Shown here: positions 1 to 64,000 of the stretch, piece after piece
How the letters are laid out: each line of letters begins with the position of its first letter
Position numbering within the stretch: position 1 is the stretch's first letter
NCBI GenBank assembly: GCA_964577715.1
Contig: CAZOAA010000001.1
Coordinates: 13,396-77,395, forward strand
Direction of reading: 5' to 3'
DNA: 64,000 nt
From: an uncultured Candidatus Thioglobus sp.
Lineage (GTDB): Bacteria; Pseudomonadota; Gammaproteobacteria; PS1; Pseudothioglobaceae
Translations under genes and position numbers: made by a program
The notes under the pieces: generated by a model
Seen by the model: the letters and a program-made list of their open reading frames with translations, nothing else
What the model was told of the DNA's origin: nothing
Databases searched by the model: none

Positions 1-1
1 T

Positions 2-1375
2 AATTATTTCTATAAAAAAAATGCTTTATACAGTATATATACTCCCCCAAAAAATGTATTAGAGAAAGAAGTTTCAGCCTTTCCATACATAAGTTATAAA
101 GATGTTGAAAATGGTATTGATCTAGAAAGAAAAAAATTTGCCTTAAACAATAGATTGGGATTTAAAAAAACCTCTTGGAATTTATTTGTTGAACTGTATT
201 TTTCAATAATTAAAAACATCAAAACAGTTGGTTTTGGAGAAAACATACCGGTTAAGAATGAAATTGCTATAAATTTTTTAAAAAATAAAATTAAGGTAAA
301 GTTTTTAAGAAATAATGGGGTGGCGGTTAAAGAGGTGTATGCGCAACTACAAATTTTGAAAAAATATATAGGAGAAATTTGCTCTAATTTAGATGCAAAT
401 GAAGTATCTAATTCGTTATTTTTATTAATAGAGAGGCATATTAAAGGTCACGTCTCTAAATACGATCATAAGATTAAATGCGACCTTGTTGTTGTTGGGT
501 CATTATCGGAAAAAACAAATCAATTAAATGCAGTGATTGCAAATAGATTGAAAACCCCTGTATTAACTATGTTTCATGGTGAGGGGGACCAGTCTATATA
601 CGATGAGCCTAGATTTGGATATTGTGAAATGGTATTTGTTGACTATATATTAGGTCATGGATCATTAAATTCATACAATACAAAAAACTCTAAATATCTA
701 AATTCTGTAATTTTGAACAACCCAATTTATATACCTTCAAGCTCTGATTTTATTAAAAGCATTTATAATGGCGGCGCTATCCTCCCTATTGATAATTTAT
801 CTAAATTTCAGTGGATGTATGTCCCAGATTCACTTCAATTTGTTTCTCAATGGGGTCCTTATGGTGGTTATATTAATGACATGCTATATCTGAAATGGCA
901 AAAATCAGTTGTGTCTGCGTTTCCAAATTTAGTATACAAAAGACACCCAAAAGGTAATGTACTGTTTAGAGAGATGTCTAATAATGAGCTGGAAGAGTGG
1001 ATTAATCCCAATCATAGATTCAATGTAACAATTACTAGTGAAAATTTTTATAATATTTATAATGATTGTGATGGGTATGTTTTTGATACTGTTTCTACAG
1101 CATTTATGGTCGCAGTGGCTACCGATAAGCCTATAATTTATTTCAATATAGGTAAAAGGAATTTTAGAAAGGATGTAAAGAAAAAGATAAAAGAAAGGTG
1201 TTTATGGATTGATCATGATCCAGAAGATGATATAAATTTTGATGAAATTTCTAAGAAAATATTAAATTTTAATGGTATTAATAGGGTTACAGAATTATAT
1301 TCGCTTGACTTGCATAATGAATACAATGATAGGGGTGATGTGTTATTAAATTTTATCGATCATTTTGATCTATGA
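2..1375 (+). CDS. 5'-partial hypothetical protein; possible TagF/KpsC-like glycan transferase (function tentative)
   Basis: The frame of the 155..1375 ORF stays open back to nt 2 with no stop. The TTG at 155 is therefore probably not the start, and the gene enters from upstream of the window. The C-terminal YKRHPKGN ... DGYVFDTVSTAFMVAVATDKPIIYFN resembles the HP / S-T-rich / small-helix motif of TagF- or KpsC-type GT-B transferases. Confidence 0.4.
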   Translation, partial: NYFYKKNALYSIYTPPKNVLEKEVSAFPYISYKDVENGIDLERKKFALNNRLGFKKTSWNLFVELYFSIIKNIKTVGFGENIPVKNEIAINFLKNKIKVKFLRNNGVAVKEVYAQLQILKKYIGEICSNLDANEVSNSLFLLIERHIKGHVSKYDHKIKCDLVVVGSLSEKTNQLNAVIANRLKTPVLTMFHGEGDQSIYDEPRFGYCEMVFVDYILGHGSLNSYNTKNSKYLNSVILNNPIYIPSSSDFIKSIYNGGAILPIDNLSKFQWMYVPDSLQFVSQWGPYGGYINDMLYLKWQKSVVSAFPNLVYKRHPKGNVLFREMSNNELEEWINPNHRFNVTITSENFYNIYNDCDGYVFDTVSTAFMVAVATDKPIIYFNIGKRNFRKDVKKKIKERCLWIDHDPEDDINFDEISKKILNFNGINRVTELYSLDLHNEYNDRGDVLLNFIDHFDL

Positions 1376-3102
1376 TTAATCAGCTAAAGCAATTATGGAG
1401 TCACCTGGATGGTAGGCGGCATAGGCAATTTCTCGCATTACTATTGTTAATGGTTTTTTCCTCTGCACTGGAGGTTGTGAGTATTGGGGCGGTTGTTCCT
1501 TTTTTAGGAGTGTTGACATCTCCAGACGTAATTTTTAATCATTCACTTGCACAGCCTTTTGTAAATTTTTTCAATATAAACCATTCTGGAGAGTTGGTCC
1601 AGCCTTTAATTTTATTGTTTGTTGCACTGGTGGTTTTTTCTGGACTTATTAAGATATTATCGTTATATTTGACTACTAAATTTTCTTTTTCGATTGGTGC
1701 AGATATAAGTATAAAAATTTATCGTTTGACTTTGTATCAGGATTATTTGACTCATGCAAATAGAAATAGCAGTGATGTAATTAATGGCGTTATACAGAAA
1801 ACTAATCAGATTTCTGGTGGCGTATTTAGTTCATTTATAGCTATGCTAAATTCAAGCATCTTATTATTTGCAGTTATTTTGGCATTGATTATTGTTGATG
1901 CCGAGATTGCATTTGGAATTGCATCGATATTTTTTGTTTTTTATTTTGTGCTTATGCGTATTACCAGGAAAAGAATTAGAGAAAACAGTTTGTTTATAGC
2001 TAAACATACAACAAATATAATAAAATCTCTTCAAGAGGGTTTGGGCGGCATAAGGGATATTATTATTAATAATAGCCAAGAGTTATATTGTAAACTTTAT
2101 AGAAATTCTGACATCCCTGTGCGTCAAAAATCTGCAGAGAATGCATTTATTGGTGGAGCTCCTAAATATTTGATAGAAATGTTGGGAATGGCATTAATCG
2201 CATTAACAGTATTTTTTTTTAATTCTAGAGATGGTAGTCTTGGTGACTATATTCCAGTGGTTGGCGCTCTGGCTCTTGCGGCACAAAGAATACTCCCTGC
2301 GCTGCAACAAGTTTACAAATCTTACTCGACTGTAAAAAGTTTACAATATTCTATCGATGATGTTTTAGCCTTCCTAAGCCAAACACCTTCAGAGGATATA
2401 CACAGCACGGGAAAAGTGAGCGCACTTCCATTTGACACTGAAATACACTTAAAAGATATACGGTTTAAATATGACGATAAGAAAAAATGGATATTAAATA
2501 ATATTGATCTAACAATAGCCAAAGGTGATAAGGTTGGGTTTATTGGAGAAACAGGGTGTGGTAAGAGTACATTATTAGACATTGTTATGGGTCTGATCAC
2601 CCCGAAAAAGGGAGGGGTGTTTGTTGATGGTCAGTTGGTGAATGAAAAAAACAAAACCTTCTGGCAACGAAATATTGCACATGTTCCGCAAAGTATATTT
2701 TTATCTGATAGTAGTATTATGGAAAATATAGCATTTGGAGTGCCTGTGGGCGATATTAACAATGATCTTGTTAAGGATGTTGCAAAGCAAGCTGAGATTG
2801 ATTCGGTAATTGAGCAGTTGCCACAAAAATATCAAACAATAGTGGGAGAAAATGGCATGCGTCTATCTGGAGGTCAGAGACAGAGAATAGGTATTGCTAG
2901 AGCATTATATAAGCAAGCAAGTATTTTGATCCTTGATGAGGCGACTAGTGCGCTCGATCCAGATACTGAGAAGAGAGTGATGAATACTATTGACAATCTT
3001 AGTAAAGATTTGACTGTATTGATTATTGCGCACAGAATGTCAACTTTAAAAGAGTGTGATATGATTGTGAAGGTTCATCCTAATGGGATTAGATTTGAAT
3101 AA
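1372..3102 (+). CDS. Fused TMD-NBD ABC exporter (MsbA/PglK-like; candidate lipid-linked glycan flippase/exporter)
   Basis: Hydrophobic N-terminal half. Walker A GETGCGKST, Q-loop HVPQS, ABC signature LSGGQRQR, Walker B ILILDEATSALD, H-loop IAHR. ATGA overlap with the upstream ORF. Confidence 0.85.
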   Translation: MINQLKQLWSHLDGRRHRQFLALLLLMVFSSALEVVSIGAVVPFLGVLTSPDVIFNHSLAQPFVNFFNINHSGELVQPLILLFVALVVFSGLIKILSLYLTTKFSFSIGADISIKIYRLTLYQDYLTHANRNSSDVINGVIQKTNQISGGVFSSFIAMLNSSILLFAVILALIIVDAEIAFGIASIFFVFYFVLMRITRKRIRENSLFIAKHTTNIIKSLQEGLGGIRDIIINNSQELYCKLYRNSDIPVRQKSAENAFIGGAPKYLIEMLGMALIALTVFFFNSRDGSLGDYIPVVGALALAAQRILPALQQVYKSYSTVKSLQYSIDDVLAFLSQTPSEDIHSTGKVSALPFDTEIHLKDIRFKYDDKKKWILNNIDLTIAKGDKVGFIGETGCGKSTLLDIVMGLITPKKGGVFVDGQLVNEKNKTFWQRNIAHVPQSIFLSDSSIMENIAFGVPVGDINNDLVKDVAKQAEIDSVIEQLPQKYQTIVGENGMRLSGGQRQRIGIARALYKQASILILDEATSALDPDTEKRVMNTIDNLSKDLTVLIIAHRMSTLKECDMIVKVHPNGIRFE

Positions 3103-3187
3103 CTATTTAAATACTAGATGTTGATAATCAATGAGTCCTATAATAGAATACAATTGTCTTTTTAAATCATAAGTTGATGGATTTTTT

Positions 3188-3961
3188 ATGAAGGCGGTAA
3201 TATTGGCAGGTGGGCTGGGCACTCGATTAAGTGAGGAGACTGCACTTAAGCCCAAGCCAATGGTTGAAATTGGTAACATGCCAATTCTTTGGCATATTAT
3301 GAAAACTTACTCTTACCATGGTGTAAATGATTTTATTATTTGTTGTGGTTACAAAGGGTATGTCATAAAAGAATATTTTTCTAACTATTTTTTACATATG
3401 TCAGATGTTACATTTTGTATGAAGGATCAATCCATGAAAGTTCATCAAAATAACGCAGAACCTTGGACGGTTACCTTGGTTGATACAGGTGATAATACTT
3501 TAACTGGTGGACGTTTAAAACGTGTTTATGATTATATAAAAAATGATGACGCTTGTTGCTTTACCTATGGAGATGGTGTAAGTGATGTAGATATTTCCAG
3601 TCTAATTGAGTTCCATAAAAACCATGGTAAGTTAGCTACACTTACTGCTACACGTCCAACCGGAAGATTTGGCTCACTGAAAATATCTAAAGATAACACT
3701 GTTAACAGTTTTAAAGAAAAAATAAATAGTGACGAAAGTTGGATTAATGGCGGATATTTTGTCCTTTCCCCTAAAGTTATTGAATATATAGATGGTGATA
3801 ATATGGCATGGGAAGAACAGCCTTTAAGAAAGTTATCTAATGAAGGTAATTTAATGTCTTTTAAGCATGATGGATTTTGGCAGCCCATGGATACTTTATA
3901 TGAAAAAATAATGCTAAATAAATTATGGGATAGTGGAAAAGCGCCTTGGAAGGTTTGGTAG
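3188..3961 (+). CDS. rfbF: Glucose-1-phosphate cytidylyltransferase
   Basis: N-terminus MKAVILAGGLGTRLSEET..KPKPMVEIG..PILWHIMK, 257 aa, directly followed by a CDP-glucose 4,6-dehydratase homologue. Confidence 0.9.
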   Translation: MKAVILAGGLGTRLSEETALKPKPMVEIGNMPILWHIMKTYSYHGVNDFIICCGYKGYVIKEYFSNYFLHMSDVTFCMKDQSMKVHQNNAEPWTVTLVDTGDNTLTGGRLKRVYDYIKNDDACCFTYGDGVSDVDISSLIEFHKNHGKLATLTATRPTGRFGSLKISKDNTVNSFKEKINSDESWINGGYFVLSPKVIEYIDGDNMAWEEQPLRKLSNEGNLMSFKHDGFWQPMDTLYEKIMLNKLWDSGKAPWKVW

Positions 3962-5013
3962 TGGATTCAAAATTTTGGAAAGGGCGTAGAGTATTCTTAA
4001 CGGGCCATACTGGGTTTAAGGGGGGGTGGATTGCACTATGGCTTTCGCATATGGGGGCAAAAGTTTATGGGTATTCTTTGGCGCCATTAACAACGCCTAG
4101 CTTCTTTACTGAAACTAAATTGTCTGAACGAGTGGAGCGTTCGATAATGGGTGACATTAGGGATATAGAAAACTTAAAAAAATCTTTATTAGAGTCAAGG
4201 GCAAGTGTCGTCATTCATATGGCTGCACAGCCTCTCGTTCGAAAGTCTTATGCTGATCCAGTAGAAACATACTCTACCAATGTAATGGGTACAGTTAATA
4301 TTTTTGAGGCAATTCGACAAACAAATACAGTTAAAGCGGTTGTTAATATTACAACAGATAAGTGCTATGAAAATATGGAATGGGTGTGGCCCTATCGTGA
4401 AAATGATCGTTTAGGTGGCTATGACCCCTATTCATCTAGTAAGTCCTGCGCTGAAATAGTATCATCAGCTTATCGAAGTTCATTTCTTGCAAGTCAAAAT
4501 ATACATCTAGCGAGTGTTAGAGCGGGGAATGTTATTGGTGGAGGTGACTGGTCTGTTGATCGTTTAATACCAGATTTTTTAAGAGCTATTGAAGCAGGAG
4601 CCTCTCTTAAAATTAGATTGCCAAATGCTGTTAGGCCATGGCAACATGTGTTGGAGCCTTTATCTGGATACTTAATACTAGCTGAAAAGTTAGTTTTATG
4701 TGGTGAAAGATATGCTAGCGAGTGGAATTTTGGTCCAGATGAAAATGACACTAAGTCAGTATCTTGGATTGCCGACTATCTTTGTAGTAATCTTCCTAAC
4801 GCAAGTTGGAGGCATATTGAAACACCTCAGCCTCATGAATCTGGACTACTAAAATTAGATAGTAGCAAAGCAAAGTTGTATTTAGGGTGGTCACCAAAAT
4901 GGAATATAGAGGGCACATTAGATAAGACTATTGAGTGGCACAAGGCGTGGAAACAAGGTAAATGCATGACTGACTTTTCGATAGCTCAAATTGAAGATTA
5001 TCTTGCTATATGA
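3946..5013 (+). CDS. rfbG: CDP-glucose 4,6-dehydratase (a GTG at 3961 is an equally plausible start)
   Basis: FWKGRRVFLTGHTGFKGGW Rossmann N-terminus typical of RfbG/DdhB. Catalytic YSSSK (YxxxK). 355 aa. Confidence 0.88.
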   Translation: MEGLVVDSKFWKGRRVFLTGHTGFKGGWIALWLSHMGAKVYGYSLAPLTTPSFFTETKLSERVERSIMGDIRDIENLKKSLLESRASVVIHMAAQPLVRKSYADPVETYSTNVMGTVNIFEAIRQTNTVKAVVNITTDKCYENMEWVWPYRENDRLGGYDPYSSSKSCAEIVSSAYRSSFLASQNIHLASVRAGNVIGGGDWSVDRLIPDFLRAIEAGASLKIRLPNAVRPWQHVLEPLSGYLILAEKLVLCGERYASEWNFGPDENDTKSVSWIADYLCSNLPNASWRHIETPQPHESGLLKLDSSKAKLYLGWSPKWNIEGTLDKTIEWHKAWKQGKCMTDFSIAQIEDYLAI

Positions 5014-5570
5014 ATCATTTGACAATACATGATACTCATATTTCAGGGCTTCGTATAATTGAGCGTCATTCATTTGAGGATCGCCGAGGATATTTTGAAC
5101 GACTTTACTCCCATAAAGAGTTTGATAGTTTATTGCAGGATAGAATGATCAAGCAAATAAATCATACATTCACCCGTAAAAAAGGCACTGTTCGTGGGCT
5201 ACACTACCAACATCCTCCTTTCTCAGAGGTTAAAATTGTTTCCTGTTTGAAAGGTAGTGTTTGGGATGTTGCAGTTGATCTTAGAAAAAAATCACCAACT
5301 TTTTTGCAATATCATGCGATACGTATGTCAGAAGATGATTCTATTTCTTTCTGGATACCTGAGGGGTTTGCGCACGGTTTTCAAACATTAACCCATGATT
5401 GTAAAATGCTTTATCTACATACTAAAGAATACATGCCAAATTCAGAAGGTGCACTTAATGCAACTGACCCAAAAGTCAAAGTAGAGTGGCCATTAAAAAT
5501 TTCAGATATTTCTGATAAAGATAGAGGGCATCCATTTATCTCTAAGGGCTTTGAGGGAGTAGTTGTATGA
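5010..5570 (+). CDS. RmlC-fold NDP-4-keto-6-deoxyhexose 3,5-epimerase family protein
   Basis: Cupin-type RGLHYQ and WIPEGFAHGFQTL motifs, 186 aa, ATGA overlap with rfbG. Confidence 0.75.
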   Translation: MNHLTIHDTHISGLRIIERHSFEDRRGYFERLYSHKEFDSLLQDRMIKQINHTFTRKKGTVRGLHYQHPPFSEVKIVSCLKGSVWDVAVDLRKKSPTFLQYHAIRMSEDDSISFWIPEGFAHGFQTLTHDCKMLYLHTKEYMPNSEGALNATDPKVKVEWPLKISDISDKDRGHPFISKGFEGVVV

Positions 5571-6796
5571 ATTGCCGCCACTGTAAAAAAGAACTTGTAC
5601 ACACATTTTTAAACCTTGGGTTTTCACCGATATCCAATGCTTATTTGACAGAAGAAGATCTTTCAAAGCCAGAAAAATACTACCCTCTTAATATTAAAAT
5701 TTGCAATCACTGTTGGTTAGTACAAACTGAAGATTATCTCCATGAAGATCAGCTATTTGATTCAAATTATGCTTATTTTTCCAGTACTTCTAGTAGCTGG
5801 ATTGATCATTCTATGAAATATGTTAGAAAGATAACCAAAAAATTAGATTTAGATTCGGAAAGTTTGGTTATTGAAATTGCTTCTAATGATGGATATTTAC
5901 TTAAAAATTTTGTAGAAAATAAAATTCCATGTTTAGGAATTGAGCCTACAGACAGTACTGCAGATGCTGCAGAAGCTTTAGGAATTCCTGTGATTCGAGA
6001 ATTTTTTGTTGAAGATCTTGGTAAAAAGCTTGCTACTGAAGGTAGATTGGCAGATTTAATTATAGGGAATAATGTTTATGCGCATGTGCCTGAAATAAAT
6101 GACTTTACCGCAGGTCTTAAGGCAGTACTAAAAGAAAATGGAACTATTACTCTAGAATTTCCTCACCTATTGAATTTAATTGATCAGAATCAGTTTGATA
6201 CCATCTATCATGAGCATTTTTCATATCTGTCGTTATATACAGTTAGTAAAATATTTGCTATGCACGATCTAAGGATTTATGATGTAGAGCGGGTATTGAC
6301 ACATGGTGGAAGTTTGCGTATTTACGGCTGCCATTATAAGAGTCAATTAATAGAAAACTCAACTGTTCAAAAGATGCTGGAATTGGAAGAACAGTATGGG
6401 TTGAAACGATTAAATACTTATCAGAATTTTCAACAGCGAGTTGACAGGGTTAAAAATAGCTTGTTATATTTTTTAATTCAGCAGAAGCAGCTGGGAAAAA
6501 CCGTCTCAGCCTATGGTGCGGCGGCAAAAGGTAATACGCTACTAAATTATGCGGGTATTAAGCCTGATCTACTCCCTTTTGTTTGTGATGCAGCACCTAT
6601 TAAGCAGGGAAAATATATGCCTGGTAGTCATATACCAATTTTAAAACCTAATGCATTAGAAGTGCAAGCGCCTGATTATGTGTTGATTCTGCCATGGAAT
6701 ATTTCTGAAGAAGTAAAGCAGCAACTTATAAATGATCATTCATTTAAAGGAGATTTTGTAACAGTTATCCCCGAGTTGCAAATTATTAAACAATAG
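5567..6796 (+). CDS. NDP-hexose C-methyltransferase (TylC3-like class I SAM enzyme with N-terminal Zn-ribbon)
   Basis: N-terminal CRHC...CNHC zinc-ribbon pairs, SAM motif VIEIASNDGYLL, about 410 aa length and domain order typical of sugar C3-methyltransferases. Confidence 0.7.
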   Translation: MNCRHCKKELVHTFLNLGFSPISNAYLTEEDLSKPEKYYPLNIKICNHCWLVQTEDYLHEDQLFDSNYAYFSSTSSSWIDHSMKYVRKITKKLDLDSESLVIEIASNDGYLLKNFVENKIPCLGIEPTDSTADAAEALGIPVIREFFVEDLGKKLATEGRLADLIIGNNVYAHVPEINDFTAGLKAVLKENGTITLEFPHLLNLIDQNQFDTIYHEHFSYLSLYTVSKIFAMHDLRIYDVERVLTHGGSLRIYGCHYKSQLIENSTVQKMLELEEQYGLKRLNTYQNFQQRVDRVKNSLLYFLIQQKQLGKTVSAYGAAAKGNTLLNYAGIKPDLLPFVCDAAPIKQGKYMPGSHIPILKPNALEVQAPDYVLILPWNISEEVKQQLINDHSFKGDFVTVIPELQIIKQ

Positions 6797-7920
6797 TGAA
6801 ATCACGCATTCATTATACTAAACCCTCAATAACAGATTTAGAGGTTAAATATGCCGCAGATGCGGCAAAAAATGGTTGGGGTGAAGAATGCTATACTTAC
6901 ATAAGTAATTTTGAAAATCTTTTTAAACAGCACTTAGGTGTAGACTATGCGATAGCAACCTCCAGTTGTACTGGATCGCTTCACATGGGTATGGCTGCAC
7001 TTGGTATAGGGCCGAATGATGAAGTTATTATGGCTGATACCAATTGGATTGCCACAGCATCACCTATTGTTAACCTTGGTGCCAAGCCTGTATTTGTTGA
7101 CATTCTTCCTGATTCATGGTGTATTAATCCTGAGCTAGTAGAGGCAGCAATAACGCCAAATACTAAGGCAATTATTGCGGTACATTTATATGGAAATCTG
7201 TGTGATATGGATCGACTACTGGAAATTGGAAGTAAATATAATATTCCAGTTATTGAAGATGCGGCAGAGGCTATTGGCTCTATCTATCACGGAAAAAGAG
7301 CTGGCTCTATGGGGAAGTTTGGAGTTTTTTCATTTCATGGAACTAAAACTTTAACTACAGGGGAAGGGGGGATTTTTGTTACAAATGATGCAAATCTATA
7401 TGAACGAGTACTAACATTAAGTAATCATGGTCGTTCAAAAGAACAGGTAAAGCAATTTTGGCCTGACTTAGTAGGGTTTAAATATAAAATTTCAAATATT
7501 CAGGCTGCTATAGGTTGTGGCCAGTTAGAACGAATTGATGAGCTGGTTATGAAAAAAAGAGAAGTCTTTAAAATGTACCAGGAGAAATTAAATTCAATTC
7601 CTGGAATAAGCCTCAATTCAGAAGACAAAGGAACGGTAAATGGTGCGTGGATGCCAACTGTTGTTTTTTCTAAGGAATCGGGTGTAAAACGTGAGACTTT
7701 GCAAAGTGCCTTCAAAAGAGAAAATATTGATGCAAGAGTGTTTTTTTGGCCATTGTCTAGCTTACCAATGTTTCAAGCGAAAGAAAAGAATCTGAATGCA
7801 TATTCAATTCCTAAAAGATCTATCAATTTACCTAGTTATCACGATTTGAGCCTTGTAGAGCAACAAAGAGTTGTAGATGTCTTGTATTCTATTTCTTATG
7901 AGTTTGGCTTAAAAAAATGA
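6796..7920 (+). CDS. DegT/DnrJ/EryC1-family PLP-dependent sugar aminotransferase
   Basis: ATSSCTGSLHMGMAALGIGPNDEVI and FSFHGTKTLTTGEGG (PLP-lysine context). 374 aa. Confidence 0.85.
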   Translation: MKSRIHYTKPSITDLEVKYAADAAKNGWGEECYTYISNFENLFKQHLGVDYAIATSSCTGSLHMGMAALGIGPNDEVIMADTNWIATASPIVNLGAKPVFVDILPDSWCINPELVEAAITPNTKAIIAVHLYGNLCDMDRLLEIGSKYNIPVIEDAAEAIGSIYHGKRAGSMGKFGVFSFHGTKTLTTGEGGIFVTNDANLYERVLTLSNHGRSKEQVKQFWPDLVGFKYKISNIQAAIGCGQLERIDELVMKKREVFKMYQEKLNSIPGISLNSEDKGTVNGAWMPTVVFSKESGVKRETLQSAFKRENIDARVFFWPLSSLPMFQAKEKNLNAYSIPKRSINLPSYHDLSLVEQQRVVDVLYSISYEFGLKK

Positions 7921-8651
7921 GAATAATACTTATGGCAGATGGGATAGTTGGGTTTAAGATCGCCCAATACTTATCAAAACAATATCCAGGTGATTTATTT
8001 TTAATTGTTACTATTAAAAAAAATAATATATATAAGTTTTTTAAAAAAAATGGTTTTAATGTATTGGCTTTTGAATCAGAAGAGATTATTTTAAAAAAAC
8101 TTAACCATAAAGAGGTTGACCTTGGAATTCTAGCATGGTGGCCAAATATTATTAGATCACCTTTGATAGATTATCCAAAACAAGGCTTTTTGAACACCCA
8201 TCCAAGTTTCTTACCGTATAATCGCGGGAAGCACTTTAGTTTTTGGGCGATCGTTGAGCAGGCGCCATTTGGAGTATCTATACATTGTGTAAGCAATAAT
8301 ATTGATTCAGGTGATATAATAGCTCAAAAAGAAATAAACTACAACTGGTGTGATAATGGTGAATCTTTATATTATAAGTCCCAGGAAGAGATGTTAAATT
8401 TGTTTATTAAGACTTATCCATCTTTACACATGGGGTGTTTAAGTAAAAAAAAGCAAGATATGTCAAAGGGATCTTATCACCTGTCATGTGAAATTGAAGA
8501 GGCTAGCAAAATTAATCTTGATGATTTGTATACAGGGAGAGACATTCTAAACAAACTAAGGGCTCGAACATTTTCCGGGCATCCTAGTTGTTGGTTTGAG
8601 GATGAAAATATTGTTTATGATGTATCTATAGAAATTAATAAAAAAAAATAA
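7917..8651 (+). CDS. Sugar N-formyltransferase (Fmt/PurN-like formyl-transferase domain)
   Basis: NTHPSFLPYNRG (HxSLLPxxRG-type motif) and downstream IDSGDII. Sits directly after the aminotransferase. Confidence 0.72.
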   Translation: MRIILMADGIVGFKIAQYLSKQYPGDLFLIVTIKKNNIYKFFKKNGFNVLAFESEEIILKKLNHKEVDLGILAWWPNIIRSPLIDYPKQGFLNTHPSFLPYNRGKHFSFWAIVEQAPFGVSIHCVSNNIDSGDIIAQKEINYNWCDNGESLYYKSQEEMLNLFIKTYPSLHMGCLSKKKQDMSKGSYHLSCEIEEASKINLDDLYTGRDILNKLRARTFSGHPSCWFEDENIVYDVSIEINKKK

Positions 8652-8672
8652 TTTAAAAAAAAGTGAAATATT

Positions 8673-9638
8673 ATGGAAGCAAATAAAAGCTATTCCGACA
8701 GAAGTTCCGGATAGGATGTTGAGTCTGGAGTACGGAGTAATTCAGAAATATATGAATTTGACTTTTCAAATGAATCGTCTACCTCAGAAGAAATTAGTGT
8801 CAGTTGGCATTTAGATTCTTACTCAGGAATCCTTGAACATAATGAATTAAAAAGTCTTTCTGACAAAGATAAAGAGTTCGTAAAAGGTATTCAGTTATTA
8901 GAATTTGTCACTAAACAAACAATTTTTGAGATTGATTGTGTTAATTATGTAACTTCTAGACTAACGCATGGGAAATATAAATTTAATTTTTCTGAGTCTT
9001 TAAAGCTTGACGCTTTAAAAGTTTATACCGATGAAGGATATCATGCTTATTACACACAGAAAGTGGCCAATCAGATAAGGCATTATTACCATATTGGTGA
9101 GGACGATATTAGCCCATTTGTTAAAGACTATTATTCAAAGATCGAATTAATTATTTCCAAGTTTGATAAAAAATACAAAGATCTTTGTATGCTGGCATTT
9201 GTTATTGCTGGCGAGAATCAAATTGTCTCAGATCTTTCGAATGATATGCGAAAGATAGTCCATGAGCCTATTCGAAAGATGTTTAGAGATCATATGAAAG
9301 ATGAAGTATTTCATGCTAGATTCTTTAGTATAGTTTTTGAAAAAATTTGGCCTCAACTAAATGCTAAAGAGAAAGAAATTATGGGGTTGTGCTTTTGTGA
9401 CTCTATGGAAATATTAGGATCACCTCGTACTGATATCTATTATTTTTCTTTGGCCAAGCTGGGTTTTAACGAACAACAAATATCGCAATATATCAACGAT
9501 ATATATAATACAATTGAGTGGAAAACAACTAGAATTAGCGCTAGAATGGCTCCAACAATAAGCTTATTAAAATCAAATAATGTTTTTGATATTGAATCAG
9601 TTAAAAATGCGTTTCAGAGAAAAAATTATATAATATAA
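8673..9638 (+). pseudogene. Ferritin-like di-iron oxygenase (AurF-like fold) interrupted by an in-frame TAG at codon 14
   Basis: ATG at 8673 and the 9063..9638 ORF are in the same frame. The only stop between them is TAG at 8712..8714. The 116 codons between the TAG and the GTG at 9063 contain no ATG/GTG/TTG. Two ExxH motifs (DEGYHAYY at about 9030, DEVFHARFF) plus upstream and mid-protein Glu residues fit an E...ExxH...E...ExxH four-helix-bundle di-iron site. Confidence 0.5.
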
Positions 9639-9644
9639 GTAGCA

Positions 9645-9730
9645 ATGTCAAAATATTTAAAAGCAAATAGTGATTATTGGAGTCAGGCGGTTTATGATAA
9701 TCCAAACCCTGAGTCATATGTATTTAGAAT
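9645..9730 (+). pseudogene. 5' fragment (28 codons + 2 nt) of an IS-disrupted class I SAM-methyltransferase
   Basis: ATG 9645: MSKYLKANSDYWSQAVYDNPNPESYVFR, then the IS left end. The frame continues perfectly at 10475. Confidence 0.75.
9723..9730. repeat. Target-site duplication, left copy (TTTAGAAT)
   Basis: The identical 8-mer directly abuts the other IS end at 10467..10474. Confidence 0.85.
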
Positions 9731-9752
9731 GGGTCAAGATAACTTTAGAGGT
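9731..9752. repeat. IS terminal inverted repeat at the left window-side end (contains the transposase stop codon)
   Basis: See the mobile_element entry. 21/22 match to the reverse complement of 10445..10466. Confidence 0.85.
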
Positions 9753-10420
9753 TCATCTCTAAATATTTTAAGCAAATTTTGATACATATCTTCACCTCTA
9801 TTATTAAACCTAAATTCACATTCTTTTAGGTGTAAATTAAACATCTTTTTATCCATACCTTTAAACTTTACTAACCTTGTTTTGGCATAACCCCAGAATG
9901 ATTCAATTCCATTAATATGAGAGTTTCCTCTCACAAACTCATTCTTCCCATGGTGCACTCTAAAGTGCTTCTTATAGCCAAAATCTACTAAACCATTATA
10001 CCCACGCCAACCATCGGAATGAATAACACTACCAACATCAACTTTGCCCTTGATAACCTTCTGCAGCACAGCTGCAGAGCAATCAGGGACAATTTCAGTA
10101 TAAACCTTACCTTGTCTTTTTAACAAACCAAACACTATGGTTTTACCTCTGGCGCCACGGCCGCGTTTTCCGCGGACGCGCCGTGCACCAAAATAACTTT
10201 CATCAATTTCAATCTCACCTTTGAGTGGTGACTGATCTTGACAATACAAAAATATTCTAGACCTAATAGCTGTTAAATATTTGTTAATACTTGGTCTAGA
10301 TATTTTTGTTAAATGAGAGATTTGAGTTGCACTCAAATCCTCAGAAAACAAGTAAATTATTTCTCTAAATTTCTTCTCAGAAATGTGAGAACGAATTACA
10401 TACTTGTTTTTCATTGGCAT
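9734..10420 (-). CDS. IS1595-family (ISXO2-like) DDE transposase
   Basis: 228 aa. N-terminal HTH-like LSATQISHLTKISRPSINKYL, GRG-rich RVRGKRGRGARGK linker, HSDGWRGY and NGIESFWGYAKTRL motifs typical of IS1595 DDE transposases. Confidence 0.85.
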   Translation of the reverse strand: MPMKNKYVIRSHISEKKFREIIYLFSEDLSATQISHLTKISRPSINKYLTAIRSRIFLYCQDQSPLKGEIEIDESYFGARRVRGKRGRGARGKTIVFGLLKRQGKVYTEIVPDCSAAVLQKVIKGKVDVGSVIHSDGWRGYNGLVDFGYKKHFRVHHGKNEFVRGNSHINGIESFWGYAKTRLVKFKGMDKKMFNLHLKECEFRFNNRGEDMYQNLLKIFRDEPLKLS

Positions 10421-10444
10421 AGCAACATATTATCATGTTTTTAT

Positions 10445-10466
10445 ACCTCTAAAGTTATCTAGACCC
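10445..10466. repeat. IS terminal inverted repeat at the right window-side end
   Basis: See the mobile_element entry. Confidence 0.85.
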
Positions 10467-10474
10467 TTTAGAAT
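10467..10474. repeat. Target-site duplication, right copy (TTTAGAAT)
   Basis: Identical to 9723..9730. Confidence 0.85.
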
Positions 10475-11108
10475 ATATGGCCGTATTTTAAATTATCAGT
10501 TTGGCCTGAATGGAAAGAGAAATGATAATGTTCTTGATTTTGGTTGCGGTTCTGGGGGTAATTCTACATTTTTTGACTCTAAAGGTTTTAATGTTTTTGG
10601 TGTAGATCAAAGTGCTGGTGACATTGAAAGGTGTCACAAACGCTTACCAAATAAAGTCAATCAATTCAAAACTATAAGTCCAGAATGCTCTCAAGATGAT
10701 ATCTGGTTTCCTAGAGTAAAATTTAAAATTATTACTTCGTTCCAGGTTTTGTACTATCTCAATGATACAGATCTACAGAGAAGGCTTACATCGTTATACA
10801 ATATGCTTGAACCTGGCGGTATTTTTATTGCAACTATGATGCATACTAGCTCTTGGTATTATGGCATGAGTCATCCATCTGAAGATGGAATGAGGTTTGT
10901 CAAATTTTATCGTGAACAAGATGTTGGTAGGGGTAATCTTTCTATGAATGATCACTATATAAATTTTACTAATGATGAAAAAGATTTAATTGAAAAATTT
11001 AAAATCTTTCTCCCTCTGCATACCAAAGGTTATTATGATGGAGTGTATAGAGATGATCAAGGCTCTGAGAAGCATCTAGTTTTTATTGGTCAAAAACCCA
11101 AGATTTGA
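10475..11108 (+). pseudogene. 3' part of the IS-disrupted class I SAM-methyltransferase
   Basis: The track ORF 10404..11108 borrows its first 21 codons from IS sequence. From FRIYGRILNYQ onward it continues the 9645 fragment. SAM motif I VLDFGCGSGGN and post-I LEPGGIFIA are present. Joining 9645..9730 to 10475..11108 gives 720 nt, i.e. 239 aa plus stop. Confidence 0.8.
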
Positions 11109-11884
11109 AAAAAAATCAGAACCCCATAAGATTGATTGCTAGAATCGATGTTAGGAATGGCTATCATATTAAAACTATCAATGGTGAAGGGGTTAAGAAA
11201 CTACGAACAATTGAGGAGTCATTGGAGCGTTTCACAAAAGGTGTTAATGAGCATGATGAAATTCTTTTAATTGATGCTGTATCCTCTCTTTATGGTTTTG
11301 ATAATTGGTTAATTCGGCAGGATAATAAACATATGTATTGTCCAATACCTTTTTCTATTGGTGGTGGAGTGGCATCTGTTGATATGGCCATTTCCACTTT
11401 AGAAAAAGGTGCAGATAAAATTGTAGTTAATACTGCTGCCATTGCAAAGCCAAAATTATTATCAGATATTTCGAATATTTGTGGCAGGCAAGCAGTTGTG
11501 CTTCAGATTGATACAAGAAAAATTAATAACATTTATAGGTGTTTTATCAATGGATCGCGAGAGCTTTCCAATCTTACTGTGGAAAATTGGTTGCAGCAGG
11601 CCCAGGATAATGGGGTTGGTGAAATCCATGTAACTTGCATTAATTCTGAGGGTGTAGACGCTACTTTCCCTGATGATCTTGCAGATTTGTGCAGATCTAA
11701 TACACAACTCCCTTTGATTGTATCTGGAGGTATTAGAAGCGCCTTGGATATGAAAAATCTTAGATTAAAATTTGAAATTAATGCTTTCAGTTTTTCTTCG
11801 ATTACTAACCATTTGGGCCTAACCGTTGAACAAATCAGGCGCGACCTTTTGACGCTTGGAGAGAGTGTAAGGTGTCCACATTAG
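11105..11884 (+). CDS. wbuZ: HisF-like cyclase subunit of a glycosyl amidation system (WbuZ-type)
   Basis: HisF-type (beta/alpha)8 phosphate-binding motifs FSIGGGV and VSGGIRS. Followed by a HisH-like protein and an N-acetyl-sugar amidotransferase. Confidence 0.75.
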   Translation: MKKNQNPIRLIARIDVRNGYHIKTINGEGVKKLRTIEESLERFTKGVNEHDEILLIDAVSSLYGFDNWLIRQDNKHMYCPIPFSIGGGVASVDMAISTLEKGADKIVVNTAAIAKPKLLSDISNICGRQAVVLQIDTRKINNIYRCFINGSRELSNLTVENWLQQAQDNGVGEIHVTCINSEGVDATFPDDLADLCRSNTQLPLIVSGGIRSALDMKNLRLKFEINAFSFSSITNHLGLTVEQIRRDLLTLGESVRCPH

Positions 11885-12513
11885 TACATATTGTAAAACT
11901 TAAAAGTTCAAACTACAGATCTGTACAACAGGCGGTTATCGCAGGGGGAGGCGGAGTTACGCCAAAAATAATTGAAATAATTGAATTAAAAGATAGTTCA
12001 ATTTTAATTATTCCTGGAATTGGGAATATGGCTTCATTGGTAAGTGAAGTAAGTGAAAATCTTGATATAGAGCGGATTAGAAATTATATTATTTCTCATA
12101 ATATTAAGGTGATTGGGATTTGCTTAGGATTTCAATGGTTGTGCTCCAAGTCTTTTGAAAGCGAGCATTCTAAGTGTTTAAATTTAATTAATTGTACAGT
12201 TGAGTCGATCTTTACTCCAACAATGCCTTCTTTAGGATGGAAGAGGCTTAAAGAGTCTATTTTCAATAAAAATACTAGCTCATTATCGAATTATATTAAA
12301 GGTAAAGATTTCTATTTAACTCACTCTTTTGGGGTAGGCGATTTAGAGCTGAAGGGTGCAGAAGTTTATGTGTATTCTTCTGATGAAGCTAATAATTTGG
12401 TAGCTGCCGTTATAAGTAAAAATATTATTGGTTATCAGTTTCATCCTGAAAAGAGTGGCCAACACGGTGTAAAATTACTTCAGAAACCAATCTTATATTT
12501 GGAGAGTAATTGA
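11872..12513 (+). CDS. wbuY: HisH-like class I glutamine amidotransferase subunit (WbuY-type)
   Basis: Nucleophile elbow GICLGFQWL and C-terminal FHPEKS (His-Glu of the triad). Confidence 0.75.
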   Translation: MSTLVHIVKLKSSNYRSVQQAVIAGGGGVTPKIIEIIELKDSSILIIPGIGNMASLVSEVSENLDIERIRNYIISHNIKVIGICLGFQWLCSKSFESEHSKCLNLINCTVESIFTPTMPSLGWKRLKESIFNKNTSSLSNYIKGKDFYLTHSFGVGDLELKGAEVYVYSSDEANNLVAAVISKNIIGYQFHPEKSGQHGVKLLQKPILYLESN

Positions 12514-13742
12514 TAGTGAATAATTTACCTAAGGCGCCACCTTCTAAAACCGTTATCTTCTGTAAAACTTGTGTAATCTCAAATCAAAAACCTGTTTCAT
12601 CAATTGAATCTTCTCACTCGCAAGGAGATATAAAGAAAACGGTAAACTTTAAAGATGGAATTTGTGATGCTTGCCACTGGGCTAAAATTAAAGATCAAGA
12701 TATTGATTGGCAAGCTAGAGAGAGTGAATTAAAGAAACTACTTGACAAGCATAGAAAAAATAATGGTGAATATGATGTAATTGTCCCAGCTAGTGGGGGT
12801 AAGGATTCAATGTATGTGGCTCATATGTTGAAAGAAAAGTATAATATGAACCCTTTAACTGTAACATGGAAGCCCCATGTTTTTACACCTATTGGATTTG
12901 AAAACTTTATGAGTTTAATAGATAGTGGCCAAAGCAATCTAATGTTTTCTCCCCCTGGAGATATACAAAGGAGATTAACCTCTCTAGCATTTAAGAATCT
13001 AGGCCATCCATTTCAACCTTTTATTGTTGGACAAAGAGTTGTTGGTCCTAAGGCAGCACTAATGAACAATGTTAAGCTGGTCTTTTATGGTGAGAATGTT
13101 GCTGAATATGGTAATCAAATTAAAGATAATTACAGCCCCATTATGGATCCAGAGCTTTACACTTGTTTTAACCATGATAAAGATACTTTAGATTTATTTA
13201 AACTATCTGGTATTACTTTGAAAGACCTTATTGATAAACATGATTTCTCAATCAGTGATTTTGAGTCATATAAATCGCCATCATTGCTTGAAGTTGAGTC
13301 TGCAGGGATTCAAGTTCATTATATGTCTTATTATAAAAAATGGAATCCACAAGAAAACTATTATTATTCGGTTCAATATACAGGATTTAAGGCTAGTGAT
13401 AGGCGCAAAGATGGTAGTTACTCCAAGTACGCAGGAATTGATGATATTATGGAAGACTTGCATTTTTATATGCAAGTAATCAAGTTTGGTATGGGTAGAT
13501 GCACATGGGATGCTGCACAAGAAGTTAGGTCGGGTATGCTTGAAAGGCATGAAGAAGTGGCTTTGGTATCTAAGTATGATCAAGAGCAGCCAACTCAGTA
13601 TTTTCAAGAAATTCTTGAATATTTAAATATTTCTGAAAGTGAGTTTTGGTCAGTGATTGATTTTTTTAGACCTGAACATCTTTGGAGAGAGTTAGATGAT
13701 GGTAGTTTTTCTCTTAAACATCCTATAAGGTATGATACCTGA
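12510..13742 (+). CDS. wbuX: N-acetyl sugar amidotransferase (WbuX/PseA/LfnA-type PP-loop ATPase)
   Basis: N-terminal Cys pairs (CKTC..., CDAC), PP-loop VPASGGKDS, about 410 aa. Forms the canonical partnership with the HisH/HisF-like pair. Confidence 0.78.
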   Translation: MIVNNLPKAPPSKTVIFCKTCVISNQKPVSSIESSHSQGDIKKTVNFKDGICDACHWAKIKDQDIDWQARESELKKLLDKHRKNNGEYDVIVPASGGKDSMYVAHMLKEKYNMNPLTVTWKPHVFTPIGFENFMSLIDSGQSNLMFSPPGDIQRRLTSLAFKNLGHPFQPFIVGQRVVGPKAALMNNVKLVFYGENVAEYGNQIKDNYSPIMDPELYTCFNHDKDTLDLFKLSGITLKDLIDKHDFSISDFESYKSPSLLEVESAGIQVHYMSYYKKWNPQENYYYSVQYTGFKASDRRKDGSYSKYAGIDDIMEDLHFYMQVIKFGMGRCTWDAAQEVRSGMLERHEEVALVSKYDQEQPTQYFQEILEYLNISESEFWSVIDFFRPEHLWRELDDGSFSLKHPIRYDT

Positions 13743-13790
13743 CCCTTGTATTGGAAAATTCTATAATAGATTACATTTTTAATATTTAAT

Positions 13791-14579
13791 ATGACTACAT
13801 TTAAAAAACATCAACAATTCAAAGAGAAGTGCTTTTCAGAAATAAAAAAACAAGGAGAAGATGATGATTTATTGAATTCAACATCTATTTGGTTTGAAAA
13901 AGCAAACAGGTTGAATTATTCATATCACTTTGAATCTTTAGGACGCCCAATAATTCAATATCCACAAGATATGATTGCAATGCAAGAGTTAATATGGAAG
14001 GTTAAGCCCGATCTGATTATTGAAACAGGAATTGCGCATGGAGGGTCTTTAATTATGAGCGCATCCATGTTGGCAACATTGGATATGTGTGACGCGATTG
14101 AATCTGGAGAGACTTTTAACCCTATAGAATCAAAGCGAAAAGTTTTGGGTGTTGATATAGATATTCGTGCACATAATCGAAAAGCAATTGAGATGCACCC
14201 AATGTCGTCCCGTATTCAAATGATTCAAGGTTCTAGTATCGAATCAGAGACCATCGAACAAGTGTACCAGGTTGCAAAAAAATATAAACGCATTCTTGTG
14301 TGCCTTGACTCAAACCACACTCATGATCACGTACTAGCCGAACTCAAGGCATACGCTTTGTTGACAAGTATAGATAGTTACTGTGTAGTCTTTGATACAA
14401 TTATTGAGGATATGCCTGACAATATGTTTTTAAATAGGAAATGGTCTCAAGGTAACAATCCAAAGACTGCAGTATGGGAATATTTAAAAACTTGTTCAGA
14501 GTTTAAGATTGATAAAAGCATGCAAAATAAGTTGCTAATCACTGTGGCGCCAGATGGATATTTAAAGCGTGTAAAGTAA
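13791..14579 (+). CDS. CmcI (cephalosporin hydroxylase) family SAM-dependent O-methyltransferase
   Basis: LGRPIIQYPQDMIAMQELIWKVKPDLIIETGIAHGGS ... VLGVDIDIR matches the CmcI-family signature. Confidence 0.72.
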   Translation: MTTFKKHQQFKEKCFSEIKKQGEDDDLLNSTSIWFEKANRLNYSYHFESLGRPIIQYPQDMIAMQELIWKVKPDLIIETGIAHGGSLIMSASMLATLDMCDAIESGETFNPIESKRKVLGVDIDIRAHNRKAIEMHPMSSRIQMIQGSSIESETIEQVYQVAKKYKRILVCLDSNHTHDHVLAELKAYALLTSIDSYCVVFDTIIEDMPDNMFLNRKWSQGNNPKTAVWEYLKTCSEFKIDKSMQNKLLITVAPDGYLKRVK

Positions 14580-14586
14580 TATTAAA

Positions 14587-15591
14587 ATGAAGAATTTTAC
14601 AATATTGATACCTGTATACCATCAATATGAAAAGCTTTATAGGTTATTGAGTTTTTTAAAGGGTTTTAAAGAGAGTTTTGAGGTTATTATCCTTGATTCT
14701 AGTGTTAGAAAGGCTGAGGTTAGTTTTGATATTGATTTTAAATACTTGTCTTTTGATAGTGATACACCATTAATAGAAAAAATATACCAAGGCTTGGATT
14801 TCGTTAAAACAGAATATTCGGTTTTGTGCGCAGATGATGATTTTATCATGCCCTCTGCTGTGATGGAGTGTGTTGACTTTTTAAGTTTGAACAAAGACTA
14901 TGTTGTAGCTCATGGCCAGTATATTTCCTTTTTAACAACTACAATTAATGAAAAGGAAAAATTTTTCTGGGGGAAGAGGTATGACACTCCCTCTAACGAA
15001 GAAAACAACCCAATTTTACGAATTGAAAAATATTATAGCATCCCCATGTCTCCAAATTTTTACGGTGTATATCGTACTGTAGACCATAAAACTATAATGA
15101 AAATAACTAGAAAATCTGGTTATGATATAAGGTTTGAAGAGAGGCTGCAGGCATCTGTAGCTTTGCTTATTGGGAAAGAGAAAAGATTAGATTCTTTTTA
15201 CTATTCAAGAGAAAAGGTTAAAGAAAAAAAAATAATAGATGACATGGATAGTTATGTCAAATATAAAACTTTTGATGAAAAATATCAAAATTATAAAGCT
15301 GTTTTAGTAGATTTTATCAAGTCTAATAATTATTCTATGGCCAATGATTTTAACAATCAAATCGATGATATTTTTTTCGATTTTGTGGAAAAATTAACTG
15401 CTAGAAATAAAAAATCTCTTTCTTCCTTGGTTAAGGGGGTGATTATAAATACCACCCCATTATATAAATTTATTAATTTTGTGTTAAGAAGAAAGGACTT
15501 GTACGAAAGAACTATGTTGTCTGATGGTGAAATGTGTGACAAGTACAGAGATGTGCTTAAAGTGAAAACGCATTCCTTGGAAAAAAAGTAA
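14587..15591 (+). CDS. GT2-like glycosyltransferase domain protein
   Basis: FTILIPVYH ... VIILDSS ... CADDDF (DxD-like) in the N-terminal 100 aa. Confidence 0.5.
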   Translation: MKNFTILIPVYHQYEKLYRLLSFLKGFKESFEVIILDSSVRKAEVSFDIDFKYLSFDSDTPLIEKIYQGLDFVKTEYSVLCADDDFIMPSAVMECVDFLSLNKDYVVAHGQYISFLTTTINEKEKFFWGKRYDTPSNEENNPILRIEKYYSIPMSPNFYGVYRTVDHKTIMKITRKSGYDIRFEERLQASVALLIGKEKRLDSFYYSREKVKEKKIIDDMDSYVKYKTFDEKYQNYKAVLVDFIKSNNYSMANDFNNQIDDIFFDFVEKLTARNKKSLSSLVKGVIINTTPLYKFINFVLRRKDLYERTMLSDGEMCDKYRDVLKVKTHSLEKK

Positions 15592-15603
15592 ATTTTTGAC
15601 ATT

Positions 15604-17244
15604 ATGGAAAAATGTAATATCTTTATTTTTAGAGGCAAATGCACATTTTTTTTGAAAATATATAGCCGTATATCTAAAAATAAGATCTATTCATGGAATA
15701 AATGCAGATCTATAAAAAAAATACCTTATAGTCACTCCTGTTCTTTCTTCTCTAATAAGGAAAAGGCAAGGCGTATTTTTAATAATTATTTTGAAAATAA
15801 TATGCCTAATAAGGAGTGCCTATCTACTCAGTATATTAAAAAAATGCTGATTAGTGATTTTGATGAATATTATTCATTTACAGCGCAAGTACTGCAAATG
15901 AATAAGAAAATATATAAGATAATTGGCGCTGGAATATTTAAAAATATTTATGATAATAGAAAGATAAAAACAAGCTATTTTTTAATATTTGGATATACTG
16001 TTGCCATAGTTAAGATGTCCCTTGTCTTTTTGAGACTTTACCTCTTGTGTTATATGCAAAAAAGCAGTATTAAGGTTGGAGATGTTGTGTATTTAAGAAG
16101 AAAAGCTCTTCCAGATGCTTTTTTAAATTCTCATAAATTTTTTATAAAAAACAAAGTTTCATTTTCAGGTGTAATTTTTGATTTCAGCAACTCTATATCT
16201 AAATACGATCTTTATTTTTTAAGTAGTTTTGTAAATTCTTTTGCGGCATTGAAAAAAGCAGCAAGAATAGTTGTTAGATCTATTTTAAAAGATACAACTA
16301 CTTTTTATGCTTTATCAGTCTCTACCAGACAGTATTATAATTTTTTAAGGGAAACACTTTATGTTAATACTTTGTTAGAATTAAAGCCAAAGGTTATATA
16401 TGGATCTTTGACAGACCGACCTTACGGTGTTCTTTTGTATAAACATAAAAAACCTTTTCAAAAAATATGCATGCATAGTGATGGGTTTTATTTTGATCCG
16501 TTACCGGGCCCAGAATATGTGTATGCGGATGTATTTTATGGAATGAATGAGTTGGACTGTAATAATATAAACCGCCATGGCGGCGGTATTTTAAAAATAA
16601 TAGATGCAGGGTTTTATCGAAAAACTATTAGGGCTAAGTCTAAAGGGGTGCATAAAGATTTAAAAAGGTTGATTTTTGAATTTGAGCATATTGTGGTTAT
16701 TACCTTGGCAACGGTTAGAGTTAACAAGTATTTTCCAATTGATTTGGCATACTTTAAAGATTTTATTCTTGAAATAATAGAGCAAACAAGTGTTTTTGAT
16801 AAATCCCTCTTTATTCTAAAAGGAAAAAAGGGTGAGATAGAGTTGATTCCAGATGAATATGCTAAATTTTTATCACAAAAGGAAAATGTATACATAGTCC
16901 CATGTGATGTGCCATATTTGCTCGAGTACAATCATTATGAGGATCTTATTGATTATGCAGATTTAGTTGTATCTATGCACTATGCTTCTATGACAGTGTG
17001 GCAGTCAATAGCAAGTGAAATACCTACTATAGGATATAACTATTGTAATGATATAACTGAATTTTCAAACTCTCCATATTTTATTGTTAATAAGGGTGGG
17101 TTACTACAAGCAATTAAATATTGGAAGGGTTTGGATGAATGCACAAAAAAACATTTTTTCCAAAATATTAAAGGAAAGGCAAACTTACATCGCAAAGATG
17201 CGTTACACGATATGTATTCAAGCCTCTCTTCTATGGTTGGCTGA
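15604..17244 (+). CDS. Hypothetical protein; orphan TagF/KpsC-like transferase candidate
   Basis: 546 aa with no strong motif. C-terminal YADLVVSMHYASMTVWQSIASEIPTIGY resembles the terminal GT-B motif shared with the ORFs at 2, 27238 and 43086. Confidence 0.3.
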   Translation: MEKCNIFIFRGKCTFFLKIYSRISKNKIYSWNKCRSIKKIPYSHSCSFFSNKEKARRIFNNYFENNMPNKECLSTQYIKKMLISDFDEYYSFTAQVLQMNKKIYKIIGAGIFKNIYDNRKIKTSYFLIFGYTVAIVKMSLVFLRLYLLCYMQKSSIKVGDVVYLRRKALPDAFLNSHKFFIKNKVSFSGVIFDFSNSISKYDLYFLSSFVNSFAALKKAARIVVRSILKDTTTFYALSVSTRQYYNFLRETLYVNTLLELKPKVIYGSLTDRPYGVLLYKHKKPFQKICMHSDGFYFDPLPGPEYVYADVFYGMNELDCNNINRHGGGILKIIDAGFYRKTIRAKSKGVHKDLKRLIFEFEHIVVITLATVRVNKYFPIDLAYFKDFILEIIEQTSVFDKSLFILKGKKGEIELIPDEYAKFLSQKENVYIVPCDVPYLLEYNHYEDLIDYADLVVSMHYASMTVWQSIASEIPTIGYNYCNDITEFSNSPYFIVNKGGLLQAIKYWKGLDECTKKHFFQNIKGKANLHRKDALHDMYSSLSSMVG

Positions 17245-18146
17245 TGCGAGTGAATATTTTTTATAGAAAAATGGTAAATGTATTGTATTCTTTCAAAGAC
17301 TCGTTTTTTCTTTATAAAATTATATTGAAGTCTTTTTTTGGAGGGGGGGGGAGTAAGATAATTGTTACATCCATTCCAAAGTCTGGCACGCATTTAATTG
17401 AAAAGTTATTGGTTGATTTTTTTAGTTTTATTAAATTTGGTGATGGTATTAATAGAATGCATTATCCAAATAATGAGGGAAGGTTTAATAAAGTAAGAAA
17501 GAAAATCTCCCTCCTTCCTCGATCATGTTTTATTTCAAGTCATTTATTTTATGATGCTGAAATTGGCGAATTGATGGCCAAAAAAGATATAAAAATAATT
17601 TTAATGATTCGAGATCCGAGAGATATTGTTGCTTCAGCTGCAAGATACATCACTGAAAGTTCACATCCTTATTCTCCTCATTTTACAAATAAGTCGAAAG
17701 AAGAAGTTATAGAGATGATTATAACTGGAATTACAGGTCCAATATTAATGCACAGACCTAAAGATCCAAGTATGAGAGCTGAATATACTACGAACCATAA
17801 CATGTTTAGTGGTATTTTAGAAGCATACCGAAGGTTTTTACTGTGGAGTGAAGTTGGTGATGCTTTAGTAGTAAAATTTGAAGATCTTGTCGGGACTTCT
17901 GGAGGTGGTGACATAGGAAGGCAGCGAAAAATAATTTACAAAATAGCTAAATTGTGCAAGAGTCATGTGTCTGATAGTGATATGAGTAATATTATTGACA
18001 ATCTGTTCGGAGGAACGTCAACCTTTAGAAGGGGTAGAATCAACACCTGGAGTGATGAATTTACAGAAAAAAATAAAAAAACTTTTAAAATCAATACTGG
18101 AAGTTTACTTGTTGATTTGGGTTATGAAAAAGACAATAGATGGTGA
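17244..18146 (+). CDS. PAPS-dependent sulfotransferase
   Basis: 5'-PSB loop SIPKSGTHL and 3'-PB motif MIRDPRDIVAS. TGATG junction with the upstream ORF. Confidence 0.8.
   Translation: MRVNIFYRKMVNVLYSFKDSFFLYKIILKSFFGGGGSKIIVTSIPKSGTHLIEKLLVDFFSFIKFGDGINRMHYPNNEGRFNKVRKKISLLPRSCFISSHLFYDAEIGELMAKKDIKIILMIRDPRDIVASAARYITESSHPYSPHFTNKSKEEVIEMIITGITGPILMHRPKDPSMRAEYTTNHNMFSGILEAYRRFLLWSEVGDALVVKFEDLVGTSGGGDIGRQRKIIYKIAKLCKSHVSDSDMSNIIDNLFGGTSTFRRGRINTWSDEFTEKNKKTFKINTGSLLVDLGYEKDNRW
17343..17351 (+). repeat. Poly-G tract (G9) inside the sulfotransferase CDS
   Basis: gga ggg ggg ggg agt encodes GGGGS, lying between the start codon and the PAPS-binding loop. It is the longest G/C homopolymer I found in the window. 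Confidence 0.9.
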
Positions 18147-18156
18147 TCGGTAAAGA

Positions 18157-18659
18157 ATGAACATTAACAATATAGATTTATTTGTATTTGATTTTGACGG
18201 TGTGTTGACCAATAACCTTGTTTATACAAATGAGTTGGGAGAGGAATTTGTTGTTTGTAGTCGTAGTGATGGCTTGGGATTTGATTTGTTAAAGGCAATA
18301 AAAAAAGAGTCTTGTATATTGTCAACCGAAAAAAACCATGCTGTTTCAGCGAGAGCAAAAAACTTAATATCCCTGTAATTCAAGGGGCTGGGGATAAGGT
18401 TGATGTATTGAAAAATATTGCAAAAGAGCGAAATATTAGCCTTGACGGTATTTTTTATGTTGGCAATGATGTTAATGATTATTATGCTATGGATATTTGC
18501 GGTTATACAGCTTGCCCATCTGATAGTCATAGTTTAATTAAAAACAATGTGGACTACATACTTAAAGCTAAAGGTGGGCATGGAATTGTTCGTGAAATAT
18601 TAGAAGATGTTTTTCAATTAAATATACTTAAATTACTTAAAAAACTAAAAGATGAATAA
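18157..18659 (+). pseudogene. KdsC-family HAD phosphatase paralogue, frameshifted at an A6 run (18357..18362)
   Basis: ORF 18157..18378 (DFDGVLT ... STEKNHAVSARAKN) and ORF 18312..18659 (KKLNIPVIQG ... GNDVNDY ...) are the N- and C-terminal halves of one protein. Together they are colinear with the intact paralogue at 19499..20017. Adding one A to the A6 run restores ...ARAKKLNIPVIQG... Confidence 0.8.
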
Positions 18660-19491
18660 ACCAATATTTATTATTGCAGAGATTGGAATAAATCACAATG
18701 GAGATATGCAGATATGTAAAGACTTGATTGATGTTGCTATTGATGCTGGTTGTAATGCAGTAAAGTTTCAAAAAAGAGACGTTAATCAAGTTTATACACA
18801 AGAGTTCTTAGATTCGTCTAGAGAGAGTCCATGGGGTACTACACAAAGGGAGCAAAAGAGCGGACTGGAGTTTGGAGTTGATGAATATCGAGAAATTGAT
18901 CAATATTGTAAAGAAAAAGATATAGAGTGGTTTGCTTCGGCATGGGATTTAAACAGCCAAGTATTCTTGCAGCAGTTTGATTGTAAGTACAATAAAATTG
19001 CCTCAGCCATGATTGTCTGCGAAGACCTTTTAAGGCTGGTTGCCAAAGAAGGAAGGCACACCTTTATATCAACAGGGATGACAACCTATGATGACATTAG
19101 CAAAGCTGTTGACATTTTTAACGAGGAAGGTTGTTCGTTTGAGCTGATGCATACAGTATCTACCTACCCAATGAAAGATGAAAATGCAAATCTAAAAATG
19201 ATCGATACTCTCAAGCGGAAGTACCAATGCAATGTTGGTTATAGTGGACATGAAGTTGGCTTGGCAGTTTCATATGCCGCCGCTGCTTTAGGAATTTCCT
19301 CGCTAGAAAGGCATATTACCATGGACAGATCTATGTACGGTTCTGACCAGTCTGCTTCGGTAGAATCGGCAGGATTGAGAACTTTGGTGGGAGCGGTAAG
19401 AAAAATAGAAAAAGCAATGGGCGACGGTATTAAAAAAACTATAGAGGAAGAAGGGCCAGTGGCACAGAATTTAAGACAACATTTGAGTTAA
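18652..19491 (+). CDS. NeuB-family ulosonic acid (phosphate) synthase, short form without C-terminal SAF domain
   Basis: IIAEIGINHNGDMQICKDLIDVAIDAGCNAVKFQ, GYSGHE and LERHIT motifs. Only 279 aa, whereas typical NeuB is about 340-350 aa. Confidence 0.8.
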   Translation: MNKPIFIIAEIGINHNGDMQICKDLIDVAIDAGCNAVKFQKRDVNQVYTQEFLDSSRESPWGTTQREQKSGLEFGVDEYREIDQYCKEKDIEWFASAWDLNSQVFLQQFDCKYNKIASAMIVCEDLLRLVAKEGRHTFISTGMTTYDDISKAVDIFNEEGCSFELMHTVSTYPMKDENANLKMIDTLKRKYQCNVGYSGHEVGLAVSYAAAALGISSLERHITMDRSMYGSDQSASVESAGLRTLVGAVRKIEKAMGDGIKKTIEEEGPVAQNLRQHLS

Positions 19492-19498
19492 ATAATAA

Positions 19499-20017
19499 AT
19501 GGATAGATTTATATCTATAGACTGCATAGATGTCTTGGTTTTTGACTTTGACGGTGTATTGACTGATAATTCAGTCTATATTGATGAAAGCGGTAGAGAG
19601 CAGGTTAAATGCAGTAGATCGGATGGGTTGGCTTTCGATGTTTTGCGAAAGATTAACAAACCTGTTTGTATTATCTCTACTGAAAAGAATTCCGTTGTCT
19701 CTTCTAGAGCTGCAAAATTACGCATACCAGTAATTCAAGGTGTATCTGATAAAGCAAGAGAATTAGAGAAACTTGCAAATGAGCACTCTTATCAATTGTC
19801 AAAAATACTATTTGTGGGTAATGATTTAAATGATTATCCGGCGATGAACTTATGTGGTTTTACAGCGTGTCCGGGCGACAGTCATCAGGTAATTCAAGAG
19901 TTGTCCACTTTTGTACTTCGAACAGAGGGTGGCAAAGGGGTTGTTAGAGAGTTGATAGAAGAAATCTTCCAGTTAGATCCATTGAAGATATTATTTGAGA
20001 TTGAGAATAAGAGGTAA
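19499..20017 (+). CDS. KdsC-family HAD-IIIA ulosonate-phosphate phosphatase
   Basis: VFDFDGVLTDN (DxDGV), STEKN, GNDLNDY. 172 aa. Confidence 0.8.
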   Translation: MDRFISIDCIDVLVFDFDGVLTDNSVYIDESGREQVKCSRSDGLAFDVLRKINKPVCIISTEKNSVVSSRAAKLRIPVIQGVSDKARELEKLANEHSYQLSKILFVGNDLNDYPAMNLCGFTACPGDSHQVIQELSTFVLRTEGGKGVVRELIEEIFQLDPLKILFEIENKR

Positions 20018-20019
20018 TA

Positions 20020-20856
20020 ATGAAAAATGATTTTGGCGTAATGCAAGGAAGGCTGTTGCCTAAATACCAAGGAAGGTATCAAGCCCATCCGTTAGGGTAC
20101 TGGCAAGAAGAATTTCTTGTGGCATCAGAGTTGGGATTGGATTGTATTGAGTTTATATTGGATTTTAATGATGCCGAGAAAAACCCTTTGTTAGCGAAAG
20201 ATGGAGACTTAAAGATTGCAAATGTGGTCAATAAAACAGGTGTATCTGTTAAAACCATTTGTGCAGACTACTTTATGGAGGTGCCACTGCATACTGATGA
20301 TCAGTTAGTGGCTGATACAAGCTACAAGGTCTTAGAAACACTGGTTGATTCGGCTTCGAAGTTGGGTGTAACAGATATTGTAATACCTTGTGTTGATCAA
20401 TCTTCGTTGAACAGTGAGATTAAAGTCGAACGTTTTATTGGCCAAATAAAGCCCATAATACCAACTCTTAAGAGTAAGAATATTAACCTATCTTTAGAGA
20501 CAGATTTAGCACCAGATGCATTTTCTGCGTTATTAAGAGCAATCGGTTCAGAGAAAGTTACTGTTAATTATGATATCGGTAATAGTGCTGCATTAGGATT
20601 TAACCCAGTCGAGGAGTTGGAGGCCTATGGTGATAGAATTACCGACATACATATTAAGGATAGAGTACTGGGAGGGGGTCCGGTAACATTAGGCGAAGGC
20701 GATGCGGATTTTCAATGTTTTTTCCAAAAGCTAAAAGAGTTTGATTATAGAGGGCCCTTTATTATGCAGGCTTATCGAGATGATGAAGGTGTTGAGATCT
20801 TCAAAAAACAGCAACAGTGGATTTTAGAAATGATGCATAATTTTTATGAGGATTAG
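20020..20856 (+). CDS. Xylose-isomerase-like TIM-barrel sugar(-phosphate) isomerase/epimerase family protein
   Basis: 278 aa. Spaced acidic/His motifs (IEFILDF, LSLETD, NYDIGNS, HIKD) fit the AP_endonuc_2 fold. Confidence 0.55.
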   Translation: MKNDFGVMQGRLLPKYQGRYQAHPLGYWQEEFLVASELGLDCIEFILDFNDAEKNPLLAKDGDLKIANVVNKTGVSVKTICADYFMEVPLHTDDQLVADTSYKVLETLVDSASKLGVTDIVIPCVDQSSLNSEIKVERFIGQIKPIIPTLKSKNINLSLETDLAPDAFSALLRAIGSEKVTVNYDIGNSAALGFNPVEELEAYGDRITDIHIKDRVLGGGPVTLGEGDADFQCFFQKLKEFDYRGPFIMQAYRDDEGVEIFKKQQQWILEMMHNFYED

Positions 20857-21538
20857 TTGCATTATTCTCGCCCGAGGTGGATCAAAGGGTATACCTAAAA
20901 AAAATATTATCGATTTTTGCGGGAAACCGCTAATTGCTTGGACCATTCTACAAGCCTGTAAAGCTGAAGGGGTGAGTGATATCTGGGTAAGCTCTGACAG
21001 TGAAGAGATCTTGGAGGTTGCTGAACAGTATGGCGCTAATACTATTGCTCGACCTGAAGAAATATCAGGAGATTTAGATTCTTCTGAGTCAGCTTGGTTG
21101 CACGCAGTTGATTTTATTGAGCAAAGGTCAAACCATCCAATTGATTATATTCTAGCGCCACAAGCAACTTCCCCATTGCGACACCCTGAAGATTTTTCTG
21201 GCGCTATTAGACAGGTTATACAAGAGAGGTCAGATTCGTTGTTATCTGTATCCGAGATTGAAGATTTTTTTATTTGGAAAAAGGGACGTGAACATATAGA
21301 GTCGGTCAACTATGATTATAAAAATAGAAAGCCTCGACAACAGATTGAAGAAACGTATTTAGAAAATGGCTCTTTCTACTTATTTAAGCCTCAATTATTG
21401 CGCAATGAAAACAACCGATTGGGTGGTGATATTTCATTGTTTAAGATGGATAGATATAAAATGTTTCAGATAGACAATGTTGATGATATTAAACTTTCTT
21501 CGGTAATTATGAAAGGTTTTGGCCTAAATAACTTATGA
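20846..21538 (+). CDS. Acylneuraminate (NeuA-type) cytidylyltransferase
   Basis: IILARGGSKGIPKKN N-terminal motif, 230 aa. Confidence 0.8.
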   Translation: MRISCIILARGGSKGIPKKNIIDFCGKPLIAWTILQACKAEGVSDIWVSSDSEEILEVAEQYGANTIARPEEISGDLDSSESAWLHAVDFIEQRSNHPIDYILAPQATSPLRHPEDFSGAIRQVIQERSDSLLSVSEIEDFFIWKKGREHIESVNYDYKNRKPRQQIEETYLENGSFYLFKPQLLRNENNRLGGDISLFKMDRYKMFQIDNVDDIKLSSVIMKGFGLNNL

Positions 21539-22284
21539 CTGACTATCTTGAGAATCTTTTTTCTCTTAAAGGCAAGACAGCCATTGTAACTGGTGGCTCA
21601 AGAGGTATTGGTGCCGAGATCGCGCTAGCTTATGCTAACTGCGGAGCTAATGTGGTTTGTATTGCTAGATCAGAGTTGGCAGACGATGAGCGACTCCAAT
21701 CGCTTTATCGTCAGTGTGATATCTCCGATGAGAGACAGTTCCAAGAGCTCTGTGAATCAGTAAAATCTAACTATGGCGGCATTGATATTTTAGTAAATGC
21801 CGCTGGTATTAGCCTTTCCGAGGTTGATTCGAAAGATGAATTAGAGCGTTTTACAAAAACTCTTGAGGTTAATTTAATTGCAACCTACCAGTGCTGCAAT
21901 ACCGCCTCTAAATTTATGAAAAATGGAGGTTCAATTATTAACATTACCAGTATTGGTGCTATGCAAGGTTTTCCAAATAACCCGAGTTATGTGGCAAGTA
22001 AAGGCGGCGTTAAAATGTTGACCAAAGCGTTAGCAGTAGACCTAGGAGCTAAGGGTATTCGAGTCAATAATATTGCGCCCGGATATATTAAAACTGACAT
22101 GACAGCCAAGAGCTTTGCAAATCCGGTTGCAAATAAAGAACGAGTAGATCGAATGATCATTCCACGATGGGGCGAAACCATAGATTTGGTTGGAGCTGCG
22201 ATTTTTCTAGCATCGAAAGCCTCTTCTTATACAACAGGGTCAAGTCTAGTGATTGATGGTGGCTGGACCGCCAAAGGTATGTAA
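21535..22284 (+). CDS. Short-chain dehydrogenase/reductase (classical SDR)
   Basis: TGGSRGIGAEIA, NAAG, SYVASKGG (YxxxK). Confidence 0.85.
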   Translation: MTDYLENLFSLKGKTAIVTGGSRGIGAEIALAYANCGANVVCIARSELADDERLQSLYRQCDISDERQFQELCESVKSNYGGIDILVNAAGISLSEVDSKDELERFTKTLEVNLIATYQCCNTASKFMKNGGSIINITSIGAMQGFPNNPSYVASKGGVKMLTKALAVDLGAKGIRVNNIAPGYIKTDMTAKSFANPVANKERVDRMIIPRWGETIDLVGAAIFLASKASSYTTGSSLVIDGGWTAKGM

Positions 22285-22286
22285 AC

Positions 22287-23057
22287 ATGGATCTGCATTT
22301 GCTAAACAAGAGAGTGGTGATTACAGGGTCTTCTGGCGGTATCGGTAAAGCTATTGCAAAAGGATTTCTGGAAGAGGGTGCTAGTGTGATAATAGTGGCA
22401 AGAGACCAAGATAAGTTAAGCAAGACTGCAGCAGAGTTAAGTAAGGCCTATGGTGACGATAAGGTCTTTTTTGCCATCTGTGACTGTTCAAAGGAAGAGA
22501 GCGTGCAACAGTTGAGAGGCTTTGTTAGGAAAACTTGGAATGGTGTAGACATTGTTGTGGCTAATGTTGGCAGTGGTAGAAGCGTTCCAGACGCCATACC
22601 CTCAACCGCACAATGGAGCAGAGTATGGAGTAGTAATTTTGACTCCGCATTACATACTGCGCGTATTTTTACCCCTATGCTAGAAGAATCCAGAGGTAGT
22701 CTGTTGTTTATTTCCTCTATCGCTGGACTAGAGGCATTTGGCGCGCCTGTGGACTATTCAACTGCTAAAGCAGCCATTATCGCTTTTGCTAAGAATATGT
22801 CAAGAAAACTAGCGCATATTCGGGTTAATGTTGTTGCCCCGGGAAATGTTTACTTTGAGGGCGGCTCCTGGGATGAAAAAATTAAGCAAGACAAAGATCG
22901 TGTTGATAGTCTGATTCGCTCAACTGTCCCTGTGAATCGTTTTGCTTCACCAGAGGAGATTTCGGATGCGGTGGTTTTTTTATGCTCTGATAGAGCAAAT
23001 TTTATAACCGGCGCAACTCTAGTAGTTGACGGCGGCCAGACCGTAGGAGTTTATTAA
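22287..23057 (+). CDS. Short-chain dehydrogenase/reductase (classical SDR)
   Basis: TGSSGGIGKAIA, YSTAKAA (YxxxK). Confidence 0.85.
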   Translation: MDLHLLNKRVVITGSSGGIGKAIAKGFLEEGASVIIVARDQDKLSKTAAELSKAYGDDKVFFAICDCSKEESVQQLRGFVRKTWNGVDIVVANVGSGRSVPDAIPSTAQWSRVWSSNFDSALHTARIFTPMLEESRGSLLFISSIAGLEAFGAPVDYSTAKAAIIAFAKNMSRKLAHIRVNVVAPGNVYFEGGSWDEKIKQDKDRVDSLIRSTVPVNRFASPEEISDAVVFLCSDRANFITGATLVVDGGQTVGVY

Positions 23058-23885
23058 ATGTCAGATAATTTATTTCGATTAGATGGAAAGGTGGTGGTTA
23101 TTACTGGAGCTGCCGGCTTACTGGGAAGGCAGCATGCACAAGCAGTGGCGAGTCATGGCGGCACACCTATTTTGTTGGACTTGTCTCAACGCGATGTGGA
23201 CAGTATTGCAACTGAATTAAATGTTAAGTATGGCGTAAACGCATTAGGCTTCTCTGTCGACATTACGAACGAAGAGCAAGTCAAGGAAAATGCAGATTAT
23301 CTATTTAGTTTTTTCGGCAAAATCGATGGACTGGTTAATAATGCTGCCAACAACCCCAAAGTTGAAGACAGTGATGAGGTAAATTTCTCTAGATTGGAGC
23401 ACTTTCCTTTAGATGTTTGGCAGGATGACATAATGGTAGGGCTAACAGGTTCGTTTTTATGTGCAAAGCACTATGGAGCAAAAATAGCGCAAAGCCAAAG
23501 TGGCGGAACGATTGTTAATATTGCCTCAGATCTTGGGCTAATTGCGCCTGATCAGCGCCTTTATAGGCAGGAGGGTGTTGCCGATGATTTGCAAAATGTT
23601 AAGCCTGTCACTTATTCAGTTGTTAAGTCCGGCTTAGTTGGTTTAACGAGATATCTAGCAACATATTGGCCGGACAAGAATGTAAGATGTAACGCCATGT
23701 GTCCAGGCGGGGTAGAAAACGGCCAACCGGAAGACTTTCTGCAGGCTGTACATGCAAGAATACCCATGGGTAGAATGGCACAGCCTAATGAATATCAGAC
23801 TACGCTTTTATGGATGCTGAGCGATGCATCTGGCTACTTGAACGGGGCTGTTATTCCAGTAGATGGTGGCAGAACAACCTGGTAG
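23058..23885 (+). CDS. Short-chain dehydrogenase/reductase (classical SDR)
   Basis: TGAAGLLGRQHA, NNAA, YSVVKSG (YxxxK). Confidence 0.8.
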   Translation: MSDNLFRLDGKVVVITGAAGLLGRQHAQAVASHGGTPILLDLSQRDVDSIATELNVKYGVNALGFSVDITNEEQVKENADYLFSFFGKIDGLVNNAANNPKVEDSDEVNFSRLEHFPLDVWQDDIMVGLTGSFLCAKHYGAKIAQSQSGGTIVNIASDLGLIAPDQRLYRQEGVADDLQNVKPVTYSVVKSGLVGLTRYLATYWPDKNVRCNAMCPGGVENGQPEDFLQAVHARIPMGRMAQPNEYQTTLLWMLSDASGYLNGAVIPVDGGRTTW

Positions 23886-23957
23886 TATTGATAAGCAAAG
23901 AGAATTAGGGGTAAAGAATATGAAAAAAGTTAAGCCGATGCAGGCAAAAACGATGCA

Positions 23958-24200
23958 ATGGCCAGAAGATATGGTGATAACTATAGAATGCTACATGACA
24001 AGACACACGTATCTTTATTTTCTGATTTTGGTTTGAGTGATTTACTAGAGGATGAGGGATTTTTAGTAAAAAATATTAAATATCCATACTTTTATACTAA
24101 GTATTTTAATTCTAAAGAGATAGCAAAACTATTTAAAATGGTAAAACTTCTCCTGCATTTTATGGGAATATTTTTACAATTTACGCCTTAAAAAAATAAA
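23958..24200 (+). pseudogene. Probable 3' remnant of a class I methyltransferase gene (N-terminal SAM domain missing, frameshifted tail)
   Basis: The 77-aa ORF reads DKTHVSLFSDFGLSDLLEDEGFLVKNIKYPYFYTKYFN, typical of a methyltransferase C-terminal segment. A different frame at 24140..24200 reads GKTSPAFYGNIFTIYALKK-stop, which also looks like genuine protein. No SAM-binding motif lies upstream. Confidence 0.4.
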
Positions 24201-24204
24201 TTTT

Positions 24205-25275
24205 ATGAAAAGTTACACTACAGATGGAAAGGTTGTTCACCTCTCGAAAACAGAACAAATAAATGATAAATTGTCTAGAATTTTAGGCAGTAAATTTGTT
24301 GAATATAGGGACGAGTGGGATAGGGCTAACAGATTGGAGTTAGTTACTGAGTTTCCATTATTTTTACAATTAGATATGAATCAAGAGTGTAATTTTGAGT
24401 GTCCTCATTGTATTGTGGGGGATATGAGTGTAGCTAAAAAGTACTACAGTGGAGCTCCATTAAGCTGGGAAAAATATAAAATTATTGTTGATGAGGGTAG
24501 AGAGCATGGCTGTCCATCTATTTCTTTACAAGGAAATAATGAGCCTTTAATGATAAAAGACTTGGAAAAATATATTGAATATGCGCATAATAATGGTTTT
24601 ATGGATATTATGATAAATTCAAATGCTTCACCATTAACTGAAAAAAGAGCTAAATCCATATTAGATAGTGGATTGACAAGAATTAGATTTAGTTTGGATG
24701 CTGCGGATAAGTCTACATTTGAAAAAATTAGATTAGGTGGAAGATATGATCAAGTCATTAGAAATATTGATAGATTTTTGGAGATTAAAGAAAAGGGCGG
24801 GTACAATCTGCCAGTAACTGGCGTTAGTTTTTGCCATCAAAAAGACAATGAAAATCAAGTAGAGTCTTTTATTAAACAGTGGCAAGATAAGGTTGATATG
24901 GTAACAATACAGAAATATATGCCACCTGCTCCAGAGCCAGGATATGACAAGTTTTACCCATCTGCTCAAAAGGATAATGACCAGATTGTAAGTAAGGGTT
25001 TTAAGTGTCCACAACCATTTCAAAGGGTTACCATTAGAAATTCAGAGATAACTCCGTGTTGTGCAGCAATTAGTAGTCAGTTAAAGATAGGGGAAGTTGG
25101 GAAAACAACTATATATGAAGCTTGGAATTCAAAAGGAATGCAGAAGTTGAGAAAATTACATATTGAGGGTAGGTGGTACGATAACCCAGTTTGTAAGGTT
25201 TGTATAGAAATGTCAGACCCTAAGGCAAAATTTTACACCTCTAAAGCAATCGAGTTAGATATGGATTTGTCTTGA
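24205..25275 (+). CDS. Radical SAM enzyme with C-terminal SPASM/twitch-like Cys cluster
   Basis: CNFECPHC (CxxxCxxC) at about residue 62. C-terminal CPQPF ... TPCCA ... CKVC cysteines. Confidence 0.8.
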   Translation: MKSYTTDGKVVHLSKTEQINDKLSRILGSKFVEYRDEWDRANRLELVTEFPLFLQLDMNQECNFECPHCIVGDMSVAKKYYSGAPLSWEKYKIIVDEGREHGCPSISLQGNNEPLMIKDLEKYIEYAHNNGFMDIMINSNASPLTEKRAKSILDSGLTRIRFSLDAADKSTFEKIRLGGRYDQVIRNIDRFLEIKEKGGYNLPVTGVSFCHQKDNENQVESFIKQWQDKVDMVTIQKYMPPAPEPGYDKFYPSAQKDNDQIVSKGFKCPQPFQRVTIRNSEITPCCAAISSQLKIGEVGKTTIYEAWNSKGMQKLRKLHIEGRWYDNPVCKVCIEMSDPKAKFYTSKAIELDMDLS

Positions 25276-26249
25276 TAAATATAGTAATTGTAGGTTGTGG
25301 AGAGTTTGGAAGTAGACATTTACAAGCATTGTCTTATTTACAAGAATCATCAAATGTGTTTTTAGTTGATAGATCTGAACAATCTTTAACTGTTGCAATA
25401 GATAGATTTAATAGTGTTTATAATAAAAAATTACAATCATTAGTCAAGGTTGTTGGTGTTAAAAGTATAGATGAGATACAAGAAAATATTGACTTGGTTA
25501 TTGTTGCTACAAGTTCTAAAGATAGATTGTTAACTTTGTCTAATGTGTTGAGTGTTATTTCTCCAAAATATATTATTCTAGAAAAGTTTTTATTTCAAGA
25601 GTCGCAAGACTTTGTTGATGCTAAGTTGTTGATTGACGCGTCATCAACAGAGGTTTTTGTTAATCAATGGCTAAGTTCTAATTATTTGTTTTCTAGAATT
25701 AGAAGTTGGCTTGGAGAATTCAATAAATTAAAAATGACAGTTAGTGGTGGAAATTGGGGAATTTCATGCAACTCAATACATTTTGTGGATTATTTTGAAA
25801 CTCTTATTGGTAAGAGTATTGATACGGCAAGTGGAATGTTAAATAGAGTTTATGCAGCAAAAAGAGAGGGATTTTATGAGTTTAATGGATCCATTGTATT
25901 AAACAGTGGTACTAATTTCAATCTTGAGTTGATTTCGGAGGATACTCATGAGGTTGATGTGAATATTCTTATTGAAACCGAAGATAAAACAGTTAGTGCC
26001 AGCATAAAACCTAATCAACAGGTTTTTGTCAATTTTAAAGATTTTCAGCAAGATGTTGATGAAATTGGAAGTATTCCATTTCAAAGTAAAATTACTAATG
26101 TATTGGTGGAAGAGTTAATGATATTTGGATACTCAAGATTGCCAACATATGAAAAAGCATCAAGACAGCATATGTTATTATTGCCAATTTTTAATAAATA
26201 TATTAGAGAAAATTCTAGCTGGAACGGACAAGGCTGCCCCATTACATAA
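25272..26249 (+). CDS. Gfo/Idh/MocA-like NAD(P)-binding oxidoreductase (divergent)
   Basis: N-terminal IVIVGCGEFGSRHLQAL Rossmann motif, ILEKF in place of the EKP motif, 325 aa. Confidence 0.55.
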   Translation: MINIVIVGCGEFGSRHLQALSYLQESSNVFLVDRSEQSLTVAIDRFNSVYNKKLQSLVKVVGVKSIDEIQENIDLVIVATSSKDRLLTLSNVLSVISPKYIILEKFLFQESQDFVDAKLLIDASSTEVFVNQWLSSNYLFSRIRSWLGEFNKLKMTVSGGNWGISCNSIHFVDYFETLIGKSIDTASGMLNRVYAAKREGFYEFNGSIVLNSGTNFNLELISEDTHEVDVNILIETEDKTVSASIKPNQQVFVNFKDFQQDVDEIGSIPFQSKITNVLVEELMIFGYSRLPTYEKASRQHMLLLPIFNKYIRENSSWNGQGCPIT

Positions 26250-26270
26250 AATACAATTAAAAGATTAAAT

Positions 26271-27236
26271 ATGAAATTAGCATTGATAGGATGTGGAAAT
26301 ATTGCAGAATTACACGTTCCGGCTTTTAAGGCGGCAGGGTTTGATGTTTGTTGCGTTGCGGGCTCATTAAATTCTATAAATGTTGATGATTTTGCAAAGC
26401 GACACCAGATAGATAAAGTGTATAAAGATCCAGATGATTTGGTACATTCAAACCTATGGGATGCTATCTTAATTGTATCATCAATCGACTCTATACTTGG
26501 ATATATAAAAAAATCCAGTGTCTATAATAAGCCAATTTTAGTAGAAAAGCCTGTTTCGTTAAACTATAAAGAATTGGATAGCGTATTAGATTTTGATAAT
26601 GTTTATGTTGCCTACAATAGAAGATTCTATAGCACAACTAGTTATGCAAATGATTTTTTAAAAAATCATAAAAAGTCTTTAATAAAAATTACTATTCCAG
26701 AATCTAGTATGGGTGAGCTAGGGTTTAACAGTTTTCCGAATCTACTGCCATCAAGGGTTTACGAAAATTCTGTCCATGTAATTGACTTGGTTAATTACAT
26801 CGCTGGAAAGATTGAGTGGACGCATGTCGATCATTTATTAGATAAAGAAAAATATTTATCTGTATCTGCTCTTGGAATAAGCAAAGAAGGGCACAATATT
26901 ATTTTAAATGTGTGTTTTGACGCCCCTGATAATTTTTCTATAGATATTACAAATGGAAATGAGCGCATTGAAATGCGTCCGATTGAGATTGCTTATCATT
27001 ATAAAGGAATGAGAGTTGAGGAGCCAAGTGACGATATTCCGATTAGAAGATATTTGCCTTTGGTAAAAAATACTGTTATTAATTCTAGCTCACGGGAAGA
27101 ATTAAAACCCGGGTTTTATGAGCAAGCTAATGATTTTATGGATATATGCAAGGGTGAAAAAATAACAAATAGTGCAACATTAATAGATGCTAAAAATGCT
27201 CTTGAGGTAGTTCATAGGCTGCGAAATAATATCTAG
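26271..27236 (+). CDS. Gfo/Idh/MocA-family oxidoreductase
   Basis: LALIGCGNIAELHVPAF and ILVEKPVSL motifs. Confidence 0.7.
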   Translation: MKLALIGCGNIAELHVPAFKAAGFDVCCVAGSLNSINVDDFAKRHQIDKVYKDPDDLVHSNLWDAILIVSSIDSILGYIKKSSVYNKPILVEKPVSLNYKELDSVLDFDNVYVAYNRRFYSTTSYANDFLKNHKKSLIKITIPESSMGELGFNSFPNLLPSRVYENSVHVIDLVNYIAGKIEWTHVDHLLDKEKYLSVSALGISKEGHNIILNVCFDAPDNFSIDITNGNERIEMRPIEIAYHYKGMRVEEPSDDIPIRRYLPLVKNTVINSSSREELKPGFYEQANDFMDICKGEKITNSATLIDAKNALEVVHRLRNNI

Positions 27237-27237
27237 C

Positions 27238-28884
27238 ATGAAAAGCATATACATCTATTCTGGTGTAGACGCTAAAGAAGTAACAAATATTTCTGGAGTT
27301 TGTTATCATTTAGATACTGGAGAAGTGGCCTCAGATTCTTTAGTTAATGTGAACAATCAACAACGATTAAATGAAATTGCCAGAGATTACTCTTTAGAGT
27401 ATGCTGATTTTATTTTTTCTCAAAATAAGATATTTCTTGATAATAATATCATTCTCGATAAAGACTTGTCGTTATTTTTTTTATCTGATTTATCATGTAA
27501 GCGTACTGAAATTTTTAATACATATTCGAATTATTGCAATATTGTTTTAATAAAGGAAAGTATTGATAAATATAAAATTACCAATATTATTTTTGATGGA
27601 TGTCCAAAGGATTTTATCGAATCTTGTACAAGTGCTTTTGGTGGGATTTCATATAAAGCAATTAATATTAAAAAAAAAACAGAAAGAATTAAATATATTT
27701 TGATCAGAAATGCCTATTTTTTCTTATCCATAATTGTTGGTAGATTATTTGAAAGTTTATTGTTTTTAAATAAAAAATACACACACACAACCCCCTCTAA
27801 AAAATACTTTTTAACACGTTATCCGTTACACCTTGATGACGATTTTGTTGATGATAAATATGGTAATTTGATTACGAAAAATGATAGCTTGCTGGTAAAC
27901 ATAATGACCGATGGTATTCATCAGTGTGTAAGTCCAATAAGTTATATTAAAAATGTTAAGTATTTAAAGCGATCTTCAAGAGTATGCATTCTAGATAGCT
28001 ACATACAGCTGAAAGACGTGATTAAGAGCGTTAAACTTATGTTTAAAATTAGCCATAGCTTTAAACCGCTATATCAAAAAAGATACATATTTAATGGTGT
28101 TGATGTTTCAATTGGTATATGTAATGAAATTTCATTATCTGCTTTGAGAATTCCAAGATTGGTAATGATAGGTGAGTCCGTAAAAAAATTCGCCTCTTTG
28201 AACTGTATTAATGAATTGTATTACTATCTACATGAGTACAGCTATGGAAAATTGTTTACATATGTATTTTCCCGTTATTTTCCAAATGTTAGGCTTGTTG
28301 GTTATCAGCACGGGCCATCATCAAAGCGAAAAATGGTTTATTTACATGGAAAGGGGGAATTAAGAAGAGACAGTGATGGAGTTCATTCATTCTATCTACC
28401 TGATAAAATATTGGCAGAGGAAAGTTATTCTGCTAATTTATACAGAAAGTCAGGATATCTTAATGTTGAGCTGATGAGTAAAGTGTACAGGTTGTCATAT
28501 TTAAAACGCATACAGGTAAAAAAATCTAATCAAAATGTTGTGCTAATAGTGCCAGGATTGCACGACGGAAGATATTTACTTGAATCGATAAAATATAAGA
28601 TTTTAAATAATGGTGGTAATGCATATGTTTTAAAGCCACATCCTAGAGCTGATAATAGTTATGCAGATGAGTATGTATTTATAAAAAACTTAACCACTTC
28701 AAATGACCATATATCAGAGTTGCTAAAAATAGCAACAAAAGTGATCGCTACGTATAGTTCTGTTGCTATTGAAGCAAATATATTAGGAATTAATGTTGAA
28801 TTGGTGGAAATTCCTGGAAAGATCAATGAAAGCCCTTTAATTGATTCTGATTTTATATCTTGTGTGCAAGATATAAAGTACTAA
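27238..28884 (+). CDS. Hypothetical protein; orphan TagF/KpsC-like transferase candidate
   Basis: 548 aa. C-terminal VLKPHPRADN ... KIATKVIATYSSVAIEANILGINVEL. Confidence 0.35.
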   Translation: MKSIYIYSGVDAKEVTNISGVCYHLDTGEVASDSLVNVNNQQRLNEIARDYSLEYADFIFSQNKIFLDNNIILDKDLSLFFLSDLSCKRTEIFNTYSNYCNIVLIKESIDKYKITNIIFDGCPKDFIESCTSAFGGISYKAINIKKKTERIKYILIRNAYFFLSIIVGRLFESLLFLNKKYTHTTPSKKYFLTRYPLHLDDDFVDDKYGNLITKNDSLLVNIMTDGIHQCVSPISYIKNVKYLKRSSRVCILDSYIQLKDVIKSVKLMFKISHSFKPLYQKRYIFNGVDVSIGICNEISLSALRIPRLVMIGESVKKFASLNCINELYYYLHEYSYGKLFTYVFSRYFPNVRLVGYQHGPSSKRKMVYLHGKGELRRDSDGVHSFYLPDKILAEESYSANLYRKSGYLNVELMSKVYRLSYLKRIQVKKSNQNVVLIVPGLHDGRYLLESIKYKILNNGGNAYVLKPHPRADNSYADEYVFIKNLTTSNDHISELLKIATKVIATYSSVAIEANILGINVELVEIPGKINESPLIDSDFISCVQDIKY

Positions 28885-28892
28885 CTGTAAAA

Positions 28893-30041
28893 ATGACAAT
28901 AAAGGTTTCACATTTTGTAGGTTTATCTGGTATTGGAGGAGTTCAAAGGAATTTTTTTGAATACATGGGATTTGCAAAAGACGCGAATATAACTCATAAA
29001 GTCTACACAATTGGTGGTGTTGGTGAAGAGTATACTGCCGCTTTTAAAACATTTAATATATTGAATGTCATAAACTTATTAGTATTTATAAGGGATATTG
29101 TCTCTAATAATACTATAGTTCATTTCTATAATAATTTATCAAGTTTAAAACTACTTATATTCCTTTTCTTTCTGCCAACAAAAAAAATTATAATGCATGA
29201 GAGAGGGGGGGTATGGAACACGCCATTATCTAGATCCTTTGTTATAAGAAATATTGTAAAAAAAGTGGACATAATTATTGCCAATTCAAATGCAACAAAA
29301 GCAATTCTTAATCAGAAGTTTTACATATCTAATAATAAGATACAAGTTATCCATAATGGAATAGATATCACCACGTATTGTGTTAAAGATAAAGTAAATT
29401 CAGAAAAAAAATTTATTATTGGATTTCTTGGTAGGTTTGACACGCCGAAAGGCATAAAAATATTGATAGATGCAGTTAAGTACATCAATACTACTAAAGG
29501 TCTCCGAAATGATTTTGAGTTGCATATTGCTGGAGATGGCCCACTAAGGGGCTGCTTGAAAGCGATATCGAAGAATATAGATAATATTAAATTTATCGGA
29601 AGAGTTGACAATCCCTATGTTTTTTTAAGCAAGATAGATATATTAATCATTCCTTCAATTAGAGAACCTTTGGGAAATGTTAGTTTAGAGGCTGGACTGT
29701 GCAAGGTTGCTGTTATTGCGAGTAATATAGATGGAATACCAGAAATAATAGATGACAATGTAAGTGGAAAATTAATCACGCCGAAAGATGCGCTGGATAA
29801 AAGTTGCTATTCTAAAGAATCTGTTGCATTTCCAGAGGTGGTATTCTTTCCAGAACGTAAAAAAATAGACGCCCCTTTACAAGTCAATTTTAAAGAGCTA
29901 TCTGACGAAATTATCATACTTATGAATGATGATAAGTTGAGAGACTATTACGCAAATAACTTAAATAAAAGGGTTATAAAATACTTTAATATTAATCGAT
30001 ATGCGTCAGAGTTGCATGATTTATATAAAAGATTGTCATGA
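28893..30041 (+). CDS. GT4-family glycosyltransferase
   Basis: The ATG at 28893 is preferred over the TTG at 28860, which overlaps the upstream stop. IIPSIREPLGNVSLEAGLCKVAVIASNIDGIPEII (E-x7-E region). Confidence 0.85.
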   Translation: MTIKVSHFVGLSGIGGVQRNFFEYMGFAKDANITHKVYTIGGVGEEYTAAFKTFNILNVINLLVFIRDIVSNNTIVHFYNNLSSLKLLIFLFFLPTKKIIMHERGGVWNTPLSRSFVIRNIVKKVDIIIANSNATKAILNQKFYISNNKIQVIHNGIDITTYCVKDKVNSEKKFIIGFLGRFDTPKGIKILIDAVKYINTTKGLRNDFELHIAGDGPLRGCLKAISKNIDNIKFIGRVDNPYVFLSKIDILIIPSIREPLGNVSLEAGLCKVAVIASNIDGIPEIIDDNVSGKLITPKDALDKSCYSKESVAFPEVVFFPERKKIDAPLQVNFKELSDEIIILMNDDKLRDYYANNLNKRVIKYFNINRYASELHDLYKRLS

Positions 30042-31009
30042 ATAAGAGAAAAAATATTTTAGTATTAATAAAACTAATTATCACCATTGCGATATTTTTC
30101 TTTATTGCTGGCAATATTGAGGTAGATAAGACTATCGAAATACTAAAACAAGCAAGCGTTCTTTTTATCTTTTTTGCAATTTCTATACAGGTGTTACAAG
30201 TTTTCGTTGCGAATATTCGTTGGCGTATGATATTAAATTATATGTCAATTCATGTTAAATATTTCCAACTACTACGTTATTTATGGATTGGATTATTTTT
30301 TAATCAAACGTTGCCATCAAGCGTGGGTGGAGATGCCATGAGGGGTTACTGTCTATATAACTCTCATGGGTGTACAACTTCTGAATCTACAATCGTGGTA
30401 TTGCTCGATAGATTTGTAGGTTTGTTAGGGTTGGTATTTTTGATCTTATTACTTTTACCTCTCTCTTTGTATTTGTTAACCGGAGAATCTAGTAAGGAGT
30501 TAGTTCTAATAGCCATTTCTTTATTTTTTATTTTGACTGGAATTATTTTTACCTTAGACGTAAACCCTTTTGTGAAGCGACTAATCCCTCAGAAATTTGA
30601 AGCTTTATTTTCTTTTTCAAAGAATAGTAGAAACCTGATATTCAGTAAAAATCCAGGCATTGCCATGACAATTATATCTTTATGTATCCATATACTGTCA
30701 ATTGTTTCTGTTTATTTGTTAGCAATTAGTATGGGTTTGACTGTTACGTGGATGGACCTTTTATTAATTATACCCCTGGTGATTTTTTTTATAGCACTTC
30801 CTATTTCTATTGCTGGGTGGGGAGTCAGAGAAGGGGTTATGGTAATAGGTTTAGGGTATTTAGGTGTATCTTCTGAAGAAGCTTTAGCCTTATCAATAGT
30901 TTTTGGCCTTTCTAATTTGATTGTTTCTATCCCAGGAAGTGCTATATGGCTTTTAGAGTCTTTAAACAATCATAAGTTAAAGAATGATACTGACCCACCG
31001 ACCTTATAG
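30038..31009 (+). CDS. UPF0104 / LPG-synthase-TM-like flippase-like membrane protein
   Basis: Polytopic membrane protein. LPSSVGGDAMRGY signature of the UPF0104 family. Confidence 0.7.
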   Translation: MNKRKNILVLIKLIITIAIFFFIAGNIEVDKTIEILKQASVLFIFFAISIQVLQVFVANIRWRMILNYMSIHVKYFQLLRYLWIGLFFNQTLPSSVGGDAMRGYCLYNSHGCTTSESTIVVLLDRFVGLLGLVFLILLLLPLSLYLLTGESSKELVLIAISLFFILTGIIFTLDVNPFVKRLIPQKFEALFSFSKNSRNLIFSKNPGIAMTIISLCIHILSIVSVYLLAISMGLTVTWMDLLLIIPLVIFFIALPISIAGWGVREGVMVIGLGYLGVSSEEALALSIVFGLSNLIVSIPGSAIWLLESLNNHKLKNDTDPPTL

Positions 31010-31016
31010 AAAATAT

Positions 31017-32438
31017 ATGACACATAAAGAATTAATAAGAGAAAATTTTGACAACTTGGCTAAAGAGAGAGACAAGTGGATTGATAAGAATAGTTATTTT
31101 TATAAGAATGATTATAACTACATGAGGTTTTTAATTGGAAAGGGTGCTAGAGTGCTAGAGCTTGGGAGCGGTACTGGTCGTCTGTTGAAAGAATTAAACC
31201 CATCATATGGCGTAGGTGTTGATATAAGTGGAGAAATGATAGATATGGCAACAAAGCTATATCCCGACCTAAAATTTATTCAAGGTGATGTTGAAGATCG
31301 TAAATTAATTTCATCACTAGACGGGCCTTTCGATTTTATTGTTCTATCTGATGTTTTGGGATACTTGGAAGATATAGAGGCATTGTTTGATATACTGCAT
31401 AATCTTTGTCATGCTGATACTCGTATTGTAATTGCTTATTATTCATGGCGTTGGGCTCCAGTGCTTAAACTAGGTGAAAAGTTAAGATTAAAAATGCCGT
31501 CTGTAAATATGAGTTGGATTTCTACAGACGATACAATCAATTTTTTAAATCTTTCTGATTTTGAATTGGTAAAGCGAGAATGGAGGCAGTTGATTCCTCG
31601 TAGTATGTTTGGCATAGGTTCGTTCGTTAATAATTTCATAGGGTCGTTGCCTGCAATAAGGCGCTTAGCATTAAGAAATTATGTTGTGGCTAGACCAGTG
31701 AAAAATATTAAGACAAAAGGTCTGTCAGCTACGGTGCTTATCCCCTGTCGGAATGAAAAGGGTAACATAGAAAATGCAATAAAACGCTTACCTCAATTTT
31801 GTGATGATTTAGAAGTTATTTATGTTGAAGGAAATAGTCAGGATGGCACGCTAGATGAAATATATCGAGTGATAGATAAATATCCTGAAAAAGATATCAA
31901 AGTATTTGTCCAAGATGGCAAGGGTAAAGGAGATGCCGTGCGCAAAGGTTTTGATAATGCACGTGGAGATGTTCTGATGATTTTAGATGCTGATCTTACG
32001 GTTCCTCCTGAGGATTTGCCGAAGTTTTATAAAGCTATTGTTAATGGAAAGGGTGAGTATATCAACGGAACGAGATTAGTTTATCCCATGGAAGATGAAG
32101 CAATGCGTTTTTTAAACTTTTGGGCTAATCGCACCTTTTCAGTATTATTTACTTGGCTACTTAACCAAAGATTAACTGATACTTTGTGTGGTACCAAAGT
32201 ATTAACTAAAAAGAATTATGAAAGAATTGTGGCCAATCGTTCGTATTTTGGAGAATTTGATCCATTTGGTGATTTTGATTTAATATTTGGTGCATCTAAA
32301 TTGAATTTAAAAATGATTGAAGTTCCAATTCGTTATGCAGAGAGAAAATACGGAGAGACGCAAATATCACGCTTTCGACATGGTGTGCTATTATTAAAAA
32401 TGGTTTTGTTTGCTTTTAAAAAATTAAAAATTATATAA
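31017..32438 (+). CDS. Bifunctional class I SAM-methyltransferase / GT2 (polyprenyl-phosphate glycosyltransferase-like) fusion
   Basis: The ATG at 31017 is preferred over 30984. N-terminal domain VLELGSGTGR. C-terminal domain SATVLIPCRNEKGNIE ... ILDADLTVPPEDL ... CGTK. Confidence 0.78.
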   Translation: MTHKELIRENFDNLAKERDKWIDKNSYFYKNDYNYMRFLIGKGARVLELGSGTGRLLKELNPSYGVGVDISGEMIDMATKLYPDLKFIQGDVEDRKLISSLDGPFDFIVLSDVLGYLEDIEALFDILHNLCHADTRIVIAYYSWRWAPVLKLGEKLRLKMPSVNMSWISTDDTINFLNLSDFELVKREWRQLIPRSMFGIGSFVNNFIGSLPAIRRLALRNYVVARPVKNIKTKGLSATVLIPCRNEKGNIENAIKRLPQFCDDLEVIYVEGNSQDGTLDEIYRVIDKYPEKDIKVFVQDGKGKGDAVRKGFDNARGDVLMILDADLTVPPEDLPKFYKAIVNGKGEYINGTRLVYPMEDEAMRFLNFWANRTFSVLFTWLLNQRLTDTLCGTKVLTKKNYERIVANRSYFGEFDPFGDFDLIFGASKLNLKMIEVPIRYAERKYGETQISRFRHGVLLLKMVLFAFKKLKII

Positions 32439-33154
32439 TGAAACTTGAAGACTATCTTTATTCGTGGGAGAATAAGCCTGCACTCCGTAAAATATATAAT
32501 AATCTTTATCAAAAAATTTTATCAAAATCTACCGATGGCAAAACTTTAGAGATTGGTGCTGGTATCGGAAACTTTTATGCTAGTAGTGAAAAAGTTTATA
32601 AGATAGACATACAACTTTCTAAAGGTGTAGATGTTGTAGCTGATGCACACAAGCTGCCGTTTTTGGATGGGAGTTTCCCCAACATTGTATTGTTTGATAC
32701 TCTTCATCACCTTCAATGCCCTATGTTATTTTTTTTAGAAGCAGAACGTGTACTTGCTCCGGGGGGGCGTATTATTATGGTTGAACCAGGAATAACCCCT
32801 ATAAGTTGGTTGTTGTATAAATTAGGCCATGAAGAGCCTGTGAATATGAAGTGGAAGCCGAAGAAAAAGTGTGTATTAGATCCTAATAAAGATCCTTATG
32901 AATCTAATCAAGCAATACCTACAATTTTATTTAAAGTTAAACCTGTTTCTTTTGAGAAGTTTATTCCAGGGTTGTTAATTAAAGAATCTAAATGGCTAAG
33001 TATTTTTGCTTATCCAATGTCTGGTGGTTTTAAGAAATGGTGCCTTGTTCCATATAAATGGGTAGATAAAATACTAGCAGTAGAGGAAAAGGTGCTACCT
33101 TTTTTGGGACCAATTATGGCATTTAGGTTACTAATTGTATTAGAGAAAAAGTAG
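32438..33154 (+). CDS. Class I SAM-dependent methyltransferase
   Basis: LEIGAGIGN, FDTLHHL, LAPGGRIIMVEP. Confidence 0.78.
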   Translation: MKLEDYLYSWENKPALRKIYNNLYQKILSKSTDGKTLEIGAGIGNFYASSEKVYKIDIQLSKGVDVVADAHKLPFLDGSFPNIVLFDTLHHLQCPMLFFLEAERVLAPGGRIIMVEPGITPISWLLYKLGHEEPVNMKWKPKKKCVLDPNKDPYESNQAIPTILFKVKPVSFEKFIPGLLIKESKWLSIFAYPMSGGFKKWCLVPYKWVDKILAVEEKVLPFLGPIMAFRLLIVLEKK

Positions 33155-33162
33155 TATTAATC

Positions 33163-34758
33163 ATGCCATTTTTTAGAAAAATCCATATTAAGAATTTTCA
33201 CATGTATTTCGTTGTATTGTGTGTATTTATACTTCAATTTATAAATTCTGATTATGGCAATAAGGTGAATGACTTTCCTTATCTGCAAAACAGCATTGTA
33301 GATACATCTGATATTGGAAGTGCTATGAGTAGGAATGCTATCAATGGTTACGATGTTAGAAGCGAAAATACTAATAAATGGTTAATGCGTTTTCGTCTGT
33401 ATAGTATTGAAGCCGATGAAATGTTAAATATTATGGCACTTGGTAGAATGAAGCCTAACGAGTTGGAATTCGATCCTCATTATTATTCATATGGAGGTGC
33501 GTATTTATACCCATTAGGTGCATGGTATGCCATGTTAAAAAAAATTGGTGTTATAAAGGTTGGGGACATAAACTGGATGATAGATCATCCAGGTGAGATG
33601 GAGAATATATATCGTTATGGTAGAGTATTTTTACTATCATCATTTGTGTTATCGGCTTTATTGATGTTTTACACATTAAAGTCTTTTAGTTCACCTAAGT
33701 TTTCTTTTTTGGCAACAACGATTTATTTAATAATGCCGATAAATATTATGTTTTCAATTATTATGAAGCCATATATATATTCATTATTATGGATAAACCT
33801 TTCCTTATTTATTTTATCTGTTGCTTGGAGTAAAAAGAAATTAACAATAGGTTTGTCATTGGCAATGGGAGTTTCTCTAGGTATGATGGTTGGGTCAGTA
33901 ATTACTAATGGATTATTCGCCGTAATTGCTTGGCTTGTTATTGTTTATTTTTCTATACATTCAAAGATAAATTTTTCAAAAGTTTTTATGATACCAATTG
34001 TTGCTAGTTTGGTATTTTTTATTACAAATCCGTATATTCTTATTAATTATAATGCTTATGTTGAGGAATTTTCGAGGCAATCCGATTGGTTTTTGATTGG
34101 GACGCAGACCAAGTTTGTCATGGACTTTATAAATAATTCACTTATACCTGGATTTGGGATTGCTTTTACAGCTCTTATGTTATATGTTCTGCTATCTAGT
34201 ATCTTTAAAAGCTCACATGTAATAAATAAGATTGTTAGTTATGGTATTGTAGCAATTATTGTGTTTATATCGTTAATAAGTGCCTCAATAAGTGAGTGGC
34301 ATATTAATGCTAGATACGTGTTATATTTTATCCCTATTATATTTATTTTGTTTTCTTTCTCCCTAAATAGAAATAAAATAGGAGTCCTAAAAGCAGTCCT
34401 CTTTGCTACTTTAATTCAATCTGCACCGTTGGTTTTAGCTTATATTGACGAGAATAGTCATGAGTACTCTACCAGATTAAAATCTGCAGATTGGCTAAAC
34501 AAGCAAAATTTAAAAATATGCCCATACGGTGCCATTGCCCCATATGATACGCCACCATTCGATTTTATAAGATTGAATTCTGAGAAGGGTAAATGCAATT
34601 TAGTTGTAAAAGTTGATAGACAGCCTGATTTAGCAGTAGATAAGAAACCTGGAATGTATTTAATTAAAAGATTTGAGCCAAGATTTAATTTGAGTTATAT
34701 ACCGGTAGTATTTAGTCATATTAATCCACAAATATCAATATACAAAAGATATGAATAA
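33163..34758 (+). CDS. Polytopic membrane protein, possible GT-C-fold glycosyltransferase
   Basis: 531 aa with more than 10 hydrophobic segments and a soluble C-terminal tail. Sits in a polyprenyl-P glycosylation context. Confidence 0.35.
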   Translation: MPFFRKIHIKNFHMYFVVLCVFILQFINSDYGNKVNDFPYLQNSIVDTSDIGSAMSRNAINGYDVRSENTNKWLMRFRLYSIEADEMLNIMALGRMKPNELEFDPHYYSYGGAYLYPLGAWYAMLKKIGVIKVGDINWMIDHPGEMENIYRYGRVFLLSSFVLSALLMFYTLKSFSSPKFSFLATTIYLIMPINIMFSIIMKPYIYSLLWINLSLFILSVAWSKKKLTIGLSLAMGVSLGMMVGSVITNGLFAVIAWLVIVYFSIHSKINFSKVFMIPIVASLVFFITNPYILINYNAYVEEFSRQSDWFLIGTQTKFVMDFINNSLIPGFGIAFTALMLYVLLSSIFKSSHVINKIVSYGIVAIIVFISLISASISEWHINARYVLYFIPIIFILFSFSLNRNKIGVLKAVLFATLIQSAPLVLAYIDENSHEYSTRLKSADWLNKQNLKICPYGAIAPYDTPPFDFIRLNSEKGKCNLVVKVDRQPDLAVDKKPGMYLIKRFEPRFNLSYIPVVFSHINPQISIYKRYE

Positions 34759-35695
34759 TAATAAAAAAATAGCTGTAGTTATACCGTGCTATAACGAAGA
34801 AGCGTCAATTGAAAACGTTATTTCTTCATTTTCTGAATCGGTCTCTCAAGCAGAAATTTATGTATATGATAATGCATCGACGGATAATACCGTTGAGGTT
34901 GCTAAAAGAGCTGGAGCAGCTGTATACATGGAGCCAATTAAAGGAAAGGGTAATGTTGTTCGTAGAATGTTTGCAGATATTGAAGCAGAGATCTATGTAA
35001 TGGTAGACGGAGATGATACATATGATGCCTCTAAATGCTGCGATATGATTAATCAACTGATTGATAATAATCTAGATATGGTTGTAGCCACAAGATTGAC
35101 TGATAATCAAGATGGTGAATATCGTTGGGGACATGTTTTTGGAAACTGGATGTTGACAAATTGTGTATCATTTATTTTTGGTCGAGGCTTTACTGATATG
35201 CTTTCAGGGTATAGAGTGATGTCACGTCGTTTTGTTAAATCATTCCCTATAACGTCCGAAGGTTTTGAAATTGAGACAGAAATGACTGTGCATGCCCTTC
35301 AAATTGGAGCTTCCTATAAAGAAGTTGAGACTGTATATAATTCTAGGCCAGAGGGTTCGAAGAGCAAGTTAAACACATTTCGGGATGGTTTTCGGATTCT
35401 GAAAATGATTACAATACTCTTTAAAGAGGAAAAGCCTTTTCAATTTTTTGGCCTACTTTCAATATTATTTTTTATGGTTTCTGTAATCTTATCAATTCCA
35501 ATACTGATTACATATATAGAAACTGGACTGGTTCCTCGGATACCGACAGCAATTTTAAGTACTGGATTGATGATTTTGGCATTTCTTAGTTTAATGTCTG
35601 GAGTGATTTTAGATAGCTTGAGTAGGTCAAAATTGGAAGCAAAGAGATTTAATTATCTATCTTATAAGTCATTAAAGAACAATAATGATAAATAG
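34751..35695 (+). CDS. GT2 polyprenyl-phosphate glycosyltransferase (GtrB/ArnC-like, two C-terminal TM helices)
   Basis: AVVIPCYNEE, VMVDGDDTYD (DxD), C-terminal hydrophobic hairpin. Confidence 0.82.
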   Translation: MNNNKKIAVVIPCYNEEASIENVISSFSESVSQAEIYVYDNASTDNTVEVAKRAGAAVYMEPIKGKGNVVRRMFADIEAEIYVMVDGDDTYDASKCCDMINQLIDNNLDMVVATRLTDNQDGEYRWGHVFGNWMLTNCVSFIFGRGFTDMLSGYRVMSRRFVKSFPITSEGFEIETEMTVHALQIGASYKEVETVYNSRPEGSKSKLNTFRDGFRILKMITILFKEEKPFQFFGLLSILFFMVSVILSIPILITYIETGLVPRIPTAILSTGLMILAFLSLMSGVILDSLSRSKLEAKRFNYLSYKSLKNNNDK

Positions 35696-36893
35696 CTACA
35701 AAGACGTAATATTTATTCAATTGATTAAGGATAAGCCACTTATTGTAGTTCTTTTACTTTCACTTATTGTAAGGCTCGTAATTATGTTGGTTTATCCGGA
35801 TCAAAACTTTCCTGATGCTCGCGCCTATGGCGAGATAGGTAAAGAAATTTTTTCAGGTAATATAATTACAAATAATATCTATATGCCTTTATATCCTATT
35901 TGGAGTTATATAACGGGAAGTATGGGTTTGCAAATAATAATGGATATTGTGGTATCTGTAGCCAGCGTTTGGCTTATTTTTGTTTTGTCAATGCACATAT
36001 TTAATAACAGAACAGTAGCAATAATATCCTCTGTTATTGCTGCTTTTTATCCACATTTTATTTTCTATTCGGTAAGTGGATTGACAGAGATATTTTATAC
36101 TTTTTTATTACTTTTATCATTTTTATTTTTCTATAGAAAGAAGTTTTTGTTTGCAATTGTTCTTTTAATTGCGTCTATATTGGTCAGACCTACCTTAGAT
36201 TTTTTCAATCCAATTTTGGTATTTTTATTTATTGGCTTTGTTCATAAATTAGGATGGGAAAATGTTGCTAAATACATTGGTTTGTATATGATCTTATACA
36301 TTGTTATGTTGTCGCCATGGTGGGTTCATCAGTATCAGAAATATGGTGAATTTGTGCGATTAAATCTTGGAGATGGTATTGTACTTTACTCTGGAAATAA
36401 TAGTCTTAATAAGACTGGGGGAGGTATTGTTGGTCAAGATGTTGATATGAGTATTTTTAATAACGAAAAAAATCCTATATTAAAAAACAATAAAATGAAA
36501 GAACTGGCAACTGATTTTATTATAAATAACCCTCACCGTTTTGTTGAATTGGCAGGATTAAAGTTTTTACGTTTTTGGAGGCTTTGGCCACACACTGAGC
36601 ATTATCAACAATGGTATGTAATAGCAGCATCTCTTTTTAGTTACGGGGTTGTGTTGTTTTTCTCTATAGGTTTTTTTATTCGGCATACGAAAATTCATTT
36701 AAGAAAAGTATTGCCAATTTATGCATTAATGGGATATTTGACATTGGTTCATATGGTTACCATTGGGTCTATTAGGTATCGATTTCCCTTGGAACCTTTT
36801 TTGATTATTTTTGCAAGTTATTTTTTTGTCGATTTTGTAAAAAAATATCGGTGGTTCGACAAAGTTAAACGAAGCATAGAGGCAATCAATTAA
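35685..36893 (+). CDS. GT-C-fold membrane glycosyltransferase (ArnT/PMT-like, GT39/GT83-type)
   Basis: 402 aa polytopic protein. First-loop YPDQNFPDARAYGEIG acidic motif typical of ArnT/PMT-like enzymes. Confidence 0.55.
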   Translation: MINSYKDVIFIQLIKDKPLIVVLLLSLIVRLVIMLVYPDQNFPDARAYGEIGKEIFSGNIITNNIYMPLYPIWSYITGSMGLQIIMDIVVSVASVWLIFVLSMHIFNNRTVAIISSVIAAFYPHFIFYSVSGLTEIFYTFLLLLSFLFFYRKKFLFAIVLLIASILVRPTLDFFNPILVFLFIGFVHKLGWENVAKYIGLYMILYIVMLSPWWVHQYQKYGEFVRLNLGDGIVLYSGNNSLNKTGGGIVGQDVDMSIFNNEKNPILKNNKMKELATDFIINNPHRFVELAGLKFLRFWRLWPHTEHYQQWYVIAASLFSYGVVLFFSIGFFIRHTKIHLRKVLPIYALMGYLTLVHMVTIGSIRYRFPLEPFLIIFASYFFVDFVKKYRWFDKVKRSIEAIN

Positions 36894-36906
36894 TAAAGTT
36901 AGGCTT

Positions 36907-37899
36907 ATGAATAATTCAAAGAAAGTATTAATTACTACTGTTCCATTTGGTGAAAAAAATTCAGAGCCAATAGAGCTACTTGAATCTAATGATATTGAAT
37001 ATGTTATAAATCCTTTGAATAAAAAATTAACTGAAGAAGAGCTTTATGAGTTGGTTAGTGATTTTGATGTAATTATTGCAGGGACTGAACAAATAACAAA
37101 TAAAGTTATTAAAAAGGCGAAAAACTTAAAGTTAATTTCACGAGTAGGTATTGGATTGGATAGCGTGGATTTGTTGTCTGCAGAGAAATACGGTGTAAAA
37201 GTATCTTACACTCCAGATGCTCCAGCTCCAGCAGTTGCAGAGTTAACCATTGGAATGATGCTAATTCTTCTTCGCTCTGTGCATGTGTCGAACTCCCAGA
37301 TGCATTCTGGGAAATGGTATCGATTTTTTGGTAGAAGATTATCTAATATCACAATTGGAATTGTAGGTGCTGGAAGAATCGGGCAAGGTGTTCTTAAACA
37401 TTTACAGGGTTTTGGAGACCCTAATATACTTATTAATGATTTATCCATCAAAGACGATATTTCTGATAAATATAACGTTAAATGGACTGGGAAAGAAGAG
37501 ATTTATAAGCAAGCTGATATTATAAGTTTGCACTTGCCTTTAACAAGTGAAACAAAAAATATGATTAGAAAAGAACAACTTTTATCAATGAAGGAAGATG
37601 CTATTATTATTAATACATCACGTGGCGGAATTATAAATGAAAACGATTTATATGATGTTATGCAATCTGGATACTTAAGCGGTGCAGCAATTGATGTATT
37701 TAATCAAGAGCCTTATAATGGCCCATTGAAAGAAATAGAGCGCTGTCTGTTAACAGCACATATGGGGTCTATGTCTGTTGATTGTAGAGCCAGAATGGAA
37801 ATTGAGGCAACAGAAGAAGCTGTTAGGTTTTTAACTGGAGCAGAATTACAAAGCTCGGTACCGGAAGAAGAATATGAAGTTCAAAGAAAAGGATTGTAG
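36907..37899 (+). CDS. D-isomer-specific 2-hydroxyacid dehydrogenase (PGDH-like)
   Basis: IGIVGAGRIGQGV NAD motif, INTSRGG, TAHMGS (catalytic His region). Confidence 0.8.
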   Translation: MNNSKKVLITTVPFGEKNSEPIELLESNDIEYVINPLNKKLTEEELYELVSDFDVIIAGTEQITNKVIKKAKNLKLISRVGIGLDSVDLLSAEKYGVKVSYTPDAPAPAVAELTIGMMLILLRSVHVSNSQMHSGKWYRFFGRRLSNITIGIVGAGRIGQGVLKHLQGFGDPNILINDLSIKDDISDKYNVKWTGKEEIYKQADIISLHLPLTSETKNMIRKEQLLSMKEDAIIINTSRGGIINENDLYDVMQSGYLSGAAIDVFNQEPYNGPLKEIERCLLTAHMGSMSVDCRARMEIEATEEAVRFLTGAELQSSVPEEEYEVQRKGL

Positions 37900-37902
37900 G
37901 TA

Positions 37903-38799
37903 ATGAAAAAAGCTGTTGTTATAGGGGGAAGTGGATTTATTGGATCCCATGTTGCTGACTGTTTGAGTAATGACGGGTTTAACGTTGTTGTTTTTGATAA
38001 TAACGAATCGCCATGGATCAGAGAAGATCAAAGTATGATTGTTGGCGATATTCTGGATACTGATTTGCTTAATAAAACTATCAAGGATTCTGACATTGTA
38101 TACAATTTTGCCGCATTGGCTGATTTAGATCAAGCCGTTGACAAGCCTTTAGATACGGCGAAAATTAACATTATTGGCAATATCAATGTATTGGAGGCAT
38201 GCAGGATAAATAAAGTTAGTCGATTTGTATATGCCAGTACTATGTATGTATACAGTAGAGAAGGTGGTTTCTATAGATGTAGCAAACAATCATCCGAGCA
38301 TTATGTTGAAGAGTACCAAAAATCTTATGGGCTGGATTACACGATATTGAGATATGGATCGCTCTATGGTCCAAGAGCTGATAATAGCAATGGAATATAT
38401 AGAATAGTTAATAACGCCCTAACAACAGGAAAAATCCGATACAAGGGCGATATTGAATCAATGAGAGAATATATTCATGTTGAAGATGCGGCAAGAGCTA
38501 GTATAGCAATACTTGATGATAGTTATATAAATGAAAGCGTTATCCTTACCGGACAAGAGCCTATGCGTGTTTATCAAATGTTACAGGTATTAAGGGAAAT
38601 ACTAGGCTATGAAAAAGACTCTATTGAATTTTTAGAGGAAAGTTATGAGGCGCATTATATTAGAACACCATATGCATACCAACCAAAGTTAGGAAAAAAA
38701 TTTATCCCTCCGGTTCATGTGGATCTTGGCCAGGGATTGTTACAAGTTGTATCTGATATTGACAATAATATAAAAGCTGAAAAAAATGAACAAGAATGA
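37903..38799 (+). CDS. NAD-dependent sugar epimerase/dehydratase (extended SDR)
   Basis: VIGGSGFIGSHV and YRCSK (YxxxK). Confidence 0.8.
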   Translation: MKKAVVIGGSGFIGSHVADCLSNDGFNVVVFDNNESPWIREDQSMIVGDILDTDLLNKTIKDSDIVYNFAALADLDQAVDKPLDTAKINIIGNINVLEACRINKVSRFVYASTMYVYSREGGFYRCSKQSSEHYVEEYQKSYGLDYTILRYGSLYGPRADNSNGIYRIVNNALTTGKIRYKGDIESMREYIHVEDAARASIAILDDSYINESVILTGQEPMRVYQMLQVLREILGYEKDSIEFLEESYEAHYIRTPYAYQPKLGKKFIPPVHVDLGQGLLQVVSDIDNNIKAEKNEQE

Positions 38800-39442
38800 A
38801 CTGTTAAATTTAATGGTTAATATTCCATGTGTTTTTTGGGATTTTGATGGTGTAATTAAAGACTCAATTGAGGCAAAAACTAACGCATTTAGGTTTATAT
38901 TTTCAAACTCTAAAGAGGGTGTTATAAAAAAAATAATATCTCATCATCAAGAAAATGGTGGCATGTCAAGGTATGAGAAAATTCCACTTTATCTTCAATG
39001 GTCTGGATTAAGTTATGATACAAACAACGTGGAAAATTATTGTAATAAGTTTTCTGCATTTGCAAAAAAAATGGTTATTGACTCACCTTGGGTTGATGGT
39101 GCACGAGATTTTATAGAAAAAAGACATAACCAAGGCTTGTTGAATATAATTGTAACAGCCACACCTCAAAATGAAATAGAAGATATTATTGATACACTTC
39201 AAATAAAAAAAATGTTTACAGGGGTTTATGGTTCTCCATTGAATAAGACTAACTCATTAAAATTTGCTCTAGCAGAGAAAAAAATTGATTACGATAAATC
39301 AATAATGGTTGGCGATGCGAAAACTGATTATGGTGCAGCAAGAGATAACAAGGTTAAATTTATTTTAAGAGAGACTGAATTTAATAGAAATTTGCAAGAA
39401 TTATGCAAAGGAAGAATTATTAATAATTTTATCTATGAATAG
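38786..39442 (+). CDS. HAD-superfamily phosphatase
   Basis: VFWDFDGVIKDS (DxDG motif I), VTATP, VGDAKTD (motif IV). Confidence 0.72.
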   Translation: MNKNELLNLMVNIPCVFWDFDGVIKDSIEAKTNAFRFIFSNSKEGVIKKIISHHQENGGMSRYEKIPLYLQWSGLSYDTNNVENYCNKFSAFAKKMVIDSPWVDGARDFIEKRHNQGLLNIIVTATPQNEIEDIIDTLQIKKMFTGVYGSPLNKTNSLKFALAEKKIDYDKSIMVGDAKTDYGAARDNKVKFILRETEFNRNLQELCKGRIINNFIYE

Positions 39443-40199
39443 AATAGAAAAAATAAGATCTATAAGAAATACCCTTAAAAATGGGAAAGTATCTATAGGT
39501 AGTTGGATGCAAATCCCTAACGGATCTGTTGCAGAAATTTTGGGAAAATCTGGATATGATTGGGTTGCGGTTGATATGGAGCACGGTTCAATTTCAACGC
39601 ATCAGCTGCCTGATATATTTAGATCTCTGGAGTTGGGTGGGACATTGCCTTTGGTAAGGTTGTCAAACGGATCTGAACAGGAATGTAAAAAAGTTTTAGA
39701 TGCTGGGGCTGGAGGGGTTGTAGTCCCTATGGTAGAAAACGCTGAACAATTAATAGATGTTAGAGACGCATGTCGGTGGCCACCAGCTGGAAAAAGAGGG
39801 GTGGCATTTTCAAGAGCTAATTTATTTGGGAAGAATTTTGACCAATATATTGAAGAGGCGCAATCGCCAATTTTAGTAGCGATGATTGAAAGCATCAACG
39901 CAGTTAATAATTTAGATGAAATTTTACAAGTAGATGGTCTAGATGCTATATTAATTGGACCGTATGACCTATCTGCCTCTATGGGCACAACTGCAGAATT
40001 CAATGGTATTGAATTCCAAAAAACAATTGAAAAAATTAAAGAAAAAGCAGATAGAAAAAAAATTGCATGTGGTATTCATGTTGTAGAGCCTTCTGTTTCT
40101 GATTTAAATGAAAAAATTGACAATGGTTATAGATTGATAGCATATTCTATTGATGCTGTATTTCTTCACCACATTTCGCAGAATCCACTAAAAAATTGA
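39435..40199 (+). CDS. HpcH/HpaI-family class II pyruvate aldolase
   Basis: GSWMQIPN ... DWVAVDMEHG ... MIES ... IGPYDLS motifs characteristic of 2-keto-3-deoxy-acid aldolases. Confidence 0.78.
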   Translation: MNRIEKIRSIRNTLKNGKVSIGSWMQIPNGSVAEILGKSGYDWVAVDMEHGSISTHQLPDIFRSLELGGTLPLVRLSNGSEQECKKVLDAGAGGVVVPMVENAEQLIDVRDACRWPPAGKRGVAFSRANLFGKNFDQYIEEAQSPILVAMIESINAVNNLDEILQVDGLDAILIGPYDLSASMGTTAEFNGIEFQKTIEKIKEKADRKKIACGIHVVEPSVSDLNEKIDNGYRLIAYSIDAVFLHHISQNPLKN

Positions 40200-40208
40200 T
40201 TTATTAAA

Positions 40209-40961
40209 ATGAATATATTGGCATTAATTCCGGCCCGTATGGGCAGTAGTAGATTTCCAGGTAAACCAATGGCAGAGATTTTAGGCAAGCCTATGATTGG
40301 GCATGTTTATGATCGTGTGTCGGATTGCGAATTATTAACAAAAACTGTGGTTGCGACTTGTGATACCGAAATAGCAGACTATATTCTCTCTATCAATGGA
40401 GAAGCTGTTATGACCAGCAATAAGCATGAGCGTGCATCAGATCGTTGCGCTGAAGCATTAGAGATTGTAGAAAAGAGCGATGGTGTTATGTATGATATTG
40501 TTGTTATGGTTCAGGGTGATGAACCAATGACACATCCTGATATGATATCTGAAGCTGTAACACCAATGATAAGTGATCCAGATATATTGGTTACAAATCT
40601 GCTTGGAGATATTGAAAACATTCAAGAGTTTGAAGACAGAAACTGCATTAAAGTGGTCTGTGACTTAAATAGCAACGCATTGTTCTTTTCTAGAGAGCCT
40701 ATACCAACCAGGAAATTTGGAGACGTGCAAATGAAAAAGCAGGTTTGCATTATTCCTTTCAGAAGAGATTTTTTATTGAAATATACTAGTCTTGACCCAA
40801 CTCCACTAGAAATTGTAGAATCAGTTGATATGATGCGCATTTTAGAGCACGGTTTAAAAGTAAAGATGGTGCCTACTAAACACCAAACTCATGCTGTTGA
40901 TACAAAGGATGATTTGATTAAGGTCAGCAAAATTATGAATATAGGCTTTAGTGCAGAGTAA
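40209..40961 (+). CDS. KdsB-like 3-deoxy-ulosonate cytidylyltransferase
   Basis: ALIPARMGSSRFPGKPMAEILGKPMIGHV N-terminus, VQGDEP motif, 250 aa. Confidence 0.8.
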   Translation: MNILALIPARMGSSRFPGKPMAEILGKPMIGHVYDRVSDCELLTKTVVATCDTEIADYILSINGEAVMTSNKHERASDRCAEALEIVEKSDGVMYDIVVMVQGDEPMTHPDMISEAVTPMISDPDILVTNLLGDIENIQEFEDRNCIKVVCDLNSNALFFSREPIPTRKFGDVQMKKQVCIIPFRRDFLLKYTSLDPTPLEIVESVDMMRILEHGLKVKMVPTKHQTHAVDTKDDLIKVSKIMNIGFSAE

Positions 40962-42303
40962 AAACACTATATTTAAAAGCATCTTTCATCTTATTGGTGT
41001 TAATAGTATTAGCTACTTTGTTTTACTATTAATCTCTATTGTAATATTTAGAACAGTTGATAAAAGTCATTATGGATTATATGTAATGATGTTGTCTCTA
41101 TTTGCCATTATTGAGCTTTTAATGGCAGGTTTTAATGATTCTATCGTTCGTTTTTTAAAAGACAAAATAACGTTTAAAGACAAGCAAAATATTGTTTTAT
41201 TTGTGCTTATATATAAGTATTCACTCATATTTTTGTTTATTGCTATTACATACCTTGCTAGAAATTATGGCTTTTTCGAATATTTGATTGGAAATTACAA
41301 AGAGGTTTCTGATATTGTTGATAGCTTTTTAATAATTGCTATTTTAAACGGTATTCTTAGCGCCTTTATTGGTGTTAATAATTGTATTTTAAATGCACAT
41401 CACAAATATCACATAACTGCAAATATTGGACTGGCAAGAAATATAATTTATCTTTTTGTTGTTGTGGTGTTAAGTTTCTACACGCAAGATTATTTATATT
41501 ATCTTTATAGCAATATAGTTTTAAGTTTATTTTTATTACTATTTCTAGCGGTAATTATTTATAGGAAGTTTTATGAGTTTTCATTTTTTAGTCTTGTTAG
41601 AGCAAAATTTAGCATTGATACAGGAAAAAAATACATTTTTCCTTATTCTGCCCCCCTAACTGGATCATCATTACTTACCTATGTTAAAAATCACCTGCCA
41701 ACGCTAATTTTAGGTAAAGAATTTGCACTAGAGGACGTGGCTGTGTTCTCTATTATCAAAACATTTTTCAAAGCATTGCATTCAGTGTCAGGGTCTTTTA
41801 TAGATCCAATGATGTCAAAATTTTTGGTAATGAAGAATAATACTAAAGAATTTTCAAGAAATATGAATGGTATTTTTTATGGCGCGCTTGCTTTAAGAGT
41901 GTTTGCTTTTATTGTTTTGGCTTCATTGGCTCAATTTTTCTTCTTAATTTATAAAATAGAATTCAACATAACAAATCAGTTTGTATTCTATGTTTTAGGG
42001 GTTGAGTATGTTCTAGCAGGAATGATGTTGAGTTATGGCATTGTTTTAAGGTTAGAAAAAAATACCAAAAAAGTTCTAATTGCTAGCACAATCAGATTTG
42101 TTATAGAATTGTTGTTAATTTACCTTATATTATGGGATTACGGCATAATAGGTGCGGCGATAATATTGCTTTTGGCAAGATATGTAGAGACTGTTATTTC
42201 TTTTGGTTTTGTGAGCAAAACCGAAACATTTAAAGGAACATGGTTTGTGCTGATACTTTTTGCACTAGTTGCTGCCTTTTTGTTGATGGAGATGTATGTA
42301 TAA
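40951..42303 (+). CDS. wzx: Wzx-like oligosaccharide flippase (MOP superfamily)
   Basis: 450 aa with about 12 or more hydrophobic segments and no soluble domain. Polysaccharide-cluster context. Confidence 0.6.
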   Translation: MQSKNTIFKSIFHLIGVNSISYFVLLLISIVIFRTVDKSHYGLYVMMLSLFAIIELLMAGFNDSIVRFLKDKITFKDKQNIVLFVLIYKYSLIFLFIAITYLARNYGFFEYLIGNYKEVSDIVDSFLIIAILNGILSAFIGVNNCILNAHHKYHITANIGLARNIIYLFVVVVLSFYTQDYLYYLYSNIVLSLFLLLFLAVIIYRKFYEFSFFSLVRAKFSIDTGKKYIFPYSAPLTGSSLLTYVKNHLPTLILGKEFALEDVAVFSIIKTFFKALHSVSGSFIDPMMSKFLVMKNNTKEFSRNMNGIFYGALALRVFAFIVLASLAQFFFLIYKIEFNITNQFVFYVLGVEYVLAGMMLSYGIVLRLEKNTKKVLIASTIRFVIELLLIYLILWDYGIIGAAIILLLARYVETVISFGFVSKTETFKGTWFVLILFALVAAFLLMEMYV

Positions 42304-43081
42304 ATTCTTAAAACATATAGATAAAAATATTTTTAATGGCTTTATAAGAAAAATCTATAGTTATTTTTCTAATTTAAACCGATTTAGAGTGGAAAAAAAG
42401 TCGTTAAATGTGATTACAAATCAGTTTAGTGACAATTATTCCGTTTTATACAATAGAAGGCCAAACTTACTTGCAATTTTATGCGATAAATATGGCTCAG
42501 ATAAGGGTAATAATAATGCCGATGATAAGTCATATGATTGGGATCCTCATACATATACTGATTATTATTACAGCCTTTTTTCTCATTGCAGGAATAGTGT
42601 GTCAAGTGTTTTTGAATGTGGAATTGGAACCAATGATATAAGCTTAAGAGGTAATATGGGCATTAACGGAAATCCAGGCGCATCGTTAAGAGTGTGGAAA
42701 GATTACTTTCCTAATGCATTAATTATTGGTGCCGACATCGATAAAAATATTTTATTTTCTGAAGACAGGATTGAAACATATTATGTAGATCAAACATCTC
42801 AACAGTCAATAAAAAATATGTGGAACAAAGTAAGTGTTGATAAGTTTGATTTAATGATAGATGATGGGTTGCACACTTATGAAGGGGGGGTGAGTCTATT
42901 TGAAAATTCAATTAATTATTTGTCAGAATATGGTCTATACATAATTGAAGATGTAAAGGTTTCTGATTTATCAAGATATGAAAAATATTTCGAAGATAGA
43001 TTTTATATAGTAGAATTTGTTAATCTACATAGAAAAGGACAGATGCTTTTAGATAATTCTCTAATAGTAATTCGTAAATAA
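42296..43081 (+). CDS. Probable class I SAM-dependent methyltransferase
   Basis: VFECGIGTN, ASLRVWKDYFPNALIIGADID, DLMIDDGLH. Confidence 0.5.
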   Translation: MYKFLKHIDKNIFNGFIRKIYSYFSNLNRFRVEKKSLNVITNQFSDNYSVLYNRRPNLLAILCDKYGSDKGNNNADDKSYDWDPHTYTDYYYSLFSHCRNSVSSVFECGIGTNDISLRGNMGINGNPGASLRVWKDYFPNALIIGADIDKNILFSEDRIETYYVDQTSQQSIKNMWNKVSVDKFDLMIDDGLHTYEGGVSLFENSINYLSEYGLYIIEDVKVSDLSRYEKYFEDRFYIVEFVNLHRKGQMLLDNSLIVIRK

Positions 43082-43085
43082 TATC

Positions 43086-44699
43086 TTGGTCAAAAAGTGT
43101 TATATATGCAGTAGTTTTAATGATTGTATAAAAGAAGGAGAGCAAAAAGTATTCATTATTAATGATTTTATTAGTCAGGCTTCAGTAAAAAAAGCTAGAT
43201 ATTTGACTGATAAGATTTTTCAAAAAAATGCTAAGTTTGTCAAAGAATGTCAGATAAACGGATATCAAATAACCTGGGCATGGTATAGCGAGGTATTTCA
43301 GTTTTGCATGAAGTATCTGGAGATCGAATCACTGATAAAAGAAATTAAATTATTAAAGGTTGACAATATTGTTGTCAAAGATATTGATTCTCAATATAGT
43401 AAAGTTCTGCAAACTTATTTTTTCGATAAAAATATTGATGTTCTTCCAGAAAAAAATGGAGTGATTTTTGCCAAAATAAAGCAATTTCTGTTTAATACTG
43501 CAATGCTGTTTTTTTCAATGCTGTCTATATTGTTTTTTTTAAGTAGGCCTGGTAGAAATATAGGTACATATACGGGTGATTTTGTATATAAAGGTTCTAA
43601 GTCTGATTTTAGATTAAATCACCTTTATGATAAATATAAAGAAAACAATATTAAATATGTAGAATTCATACGAAGCACCAAAATAAGAAACTTTTTTGTC
43701 AATATTGTTAAGCGTAGGCGGTTTGCAATTTATTACACTTCGCTAATATACTTTATAAACTTATTTACCAGAATATCAACAAACCCAAAACCAAAAGATT
43801 TTTATCAATCTGTATTATTCAAATATTACTACGATAATATTGTTCTATATAGAAGTGTGGTTGTTATTGAGAAAATTTTAAAAGTTTTAAAAATTGATAA
43901 ATTTGTGATAATTTCATTTTCTTCTCGTAGTGCGCCTCTGTCTTTGGCTGCAAAGTCTTTAGGGATAAAAACTATAGGCATTATGCACGGTTTGCAGCAA
44001 AAAGAATATGCAGTGTATGAGTTTATGGAAAGCTATAACCACAGTAATAAGATAGGGTGCGATAAATATGGCGTATGGAGTCCGCACTATTTAGCGTATT
44101 TTAAGAAATATTCTAAAATATCATACACTGATGCTTTTGAATATAGTGGATTGTTAAGACCGGTTAAAAATTTCCGTAAGAAAAAATTTAAAAGGCTAAA
44201 TCCTAAAAAAGTTAAAGTGTTATTGATTACCGAGCCTTTGGTGTCAGTAGATGAGATCATTCCTTATATTGAGTCATTAAGTAAGTATAACGATATTGAG
44301 ATAGGGATAAAGATAAGACCTATGTATCAGGATATGTTTTTTGAAAATCTTAAGAAAAAACTACCGATTGTTAATTCGTATAAAGTTTATGATGGAAAAA
44401 TAGAAGACGCAGTCAAAGGCTATGATGTTTTGTTAGGTAGTAATAGTACAGCAGTTATCGAAGCCAGTTTGTATGGAAAATTGTCAATATTGTTAAATAC
44501 AGTTAAGTTTGGTGATTATTTTGAAATAGATTCTCTTTTTCCTGGGCAAAATTTACTTGTAAATAATCCTGAATCACTATACGAAAATATATTGTTTCGA
44601 ATAAACAATGAGGATGCATTAGATACAATTGGCAAAATTCAATACAATTTCTTTGGCGATAATAAAGATGGCGCTGAGTGGATTGTTAAGCAACTGTAA
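43086..44699 (+). CDS. Hypothetical protein; orphan TagF/KpsC-like transferase candidate (TTG start)
   Basis: 537 aa. C-terminal VKGYDVLLGSNSTAVIEASLYGKLSILL. Confidence 0.35.
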   Translation: MVKKCYICSSFNDCIKEGEQKVFIINDFISQASVKKARYLTDKIFQKNAKFVKECQINGYQITWAWYSEVFQFCMKYLEIESLIKEIKLLKVDNIVVKDIDSQYSKVLQTYFFDKNIDVLPEKNGVIFAKIKQFLFNTAMLFFSMLSILFFLSRPGRNIGTYTGDFVYKGSKSDFRLNHLYDKYKENNIKYVEFIRSTKIRNFFVNIVKRRRFAIYYTSLIYFINLFTRISTNPKPKDFYQSVLFKYYYDNIVLYRSVVVIEKILKVLKIDKFVIISFSSRSAPLSLAAKSLGIKTIGIMHGLQQKEYAVYEFMESYNHSNKIGCDKYGVWSPHYLAYFKKYSKISYTDAFEYSGLLRPVKNFRKKKFKRLNPKKVKVLLITEPLVSVDEIIPYIESLSKYNDIEIGIKIRPMYQDMFFENLKKKLPIVNSYKVYDGKIEDAVKGYDVLLGSNSTAVIEASLYGKLSILLNTVKFGDYFEIDSLFPGQNLLVNNPESLYENILFRINNEDALDTIGKIQYNFFGDNKDGAEWIVKQL

Positions 44700-45917
44700 A
44701 TGAATATTTTAATTTTAAGTGATTTTTTTCCACCGCAGTTAAGTGCGGGCGCTGAAAACATTGCTTTTGAAATCTCCAAATCATATGTGAGAAAGAGCCA
44801 CAATGTTAGTGTTATAACCATTAACAAACTGTTAAATAAAGGTGAGGTTGTGGTTGAAAACTATGAAGGTATTAAGATTTACCAAATAGGCTTTAGCTAT
44901 AATGAAAAATTATCTGCATTTGTTTGTTTATACAATCCATTTGTTTTGAATATCATTAAAAAAATAATAAAAAATAAAAATTTTAACGTTGCACATATCC
45001 ACAATATACATACTTATATTTCATACAGTGCAATAGGTTTGTTAGCAAAGTACAATATTCCATCTGTTTTGACAGCGCATGATGCTATGTCTATTGCTTA
45101 CGGCAAGTATGACCAAGGTGTTTCGCCTAACAATAAATCTATAGATGCGCATGTTGATTATCGATTAAATTATTTAAAAACTTGGAGGGACAACTGGAAA
45201 AGATTTAATCCAATTAGAAATTTTTTTATTAGATACCAGTTTAAAAAGTTAAAAAAAATTGTATGTGTATCTAAAGAATTGGAAAAGCTTTTAAATGCCA
45301 ATAGCATTAAGAATACAACCGTAATTCACAACGGTCTTTGTCAAATTGGTCAGCCCGATGCAAATAGTATTGTTGAATTTAGAAATAAGCTAGGCATTAA
45401 AAACAATGACAAAGTTGTCTTATTTGCAGGTCGTTTATCCAATCTTAAAGGATTTTCTCAGGTGCAAAAACTTATGATAAGACTGGTGCAGAAAGATAAC
45501 AATATTAAGTTATTAATTGTTGGTAAAAGGGTTTCTGTTGATGAAAAAATCATAAATAACGTTGTAAACACTGGATGGCTTTCTAAAGAAGAGATGGGAT
45601 TAGCATATAGAATTTCTAAATTAAGCTTAGTTCCTTCTATTTATCTTGACCCTTTTCCTACAGTTGTTCTAGAGTCTATGCAGTCTGGAACCCCTGTGAT
45701 AGCAACTTGTTTTGGCGGTGCAAAAGAGGCTATTGTTAATGGTAAAACTGGTTTTGTGGTCAATCCATTTAATATTGATTATTTTTACAATAGAATTACA
45801 GAAATTTTGGATAACGATGAATTGTCTAGTGATATGGGAAAAGAATCAAAAAAGAGATTTGATAATTTATTTACTATTGACAACTGCATTAAACAATATG
45901 CAAAGTTCGTTTATTAG
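44700..45917 (+). CDS. GT4-family glycosyltransferase
   Basis: VPSIYLDPFPTVVLESMQSGTPVIATCFGGAKEAIVNGKTGFVV. Confidence 0.85.
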   Translation: MNILILSDFFPPQLSAGAENIAFEISKSYVRKSHNVSVITINKLLNKGEVVVENYEGIKIYQIGFSYNEKLSAFVCLYNPFVLNIIKKIIKNKNFNVAHIHNIHTYISYSAIGLLAKYNIPSVLTAHDAMSIAYGKYDQGVSPNNKSIDAHVDYRLNYLKTWRDNWKRFNPIRNFFIRYQFKKLKKIVCVSKELEKLLNANSIKNTTVIHNGLCQIGQPDANSIVEFRNKLGIKNNDKVVLFAGRLSNLKGFSQVQKLMIRLVQKDNNIKLLIVGKRVSVDEKIINNVVNTGWLSKEEMGLAYRISKLSLVPSIYLDPFPTVVLESMQSGTPVIATCFGGAKEAIVNGKTGFVVNPFNIDYFYNRITEILDNDELSSDMGKESKKRFDNLFTIDNCIKQYAKFVY

Positions 45918-45920
45918 TTT

Positions 45921-46874
45921 GTGAATATTAAAGAATTAGTTGTAAAAACTCTCAAACATCCCTTGAGTAATGCTGTTAATTACTTGCTTAAGAGTTTTAA
46001 TATATTTGTTATTTATCGAATTGGCAATGCAATTGGCGATCAATTATGTATGAGCGCAATTGTGCGTTTAATTGATAAGCAATATCCATATAAAATAGTG
46101 GTGATTTCATCTTATCCAGAAATTTTTTATAATAATCCAAGAATTTGGAAAAATATAAACATTAATAAAAGCGATTCACCCCTTTTAAGAATCATTAGAT
46201 TCTTAAAAGGGTTTCAAATAGAGCACTTTTTCCCAACTTTTAAAAATATTGTGTTTGAAGACTATATGCGTCAAACAAAATCAAGCATTCACCTTATCGA
46301 AGCACATTCGCAGCATTTTTTTCATAAAATTAAAAAAGATAATTTTAAAAATGAAATATTTTTTTCCAAGGATGAGGTTGAGCAATATCGATCAAAATTT
46401 AAACTGTTAAGTCGATTTTCATTAATTAACCCTGTAGGTAAAGATTCTTATACTCCAAATAAAAATTGGGGGTTTGATAATTTTCAGCAGATAGTTGATT
46501 CGAGTGACAACATTAATTGGATTCAAGTTGGAATTTCTAATGATAAGAAATTATTGGGAGTATTGGATTATCTAGGGGCAACAACTTTGAGAGAATTATT
46601 TTATTTAGTTTCAAAGGCGGAATTTATTCTTGCTAATGAGGGGCTACTAAATCATATTGCCTCAGCGTTTAACGTTAAGTCATATGTAGTACACTCTGGC
46701 TTTTCACAAACTGAATTGTCCAAGTATGGCAATACTACTTTTTTTAGTAATAATATTGCTTGTGAGTATAGCCCGTGTTGGAAGTTAGATGAATGTGGTA
46801 TAAAGAACAAGCCGTGTATTAATAGCATCACTCCGAATAAAGTTTTAGAAAGGATAATTAAAGATAAAGCATGA
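45921..46874 (+). CDS. Possible GT9 (heptosyltransferase-like) glycosyltransferase
   Basis: N-terminal IGNAIGDQLCMSAIVRLIDKQYP and C-terminal ANEGLLNHIASAFNVKSYVV resemble GT9 motifs. GTG start. Confidence 0.4.
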   Translation: MNIKELVVKTLKHPLSNAVNYLLKSFNIFVIYRIGNAIGDQLCMSAIVRLIDKQYPYKIVVISSYPEIFYNNPRIWKNININKSDSPLLRIIRFLKGFQIEHFFPTFKNIVFEDYMRQTKSSIHLIEAHSQHFFHKIKKDNFKNEIFFSKDEVEQYRSKFKLLSRFSLINPVGKDSYTPNKNWGFDNFQQIVDSSDNINWIQVGISNDKKLLGVLDYLGATTLRELFYLVSKAEFILANEGLLNHIASAFNVKSYVVHSGFSQTELSKYGNTTFFSNNIACEYSPCWKLDECGIKNKPCINSITPNKVLERIIKDKA

Positions 46875-47524
46875 AATATATTTTTTTGTTAGTAAAAAGA
46901 TTTAGCAGAAGAAACTGGCATAAATTTTTTTTGAAAAGTCTTACCGAAATTAAATCGGTAGAGAATTTAAAAGTATTAAATATCGGGTCTGGTGGTCCCA
47001 TTCAAGCAATAATAGAGTCATCTTTGCAGGGCAGTATAATTAATATAGACATTGATCCTGGCAGAAAGCCGGATATTGTGATGGATGTTACTAGTTTAGA
47101 GTTTGACAACAATTCTTTTGATTTGGTTATTATGATGGAGGTTCTTGAGCATGTGAAAGAGCCTAAAAAAGCATTATCTGAGATAAGTCGTGTTTTGAGT
47201 CATGATGGTAGGTTAATAATGAGCACCCCTTTTATTTTGGGAATTCATGATGAGCCGTATGATTATTACAGGTTTACAAAATACGGATTAAAATATTTAT
47301 TGAGTGATTTTAAAATTAAGATTCAAGAAACTAATGATTTTGCACACACTATTGTGGTTTTGGTTGGTCGATTACTTAAATCGAAATTAAGAAAAGATAA
47401 GATTATAGGATTGGCGATATTAACACCGATCTTATTAGCATACCCAATAGTTTTTATTATTTCAAAATCTATAAGTTGTAATAATATTACAACGGGTTAT
47501 TTTGTTGACGCTAAAAAGAAGTGA
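46871..47524 (+). CDS. Class I SAM-dependent methyltransferase with C-terminal hydrophobic tail
   Basis: VLNIGSGG, FDLVIMMEVLEHV, LSHDGRLIMSTP. Confidence 0.75.
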   Translation: MKYIFLLVKRFSRRNWHKFFLKSLTEIKSVENLKVLNIGSGGPIQAIIESSLQGSIINIDIDPGRKPDIVMDVTSLEFDNNSFDLVIMMEVLEHVKEPKKALSEISRVLSHDGRLIMSTPFILGIHDEPYDYYRFTKYGLKYLLSDFKIKIQETNDFAHTIVVLVGRLLKSKLRKDKIIGLAILTPILLAYPIVFIISKSISCNNITTGYFVDAKKK

Positions 47525-48663
47525 GATTAATTTATATTACTAATACTCGATTACCCTCTGAGAAGGCTAATAGTTATCAATCTATGCAAATGTGCTATAG
47601 CTTTTCTAAAGTATTTGACGAGGTGGAGTTATGGACTGGAAAGGCAAGGAACACCAAAGAGCTGAAAGAAGTTAAAGATATTTTTGGATATTATGGACTT
47701 AATAAAACTTTTAAGATAAGGCGTTTTTTTCAATATGATTCTTACATACTAGGGCATACAAATGAATGGTTGTGGGCAAATTTAAGAGGTGTGGTTTTTT
47801 CAATAAACACTTGTATACATTTAATCAAGTATAGAAAGTCTAATGATTTGATTGTTTACACAAGAGTATGGAATGTGCTGTTTATTTTTAATCTACTTAA
47901 AAAGTTAAAAATACTTAATGTGCCAATATTTTATGAAGCTCACCGTTTTTCTAAAAGACTTGTCAATCAGCAAAAAAAGACCAACGGCCTGGTTGTTATT
48001 AATCAATATTTAGCAAATTTGTATAAAAAAAACAATATAAAAAGCATTTTTGTCGCCCATGATGGGGTTAATATTGATTTATATGAAAAGATTGGCGATT
48101 ATCAGTTTGATAGCAATAAAACAGAAATTAATATATTGTACACAGGCAGTTTATTTGCCTGGAAGGGAGTTGAGACTTTGGTAGATGCAATGGAGTTTCT
48201 GCCAGAAAAGTATAGGTTGGTATGTATTGGCGGCAGCGGAAAATATTTGCAAGATTTTAAAGAGTATGTTGGTGATAAAAAAGAATGTGACCGTATAAAA
48301 ATTATTGGGCATATGCCTAAGATAGAGCTGCTTAAGTTTGTAGAAAAGGCTGATGTTTTGGTTCTTCCGAATTCGGCAAAAGACAAAATGAGTTTATACA
48401 CATCACCGATCAAACTGTTTGAATATATGGCCTCAAAAAGACCGATAGTTGCATCAGATCTACCCTCTATTAAAGAGGTGCTATCGGATAATAATGCATA
48501 TTTTTTTACACCAGATAACGCAAGAAAATTGGCAATAAAGATTGAAGAAGCTACTGGAAAAGATTGTGGGAGTAAGGTTGAGAATGCATACAAATCAGTA
48601 GAACAATACACTTGGAATAATAGAGCCAAGAATATTGCAAAATTCTTAACTAACAATGCCTGA
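47521..48663 (+). CDS. GT4-family glycosyltransferase
   Basis: VLPNS...TSPIKLFEYMASKRPIVASDLPSIKEVL. GTGA overlap with the upstream gene. Confidence 0.8.
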   Translation: MRLIYITNTRLPSEKANSYQSMQMCYSFSKVFDEVELWTGKARNTKELKEVKDIFGYYGLNKTFKIRRFFQYDSYILGHTNEWLWANLRGVVFSINTCIHLIKYRKSNDLIVYTRVWNVLFIFNLLKKLKILNVPIFYEAHRFSKRLVNQQKKTNGLVVINQYLANLYKKNNIKSIFVAHDGVNIDLYEKIGDYQFDSNKTEINILYTGSLFAWKGVETLVDAMEFLPEKYRLVCIGGSGKYLQDFKEYVGDKKECDRIKIIGHMPKIELLKFVEKADVLVLPNSAKDKMSLYTSPIKLFEYMASKRPIVASDLPSIKEVLSDNNAYFFTPDNARKLAIKIEEATGKDCGSKVENAYKSVEQYTWNNRAKNIAKFLTNNA

Positions 48664-48672
48664 ATATAATTT

Positions 48673-50469
48673 ATGTGTGGTATAGCTGGAATTATCCATA
48701 ACCGCGACGCAGATTATGCGCCTTATGTGGAAAGTATGAACAAGGTTCAGCACCATAGAGGTCCTGATGATAGGGGTGTTGTATCAGTCAAGGGTGCGAC
48801 TTTAGGGCATACCAGATTAAGTATTGTAGATATAGATTCTGGTAACCAGCCCATGTTTTCTAGCGGTCAAGATTCAGTAATCACTTTTAACGGAGAGATT
48901 TACGGATATAAAAAAATAAGACAAGATCTTAATTATGATTTTGCTACTAATAGTGATACTGAGGTCGTTATTGCTTTATACAAGCAGCATGGCATCGATA
49001 TGTTTTCTAAACTTACAGGCATGTTTGCTTTTGGTATTTGGGACTCAAAGAAGCAATCTCTTCTGTTAGGGCGTGATAGGTTTGGCGAAAAGCCTTTATA
49101 TTATGCTTATGGTGAGAATGGTGAGTTTATTTTTGCTTCTGAAATTAAAGCAATTATTACCACAAATTTAGTCAAGCCAAAAGTTTCAAAAAAAGCAATC
49201 AGTCATTATTTTAAATATCTTTATATAGATCCATTGGAAACGATTTATGAAAATATTTACATTTTAGAGCCGGGTTTTTTTCTCGAATTTGCTAATGACA
49301 AAGTTAACATTAATAGGTATTACAACTATCCAGCGACACAAGATGCATCGATAGATGATGCTGTAAATATATTCAGGGAGAAGTTTGAAAAATCTGTTGA
49401 GAATCAATTAGTAGCGGATGTTGATGTCGGTGCTTTTTTAAGTGGGGGGTTGGATTCTAGCACCATAGTTGCCGTTGCGAGCAAATACAAGGCAAATTTA
49501 AAAACTTTCTCGTTTGGTTTTGAGGGATCAAAAAGTGAGTTGAGTTATGCAAGAGAAATTGCAAAAAAATACAACACTGACCATTATGAGTTGTTTGCCA
49601 GAAATATAGATATTGCAGAAGTGTTACTTAAAATGGCAGAAGTTTATGATGAGCCTTTTGCTGACTCATCGAATATCCCGACATATTTAATTTCTAAGTT
49701 AGCCGGAGAGCATTCTAAAGTTATTCTAACAGGTGATGGTGCGGATGAGTTACTTGGAGGGTATGAATGGTGGTATTCTGCGCTTTTAGGCGTTGGAAAT
49801 CCTCACAATGTTGTTAAAGAGGTGGTTTTGAAGGTTTTAGCAAAAAGTTTTTTTAAGGGAAGCAATATAAATGCAAATAGGTTGAAATACGGAAGAAAGT
49901 ATTCGACAGTAAAACAAGCGCATACAAACCGACCAACTTTTTTTACTGATAAAGATGTTAAGGATTTGCTTGATATAGATAATGACGACATTAGAAGCTA
50001 TATTTTTAAGGAAGAAAATACTATTAATGATGCCTTAAATATGGATTTGCAAGAGTATATGGCCGGAGATATTTTGGTTAAAACTGACAGAGCATCTATG
50101 GCTAATTCGCTAGAACTGAGATCGCCTTTTCTTGATGCAGATTTCGCATCATTTTGTATTTCATTGCCACACAGCTTAAAAATAAACAGTAATTCAGATA
50201 AGTTAATTTTAAGAAAAGCATACCAAGACATGTGGACCGAAAGTATTAGAAATAGAAACAAACAAGGTTTTGGATCTCCGGTTAATAAATGGCTAAAACA
50301 AAAAAATGTTCAAGCATTAAAAGACATATATTTCAATCAGTGTAGAAATGTGTTTTCGTGTATTTCTTTTGATGTTGCCAAACAATTCTTTTATAAAGAC
50401 AATTACCAGACTTGGGCATTATTGGTATTGTCTATCTGGTTTGAAAAGAATGCGAGTGATATTAAATGA
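48673..50469 (+). CDS. AsnB-type glutamine-hydrolysing amidotransferase (asparagine synthase family)
   Basis: N-terminal nucleophile MCGIAGI. PP-loop SGGLDSS. 598 aa. Confidence 0.88.
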   Translation: MCGIAGIIHNRDADYAPYVESMNKVQHHRGPDDRGVVSVKGATLGHTRLSIVDIDSGNQPMFSSGQDSVITFNGEIYGYKKIRQDLNYDFATNSDTEVVIALYKQHGIDMFSKLTGMFAFGIWDSKKQSLLLGRDRFGEKPLYYAYGENGEFIFASEIKAIITTNLVKPKVSKKAISHYFKYLYIDPLETIYENIYILEPGFFLEFANDKVNINRYYNYPATQDASIDDAVNIFREKFEKSVENQLVADVDVGAFLSGGLDSSTIVAVASKYKANLKTFSFGFEGSKSELSYAREIAKKYNTDHYELFARNIDIAEVLLKMAEVYDEPFADSSNIPTYLISKLAGEHSKVILTGDGADELLGGYEWWYSALLGVGNPHNVVKEVVLKVLAKSFFKGSNINANRLKYGRKYSTVKQAHTNRPTFFTDKDVKDLLDIDNDDIRSYIFKEENTINDALNMDLQEYMAGDILVKTDRASMANSLELRSPFLDADFASFCISLPHSLKINSNSDKLILRKAYQDMWTESIRNRNKQGFGSPVNKWLKQKNVQALKDIYFNQCRNVFSCISFDVAKQFFYKDNYQTWALLVLSIWFEKNASDIK

Positions 50470-51494
50470 AGTTTGATGTCATTATTGCAACCTATAACCG
50501 TGGAGAAAGTCTACGTACTTTGGTCGAACAGATTCTAGAGTGCAGTATATTGCCTGAGAATATTATTATTGTTGACTCTTCCACAGACAAAAATAAGGAC
50601 ATTTTAGATTTTGATAGGGTTTTGTATATTCACTCGAATTATGGTAACCAGCCATATCAGAGGTATGTTGGATATTTAGCATCGAAACAAGATATATTGT
50701 TTTATTTTGACGATGATATGCGTATTACTGACAAGGATTGTTTCAATAAGGTATTGGAATATTACAATGTTGGTAATGTTGTTGCTGTGCAGCCAAATTT
50801 TGACTATAAACATAAGTTCTTAGATCAAGGTGTGCCAAAGTCTAAACTTAGAGAATTGAGTAGAAAAAATCTTTTTTTTAGGTTTGCTAAGTCTGTATCG
50901 GGCATTCCAAGAATTAAAGAGGGCGGTTTTTGGCTGGCCGGTTTAAGGGGTGCTAGGCCAAAAGATACCGGATATATGGAATATTTCAATGGTCCGGTTT
51001 TTTCAGTTAAAAGAGCAGTGCTTTATCAAAATTTTAACTTTAATTTATTTAATCTCTATCAAAAAAAATACGGCAAGGCGGAGGATGCAATATTGGGATT
51101 TAGTGTTTCAAAACAAGGCAATATTGCTTTTTGTGAAAAAAAATATTTTTATCATGAAGATCAGAATGACTCTAGTTATGCTGTCAATATTTACACATAC
51201 AATAAAAGGGTTGCGTATTCAAGACTATACTTATCTTTTGAATATGCCAGATTACAAAAAAAATCAAAATTTATTGCTTTTTTACATTTCAATGTTTATT
51301 CGATAGGGCGAATGTTGTCTATGTTGATAAATCAGCTAATTTGCTTAGAAACAAAACGTTTTCAAGCATTTAAAGGATATTTATCAGGGTATCTTATGGC
51401 TTTATTTGATTTGCACAATATTAACAATGTTATATCAGCTTCATTTTGGAATGATAGATCGTTGGTAGATATTGGCAATAAAGAAGGTAGTTAA
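50466..51494 (+). CDS. GT2-family glycosyltransferase
   Basis: FDVIIATYNRGESL ... IIVDSS ... FYFDDDM. Confidence 0.7.
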   Translation: MKFDVIIATYNRGESLRTLVEQILECSILPENIIIVDSSTDKNKDILDFDRVLYIHSNYGNQPYQRYVGYLASKQDILFYFDDDMRITDKDCFNKVLEYYNVGNVVAVQPNFDYKHKFLDQGVPKSKLRELSRKNLFFRFAKSVSGIPRIKEGGFWLAGLRGARPKDTGYMEYFNGPVFSVKRAVLYQNFNFNLFNLYQKKYGKAEDAILGFSVSKQGNIAFCEKKYFYHEDQNDSSYAVNIYTYNKRVAYSRLYLSFEYARLQKKSKFIAFLHFNVYSIGRMLSMLINQLICLETKRFQAFKGYLSGYLMALFDLHNINNVISASFWNDRSLVDIGNKEGS

Positions 51495-51496
51495 AA

Positions 51497-52765
51497 ATGT
51501 TGAATGCAATTGCACCACTAATCGCCATCGGGTATTTTTTATTTTTTATAAAAAATAACAAGCTTAATCCTCCTTTAGTTGGGCTAATATTCTTATCTTT
51601 CTTGTTTTTTGCAACCAACTATTCACACTATGGTTTAGAAGTCGATATTTATCGATATTTGCATAGATTTATAGGGGCAATAATTGCAGTTTCCTTAGTT
51701 GTTAAAATCATTAAACAAAAAATACCAATCTATAAAGACCCTGTTGCTATTCTTCTAAGTTTGTTCTTAATGGTATTGTTGTTAAGTTCTGTAGGTAATG
51801 ACTTAAACTTGCCGCACTATACTCATTATGTGAGAAATTTTATTTTTATTGGCTGTATAGTGATGTATTTGTATTTGCAGCTTGATTCAGAAGACAAGTT
51901 AGGCGAGCTTTATAGGCTTGTTATTGGATTAACAGCTATTCTTGCTTTTTTTGTTTTAATTGAGGTTTTTCAATCAGAGTGGAGTAGAACTCAATTGTTT
52001 TATTCCAATCCGAATTATTTAGGTTATGCATTATTGCCTGGATTTATTTTAAGTATTTATAGCAAAATAAAATACAAGTGGTTTTTTGTTGTTTCAATAT
52101 TGATTGCGATTTTTGCCACAGGTTCAAATTCTGCAGAAATTGGTGTTATATTTGCTATATTGACACTTGCTATAAGTCATAGAAATCAAATAAATAAAGT
52201 TCACATATTCATAGCAAGTGTTTTAGTTGTTGTATTTGGCATGTTTTTTAATAAGATTGTTTTAAATCTGGATATTAACTCTACTCGTTATGCATTAAGC
52301 AAAATTGCTATAAATGCCTTTGAAGAAAATCCAGTTAATGGCATAGGCTATGGTCAGTTTAGAACCAAGCTTATCAATTATATTGATAATGATGTGTTAA
52401 GTTTAGATAACCATGAAATCAATGATGTGGTATTAAGTTATGATAACAGTCTCAGTGATAAATATTTAAGGAGTCGGGGCATAGATAGATACTTAGAAAA
52501 AATGACCCACAGTGATTTATTGACAATAATTTCTGAATTGGGTCTTTTGGGTGTTTTGTTTGTTTTCTGGGTTTTTTATAGATTATATTTTTCTCTAAAA
52601 AGAATTAAATTAAATTGTAATAATGCATACTTTTTATCTATAAGTCTTATCGGCGCATCATTATTGTTTTCACTATTTCATAACAATTTAACATCTTTTG
52701 TTTTTTGGTTTGTTCTACTGCTTCCTTTTATAATTATTCGAAATATTGAAAAAACACAATTATGA
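51497..52765 (+). CDS. O-antigen polymerase/ligase-like (Wzy_C-type) membrane protein
   Basis: 422 aa polytopic protein with one larger loop (residues about 270-330) between hydrophobic blocks. Confidence 0.55.
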   Translation: MLNAIAPLIAIGYFLFFIKNNKLNPPLVGLIFLSFLFFATNYSHYGLEVDIYRYLHRFIGAIIAVSLVVKIIKQKIPIYKDPVAILLSLFLMVLLLSSVGNDLNLPHYTHYVRNFIFIGCIVMYLYLQLDSEDKLGELYRLVIGLTAILAFFVLIEVFQSEWSRTQLFYSNPNYLGYALLPGFILSIYSKIKYKWFFVVSILIAIFATGSNSAEIGVIFAILTLAISHRNQINKVHIFIASVLVVVFGMFFNKIVLNLDINSTRYALSKIAINAFEENPVNGIGYGQFRTKLINYIDNDVLSLDNHEINDVVLSYDNSLSDKYLRSRGIDRYLEKMTHSDLLTIISELGLLGVLFVFWVFYRLYFSLKRIKLNCNNAYFLSISLIGASLLFSLFHNNLTSFVFWFVLLLPFIIIRNIEKTQL

Positions 52766-53925
52766 AGATCTGCTATGTTCTGCCCCAATACTATAAAAAC
52801 AGCGCAGAGAATTTTTATCATATTGTTAACTTTTTAAATAAGCTTGGGGAAAAAGTTGAGCTCTATGTTATTGTTGAGAGAAGTGATACAGAAGTTGTCA
52901 TTGATAGTGCCAAACAAATTTTTTTATTAAAACCACAAACTCATCTTTTTAACATATCAAGATTTTTTCAATTAATAAAAATTTATTTTCTTCTTTATAG
53001 AAAAGGAATAAATTTATTTTTTATTCGAGCTTCATTGACTGGTGTTTTGCCAATGATTTTCGCAAATAGATTAATAAATTTCAATCGTGCCCAAGTTGTC
53101 TTTTGGAGTTGTGGGCAAGATGTTGTTCCGTTATCCTTTAGACCAACAAAAAAGAATTTAAAAAGGCTTTTGTCAAAATTTTTATCTAAGGTAGTTTTTA
53201 AAGGTATTAATCACTTGGCTACTGGCCCAGAGATTATGTCTGACTACTATCATAATCACTATGGCATTGGTCAAAGCAAGATTATTACACTTTATAATGA
53301 CATTTCTCCTGAGAGATTTTACCCAATCAAAAAACCCAAAGAAAAATCCCAGCTAAAGCAAGAATTGTTAGGTGCAGATAAAAAAGTTATGCTTTTTGTG
53401 CATACTTTTAATCGGTGTCGTGGAACAGATCTGCTACCTGCGATTGCTAAAAAGATTAAAGAATTAAATATGGATGCAATGGTTGTTGCCATTGGAAGAG
53501 ATGGAGATTATTCTGAGAAACTGAATGCGGAGACAGTGTCCAAAGGCCTGACAGGCTATTTGTTAAATTTAGGAGAAGTTGCAAATCGAAAAATCGAAAA
53601 ATATTACCAATTGGCAGATTTATTCTTAATGCCATCCAGAGGTGAGGGTTTTCCAAGAGTGTTATTAGAATCTATGGCATGTGGCTGCCCGCCATTATCG
53701 TTTGATGTCGGAGGCGTGAAAAATATTTTGCCAGAAGATACGCTGGATGATTTAGTTATATCTTCAATTGAAGACAGTAAGTTTATAGATCGAAGTCTTG
53801 AGATTATTGATAATAAGAAGTTGTTATCACAACTGTCTAACTCAGTTTTAGAGAAGGTTAAAACATATGAAACACAGAATATTGTTGATATGTATGTTGA
53901 GCAATTAGATAGAATTAACAAGTAA
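52762..53925 (+). CDS. GT4-family glycosyltransferase
   Basis: MPSRGEGFPRVLLESMACGCPPLSFDVGGVKNIL. Confidence 0.85.
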   Translation: MKICYVLPQYYKNSAENFYHIVNFLNKLGEKVELYVIVERSDTEVVIDSAKQIFLLKPQTHLFNISRFFQLIKIYFLLYRKGINLFFIRASLTGVLPMIFANRLINFNRAQVVFWSCGQDVVPLSFRPTKKNLKRLLSKFLSKVVFKGINHLATGPEIMSDYYHNHYGIGQSKIITLYNDISPERFYPIKKPKEKSQLKQELLGADKKVMLFVHTFNRCRGTDLLPAIAKKIKELNMDAMVVAIGRDGDYSEKLNAETVSKGLTGYLLNLGEVANRKIEKYYQLADLFLMPSRGEGFPRVLLESMACGCPPLSFDVGGVKNILPEDTLDDLVISSIEDSKFIDRSLEIIDNKKLLSQLSNSVLEKVKTYETQNIVDMYVEQLDRINK

Positions 53926-54611
53926 TGATTGTATCGATACATCAACCGAACTTTTTCCCGTGGATGGGGTATTTTGACAAAATTAACAGAAGTGATGTAT
54001 TTGTATTACTAACATCGTCCACGCGCTCAAAAAATGATAAATATCTAACAAGAACAAAAATATTGAATAATAATTCGACTTCACAATATCTATCAATTCC
54101 ATTAGGCACAAAACAAATACCAATCAATCATCTTAAGATGCCAATAGATAAAACATGGAAACAAAAGTCACTAAATAGAATCCAAGAATCCTATAGAAAC
54201 GCAAATTTTTTTGATGAGGTTTATGATGATATTGAAAGGCTTTTTATGTTTGAGTCTGAACAATTCTCGGACTATAGCGCCAACATAATTAATTTTTTTA
54301 TCACTAAGTTTAATATTGATACTAAACTGTATGTAGATACCAGTTTTAATCAGGATTTTGGCACGTCAAATCAAAGAAATATTGCAATTTGTAATAAGCT
54401 AGGGGCGGATATCTATTTGTCAGGCAATGGTGCAAAAACCTATAATGACGAGCGACTCTATAAACAAAACTCAATCAAACTAATGTATCAAAACTATACG
54501 CCTGTATCTTACCAACAGGCTTCTAATGATTTTATTGCTGGCCTTTCGATTATTGATGCTATTTTTAACTGTGGCTATAAAGCTACAGAGAGCTTAATTA
54601 AACAACCTTAA
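53925..54611 (+). CDS. WbqC-family protein (function unknown)
   Basis: N-terminal IHQPNFFPWMGYFDKI is the family signature. 228 aa. Confidence 0.8.
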   Translation: MIVSIHQPNFFPWMGYFDKINRSDVFVLLTSSTRSKNDKYLTRTKILNNNSTSQYLSIPLGTKQIPINHLKMPIDKTWKQKSLNRIQESYRNANFFDEVYDDIERLFMFESEQFSDYSANIINFFITKFNIDTKLYVDTSFNQDFGTSNQRNIAICNKLGADIYLSGNGAKTYNDERLYKQNSIKLMYQNYTPVSYQQASNDFIAGLSIIDAIFNCGYKATESLIKQP

Positions 54612-54613
54612 AA

Positions 54614-55651
54614 ATGAAAGAGCAGTTAGTTGCAAAGCCGTTCCAAAAATTTACCAATAGCGAGTGGGATAAGTTACTAGATGATTTTAATGCAACAGTT
54701 AATTACACCTCGTGGTTTATTGATTACCTTGAGGTTTTAAATACCCAAACCCAAATAAAAAATTTTACATTTACACTTATTGATAATACTAAGGTTGTTG
54801 CTATCGTTCCCCTATATATTGAAAAAATTAGTAATCGTTGGCAGATGTCTACAGGACAGGAGCCAATTTTTGCCCCAATCTTTTCAAAAAACATATCTAA
54901 TGATAGGGTTTTGGACTATTATCAATTTATTATTGAGCAAATAGACGACACCGCTAATAAACATAAATGTATTTTGGCGCGTTTTCAGTATTCTCCCTTG
55001 TTGCACACTAAATTTAGTCGTAATTATTTTGTGGAGCTAGGATATAAAAAACACATTCTACACCCTGATTGGTATATGTTTAAGGCTAGTAATAGTTATG
55101 TGATTGATTTAAAACAGCCAAAAGACCAACTATTTAAAAAAATTCGAAAGGGTCATAGAGCCAATATTAACCGAACAAAAAAGATTGCGAAGTTGATTAT
55201 ATTGGATGCTTCAACCTTTGATCAAAAAATATTCAAACAATACATTGAATTGTTTTATCAAGTAAAAGGTAACAAAAGAACCAAAGAAGCATTTGCACAA
55301 GATTTAAATGCAATTAAATTTGGACATGAGATTGTGATGATATGCGAATATAATGAATTGTTAGTTGGTGCGATAGCAATACATATACACAATAAAAAAG
55401 CAAGATATAATTCATCTATACAACTTTATGGACTTAGTAAAGATTTATATCCAAATCATTTTTTATTAAGTTCGGCAATTAGTTATTTAAAAGATAGGGA
55501 ATTTGAGTTATTTGAAATTGGAGAACAGGTGCAAGAAAGTAATTTATACAAGGTTTCAAAAAAAGAAAAGAACTTATCGCATTTTAAGTCTGGCTGGGGT
55601 GGCGATTTACATCCTTGCATGAAAGCTCAAAGGGAGTTTATGCATGTTTAA
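54614..55651 (+). CDS. FemAB-like / GNAT-fold acyl(aminoacyl)transferase
   Basis: 345 aa. KIRKGHRANINRTKK motif and tandem-GNAT length typical of FemAB-family proteins. Confidence 0.45.
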   Translation: MKEQLVAKPFQKFTNSEWDKLLDDFNATVNYTSWFIDYLEVLNTQTQIKNFTFTLIDNTKVVAIVPLYIEKISNRWQMSTGQEPIFAPIFSKNISNDRVLDYYQFIIEQIDDTANKHKCILARFQYSPLLHTKFSRNYFVELGYKKHILHPDWYMFKASNSYVIDLKQPKDQLFKKIRKGHRANINRTKKIAKLIILDASTFDQKIFKQYIELFYQVKGNKRTKEAFAQDLNAIKFGHEIVMICEYNELLVGAIAIHIHNKKARYNSSIQLYGLSKDLYPNHFLLSSAISYLKDREFELFEIGEQVQESNLYKVSKKEKNLSHFKSGWGGDLHPCMKAQREFMHV

Positions 55652-56306
55652 AACGGATAAAAGATTAAAAATTTTAGCAATAGGTGCACATGGAGATGAT
55701 ATTGAATTAGCCTGCGGTGGAACGCTTGCAAAAGCCACAGAAAATAACCACGAAGTTGAAATGGTATTGGTGACTGGTAATGGCTCAAGTGATCATAATG
55801 ATGTAACAATTAGAGCAGATGATGTAGCTGAACAAGAGGCAAAAACTGCAGCCGAAGTTTTAGGTGTTTCAAACTTGCATATTCTTGGTTATCAAGATAC
55901 CTGTGTGCCATACTCGGTTGATTTGGTTGCTGAGCTGGATGGGATTATTAGTAGATTTGAACCGGACATTATCTTCACTCATTTTGTATTTGATACACAT
56001 CAAGATCATATTCGCACTGCACACTCTACTATTTCAGCAGCTAGACGTCAAAACACAATTTTTTTATATGAACCTATCAACCCATCGGGGCAAGGGTATG
56101 TGCCGTTTAGGCCACAAACATATGTAGACATTACCAAAACCATAGATAAAAAAGTCGAGTCGTTAAAGGCGCACAAATCCCAATACGAAAAATATACAGA
56201 TAAATGGATAGATGCTGTTGTTGCTAGGGCGCAATTTAGAGGGTTCGAGATGGGAGTTAATTATGCTGAGTGTTTCGAGGTGGTGCGCTCTGAGCTAAGG
56301 TTGTAG
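55644..56306 (+). CDS. PIG-L/LmbE-family N-deacetylase
   Basis: ILAIGAHGDDIELACGGTLAK and THQDH metal-binding motifs. Confidence 0.82.
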   Translation: MFKTDKRLKILAIGAHGDDIELACGGTLAKATENNHEVEMVLVTGNGSSDHNDVTIRADDVAEQEAKTAAEVLGVSNLHILGYQDTCVPYSVDLVAELDGIISRFEPDIIFTHFVFDTHQDHIRTAHSTISAARRQNTIFLYEPINPSGQGYVPFRPQTYVDITKTIDKKVESLKAHKSQYEKYTDKWIDAVVARAQFRGFEMGVNYAECFEVVRSELRL

Positions 56307-56312
56307 AAAAGC

Positions 56313-57029
56313 ATGTCTGAGTGGAGAAAACAAGCCATAACGCTATTTAACGAGTTGGTGTCAGAGCACCAGATTAAATCAGTTTTTGAGGTTGGTTGTG
56401 ATGATGCGGGAATATCGAGGCAATTGGCAAAAAGGTATCCTAATATTTATTTTGATGGTATTGACTATAGAGAAGATAAAATCAACGAAGCCAATCAGTT
56501 ACGCAAACAAGATAATTTGACCAACACCCATTTCTCCTTTGATTATTTTTTAGATATCAAAAATATTGACAAGCAATATGACGTGGTAATTTTTACTGAG
56601 GTTTATGAGCATTTGGTTGCCGAAAATCAAATATACGCACTTAGACTGTTAGGTAATTTATTATCTGACAATGGGTTGATTATTTTTACTTGTCCAAATG
56701 GAGACTATTTATTGTCGTATTTAGAAAAGGGAAAGGACTTTAATAGTAGATATGACCAAGGTTTTTTTGATAACATGCACCAAACAGAGCACTGGTTGGA
56801 ACCAACACATAAGGAGCTAAAAAAAATATTTATATCATTAGGTTTTGATATTGTAAAGTCTGGGTATTTTAATTTGCCCAAAAGACGTTTTCTATTAATA
56901 GAAAAAGTTGAATTAATATTCAATAAAATCCCGTTTTTTAGAGATTGGCTATTTAAAAGCCAGTATCTACTGGCGCGAAAAAATCCCAATAGCCCTCTGT
57001 TAAAGCGACTAAATCTTTATGCAAATTGA
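56313..57029 (+). CDS. Class I SAM-dependent methyltransferase
   Basis: VFEVGCDDAG, DVVIFTEVYEHL, LSDNGLIIFTCP. Confidence 0.75.
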   Translation: MSEWRKQAITLFNELVSEHQIKSVFEVGCDDAGISRQLAKRYPNIYFDGIDYREDKINEANQLRKQDNLTNTHFSFDYFLDIKNIDKQYDVVIFTEVYEHLVAENQIYALRLLGNLLSDNGLIIFTCPNGDYLLSYLEKGKDFNSRYDQGFFDNMHQTEHWLEPTHKELKKIFISLGFDIVKSGYFNLPKRRFLLIEKVELIFNKIPFFRDWLFKSQYLLARKNPNSPLLKRLNLYAN

Positions 57030-58093
57030 GAGGTTTATTGCACATGATCTATAATAGGCCTTTAAAAGATTATTATGTCGATTACGACAGTAAGAATATC
57101 GGTAGCTACGTTCCATTTTTACTTGGCCGGAACGCGATAAATTATGTGATCGAGTCGTTATCAGTCAAATCAATTTTGTTGCCTGCCTTTATATGCCCTA
57201 TGGTTGTTGATATTTTTAAGCATCATAAGATTGAGGTTTTTTTTTATGATGCGCTGGATAAAAAATTATCTATTCCAATTGATGCGATAGTAAATGAACT
57301 GAGCAAAATAAAAAGCAATAATCAATTATTTTTTCTATGGCATGATTATCTTGGCGTTGTTGGCGATATGCCAATTGAAATATACGATTATTTATCAACA
57401 AATAATATAAAAGTGATTATTGATGCCACACATTCCTTGCCCAATGAAAAATATAAGTCTGAAGTTGTGATTTATGGCTATAGAAAATTATTGAATGAAC
57501 CTTTTGGCGCGCTTTTAAAGATGGAATCCGACCCTGGCATTATTGCAAAAAATAACAAGCCTTGGTTAAAATTATGGATCATTTTTTTAGTGTATAAATT
57601 AAAGTCAAATTTGTTATATACATTTGGTTTCTTTAGTAATATCACTATTGTCAGTAAAATACTAAAAAGGCTTTCTGTAATTGACAAAACTTTAAGCTTT
57701 GATAGCAACAATCTTTTTTTAATAGATAGTTTTAAGCATAATAAAATTCTTGCTAAATATAAGAGGCTGGATTATCGAAAGATTTGTTCGCAAAGACAAA
57801 AAAATTTTCTCAGATATGCTGAAAAACTGTCCATGCCAATCGGTTTAGACAAAAATCACATATCATGTCCATATGGGTTTCCATTTTTTACTAAAAACAG
57901 TAGAGCTTTAAGAAAAAAATTGTGGGATGGTAATATCCATTCATTTATTTTGTGGAAAGACCTTCACAATGATATTCCTAGCAAAAATAAAGAGTGCGCA
58001 CATTTTTTATCAAATTCCATTATTGTGTTGCCAGTCAACCATGATTTGTCAAGTAAAGATATTGACAAAGTTATAGAGGTGGTTAGTGGCTGA
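57026..58093 (+). CDS. Divergent DegT-like PLP-fold protein (aminotransferase-like)
   Basis: GRNAINYVIESLSVKSILLPAFICPMVV, IIDATHSL, YGYRKLL (possible PLP-Lys). Confidence 0.4.
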   Translation: MRGLLHMIYNRPLKDYYVDYDSKNIGSYVPFLLGRNAINYVIESLSVKSILLPAFICPMVVDIFKHHKIEVFFYDALDKKLSIPIDAIVNELSKIKSNNQLFFLWHDYLGVVGDMPIEIYDYLSTNNIKVIIDATHSLPNEKYKSEVVIYGYRKLLNEPFGALLKMESDPGIIAKNNKPWLKLWIIFLVYKLKSNLLYTFGFFSNITIVSKILKRLSVIDKTLSFDSNNLFLIDSFKHNKILAKYKRLDYRKICSQRQKNFLRYAEKLSMPIGLDKNHISCPYGFPFFTKNSRALRKKLWDGNIHSFILWKDLHNDIPSKNKECAHFLSNSIIVLPVNHDLSSKDIDKVIEVVSG

Positions 58094-59240
58094 TTACAAT
58101 ATTTGTTTGGTTAGTCGATCAATCTACCCCTATCCAATTGAAAAGCACACTCAAAATATGCAAACATTTGAGGGTTGGTTGCGTTTTTTTAACAATGTTG
58201 TCGTTGTTTCTCAGTGTAGATCTAAAACAATTAAAAAAAGTCAGTATAAAAATATTTTTGGCACCTTGCTGCCACTTATCAAGAATAGGTATATCAACGT
58301 TGTGTATTTTAATATTTATGGCTTAATTCAAGCATTAAGACTTGATAAAATTTATCGATTCGATATTTTTCAAGCAAGCGACGCAGGTGGGGCTTTTTTA
58401 GCATATCTAGCAAGCCGTGCAACTGGAGCTAAGTTTGTTTTTGAGGTGCAGGGCGATATTTTTGGTTATCCAAACCATGTAGGCGGAAGAATACATTCTT
58501 CTTTGGTTAAATTTTTCAGCAAATTGATTGTTAAAAAAGCAGATTATGTCCGGATTGTATCCCCCTTTTTGTATGATTATTTAGATAAATATAACATCAG
58601 CAGATCAAAAGTATTTCTTGTTCCCCCGAGGTGTGATAGTTTGTTGTTTAATCCAAACAATGCGGGCGATATGCCAGATGCCCTAAGAAATAATCAATTT
58701 AATATTTTATTTGTGGGAAATCTGCTTATCGCCAAAGGTGTTGATATTTTATTAGAGGCATTTGCATTAATTGTTGCTGAAAATGCTAATGTCGGTTTGG
58801 TATATATTGGCGATGGCGAGGAATTGGATCAACTTAGGTCAAGAGCCAAAGAGTTGCATGTAAGTGAAAAAGTTTTTTTTGAAGGTAGGGTAGATTACAA
58901 ACGCATTGTGGATTATATGCACTACGCCAATATTTTGGTTTTACCCTCAATAGAAGAGGGTGTTGGGCGAGTTCTACTTGAAGCGATGTCAATGAAACTG
59001 CCTATAGTTGCCAGCAATGTTGGCGGAATACCATTGGTTGTTGATGATAATATAAGTGGGTTATTATTTGAAGTTGGTGACATAAGATCTTTAAAGAAAA
59101 AAGTTCTTATGCTGATTAACAATCAAGATTTTTCCAAACATTTGGTCAAAAATGCCAATATTAAATTTATGAAAAATTATGATTACGAAGTTTCAATGGA
59201 TAAGTTTATTAAGATGTATCAATCAATATTGGAGTCATAA
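58086..59240 (+). CDS. GT4-family glycosyltransferase
   Basis: VLPSIEEGVGRVLLEAMSMKLPIVASNVGGIPLVV. Confidence 0.85.
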   Translation: MADYNICLVSRSIYPYPIEKHTQNMQTFEGWLRFFNNVVVVSQCRSKTIKKSQYKNIFGTLLPLIKNRYINVVYFNIYGLIQALRLDKIYRFDIFQASDAGGAFLAYLASRATGAKFVFEVQGDIFGYPNHVGGRIHSSLVKFFSKLIVKKADYVRIVSPFLYDYLDKYNISRSKVFLVPPRCDSLLFNPNNAGDMPDALRNNQFNILFVGNLLIAKGVDILLEAFALIVAENANVGLVYIGDGEELDQLRSRAKELHVSEKVFFEGRVDYKRIVDYMHYANILVLPSIEEGVGRVLLEAMSMKLPIVASNVGGIPLVVDDNISGLLFEVGDIRSLKKKVLMLINNQDFSKHLVKNANIKFMKNYDYEVSMDKFIKMYQSILES

Positions 59241-59242
59241 TT

Positions 59243-60292
59243 TTGGCCAAGATACTAAGGTTATATACACGTCTGCCACCACTGCCAGGAGGTATGGAAA
59301 AACATATCTCGCAGCTAAGCCAGGAGCAAAGAAAATTAGGACATGGTGTTAGTATTTTTTTTAACCATGGGGAGAAGGTAAGTGATGCCGATGTTAGGGT
59401 GAGCAATATCCCTTTATGGCGTATAAAGCCTCAATCTATAGCAATTTTGTTGTTTCATATTTTTGTTATTTTTAAGTTGATTTTAAGGCGTGAACAATTT
59501 GATATTGTCCACATTCATGGAGATTGGAGCGGGTTGATTTTGGCGTCGTTAATAAAATCATTTGCCCAAGCAAAAAAGATTTTTCTTTCAGTGCACGATG
59601 AGATTATTGATCGAAAACTAACCAACCTTTTTTTTAAAATATTGCTGAATCGTGTAGATATAGTTTTTGCCACGGGAGCAAAGGCTTGTGGACAGTTGCA
59701 AGAGCTAACAGATAAGAAAGTGGTATTGCAACCAAGTGGTATTAATAATATCTACATTACAGAATGCGAAAAATTAACAAAATCAGGCAAACAGATTCTC
59801 ACAGTTGCAAACTTAGTTGAGAGTAAAAATTTAGATCTGGTGTTAGATGTTGCCAAAAAACTACCCAATATAAATTTTTTGATAGCAGGTGATGGCCCTG
59901 AGCGAGATAGACTTATAAATAGAATTCATAATGAGAAAATTGATAACATTAAAATTTTAGGGTATAAAAAAGATTTTGAATTATGGCAGTTGTATTGTGG
60001 TAGTGATATTTTCTTACTGACATCCACTAGAGAAGGGACACCTACTGTTATTCTAGAGGCGATGGCATGTGGCTTGCCAATTGTTAGCACTGATGCAGGA
60101 GGTATTGATAATATAGTTGGTGAGAATAATTGTGTAACTTCGTCTAGAAATAAAGATCAATTAATTGAGTGTATTAATAAAATAATTGCAGATTCTAAGC
60201 TGAGAGCTAAAATTACAAGAGAAAATAAAATATTCGGCAGGGGGTGCAGTTGGCCTACAGTTGTAAAAAATATCAATCATTTTTTTACATAA
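59243..60292 (+). CDS. GT4-family glycosyltransferase (TTG start)
   Basis: LLTSTREGTPTVILEAMACGLPIVSTDAGGIDNIV. Confidence 0.85.
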   Translation: MAKILRLYTRLPPLPGGMEKHISQLSQEQRKLGHGVSIFFNHGEKVSDADVRVSNIPLWRIKPQSIAILLFHIFVIFKLILRREQFDIVHIHGDWSGLILASLIKSFAQAKKIFLSVHDEIIDRKLTNLFFKILLNRVDIVFATGAKACGQLQELTDKKVVLQPSGINNIYITECEKLTKSGKQILTVANLVESKNLDLVLDVAKKLPNINFLIAGDGPERDRLINRIHNEKIDNIKILGYKKDFELWQLYCGSDIFLLTSTREGTPTVILEAMACGLPIVSTDAGGIDNIVGENNCVTSSRNKDQLIECINKIIADSKLRAKITRENKIFGRGCSWPTVVKNINHFFT

Positions 60293-60295
60293 ATT

Positions 60296-61360
60296 GTGAA
60301 CAGGGTTTTTGATTTGAAAAAGATATTAATTTTATTTTCAAGTTCGGATATTGGCGGCGCTGAGCGCTCGTTAAGTAGAATGGCGTTAGCAAATTCCGAC
60401 TCAAAAATTCAATACCAGTTATCCACATATGGGAATGTTGGCACTTGGTCTGAATGGATATTAGATCTAGGTCATAAACCCATATGTTTTAATTTTAAAC
60501 TTAGTGAGTTAATTAAATACATTCTATCTGAAAAGCCGGATATTGTTTATGTTTGTGGATTTAGAATTTCTTTATTTTTAAGGTTTATTTTGCTATTAAT
60601 TAAGGATGTTGATCTTGTTCAAGGGGTTCGTTGGAATCCTAATTCTGATACTAAATTAGACAGAGTATTTAGATTTTTTGAGCGTTACACACAACACTTT
60701 GTGAAAGGTTATATTGCCAATTCTAAATCTGCCAGTGATACATTGAGAAAATTTGTTAAAAATGATGAAAAAGTAATGCTTATATATAATGGTATTGAGC
60801 CAAAGAAGCTGATACCTCAGGCGAATGGGAATAGAGTAACCACCATTGCCAATCTTAGTGTTAGGAAAGGCTATAAGGAGTATCTTAAAGTTATAAAGAT
60901 CGTGGTGAAAAAAATCCCAAATGCGCAGTTTTTTTTTATAGGCAAGGATAGACTCAATGGAGAAATTCAACAGTTAATTAAAGAATATGAATTATCAAGT
61001 AATATTGAATATGTGGGTTTTCAAGAAAACGTGAATAGTTATCTTGCTGAAAGTTTGATTTTTGTTTTGCCGTCACTCTATGGAGAGGGGTGCCCTACAA
61101 GTATTTTAGAGGCTTTTATGCATCAAATACCGGTCGTTGCGTATAAGATTGACGGGATACCAGAATTGGTAACTGATGGTATTGATGGATATTTATCTGA
61201 TGTTGAGGATGTAGAAAGTATGGCTGGGCATATTTTTGCCTTGTTATCAAATACCAATCAGGCAAAAAATATGGGAGAGAGTGGTCGGCAAAAAGTCATT
61301 CATCATTTTTCATTAGAAAAAATGACCAAATTACACAATAAATATTTTTTAGGAGCTTAA
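60296..61360 (+). CDS. GT4-family glycosyltransferase (GTG start)
   Basis: N-terminal SSSDIGGAERS. VLPSLYGEGCPTSILEAFMHQIPVVAYKIDGIPELV. Confidence 0.85.
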   Translation: MNRVFDLKKILILFSSSDIGGAERSLSRMALANSDSKIQYQLSTYGNVGTWSEWILDLGHKPICFNFKLSELIKYILSEKPDIVYVCGFRISLFLRFILLLIKDVDLVQGVRWNPNSDTKLDRVFRFFERYTQHFVKGYIANSKSASDTLRKFVKNDEKVMLIYNGIEPKKLIPQANGNRVTTIANLSVRKGYKEYLKVIKIVVKKIPNAQFFFIGKDRLNGEIQQLIKEYELSSNIEYVGFQENVNSYLAESLIFVLPSLYGEGCPTSILEAFMHQIPVVAYKIDGIPELVTDGIDGYLSDVEDVESMAGHIFALLSNTNQAKNMGESGRQKVIHHFSLEKMTKLHNKYFLGA

Positions 61361-61361
61361 C

Positions 61362-64000
61362 GTGTGCGGTGTTGCTGGTCTGATTAACTTCAAAAATGAT
61401 TATATTGAAACCATAAAAAAAAGCCTTTATCACCGAGGGCCAGACGCACAAACACATTATCAATATAAAAATCTTAGTTTAATACACACACGTTTATCTA
61501 TACAAGATGTTAAGCATGGCGACCAGCCTTTTATTATTGGCAACCATGTGATTGTATTTAATGGCGAGATATACAACCATCTATCACTTAGAAGAAAGGT
61601 AAAAAGACACCAATTTAAAACCCAATCGGATACTGAAACCCTTTTGGCTTTATATATTGAATATGGATCTAAGGCTCTGGAGATGTGTGATGGTATGTTT
61701 GCATTTGTTATTTTTAATAAAGAAAATAACTCTATAACCCTTGGTAGAGATCGAATTGGTAAAAAACCACTTTATATACACAAAAATAAAAATAAAATTT
61801 TTATCGCCAGTGAGCTTAATGTTTTTCTTCAGGTATTGCCAGATTTATCTATTAATGAACAGGCAATAGAGTCTTATCTGCGATGTGGTTTTTTCTATTC
61901 TGGAATCACACCTTATAAAAATACACAGGAGATATTACCAGGCCATGTTTATCAAATTGATATTCACTCAATGGTAATTAAAAAACAATGTTATTTTGAT
62001 ATAGCTAAACAATACAACACCAAAATATCGATTAATCATAATGAGGCTGTTGAAGAGTTAGATAGTCTTTTACGAAAAAGTATTATAAATCGACTAATTT
62101 CTTCCGATCTTAAAGTTGGTGCTTTTCTTAGTGGCGGTGTCGACAGCTCGTTAATTACTGCAATAGCAAGTGAATACACAGATAACTTGAAAACATTTAC
62201 GGTTAAATTTGATAAGGGTATTGATGAGTCTTATCTTGCTAGAAAAACCGCACAACTTCTTTCAACACAACACCATGAACTTGGTATCGCAATGGATTTA
62301 AAAAATGATGTGGAAAATATACTTACTTCCTATGGCGAGCCATTTATGGATAGTAGTGCAATCCCTAGTTATTATGTAAGTCGTGAGGCAAAAAAACACC
62401 TGACAGTTGTGCTTAATGGCGATGGCGCAGATGAGTTATTTGCTGGATATAGACGCTATGTTCCAAGTTATAACAATTGGCACAGTTACGCAAAAAAAAT
62501 TCATTTAGTCAGAAAAATTCTCCCCATTCCTAAAGATAAACAAACTTACTATAATTATTTTTATAGATTGTTGATGATGTCAAATAAGGAAGGGTTGGAT
62601 TATTATCTTTCTTCAACCACAGACATATTCGAAGATTTTTACAGATTCAATACCAATAATACAGTTCTGCTAGAAATAGAGTCGCTGATAAAGCGTATTA
62701 ACAATCAAAATATTTCTAATTTATCCAAATCATTGATTATGGATTCCAAACTTATTTTGCCAAGTGATTTGTTAAAAAAAATGGATATTGCGACTATGGC
62801 AAACTCGGTTGAGGCAAGGAGCCCTTTTCTGAGTAAATATTTACTAGAATGGGTGCCGAAATTACCTGATCGTGAAAAGATCAGTGGTATAAATACAAAA
62901 TATATTTTAAGGGAATTGCTTAAGAAATATTCTCTTAACTATCTTGCTTTAGAGCCTAAAAAAGGTTTTGAGGTGCCTCTAAATTTTTGGGTCAACAATG
63001 ATTTGAAAGAAAATATTTATGACAGAGTGGGGAACAATTCTTATGCTACTCAATTTATAGATACTGCATTTGTTAACAAGCTATTAAGTAATAAGGAGTA
63101 TTTTCCACAAGAGAAACGTGCAAAGATGCTATGGAGCTTATATGCATTAGAAGTTTGGCACAGTAATTATCTACATTGTGCCAAAAATATCAAAACAGAT
63201 GTGCCGATTCTCTCATCAACTCGAGTAAACATATTATTGCTAACAACTGGTTTAGGTTTGGGCGGCGCTGAAAGAGTTGTGCTTGATATTTGTAAGAATA
63301 TTAATAAAAATAAATTCAAACCAATGGTTATTAGTATTTCAAGTCAGGATGAGATGTTAGATGATTTTATCAATTCAAAAATAGACGCAGAAGTGCTAAA
63401 CCATAAAAAAACCATAACCAACTTTATAGTTTCGATACGACATATTTATAAAAAAGTAAAAATAAATGACATAAAAATTATTCATGTGCATATGTTCCAT
63501 GCATTGTTGATCTCCAGTGTCATTAAATTTATTCGACCATCAGTAAAAATTATTTTTACACCTCATAATAGCTTTAAAGCAATGAAGATAAGGCGCTGGT
63601 TACTTTGGATGTTAAAACCATGGCGTGATTTAGATACCGTTTTTTCAAATGGTGCACTTAGTTATTTTCATAAATTAAACAACAAAATTATTCCGAACGC
63701 CATTAATATTTATGAATACAACCCTAACCCTAACCCTAACTCTCTTTTCACTTTTATTATTATTGGCCGTTTAGAAAAAATGAAAAACCATCAGTTTTTA
63801 ATTTCTGTAGTTAGTCGATTAAAGCAATATAACTTTCAGTTGCTCATTGTGGGATCTGGCATTCTTGAGAAGTCATTAAAAATACAGGTCAAGTCTTTAA
63901 ATTTAGATGACAGAATAAAATTTTTAGGTGCGAGAAGGGATGTGCCAGATTTGTTAGAAAAATCTGATTGTTTGTTGCTGCCTTCGCTTTGGGAGGCTTT
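61362..64000 (+). CDS. AsnB-type amidotransferase fused in frame to a GT4 glycosyltransferase domain (3'-partial, runs off the window)
   Basis: This ORF is not in the supplied track because it has no stop in the window. GTG at 61362 gives MCGVAGLINF (Ntn Cys). PP-loop SGGVDSS at about 62130. I translated the frame by eye to 63998 and found no stop. At about 63220 it continues as RVNILLLTTGLGLGGAERVVLDI, then IIIGRLEKMKNH ... LLLPSLWEA, i.e. GT4 N- and C-domain motifs. Confidence 0.7.
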   Translation, partial: MCGVAGLINFKNDYIETIKKSLYHRGPDAQTHYQYKNLSLIHTRLSIQDVKHGDQPFIIGNHVIVFNGEIYNHLSLRRKVKRHQFKTQSDTETLLALYIEYGSKALEMCDGMFAFVIFNKENNSITLGRDRIGKKPLYIHKNKNKIFIASELNVFLQVLPDLSINEQAIESYLRCGFFYSGITPYKNTQEILPGHVYQIDIHSMVIKKQCYFDIAKQYNTKISINHNEAVEELDSLLRKSIINRLISSDLKVGAFLSGGVDSSLITAIASEYTDNLKTFTVKFDKGIDESYLARKTAQLLSTQHHELGIAMDLKNDVENILTSYGEPFMDSSAIPSYYVSREAKKHLTVVLNGDGADELFAGYRRYVPSYNNWHSYAKKIHLVRKILPIPKDKQTYYNYFYRLLMMSNKEGLDYYLSSTTDIFEDFYRFNTNNTVLLEIESLIKRINNQNISNLSKSLIMDSKLILPSDLLKKMDIATMANSVEARSPFLSKYLLEWVPKLPDREKISGINTKYILRELLKKYSLNYLALEPKKGFEVPLNFWVNNDLKENIYDRVGNNSYATQFIDTAFVNKLLSNKEYFPQEKRAKMLWSLYALEVWHSNYLHCAKNIKTDVPILSSTRVNILLLTTGLGLGGAERVVLDICKNINKNKFKPMVISISSQDEMLDDFINSKIDAEVLNHKKTITNFIVSIRHIYKKVKINDIKIIHVHMFHALLISSVIKFIRPSVKIIFTPHNSFKAMKIRRWLLWMLKPWRDLDTVFSNGALSYFHKLNNKIIPNAINIYEYNPNPNPNSLFTFIIIGRLEKMKNHQFLISVVSRLKQYNFQLLIVGSGILEKSLKIQVKSLNLDDRIKFLGARRDVPDLLEKSDCLLLPSLWEA
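63720..63740 (+). repeat. (AACCCT)x3.5 hexanucleotide tandem repeat inside the GT4 domain
   Basis: aac cct aac cct aac cct aac encodes NPNPNPN between the two Rossmann halves of the GT4 domain. Confidence 0.9.

What the first reader, a model, noticed from the sequence alone, without database searches (positions are those of the whole stretch)
53925..58093. WbqC / FemAB-like / PIG-L deacetylase / methyltransferase / DegT-like cassette: possible aminoacyl decoration of an amino sugar
Seen, as five contiguous genes:
- WbqC family (IHQPNFFPWMGYFDKI).
- A 345-aa FemAB-like double-GNAT protein (KIRKGHRANINRTKK).
- A PIG-L/LmbE deacetylase (AHGDDIELACGG, HQDH).
- A class I methyltransferase.
- A divergent DegT-like PLP-fold protein.

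Established:
- PIG-L enzymes remove N-acetyl groups from GlcNAc-type residues.
- FemAB-family enzymes transfer amino acids, usually from aminoacyl-tRNA, onto free amines.
- WbqC has no assigned biochemical function.

Inference: the cassette may act as a deacetylate-then-reacylate device, exposing a sugar amine and re-acylating it with an amino acid or other acyl group that is then methylated. It is also a handle for assigning a function to WbqC.
Basis: partly seen in the sequence, partly recalled or inferred. Interest (0 to 1): 0.6.

Follow-up and report, generated by a model that had tools for sequence, protein, structure and literature searches.

The report
Amino-sugar deacetylate-and-aminoacylate gene cassette
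Five tightly packed genes in a marine bacterium's surface-sugar locus most likely strip the acetyl group from an amino sugar and replace it with amino-acid-type groups; this is a new variant of a pathway already shown in oral Bacteroidetes, and it gives a testable job to the uncharacterised WbqC family.

Summary
One correction: the last gene probably starts at ATG 57044, not TTG 57026.

- **WbqC, PIG-L, methyltransferase:** clear Pfam members.
- **"FemAB-like" protein:** no Pfam hit, but its AlphaFold model (pLDDT 95) matches FemX best (TM 0.70). The 16 best PDB matches are all aminoacyl-tRNA-dependent transferases.
- **"DegT-like" protein:** a very divergent DegT relative that keeps the Asp...Lys pattern of PLP binding.

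WbqC–FemAB-like–PIG-L is the invariant core in about 35 marine metagenome contigs. The methyltransferase and the DegT-like gene are sometimes lost or replaced. The same five families also cluster, in another order and at 21–30% identity, in a distant gammaproteobacterium.

It is also not new: the Wbp/Vim pathway (VimE deacetylase, FemAB-like VimA, AsnB-like WbpS) does exactly this.

The E. coli O121 O-antigen cluster adds a point. By elimination, WbqC plus a small GNAT are left to make the N-acetylglycyl group on Qui4N. WbqC is therefore probably itself an amino-acid-adding enzyme, and this cassette holds two such enzymes. Nothing has been tested biochemically.

Verdict: a new variant of a known kind, of moderate interest.

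The parts
52762..53925 (+). GT4 glycosyltransferase directly upstream. It is the likely installer of the HexNAc residue that the cassette then edits.
   Evidence: PF00534 at 4e-24. Conserved directly upstream of WbqC in the related marine contigs. The role is inferred from established GT4 + PIG-L pairs (MshA/MshB, BshA/BshB, PIG-A/PIG-L) and from the Streptomyces GT4-WbqC-LmbE operon (PMC10404621).
53925..54611 (+). WbqC family protein, 228 aa. Proposed role: an amino-acid-adding (N-aminoacylating) enzyme for a sugar amine.
   Evidence: PF08889 at 7.3e-54. AlphaFold model pLDDT 96.3 with a Rossmann-like beta-alpha-beta layout. No significant PDB match; the best E-value is 0.026. Family-invariant residues are H6 Q7 P8 W13 G15 K19, Y164 G167 G169 Y173, and S208 D211. 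Function is inferred from the E. coli O121 cluster and from neighbourhood statistics.
54614..55651 (+). FemX-like tandem-GNAT transferase, 345 aa. Proposed role: an aminoacyl-tRNA-dependent aminoacyl transferase acting on a sugar amine or on the first amino acid.
   Evidence: TIGR04421 at 6.4e-14 over the full length, below the family cut-off. Model pLDDT 94.9. Foldseek top 16 hits are FemX, FemA, aminoacyl-PG synthases/MprF and Sbb17/Sba18, with E down to 3e-14 and TM 0.70. Family-invariant K325, W328, G329 and R178; nearly invariant F324 and N320.
55644..56306 (+). PIG-L/LmbE-type zinc de-N-acetylase, 220 aa.
   Evidence: PF02585 at 2.5e-25. Nearest NCBIfam model is BshB1 at 7.5e-30, below the cut-off. 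AHGDD and HQDH motifs present. This is the most conserved gene of the cassette, 59-88% identity across relatives.
56313..57029 (+). Class I SAM-dependent methyltransferase, 238 aa. An accessory component whose target atom is unknown.
   Evidence: PF13847 at 1.5e-12, PF08242 at 3e-11. Absent in L034, L039, L043, L053 and the contig of P0005. Replaced by an unrelated ~235-aa class I methyltransferase in L008, L037 and L054.
57044..58093 (+). Divergent DegT-type fold-type-I PLP enzyme, 349 aa from the revised start. Proposed role: an aminotransferase that supplies a second sugar amine.
   Evidence: Direct PF01041 score is only 0.028. A family profile finds 3329 proteins at E<=1e-3; 33 of 39 sampled are PF01041. 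Invariant D127-A-x-H130 and R147-K148. Start revised from homologues. Fusions of this subfamily with an Acetyltransf_6 tandem GNAT (P0253) and with a GT4 (P0237) exist.
58086..59240 (+). GT4 glycosyltransferase directly downstream, overlapping the cassette's last gene by 8 nt.
   Evidence: PF00534 at 1.8e-40. Conserved in this position in relatives.
48673..50469 (+). AsnB-type amidotransferase in the same locus. A possible counterpart of WbpS (uronic acid to uronamide). It is context, not part of the five-gene block.
   Evidence: PF00733 at 2.5e-83. An AsnB-like gene also accompanies WbqC in E. coli O121 and VimA/VimE in the Wbp/Vim pathway (PMC7468200).

Best explanation
The block is an N-acyl editing module for an amino sugar of a Wzx/Wzy-type surface polysaccharide, in a small-genome marine gammaproteobacterium that is probably Thioglobaceae-like.

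**Proposed sequence (all steps inferred):**
1. A flanking GT4 installs a HexNAc residue.
2. The PIG-L zinc hydrolase removes its N-acetyl group.
3. The freed amine is re-acylated with an amino acid.

**Two candidate acylating enzymes:**
- WbqC, by analogy with the E. coli O121 pathway, where it is the only candidate for putting glycine on the 4-amino group of Qui4N.
- The FemX-like tandem GNAT, which most likely takes its amino acid from aminoacyl-tRNA, as FemX, VimA and Orf11/Sbb17 do.

**How the pieces may fit.** There are two amine makers (PIG-L and the DegT-like aminotransferase) and two amine acylators. One reading is that two different nitrogens are decorated, pairing PIG-L with WbqC and DegT-like with FemX-like. 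The other is that a dipeptidyl or capped aminoacyl group is built on one nitrogen. The methyltransferase is an optional finishing step.

**Shown here:** gene presence, family and fold assignments, conservation of the core, and the recurring pairings.

**Inferred only:** every chemical step, the donors, the acceptor sugar and the order of steps.
For: - **Fold.** The FemAB-like model has pLDDT 94.9. Its 16 best PDB matches are all aminoacyl-tRNA-dependent transferases, including Sbb17/Sba18 bound to the amino sugar streptothrisamine.
- **Catalytic residues.** F324 is nearly invariant and K325 invariant near the C-terminus. A basic helix at 176-190 carries invariant R178. This resembles the catalytic Lys305 of FemX, Phe328-Lys329 of DhpH-C, and the tRNA-binding helix described in PMC12945691.
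- **Conserved core.** WbqC sits directly upstream and PIG-L directly downstream of the FemAB-like gene in every informative close relative, about 35 contigs.
- **Distant recurrence.** The same five families cluster in a distant gammaproteobacterium (L106). The order there is WbqC-PIG-L-MT-DegT-like-FemAB-like, at only 21-30% identity. FemAB-like and WbqC also stay within one gene of each other in L046 and L048, at 31-37% identity.
- **WbqC neighbours.** Of 62 WbqC genes from 23 families of Pseudomonadota, 27 have a co-directional DegT or PIG-L immediately adjacent, and 39 have one within four genes. Pfam tallies: DegT in 13/63 upstream neighbours, PIG-L in 15/62 downstream neighbours.
- **E. 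coli O121 cluster.** The genes are tviB, an epimerase, rfbB, rfbA, a DegT (VioA), WbqC, a 140-aa GNAT, wzx, a GT2, an O-acetyltransferase, wzy, asnB and two GT4. The O121 unit carries N-acetylglycyl on Qui4N (PMC3210612 ref. 147; PMC7685785). WbqC and the GNAT are the only genes left for that group.
- **Fusions.** GNAT+WbqC (P0158) and Acetyltransf_6+DegT-like (P0253) exist as single proteins.
- **Published precedents.** In the Wbp/Vim pathway, swapping vimA between species changes the sugar-linked amino acid from Ser to Gly (PMC7468200). A Streptomyces operon reads ProRSx-GT4-WbqC-LmbE-tRNAProX-MurG (PMC10404621).
Against: - No biochemical or glycan-structure data exist for this organism or for any member of this FemAB-like family.
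- The FemAB-like protein fails Pfam FemAB (PF02388) and scores far below the TIGR04421 cut-off, 51.9 against 250 bits. Tandem GNATs of similar shape, such as MshD and the clavulanate tandem GNAT, use acyl-CoA.
- Equivalence of K325 to FemX Lys305 rests on position only; no superposition was done.
- WbqC has no significant structural relative and no secondary Pfam signal, so its chemistry is deduced by elimination from one E. coli cluster.
- Most of the roughly 50 related contigs come from one lineage with conserved synteny, so they are not independent. PIG-L adjacency to WbqC is concentrated in 4 families.
- No oxidoreductase or dehydratase that would give the DegT-like enzyme a keto-sugar lies in the cassette.
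- Another cassette noted in this scan pairs deacetylase and WbqC with a sulfotransferase (e1-4345841). WbqC chemistry may therefore not always involve an amino acid.
Confidence: 0.6

Rival explanations
1. Acyl-CoA capping. WbqC alone adds the amino acid. The tandem GNAT is the functional counterpart of the small GNAT that follows WbqC in E. coli O121, or of MshD in mycothiol synthesis. It would N-acylate the new alpha-amine from acetyl- or acyl-CoA and would not use aminoacyl-tRNA.
For: - The tandem GNAT occupies the slot directly after WbqC, where O121 has a GNAT N-acetyltransferase.
- A GNAT+WbqC fusion exists (P0158).
- Five of 28 family members weakly match Acetyltransf_6 (PF13480), and none matches Pfam FemAB.
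- CoA-using tandem GNATs appear lower in the fold list (2wpw, VipF).
Against: - The 16 best fold matches are all aminoacyl-tRNA users, at TM 0.55-0.71. CoA-using tandem GNATs score 0.34-0.55.
- The conserved F-K dyad and the basic helix fit FemX/DhpH-C.
- VimA, which also looked like an 'N-acetyltransferase' by sequence, determines which amino acid is added.
Confidence: 0.2
2. Small-molecule glycoside. The genes make a mycothiol- or bacillithiol-like soluble metabolite (GT4 + PIG-L + ligase + tandem GNAT = MshA/B/C/D logic), not a polysaccharide decoration.
For: - The PIG-L protein's nearest NCBIfam model is the bacillithiol deacetylase BshB1, at 7.5e-30.
- A GT4 sits directly upstream, and a tandem GNAT is present as in MshD.
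- WbqC gives weak hits to the HUP/class I aaRS-type fold that MshC also has.
Against: - The BshB1 score of 104 bits is far below the 182.5 cut-off.
- The cassette lies between a Wzy_C polymerase/ligase-like gene and four more GT4 genes, inside a 64-kb locus with a Wzx-type flippase. It keeps that context in relatives.
- The cassette is patchy: absent from 60 relatives of the host. That pattern is typical of surface-antigen genes and not of a core redox buffer.
Confidence: 0.07
3. No joint function. The five genes are independent tailoring genes that merely sit together in a mosaic polysaccharide locus.
For: - Polysaccharide loci are mosaics.
- The methyltransferase and the DegT-like gene come and go.
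- Most supporting contigs are from one lineage.
Against: - The same five families co-cluster at 21-30% identity with the order rearranged (L106).
- WbqC pairs repeatedly with PIG-L or DegT across 10-14 families.
- Fusion proteins link the families.
- Overlapping stop/start junctions run through the block.
Confidence: 0.08

Closest known systems
Wbp/Vim pathway of Porphyromonas gingivalis and Tannerella forsythia (VimE, VimA, WbpS; PMC7468200)
   Same: - A sugar N-acetyl group is removed and an amino acid (Ser or Gly) is put on the exposed amine by a FemAB-related transferase.
- An AsnB-type amidotransferase lies in the same pathway, and one lies in this locus too.
   Different: - The deacetylase here is PIG-L/LmbE type, not CE4.
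- The transferase does not match VimA's family, TIGR03019, at E<=1; its only NCBIfam relative is TIGR04421.
- No WbpA/B/E/D genes are adjacent.
- WbqC, a methyltransferase and a DegT-like enzyme are additional.
- The product here presumably decorates a repeat-unit polysaccharide, not a protein-anchoring linker.
E. coli O121 / Shigella dysenteriae type 7 O-antigen genes for 4-(N-acetylglycyl)amino-4,6-dideoxyglucose (VioA, WbqC, GNAT)
   Same: - A WbqC family member sits next to an amine-generating enzyme and a GNAT-fold enzyme.
- An AsnB-like gene and GT4 genes are in the same cluster.
   Different: - In O121 the amine comes from a canonical DegT transaminase on a dTDP-sugar, and the partner is a 140-aa single GNAT.
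- Here the partner is a 345-aa FemX-like tandem GNAT and the amine source is a PIG-L deacetylase.
- WbqC identity between the two was not measured directly; both match PF08889.
FemX/FemABX and Orf11/Sbb17/Sba18 aminoacyl-tRNA-dependent transferases (PDB 1NE9, 4II9, 6SNR, 9WQX)
   Same: - Tandem-GNAT fold of the same size, without the FemA coiled-coil arm.
- Conserved aromatic-Lys dyad near the C-terminus.
- Orf11/Sbb17 aminoacylate an amino sugar amine.
   Different: - About 10-13% sequence identity.
- No Pfam FemAB match.
- The acceptor is unknown and the donor untested.
Mycothiol and bacillithiol pathways (MshA/B/C/D; BshA/B/C)
   Same: The order of chemistry is the same: a GT4 adds GlcNAc, a PIG-L family enzyme deacetylates it, an amino acid is ligated to the amine, and a tandem GNAT caps it.
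   Different: - Those pathways make soluble thiols with a cysteine ligase.
- Here the context is a polysaccharide locus.
- The candidate ligase is WbqC, and no family-level match to MshC, BshC or MshD was found.
Streptomyces tRNA-ProX operon (ProRSx-GT4-WbqC-LmbE-tRNAProX-MurG; PMC10404621)
   Same: The GT4-WbqC-PIG-L triad, in that case physically linked to a dedicated aminoacyl-tRNA synthetase and tRNA.
   Different: - No FemAB-like, methyltransferase or DegT-like gene there.
- No tRNA or synthetase gene here.
- The authors interpret the tRNA as a mistranslation device, not a sugar-aminoacylation donor.

Membership tests
WbqC-like family (Pfam PF08889) | Score above the Pfam gathering threshold over the whole domain | tested here: met
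   183.3 bits against a cut-off of 21.3, profile positions 1-216 of 218.
PIG-L / LmbE de-N-acetylases (PF02585) | Pfam match plus the zinc/catalytic motifs AHxDD and HxDH | tested here: met
   89.9 bits against a cut-off of 28.2. AHGDD at residues 15-19 and HQDH at 119-122.
FemABX aminoacyl-tRNA-dependent transferases | Tandem-GNAT fold superposable on FemX | tested here: met
   Foldseek against FemX 1XE4/1NE9/4II9 gives E about 3e-14, probability 1.00, TM 0.70/0.72. The top 16 hits are all aminoacyl-tRNA-dependent enzymes.
FemABX aminoacyl-tRNA-dependent transferases | Sequence membership (Pfam FemAB PF02388, or an NCBIfam FemAB model above its cut-off) | tested here: not met
   No PF02388 hit for the protein or for any of 28 relatives. 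TIGR04421 scores 51.9 bits against a cut-off of 250. No PDB sequence hit even with a profile.
FemABX aminoacyl-tRNA-dependent transferases | Catalytic lysine preceded by an aromatic residue (FemX Lys305; DhpH-C Phe328-Lys329) | tested here: inconclusive
   K325 is invariant and F324 nearly invariant in 28 relatives. They lie in the C-terminal GNAT domain at a comparable distance from the C-terminus. No residue-level superposition was available.
FemABX aminoacyl-tRNA-dependent transferases | Use of aminoacyl-tRNA as donor | not testable with these tools
   Needs an enzyme assay with an RNase control.
DegT/DnrJ/EryC1/StrS sugar aminotransferases (PF01041) | Score above the Pfam gathering threshold | tested here: not met
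   14.1 bits against a cut-off of 19.8, C-terminal 32 residues only.
DegT/DnrJ/EryC1/StrS sugar aminotransferases (PF01041) | Homology demonstrable through intermediate sequences, with the PLP-binding Asp and Schiff-base Lys kept | tested here: met
   The family profile finds 3329 proteins at E<=1e-3. Of 39 sampled, 33 are PF01041 (best 2e-41). D127 and K148 are invariant in the family, and D134 and K155 are invariant in the wider alignment. Assigning these two columns to the PLP Asp and Lys rests on my knowledge of DegT motifs.
Class I SAM-dependent methyltransferases | Pfam match above threshold | tested here: met
   PF13847 at 47.8 bits against 27; PF08242 at 44.4 against 30.
Wbp/Vim pathway | CE4 deacetylase (VimE) plus a VimA-type transferase (TIGR03019), with WbpA/B/E/D genes | tested here: not met
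   The deacetylase is PIG-L type. No TIGR03019 hit at E<=1. No Wbp genes in the block. Only the AsnB-like component is shared. It works like this pathway but is not a member.
Bacillithiol / mycothiol biosynthesis | BshB/MshB equivalog score; a BshC or MshC ligase present | tested here: not met
   BshB1 at 104.3 bits against 182.5; MshB at 13.8 against 224. No ligase model matched any cassette protein.

The most novel reading that the evidence does not exclude
WbqC is a previously unrecognised class of amide-forming enzyme that aminoacylates sugar amines. It has a Rossmann-like fold with no solved relative and may be a stripped-down class I aminoacyl-tRNA-synthetase-like (HUP-type) core. Its donor could be ATP plus amino acid, or aminoacyl-tRNA.

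In this cassette it would work in series with a FemX-like tRNA-dependent transferase, so that a short, ribosome-independent peptide (optionally N-methylated) is built on a polysaccharide amino sugar. This would be a cell-surface analogue of peptidoglycan cross-bridge synthesis, found in Gram-negative marine bacteria.
Probability: 0.2. Interest if true: 0.8.

Novelty: new variant of a known kind. Interest (0 to 1): 0.5.

Why it matters
Many O-antigens and capsules carry amino acids on their amino sugars. Examples are N-acetylglycyl, N-acetylalanyl, N-acetylseryl and allothreonyl groups in E. coli, Aeromonas and Pseudoalteromonas (PMC7685785, PMC3210612). The enzymes that attach them are almost all unknown.

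WbqC was found in 109 of 401 sampled Pseudomonadota genomes. It also occurs in Bacteroides, Caulobacter and Streptomyces, and it has no assigned activity and no solved structural relative.

This cassette, read together with the O121 cluster, yields concrete one-enzyme assays: WbqC on dTDP-Qui4N, and the FemX-like protein on a de-N-acetylated acceptor. These could assign function to two uncharacterised families. They could also show whether charged tRNAs are diverted to surface-glycan decoration in abundant marine bacteria. The principle itself is already established by the Wbp/Vim pathway, which limits the surprise.

Tried and rejected
- **PDB sequence searches.** WbqC, the DegT-like protein and a 28-sequence FemAB-like profile all returned nothing at E<=10.
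- **Relatives of the FemAB-like family.** A back-translated pattern scan of GTDB species genomes found none. A search of 60 relatives of the host genome also found none. Relatives in isolate and MAG genomes (L106, L136) turned up only later, through WbqC neighbourhoods.
- **WbqC fold.** Foldseek of the WbqC model against the PDB gave no significant match. Weak hits to the TagD cytidylyltransferase (probability 0.77, E 0.07), universal stress protein and Tyr/Met-tRNA synthetases hint at a HUP-type nucleotide-binding fold, but they are below any threshold I would rely on. A permissive Pfam scan of 53 WbqC proteins showed no recurring second family.
- **tRNA genes.** I looked for tRNA genes beside WbqC, as in the Streptomyces operon. 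There were none in the window, and only three unrelated tRNAs in 60 WbqC loci.
- **Other E. coli serogroups.** A DNA-level search for wbqC found only the O121 type, in 13 of 5426 genomes. The correlation with O114, O63 and other amino-acid-bearing O antigens could therefore not be tested.
- **Unavailable paper.** The 2007 paper on dTDP-Qui4N synthesis in S. dysenteriae 7 (PMC2168959) is not held. I could not check what its authors proposed for WbqC.
- **Rejected idea.** I considered that the 373-aa protein downstream of WbqC-PIG-L-DegT in family f60 was a FemAB-like protein. It is a WecA/MraY-type transferase, PF00953.

Full report
**1. What is there**

The window is one long, all-plus-strand glycan locus of about 32% G+C. 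It carries a Wzx-type flippase (40951-42303), a Wzy_C-type gene (51497-52765), two AsnB-type amidotransferases and many GT4 genes.

The five ORFs of the finding lie exactly where stated, between two GT4 genes. Their junctions are -1, +2, -8 and +6 nt, then -4 or +14 nt, depending on the start chosen for the last gene. All four quoted peptide motifs are present.

Family assignments:

| Gene | Evidence |
|---|---|
| WbqC | PF08889, 7e-54 |
| PIG-L | PF02585, 2.5e-25; AHGDD and HQDH motifs present |
| Methyltransferase | several class I models above threshold |
| 345-aa protein | no Pfam family at E<=0.01 |
| 355-aa protein | no Pfam family at E<=0.01 |

The two proteins without a Pfam family were the uncertain part of the observation.

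**2. The 'FemAB-like' protein**

Its only library hit is a full-length but sub-threshold match to NCBIfam TIGR04421, 'FemAB family protein' (6.4e-14; 51.9 bits against a cut-off of 250).

The family is rare:
- 62 clusters among 5.8 billion proteins, nearly all from marine metagenomes.
- None in 60 relatives of the host genome.

An AlphaFold model built on 28 relatives is confident (pLDDT 94.9, pTM 0.91). Its 16 best PDB matches are all aminoacyl-tRNA-dependent transferases:
- Weissella and S. aureus FemX (E about 3e-14, TM 0.70)
- FemA
- alanyl- and lysyl-phosphatidylglycerol synthases/MprF
- Sbb17/Sba18, solved with the amino sugar streptothrisamine

CoA-dependent tandem GNATs come later, with TM 0.34-0.55.

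The family keeps K325 invariant and F324 and N320 nearly invariant close to the C-terminus. It also has a basic helix at 176-190 with invariant R178. A recent review names Lys305 as the only reactive residue at the FemX active site, names Phe328-Lys329 and Asn325 as important in DhpH-C, and describes a positively charged tRNA-binding helix on GNAT domain 2 (PMC12945691). The match of these residues is by position only; I could not superpose the structures.

Formal sequence membership in FemABX is not met either.

**3. The 'DegT-like' protein**

Twelve homologues all start at the residue encoded by ATG 57044, so the TTG at 57026 is probably not the start.

The direct Pfam score is insignificant. 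A profile of the 12 sequences, however, finds 3329 proteins at E<=1e-3 among 1.84 billion representatives. Of 39 sampled hits, 33 are PF01041 DegT members, best 2e-41.

The family keeps D127-A-x-H130 and R147-K148. An Asp and a Lys are the only invariant polar residues across the wider alignment. From my knowledge of DegT enzymes, these correspond to the PLP-pyridine Asp and the Schiff-base Lys.

The protein is thus a true but very divergent DegT-type PLP enzyme. Two fusions of this subfamily turned up: one to an Acetyltransf_6 (FemAB/CelD-like) tandem GNAT (P0253, 752 aa) and one to a GT4 (P0237).

**4. Co-occurrence**

Fifty-three marine metagenome loci encode relatives of the FemAB-like protein.

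In every close relative whose contig reaches far enough (about 35), WbqC is directly upstream and PIG-L directly downstream. The wider order Wzy-GT4-WbqC-FemAB-PIG-L-(MT)-DegT-like-GT4-GT4 is kept. This is largely one lineage, so it counts as one observation. The variation within it is still informative:

| Variant | Loci |
|---|---|
| Methyltransferase absent | five contigs |
| MT plus DegT-like replaced by an unrelated ~235-aa class I methyltransferase | L008, L037, L054 |
| Both absent | L051 |

The core is WbqC-FemAB-like-PIG-L.

Independent support comes from distant loci:
- L046 and L048 (FemAB-like 34-36%, WbqC 31-37% identical) keep the two genes within one gene of each other, in the reverse order.
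- L106, from a 4.1-Mb genome of the same class, has Hexapep-DegT-WbqC-PIG-L-MT-DegT-like-FemAB-like at only 21-30% identity to the window proteins.

In L106 the genes fall into adjacent pairs, WbqC with PIG-L and DegT-like with FemAB-like. The Acetyltransf_6+DegT-like fusion shows the same second pairing.

**5. WbqC**

WbqC is common. It was found in 109 of 401 sampled genomes of the phylum, and in the Caulobacter and Bacteroides thetaiotaomicron controls.

I fetched 62 WbqC genes from 23 families with their flanks and annotated their neighbours:
- The upstream neighbour is a DegT aminotransferase in 13 of 63.
- The downstream neighbour is PIG-L in 15 of 62.
- A co-directional DegT or PIG-L is immediately adjacent in 27 of the 62 (10 families) and within four genes in 39 (14 families).

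WbqC therefore habitually sits beside enzymes that create a free sugar amine.

The E. coli O121 O-antigen cluster is the clearest case. From galF to gnd it holds tviB, an epimerase, rfbB, rfbA, a DegT (VioA), WbqC, a 140-aa GNAT, wzx, a GT2, an O-acetyltransferase, wzy, asnB and two GT4 genes.

The O121 unit contains Qui4N carrying an N-acetylglycyl group (PMC3210612 citing Parolis 1997; PMC7685785). Every other gene has an obvious job, so WbqC and the GNAT remain for 'add glycine' and 'acetylate it'. The parsimonious split gives glycine addition to WbqC. This is an inference by elimination, not a demonstration. Earlier notes in this scan say the same proposal exists in the O121 literature, which I could not read.

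Two further links:
- A GNAT+WbqC fusion (P0158).
- A Streptomyces operon, ProRSx-GT4-WbqC-LmbE-tRNAProX-MurG (PMC10404621). It ties the same GT4/WbqC/PIG-L triad to a dedicated synthetase and tRNA.

Structurally, WbqC models with high confidence (pLDDT 96.3) as a Rossmann-like alpha/beta protein. It has no significant PDB relative. The weak hits to a cytidylyltransferase, a universal stress protein and class I synthetases are only a hint of a HUP-type nucleotide-binding fold. No second Pfam signal exists.

**6. Mechanism**

The published Wbp/Vim pathway (PMC7468200) shows the principle:
- VimE (CE4) is proposed to remove the 2-N-acetyl group.
- VimA (FemAB-related) determines whether Ser or Gly is attached. 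This was shown by an interspecies gene swap.
- An AsnB-like WbpS amidates the uronic acid.

Orf11 of the BD-12 pathway transfers glycine from Gly-tRNA to an amino sugar in vitro (PMC12945691).

By analogy, I propose the following. A flanking GT4 installs a HexNAc. GT4 plus PIG-L pairs are the rule in mycothiol, bacillithiol and GPI synthesis, which is established knowledge. PIG-L then exposes the amine, and WbqC and/or the FemX-like enzyme aminoacylate it.

There are two amine makers and two acylators, and they pair up in L106 and in the fusion protein. I therefore favour decoration of two nitrogens (PIG-L with WbqC, DegT-like with FemX-like). A dipeptidyl or capped aminoacyl group on one nitrogen is the alternative.

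Several points are open:
- The methyltransferase is optional and its target is unknown.
- No keto-sugar-forming enzyme lies in the block, which is a weakness of the DegT-like assignment.
- All chemistry is inferred.

**7. Rivals**

| Rival | Confidence | Main argument against |
|---|---|---|
| The tandem GNAT merely caps the WbqC-added amino acid from acyl-CoA, like the O121 GNAT or MshD | 0.2 | the fold ranking and the F-K dyad |
| A soluble mycothiol-like product | 0.07 | the polysaccharide context, sub-threshold BshB scores and patchy distribution |
| Unrelated neighbours | 0.08 | the rearranged distant cluster, the recurrent pairings and the fusions |

**8. Novelty and verdict**

It underrated WbqC, overreached on methylation and left the DegT-like enzyme unexplained.

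The cassette is a new variant of a known kind of pathway: PIG-L instead of CE4, a different FemAB-like family, and added WbqC and DegT-like enzymes. Other windows of this scan have reported similar WbqC/PIG-L/FemAB-like groupings, so the pattern is recurrent rather than unique.

Its main value is as a route to assigning activities to WbqC and to a FemX-like family by simple assays.

Noticed in passing
window 57026-57044: The last cassette gene is listed as starting at TTG 57026, but all 12 homologues begin at the residue matching ATG 57044 (MIYNR...). The annotated start is probably 18 nt too far upstream.
   Followed up: yes
L001 6896-9038 (ENA contig of 1.37 Mb, Campylobacterota-like context): Two tandem FemAB-like paralogues overlap by 8 nt: a 370-aa protein with a weak Acetyltransf_6 hit and a 345-aa protein 38% identical to the window protein. 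They sit in a housekeeping neighbourhood next to a Polysacc_deac_2 deacetylase, an AIR-synthase-like protein and MinD/MinE, with no WbqC or PIG-L.
   Followed up: partly
L129, L132-L134, L137, L143, L144, L147, L148 (genome family f60): A different conserved WbqC context, present in almost every genome of one ~2-Mb family: a PHP-domain protein (~520-590 aa), then WbqC, PIG-L, a canonical DegT, a WecA/MraY-type transferase (PF00953) and a YggS-like PLP protein.
   Followed up: partly
P0253, P0237, P0158 (database proteins): Three fusion proteins link the cassette's families: Acetyltransf_6 tandem GNAT + DegT-like (752 aa), DegT-like + GT4 (744 aa), and GNAT + WbqC (383 aa).
   Followed up: partly
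L008 1793-2509, L054 795-1529, L037 1363-1695: In three relatives the methyltransferase and DegT-like genes are replaced by one unrelated ~235-aa protein with a class I SAM motif (ILDIGCGCSYF). This looks like non-orthologous displacement of the methyltransferase.
   Followed up: partly
L019 9701-10069 and L055 799-1167: The methyltransferase gene is reduced to a 123-aa C-terminal remnant aligning to residues 115-237. It is probably a decaying gene.
   Followed up: no
L101 and L102 (genome G446, contig 11, 335-400 kb): Three WbqC genes lie within 65 kb of one chromosome, each with its own DegT partner. Two face each other across three ~700-aa genes, and one is followed by a DegT-like protein that matches the window's subfamily (A3 profile, 2e-12).
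   Followed up: no
window 61362-63998 and contigs of P0005/P0027: The in-frame AsnB + GT4 fusion that runs off the window end is conserved as a 966-968-aa protein in related contigs, so it is a real fusion gene.
   Followed up: partly
L046 6155-8017 and L048 1-1629: Large proteins without a Pfam family (620 aa and more than 542 aa) directly precede the FemAB-like gene in both distant loci. In L046 the protein follows a NeuB/CMP-transferase module. This resembles the orphan ~540-aa proteins of the window (for example 43086-44699).
   Followed up: no
NZ_CP193495.1 (E. coli 'O103 strain ML775'): A genome labelled O103 carries the O121-type wbqC/GNAT/DegT genes at 100% identity. Its serogroup label and its O-antigen genes disagree.
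   Followed up: no

What the first reader, a model, noticed from the sequence alone, without database searches (positions are those of the whole stretch)
61362..64000. AsnB-type amidotransferase fused in frame to a GT4 glycosyltransferase (ORF missing from the supplied track)
Seen:
- A GTG at 61362, two nt after the stop of the previous GT4 gene, opens a frame that I translated to the window end without meeting a stop.
- Residues 1 to about 610 form a complete AsnB-like protein (MCGVAGL Ntn-Cys, SGGVDSS PP-loop, C-terminal ...LWSLYALEVWHSNYL).
- That end aligns with the end of the stand-alone paralogue at 48673..50469 (...LLVLSIWFEKN).
- After a linker of about 12 residues the same frame continues as a GT4 N-terminus (RVNILLLTTGLGLGGAERVV) and on into the C-terminal Rossmann half.

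Established: AsnB homologues in O-antigen and capsule clusters amidate uronic acids to uronamides, as proposed for the WbpS and WbtH types.

Inference: fusion to a glycosyltransferase would couple amidation and transfer of a uronamide sugar in one polypeptide. I do not know this architecture as characterised.
Basis: partly seen in the sequence, partly recalled or inferred. Interest (0 to 1): 0.6.

Follow-up and report, generated by a model that had tools for sequence, protein, structure and literature searches.

The report
Amidotransferase fused to a glycosyltransferase
A real 965-residue gene in a cell-surface sugar cluster joins an asparagine-synthetase-like amide-forming enzyme to a sugar-adding enzyme; the fusion is conserved in marine bacteria and uncharacterised, and it probably makes an amidated acidic sugar at one defined position of the surface polysaccharide.

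Summary
The frame that opens at GTG 61362 has no stop up to the window end. In the contig it runs on to a stop, giving a 965-aa protein. This protein has a complete AsnB-type glutamine amidotransferase (residues 1 to about 609), a disordered linker of about 12 residues, and a complete GT4 glycosyltransferase (621-965).

It is not an assembly artefact. Thirty-three 90%-identity clusters of full-length fused relatives (962-986 aa, 47-63% identity) exist in marine metagenomes, at least one in a syntenic locus. In Ca. Thioglobus autotrophicus the same gene is cut in the linker by an IS element. Joining the flanks restores a 968-aa fusion.

The fusion is evolutionarily labile. Close AsnB relatives often lack the fused GT and sit directly before the next GT4. 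Unrelated AsnB-GT4 fusions of about 1000 aa exist in other lineages, labelled only "asparagine synthase".

Function is inferred, not shown. My reading is that a WbpS-like domain turns a sugar carboxylate into a primary amide during assembly of the repeat unit, coupled to the neighbouring transfer step. I found no paper that characterises this architecture.

Verdict: a new variant of a known kind, of moderate interest. It bears on the untested question of the stage at which WbpS-type enzymes act.

The parts
61351..61355 (+). Shine-Dalgarno-like AGGAG, 6 nt before the GTG start
   Evidence: Read directly from the sequence.
61362..64000 (+). Fused AsnB-GT4 ORF. Its first 879 codons lie in the window. 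The full gene is 965 aa and ends at window-equivalent position 64259 (L002:758-3655).
   Evidence: Identical protein P0003 is on record.
61362..61931 (+). Class II (Ntn) glutaminase domain. Cys2 follows the initiator. The glutamine-site residues are HTRLSIQD (42-49), NGEIYNH (67-73) and SDTE (89-92).
   Evidence: Pfam GATase_7 and GATase_6. Residue-level alignment to E. coli AsnB 1CT9. Motif coordinates.
62055..63164 (+). Asn_synthase (ATP pyrophosphatase / acyl-adenylate-forming) domain, with the PP-loop SGGVDSS at 62130-62150.
   Evidence: Pfam PF00733, 264 bits. TIGR01536, 380.7 bits against a cut-off of 267. Fold match to TsnB9 7YLZ and AsnB 1CT9, TMt 0.75-0.79.
63189..63221 (+). Inter-domain linker (residues about 610-620). 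It varies in length and sequence among relatives and has no conserved internal start codon.
   Evidence: Alignment A1. AlphaFold2 pLDDT is below 50 at residues 613-618 while both flanking modules exceed 90.
63222..63740 (+). GT4 N-terminal Rossmann half (acceptor side) of the fused glycosyltransferase 'GTa', with the glycine-rich GLGGAERV at 63255-63278.
   Evidence: Pfam Glyco_transf_4 at residues 634-760. Fold match to PglH/WlaC 6EJI, TMt 0.81.
63720..63740 (+). In-frame (AACCCT)3.5 repeat encoding NPNPNPN in the loop between the two Rossmann halves.
   Evidence: Relatives carry SHSHSHS at the same alignment position.
63741..64000 (+). Start of the GT4 C-terminal Rossmann half (donor side). 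GRLEKMKNH lies at 63765-63791. The EX7E motif (EAFPITLLE) lies at 63993-64019 and so straddles the window end.
   Evidence: Pfam Glycos_transf_1. Motif coordinates. Full domain seen in L002.
60296..61360 (+). Upstream GT4 gene (354 aa). It is a conserved neighbour of the fusion in syntenic loci.
   Evidence: It is 55% identical to the gene in the same position in Ca. T. autotrophicus. A 353-aa GT4 occupies the same position in L047 and L046.
48673..50469 (+). Stand-alone AsnB paralogue (598 aa), 35% identical to the fused AsnB domain. It is a second amidotransferase in the same locus.

Best explanation
The gene encodes a genuine bifunctional enzyme of O-antigen/capsule repeat-unit assembly. 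The N-terminal module is a glutamine-dependent, ATP-dependent AsnB-type amidotransferase. It should activate a sugar carboxylate as an acyl-adenylate and convert it to a primary amide with ammonia tunnelled from its own glutaminase site. The most likely substrate is the C6 carboxylate of a HexNAc-uronic acid made by the genome's TviB-type UDP-GlcNAc 6-dehydrogenases. The C-terminal module is a retaining GT4 glycosyltransferase that works on the undecaprenyl-diphosphate-linked oligosaccharide. It probably adds the third sugar, after the small phosphoglycosyltransferase and the adjacent GT4 'GTb'. A short flexible linker tethers the amidotransferase to this membrane-proximal assembly step, so amidation happens at one defined position of the repeat unit. 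My preferred order is as follows: GTb adds the uronic acid, the AsnB module amidates it on the lipid-linked intermediate, and the fused GTa then extends the amidated acceptor. Shown here: the domain architecture, the integrity of catalytic motifs, conservation of the fusion, and the locus context. Inferred: the substrate, the stage at which amidation occurs, and the order of the steps.
For: The ORF is intact and complete.

Both modules fold confidently (mean pLDDT 92) and only the linker is disordered.

Catalytic motifs are present:
- Cys2, the R/N-G-E/D glutamine site and the PP-loop.
- The GT4 EX7E motif.

The fusion is conserved:
- 33 fused clusters at 47-63% identity and 100% coverage.
- The syntenic locus L047 has the same order: GT4, fusion, GTb, Bac_transf, CapD, epimerase.
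- No conserved internal start lies in the linker.
- In Ca. T. autotrophicus an IS with 19-nt inverted repeats and an 8-bp target duplication sits in the linker. Joining the flanks gives a 968-aa fusion.

Locus logic: AsnB(+/-GTa), then GTb, then the initiating transferase, then a CapD/WbpM-like dehydratase.

The genome encodes two TviB-type UDP-GlcNAc 6-dehydrogenases above the NCBIfam cut-off. One joins the start of this contig through unique 55-bp overlaps.

Genetic evidence that AsnB homologues in glycan loci make uronamides:
- P. gingivalis PGN_1234 (PMC7468200).
- H. pullorum wbpS, whose mutant also blocks the next transferase (PMC6025236).

Precedent for a fused amidating domain plus GT in which the acceptor is amidated first and then extended: Cj1438 (PMC11800397, PMC11800379).

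Independent AsnB-GT4 fusions with unrelated GT4 domains exist in other lineages, which suggests repeated selection for the coupling.
Against: - There are no biochemical or genetic data for this protein or any fused relative.
- The AsnB module scores far below the cut-off of TIGR03108, the family said to hold WbpS and WbqG (364.6 against 816.9 bits). It does pass the generic asparagine synthase model.
- No UDP-sugar 6-dehydrogenase lies within about 75 kb of the gene. None was seen in the 5-8 kb flanks of the fused or orthologous (56-64% identical) AsnB loci. The only two tblastn hits, L029 and L037, flank distant 30-36% paralogues.
- The fused state has changed at least 6 times on the AsnB tree. 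Close relatives work without GTa, so covalent coupling is not essential.
- Stand-alone GTa-like enzymes occur in loci with no AsnB at all.
- The locus also carries modules for other acidic sugars (earlier notes), which could supply a different carboxylate.
- pTM is only 0.68 and the linker is disordered, so there is no evidence for a fixed inter-domain channel.
Confidence: 0.6

Rival explanations
1. The AsnB module amidates the nucleotide sugar (UDP-HexNAcA to UDP-HexNAcAN) and hands it directly to the fused GT4, which uses the uronamide as its donor.
For: This is the textbook proposal for WbpS, making UDP-GalNAcAN (quoted in PMC6025236; listed as proposed in PMC7685785). Fusion would raise the local donor concentration. 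GT4 enzymes use nucleotide-sugar donors.
Against: The review states that the UDP-GalNAcAN pathway is not based on experimental data. In most relatives AsnB is paired with GTb, not GTa. GTa-like enzymes are common in loci without any AsnB, so GTa does not generally need an amidated donor. No rigid interface or channel is predicted. In the solved analogue Cj1438, amidation follows transfer.
Confidence: 0.2
2. The fusion is functionally neutral. Two adjacent genes of the same pathway merged when a stop codon was lost. The domains act independently, and tethering gives no kinetic or positional benefit.
For: The fused state is gained or lost repeatedly (at least 6 changes). The IS-split version keeps both ORFs intact. 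Relatives lacking GTa exist. The linker is flexible and there is no confident interface.
Against: The fusion persists across 47-63% sequence divergence in 33 clusters, with the linker kept open and no internal start. The architecture arose with unrelated GT4 domains in other lineages, which argues for selection.
Confidence: 0.15
3. The AsnB module amidates a carboxylate other than a hexuronic acid. Candidates are an ulosonic-acid carboxyl or an amino-acid substituent made by other modules of this very large locus.
For: The locus carries CMP-sugar-acid modules and a WbqC/FemAB-like/PIG-L cassette (earlier notes; FemAB-like and PIG-L hits). No uronic-acid dehydrogenase is close by. The score is below the TIGR03108 cut-off.
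Against: The AsnB-GTb-initiating transferase-CapD core recurs in Campylobacterota, SAR86, Marinisomatota and Bacteroidota loci. In the fetched flanks these loci do not show those extra modules. The only genetically tested glycan-locus AsnB homologues make uronamides.
Confidence: 0.1
4. It is an artefact or pseudogene: a sequencing or assembly frameshift wrongly joined two genes.
For: The genome is a draft assembly of 80 contigs. Reads could not be inspected.
Against: Thirty-three independent fused clusters from many samples exist, some on up to 13 contigs. Both domain boundaries align without gaps. The empty-site reconstruction in T. autotrophicus gives the same 968-aa fusion.
Confidence: 0.02

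Closest known systems
WbpS / WbqG / PGN_1234-type AsnB homologues of O-antigen and glycan loci (P. aeruginosa O6, E. coli O121, H. pullorum, P. gingivalis)
   Same: Glutamine-dependent AsnB fold with Cys1 and a PP-loop. Encoded inside a surface-glycan locus, next to GT4 genes, an initiating transferase and a WbpM/CapD-like dehydratase. Expected product is a sugar uronamide.
   Different: Those proteins are stand-alone, about 600-630 aa. This one carries a complete GT4 at its C-terminus. It scores below the TIGR03108 cut-off. I could not compare it directly with WbpS because no sequence was at hand.
Campylobacter jejuni Cj1438 (GT2 domain + ATP-dependent amidoligase domain)
   Same: One polypeptide combines a glycosyltransferase with an enzyme that amidates the C6 carboxylate of a uronic acid in a surface polysaccharide. 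Amidation gates chain extension (PMC11800397, PMC11800379).
   Different: The domains are unrelated and in the opposite order: an N-terminal GT2 and a C-terminal amidoligase that uses serinol or ethanolamine phosphate, against an N-terminal AsnB that uses glutamine-derived ammonia and a C-terminal GT4. Cj1438 belongs to an ABC-transporter capsule pathway, not an Und-PP repeat-unit locus.
E. coli asparagine synthetase B (1CT9) and TsnB9 hydroxyamidotransferase (7YLZ)
   Same: Same two-domain fold (TMt 0.75-0.79) and conserved glutaminase and PP-loop residues.
   Different: 24-25% identity to AsnB and 21-22% to TsnB9. The C-terminal substrate region is diverged, the residue equivalent to E348 is Asp, and the protein is fused to a GT4 in a glycan locus, so a housekeeping role in asparagine synthesis is unlikely.
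GT4 enzymes acting on lipid-linked glycans: PglH/WlaC (6EJI), PglA (8DVZ), and BshA (5D00)
   Same: GT-B fold, EX7E motif and retaining GT4 signature (TMt about 0.8).
   Different: 15-22% identity. Donor and acceptor are unknown. It is fused to an amidotransferase.
XrtA/PEP-CTERM EPS loci: TIGR03108 amidotransferase next to TIGR03088 GT4
   Same: These are the best subfamily hits for both halves. AsnB and GT4 co-occur as a module in exopolysaccharide loci.
   Different: Both scores are far below the family cut-offs. I saw no exosortase context, and the genes are separate in those systems.

Membership tests
AsnB / class II glutamine amidotransferase (TIGR01536, Pfam GATase_7 + Asn_synthase) | N-terminal nucleophile Cys directly after the initiator Met | tested here: met
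   GTG-TGC gives M-C-G-V-A-G. C2 is nearly invariant in alignment A1.
AsnB / class II glutamine amidotransferase (TIGR01536, Pfam GATase_7 + Asn_synthase) | Glutamine-binding residues (Arg49, Asn74-Gly-Glu76 and Asp98 of E. coli AsnB) and the PP-loop SGGxDS | tested here: met
   HTRLS, NGEIYNH, SDTE and SGGVDSS align to 1CT9.
AsnB / class II glutamine amidotransferase (TIGR01536, Pfam GATase_7 + Asn_synthase) | Profile score above the curated cut-off | tested here: met
   TIGR01536, 380.7 bits against 267.1. PF00733, 264 bits against 21.
AsnB / class II glutamine amidotransferase (TIGR01536, Pfam GATase_7 + Asn_synthase) | Catalyses aspartate to asparagine | not testable with these tools
   The context argues against a housekeeping role. 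The genome has a third AsnB-like gene on contig C3.
WbpS/WbqG-type uronamide-forming amidotransferase (TIGR03108 eps_aminotran_1) | Profile score above the curated cut-off of TIGR03108 | tested here: not met
   364.6 bits against a cut-off of 816.9, matched in two stretches.
WbpS/WbqG-type uronamide-forming amidotransferase (TIGR03108 eps_aminotran_1) | Encoded in a surface-glycan locus with GT4s, an initiating transferase and a WbpM/CapD-type dehydratase | tested here: met
WbpS/WbqG-type uronamide-forming amidotransferase (TIGR03108 eps_aminotran_1) | The organism can make UDP-HexNAc-uronic acid (WbpO/TviB-type dehydrogenase) | tested here: met
   Two TviB-type genes, 664.5 and 656.8 bits against a cut-off of 592. 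One is joined to this contig through 55-bp overlaps. It lies about 77 kb away, not adjacent.
WbpS/WbqG-type uronamide-forming amidotransferase (TIGR03108 eps_aminotran_1) | Uronamide present in the product, and lost on gene inactivation | not testable with these tools
   Shown only for homologues (PMC7468200, PMC6025236).
GT4 retaining glycosyltransferase (GT-B) | Glyco_transf_4 and Glycos_transf_1 halves above Pfam cut-offs | tested here: met
   42.3 bits against 28.5, and 61 bits against 26.4, on the truncated window protein. The full domain is present in L002.
GT4 retaining glycosyltransferase (GT-B) | EX7E motif in the C-terminal half | tested here: met
   E878-AFPITLL-E886, conserved in A1.
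GT4 retaining glycosyltransferase (GT-B) | GT-B two-Rossmann fold | tested here: met
   AlphaFold2 pLDDT above 90. Foldseek TMt is 0.79-0.84 to 6EJI, 5D00, 4XSR and 8DQD.
Cj1438-type bifunctional GT/amidoligase | GT2 domain plus C-terminal ATP-dependent amidoligase that uses an amine phosphate | tested here: not met
   The domains here are AsnB and GT4, in the opposite order. It is a functional analogue only.

The most novel reading that the evidence does not exclude
The fusion may be a 'Rosetta stone' showing that WbpS-type amidotransferases do not act on the soluble UDP-sugar pool, as textbooks propose. On this reading they act on the lipid-linked oligosaccharide at the membrane. The AsnB module amidates the uronic acid just added by the neighbouring GT4, and the fused GT4 extends only the amidated acceptor. 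That would give position-specific amidation in repeat units that contain both the acid and the amide form of a sugar.
Probability: 0.35. Interest if true: 0.55.

Novelty: new variant of a known kind. Interest (0 to 1): 0.4.

Why it matters
Uronamide sugars occur in O antigens and glycans of several pathogens and many environmental bacteria. Genetics ties them to AsnB-like WbpS/WbqG enzymes. The step has not been reconstituted in the literature I could search, and the stage at which it acts is openly stated to be unknown (PMC7468200). A review says the UDP-GalNAcAN route is not based on experimental data (PMC7685785).

A conserved covalent fusion of such an enzyme to a lipid-linked-glycan GT4 gives three things:
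- a natural hint about where the step happens;
- a natural split control, the IS-interrupted copy in Ca. Thioglobus autotrophicus;
- a single, well-folded expression target for testing amidation and transfer together.

It also corrects an annotation trap. These 960-1020-aa proteins are named only "asparagine synthase" in public records.

Tried and rejected
- **E. coli O121 wbqG.** I ran DNA-level blastn of the AsnB half against all complete E. coli genomes to reach wbqG and found no match. I therefore made no direct comparison with WbqG or WbpS.
- **A simple 'adjacent genes fused' origin.** I expected the split relatives to carry GTa right after AsnB. They carry GTb instead, so this origin is rejected.
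- **The 971-aa and 605-aa members of one 90% cluster.** I suspected a frameshift polymorphism. They turned out to be two different loci in the same assembly.
- **UDP-sugar dehydrogenase near AsnB orthologues.** I looked in the fetched flanks. The only two hits were next to distant paralogues, so this is uninformative.
- **Literature.** Three searches for an AsnB-GT fusion or a uronamide-forming fusion returned nothing relevant.
- **Internal translation start for the GT half.** There is no conserved Met/Val or Shine-Dalgarno sequence in the linker. I consider it unlikely but it is not excluded.
Full report
**Observation**

The frame starting at GTG 61362 is open to the end of the window (879 codons). 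The start is credible. The second codon is TGC, which gives the obligatory N-terminal Cys of class II amidotransferases. An AGGAG lies 6 nt upstream, and the preceding GT4 gene stops at 61358-61360.

The window is G000:C1:13396-77395. In the contig the frame continues to a stop at L002:3655, which corresponds to window position 64259. The protein is 965 aa. Pfam finds GATase_7/6 (27-156), Asn_synthase (232-601), Glyco_transf_4 (634-760) and Glycos_transf_1 (from 792), all above their cut-offs. The junction DNA (63100-63340) has no in-frame stop and no Shine-Dalgarno or conserved start for a separate GT.

**Integrity of the two modules**

Against solved structures, the N-half aligns to E. coli AsnB 1CT9 (E 1.5e-42), TsnB9 and human ASNS. 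The C-half aligns to BshA, PglH/WlaC and PglA.

- The glutamine-site residues are conserved (HTRLS, NGE, SDTE), as are Cys2 and the PP-loop SGGVDSS.
- The residue equivalent to E. coli E348 is Asp.
- The GT4 EX7E motif is E878-E886.

I ran AlphaFold2 on a 111-sequence alignment. Mean pLDDT is 92.1, and the only segment below 50 is 613-618, in the linker. pTM is 0.68. This describes two well-folded modules on a short flexible tether with no confident fixed interface. Foldseek finds AsnB-family structures (TMt 0.75-0.79) and GT4 structures (TMt about 0.8) for the two parts.

**Is the fusion real and conserved?**

A full-length search of the 5.8-billion-protein collection returned the protein itself and 33 further clusters. 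These are 962-986 aa, 47-63% identical, cover 100% of the query, and all carry both Pfam families. Below them come stand-alone AsnB proteins of about 600-625 aa. Several fused clusters have many members from independent samples.

One fused relative, P0008 (seen on 13 contigs), lies in a locus syntenic with the window. Its gene order is WbqC, PIG-L, methyltransferase, GT4s, fusion, GTb, small Bac_transf phosphoglycosyltransferase, CapD-like dehydratase, epimerase.

The alignment shows both domain boundaries in register. The linker varies in length and sequence (about 12-30 residues) and has no conserved internal Met/Val. Assembly artefact is therefore very unlikely.

**A natural split**

In Ca. 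Thioglobus autotrophicus (CP137632) the syntenic locus has this order: AsnB of 624 aa, an IS1595-family transposase, a 351-aa GT4 that is 56-57% identical to the fused GT, GTb, Bac_transf, CapD.

- The IS spans L025:7867-8606.
- It has perfect 19-nt inverted repeats and an 8-bp target duplication, AAAAAATA.
- Joining the flanks in silico gives an uninterrupted 968-aa ORF whose junction reads ...EIYLSNKKINVLFLTTGLG, like the fused relatives.

So that gene was a fusion and was cut exactly in the linker. The left inverted repeat supplies a TGA for the AsnB half. The right inverted repeat supplies an ATG for the GT half, overlapping the transposase stop as ATGA.

**Evolutionary pattern**

Within the window's own taxonomic family (122 species genomes) only this genome has the fused form. 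One other genome has a stand-alone orthologue at 57% identity.

In species-representative genomes of Campylobacterota, SAR86, Marinisomatota, Piscirickettsiaceae and Bacteroidota, the AsnB orthologue stands alone (56-58% identity in the first four groups, about 39-47% in Bacteroidota). Outside Bacteroidota it is usually followed directly by the orthologue of GTb. GTb is the 377-aa GT4 that lies downstream of the fusion; identity is mostly 48-52%. The following gene is not the orthologue of the fused GT, here called GTa.

GTa-like stand-alone enzymes (38-47% identity) are common. In the three loci I examined they sit without any AsnB, and in at least two of them they lie upstream of a GTb-like gene. 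At 55% identity or above, GTa relatives are only the IS-split copy or fragments of fusions.

On a tree of the AsnB module, 26 of the 34 fused proteins form one well-supported clade. Four stand-alone proteins are nested inside it, including the IS-split one and P0042, whose locus goes from AsnB straight to GTb. At least 6 changes of state are forced (FastTree, so only indicative).

One assembly carries both a fused locus and an unfused AsnB-GTb locus.

A search of 1.84 billion 50%-identity representatives found five more AsnB-GT4 fusions of about 1000 aa. They are only 28-33% identical in the AsnB part and 24-26% identical in the GT part. One is a Bacteroidetes MAG protein (OFY62609.1) named only "asparagine synthase". 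The architecture is therefore recurrent, present in public databases, and unannotated as such.

**Context and likely chemistry**

The AsnB half passes the generic asparagine synthase model TIGR01536. Its next-best hit is the XrtA/PEP-CTERM amidotransferase TIGR03108, far below that model's cut-off. The GT half is closest to TIGR03088, also below its cut-off.

According to PMC7468200, WbpS and WbqG belong to the TIGR03108 family. That paper also shows that deleting P. gingivalis PGN_1234 abolishes the uronamide. In H. pullorum, a wbpS mutant puts HexNAcA in place of HexNAcAN, and the next transferase no longer extends the glycan.

The present genome has two TviB-type UDP-GlcNAc 6-dehydrogenases above the NCBIfam cut-off, plus a Ugd. 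Contig C60, which carries one TviB gene, joins C77 and then the start of C1 through unique exact 55-bp overlaps. The dehydrogenase therefore lies at the head of the same very large glycan region, about 77 kb upstream.

The gene order places GTb next to the initiating phosphoglycosyltransferase and GTa one step further along. This is why I assign GTa to the third sugar. That assignment is inference.

**Mechanism**

Three orders are possible:

- (a) Amidate the UDP-sugar, then transfer it.
- (b) GTa transfers the uronic acid, then AsnB amidates it.
- (c) GTb transfers the uronic acid, AsnB amidates it on the lipid-linked intermediate, and GTa extends the amide.

I favour a post-transfer order, and (c) over (b), for three reasons:

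- AsnB is associated with GTb across taxa.
- GTa-like enzymes do not generally need AsnB.
- In the only reconstituted analogue, Cj1438, amidation occurs after the uronic acid has been incorporated, and the fused GT then extends only the amidated acceptor.

None of this is demonstrated for the present protein. A review states that the UDP-GalNAcAN route is not based on experimental data. PMC7468200 says the position of WbpS in the pathway is unknown.

Other acidic sugars encoded in the locus (earlier notes) remain alternative substrates.

**Verdict**

This is a new variant of a known kind: a WbpS-like amidotransferase covalently joined to a GT4. It is conserved but evolutionarily labile, it is uncharacterised, and I found no literature on it. 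Interest is moderate. The fusion is not surprising in principle, but it offers a direct handle on an acknowledged gap in glycan biosynthesis.

Noticed in passing
L025:7867-8606 (Ca. Thioglobus autotrophicus CP137632): A 740-bp IS1595-family element with perfect 19-nt inverted repeats and an 8-bp target duplication (AAAAAATA) splits the orthologous fusion gene exactly in the linker. Its ends supply a TGA stop for the AsnB half and an ATG for the GT half. That ATG overlaps the transposase stop as ATGA, so the GT half may be translationally coupled to the transposase.
   Followed up: yes
window 63720-63740: An in-frame (AACCCT)3.5 repeat encodes NPNPNPN in the loop between the two Rossmann halves of the fused GT4. 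Relatives, including T. autotrophicus, carry an SHSHSHS repeat at the same alignment position. This loop therefore repeatedly hosts short hexanucleotide repeats of variable length.
   Followed up: partly
G000 contigs C60, C77, C1 (upstream of window start): C60 (4.9 kb, ending with a TviB-type UDP-GlcNAc 6-dehydrogenase), C77 (2.2 kb) and C1 are linked by unique exact 55-bp end overlaps, so the glycan region extends beyond the contig. A near-duplicate block (TviB-type dehydrogenase, APS kinase, FAD-oxidase-like gene, lactonase-like gene, GMD, fucose synthase) on C36 probably caused the assembly break.
   Followed up: partly
L039/L040 and L041/L042 (assembly GCA_002163355.1): One assembly carries both a fused AsnB-GTa locus (followed by an epimerase, GTb, a WecA-type transferase and CapD) and a second locus with a more than 90% identical stand-alone AsnB directly followed by GTb. 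This looks like module shuffling between glycan loci.
   Followed up: partly
P0339, P0341, P0357, P0367, P0368 (public proteins, 994-1022 aa): These are distant AsnB-GT4 fusions with the same domain order, 28-33% identical in the AsnB part and 24-26% in the GT part. One is NCBI OFY62609.1 from a Bacteroidetes MAG, annotated only as asparagine synthase. They are probably independent fusions.
   Followed up: partly
window 48673-50469 and 50466-51494: A second, stand-alone AsnB paralogue (598 aa, 35% identical to the fused one) overlaps the start of a gene with a GT2-like N-terminus. The locus may therefore amidate two different positions. A third AsnB-like gene lies on contig C3 (44353-45654).
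   Followed up: no
window 53925-58093: Upstream of the three GT4 genes (58086-61360) that precede the fusion lies a cassette of WbqC-family, FemAB-like, PIG-L deacetylase, methyltransferase and DegT-like genes. The cassette region is conserved in T. autotrophicus (PIG-L, methyltransferase, L025) and in metagenomic locus L047 (WbqC, PIG-L, methyltransferase).
   Followed up: no
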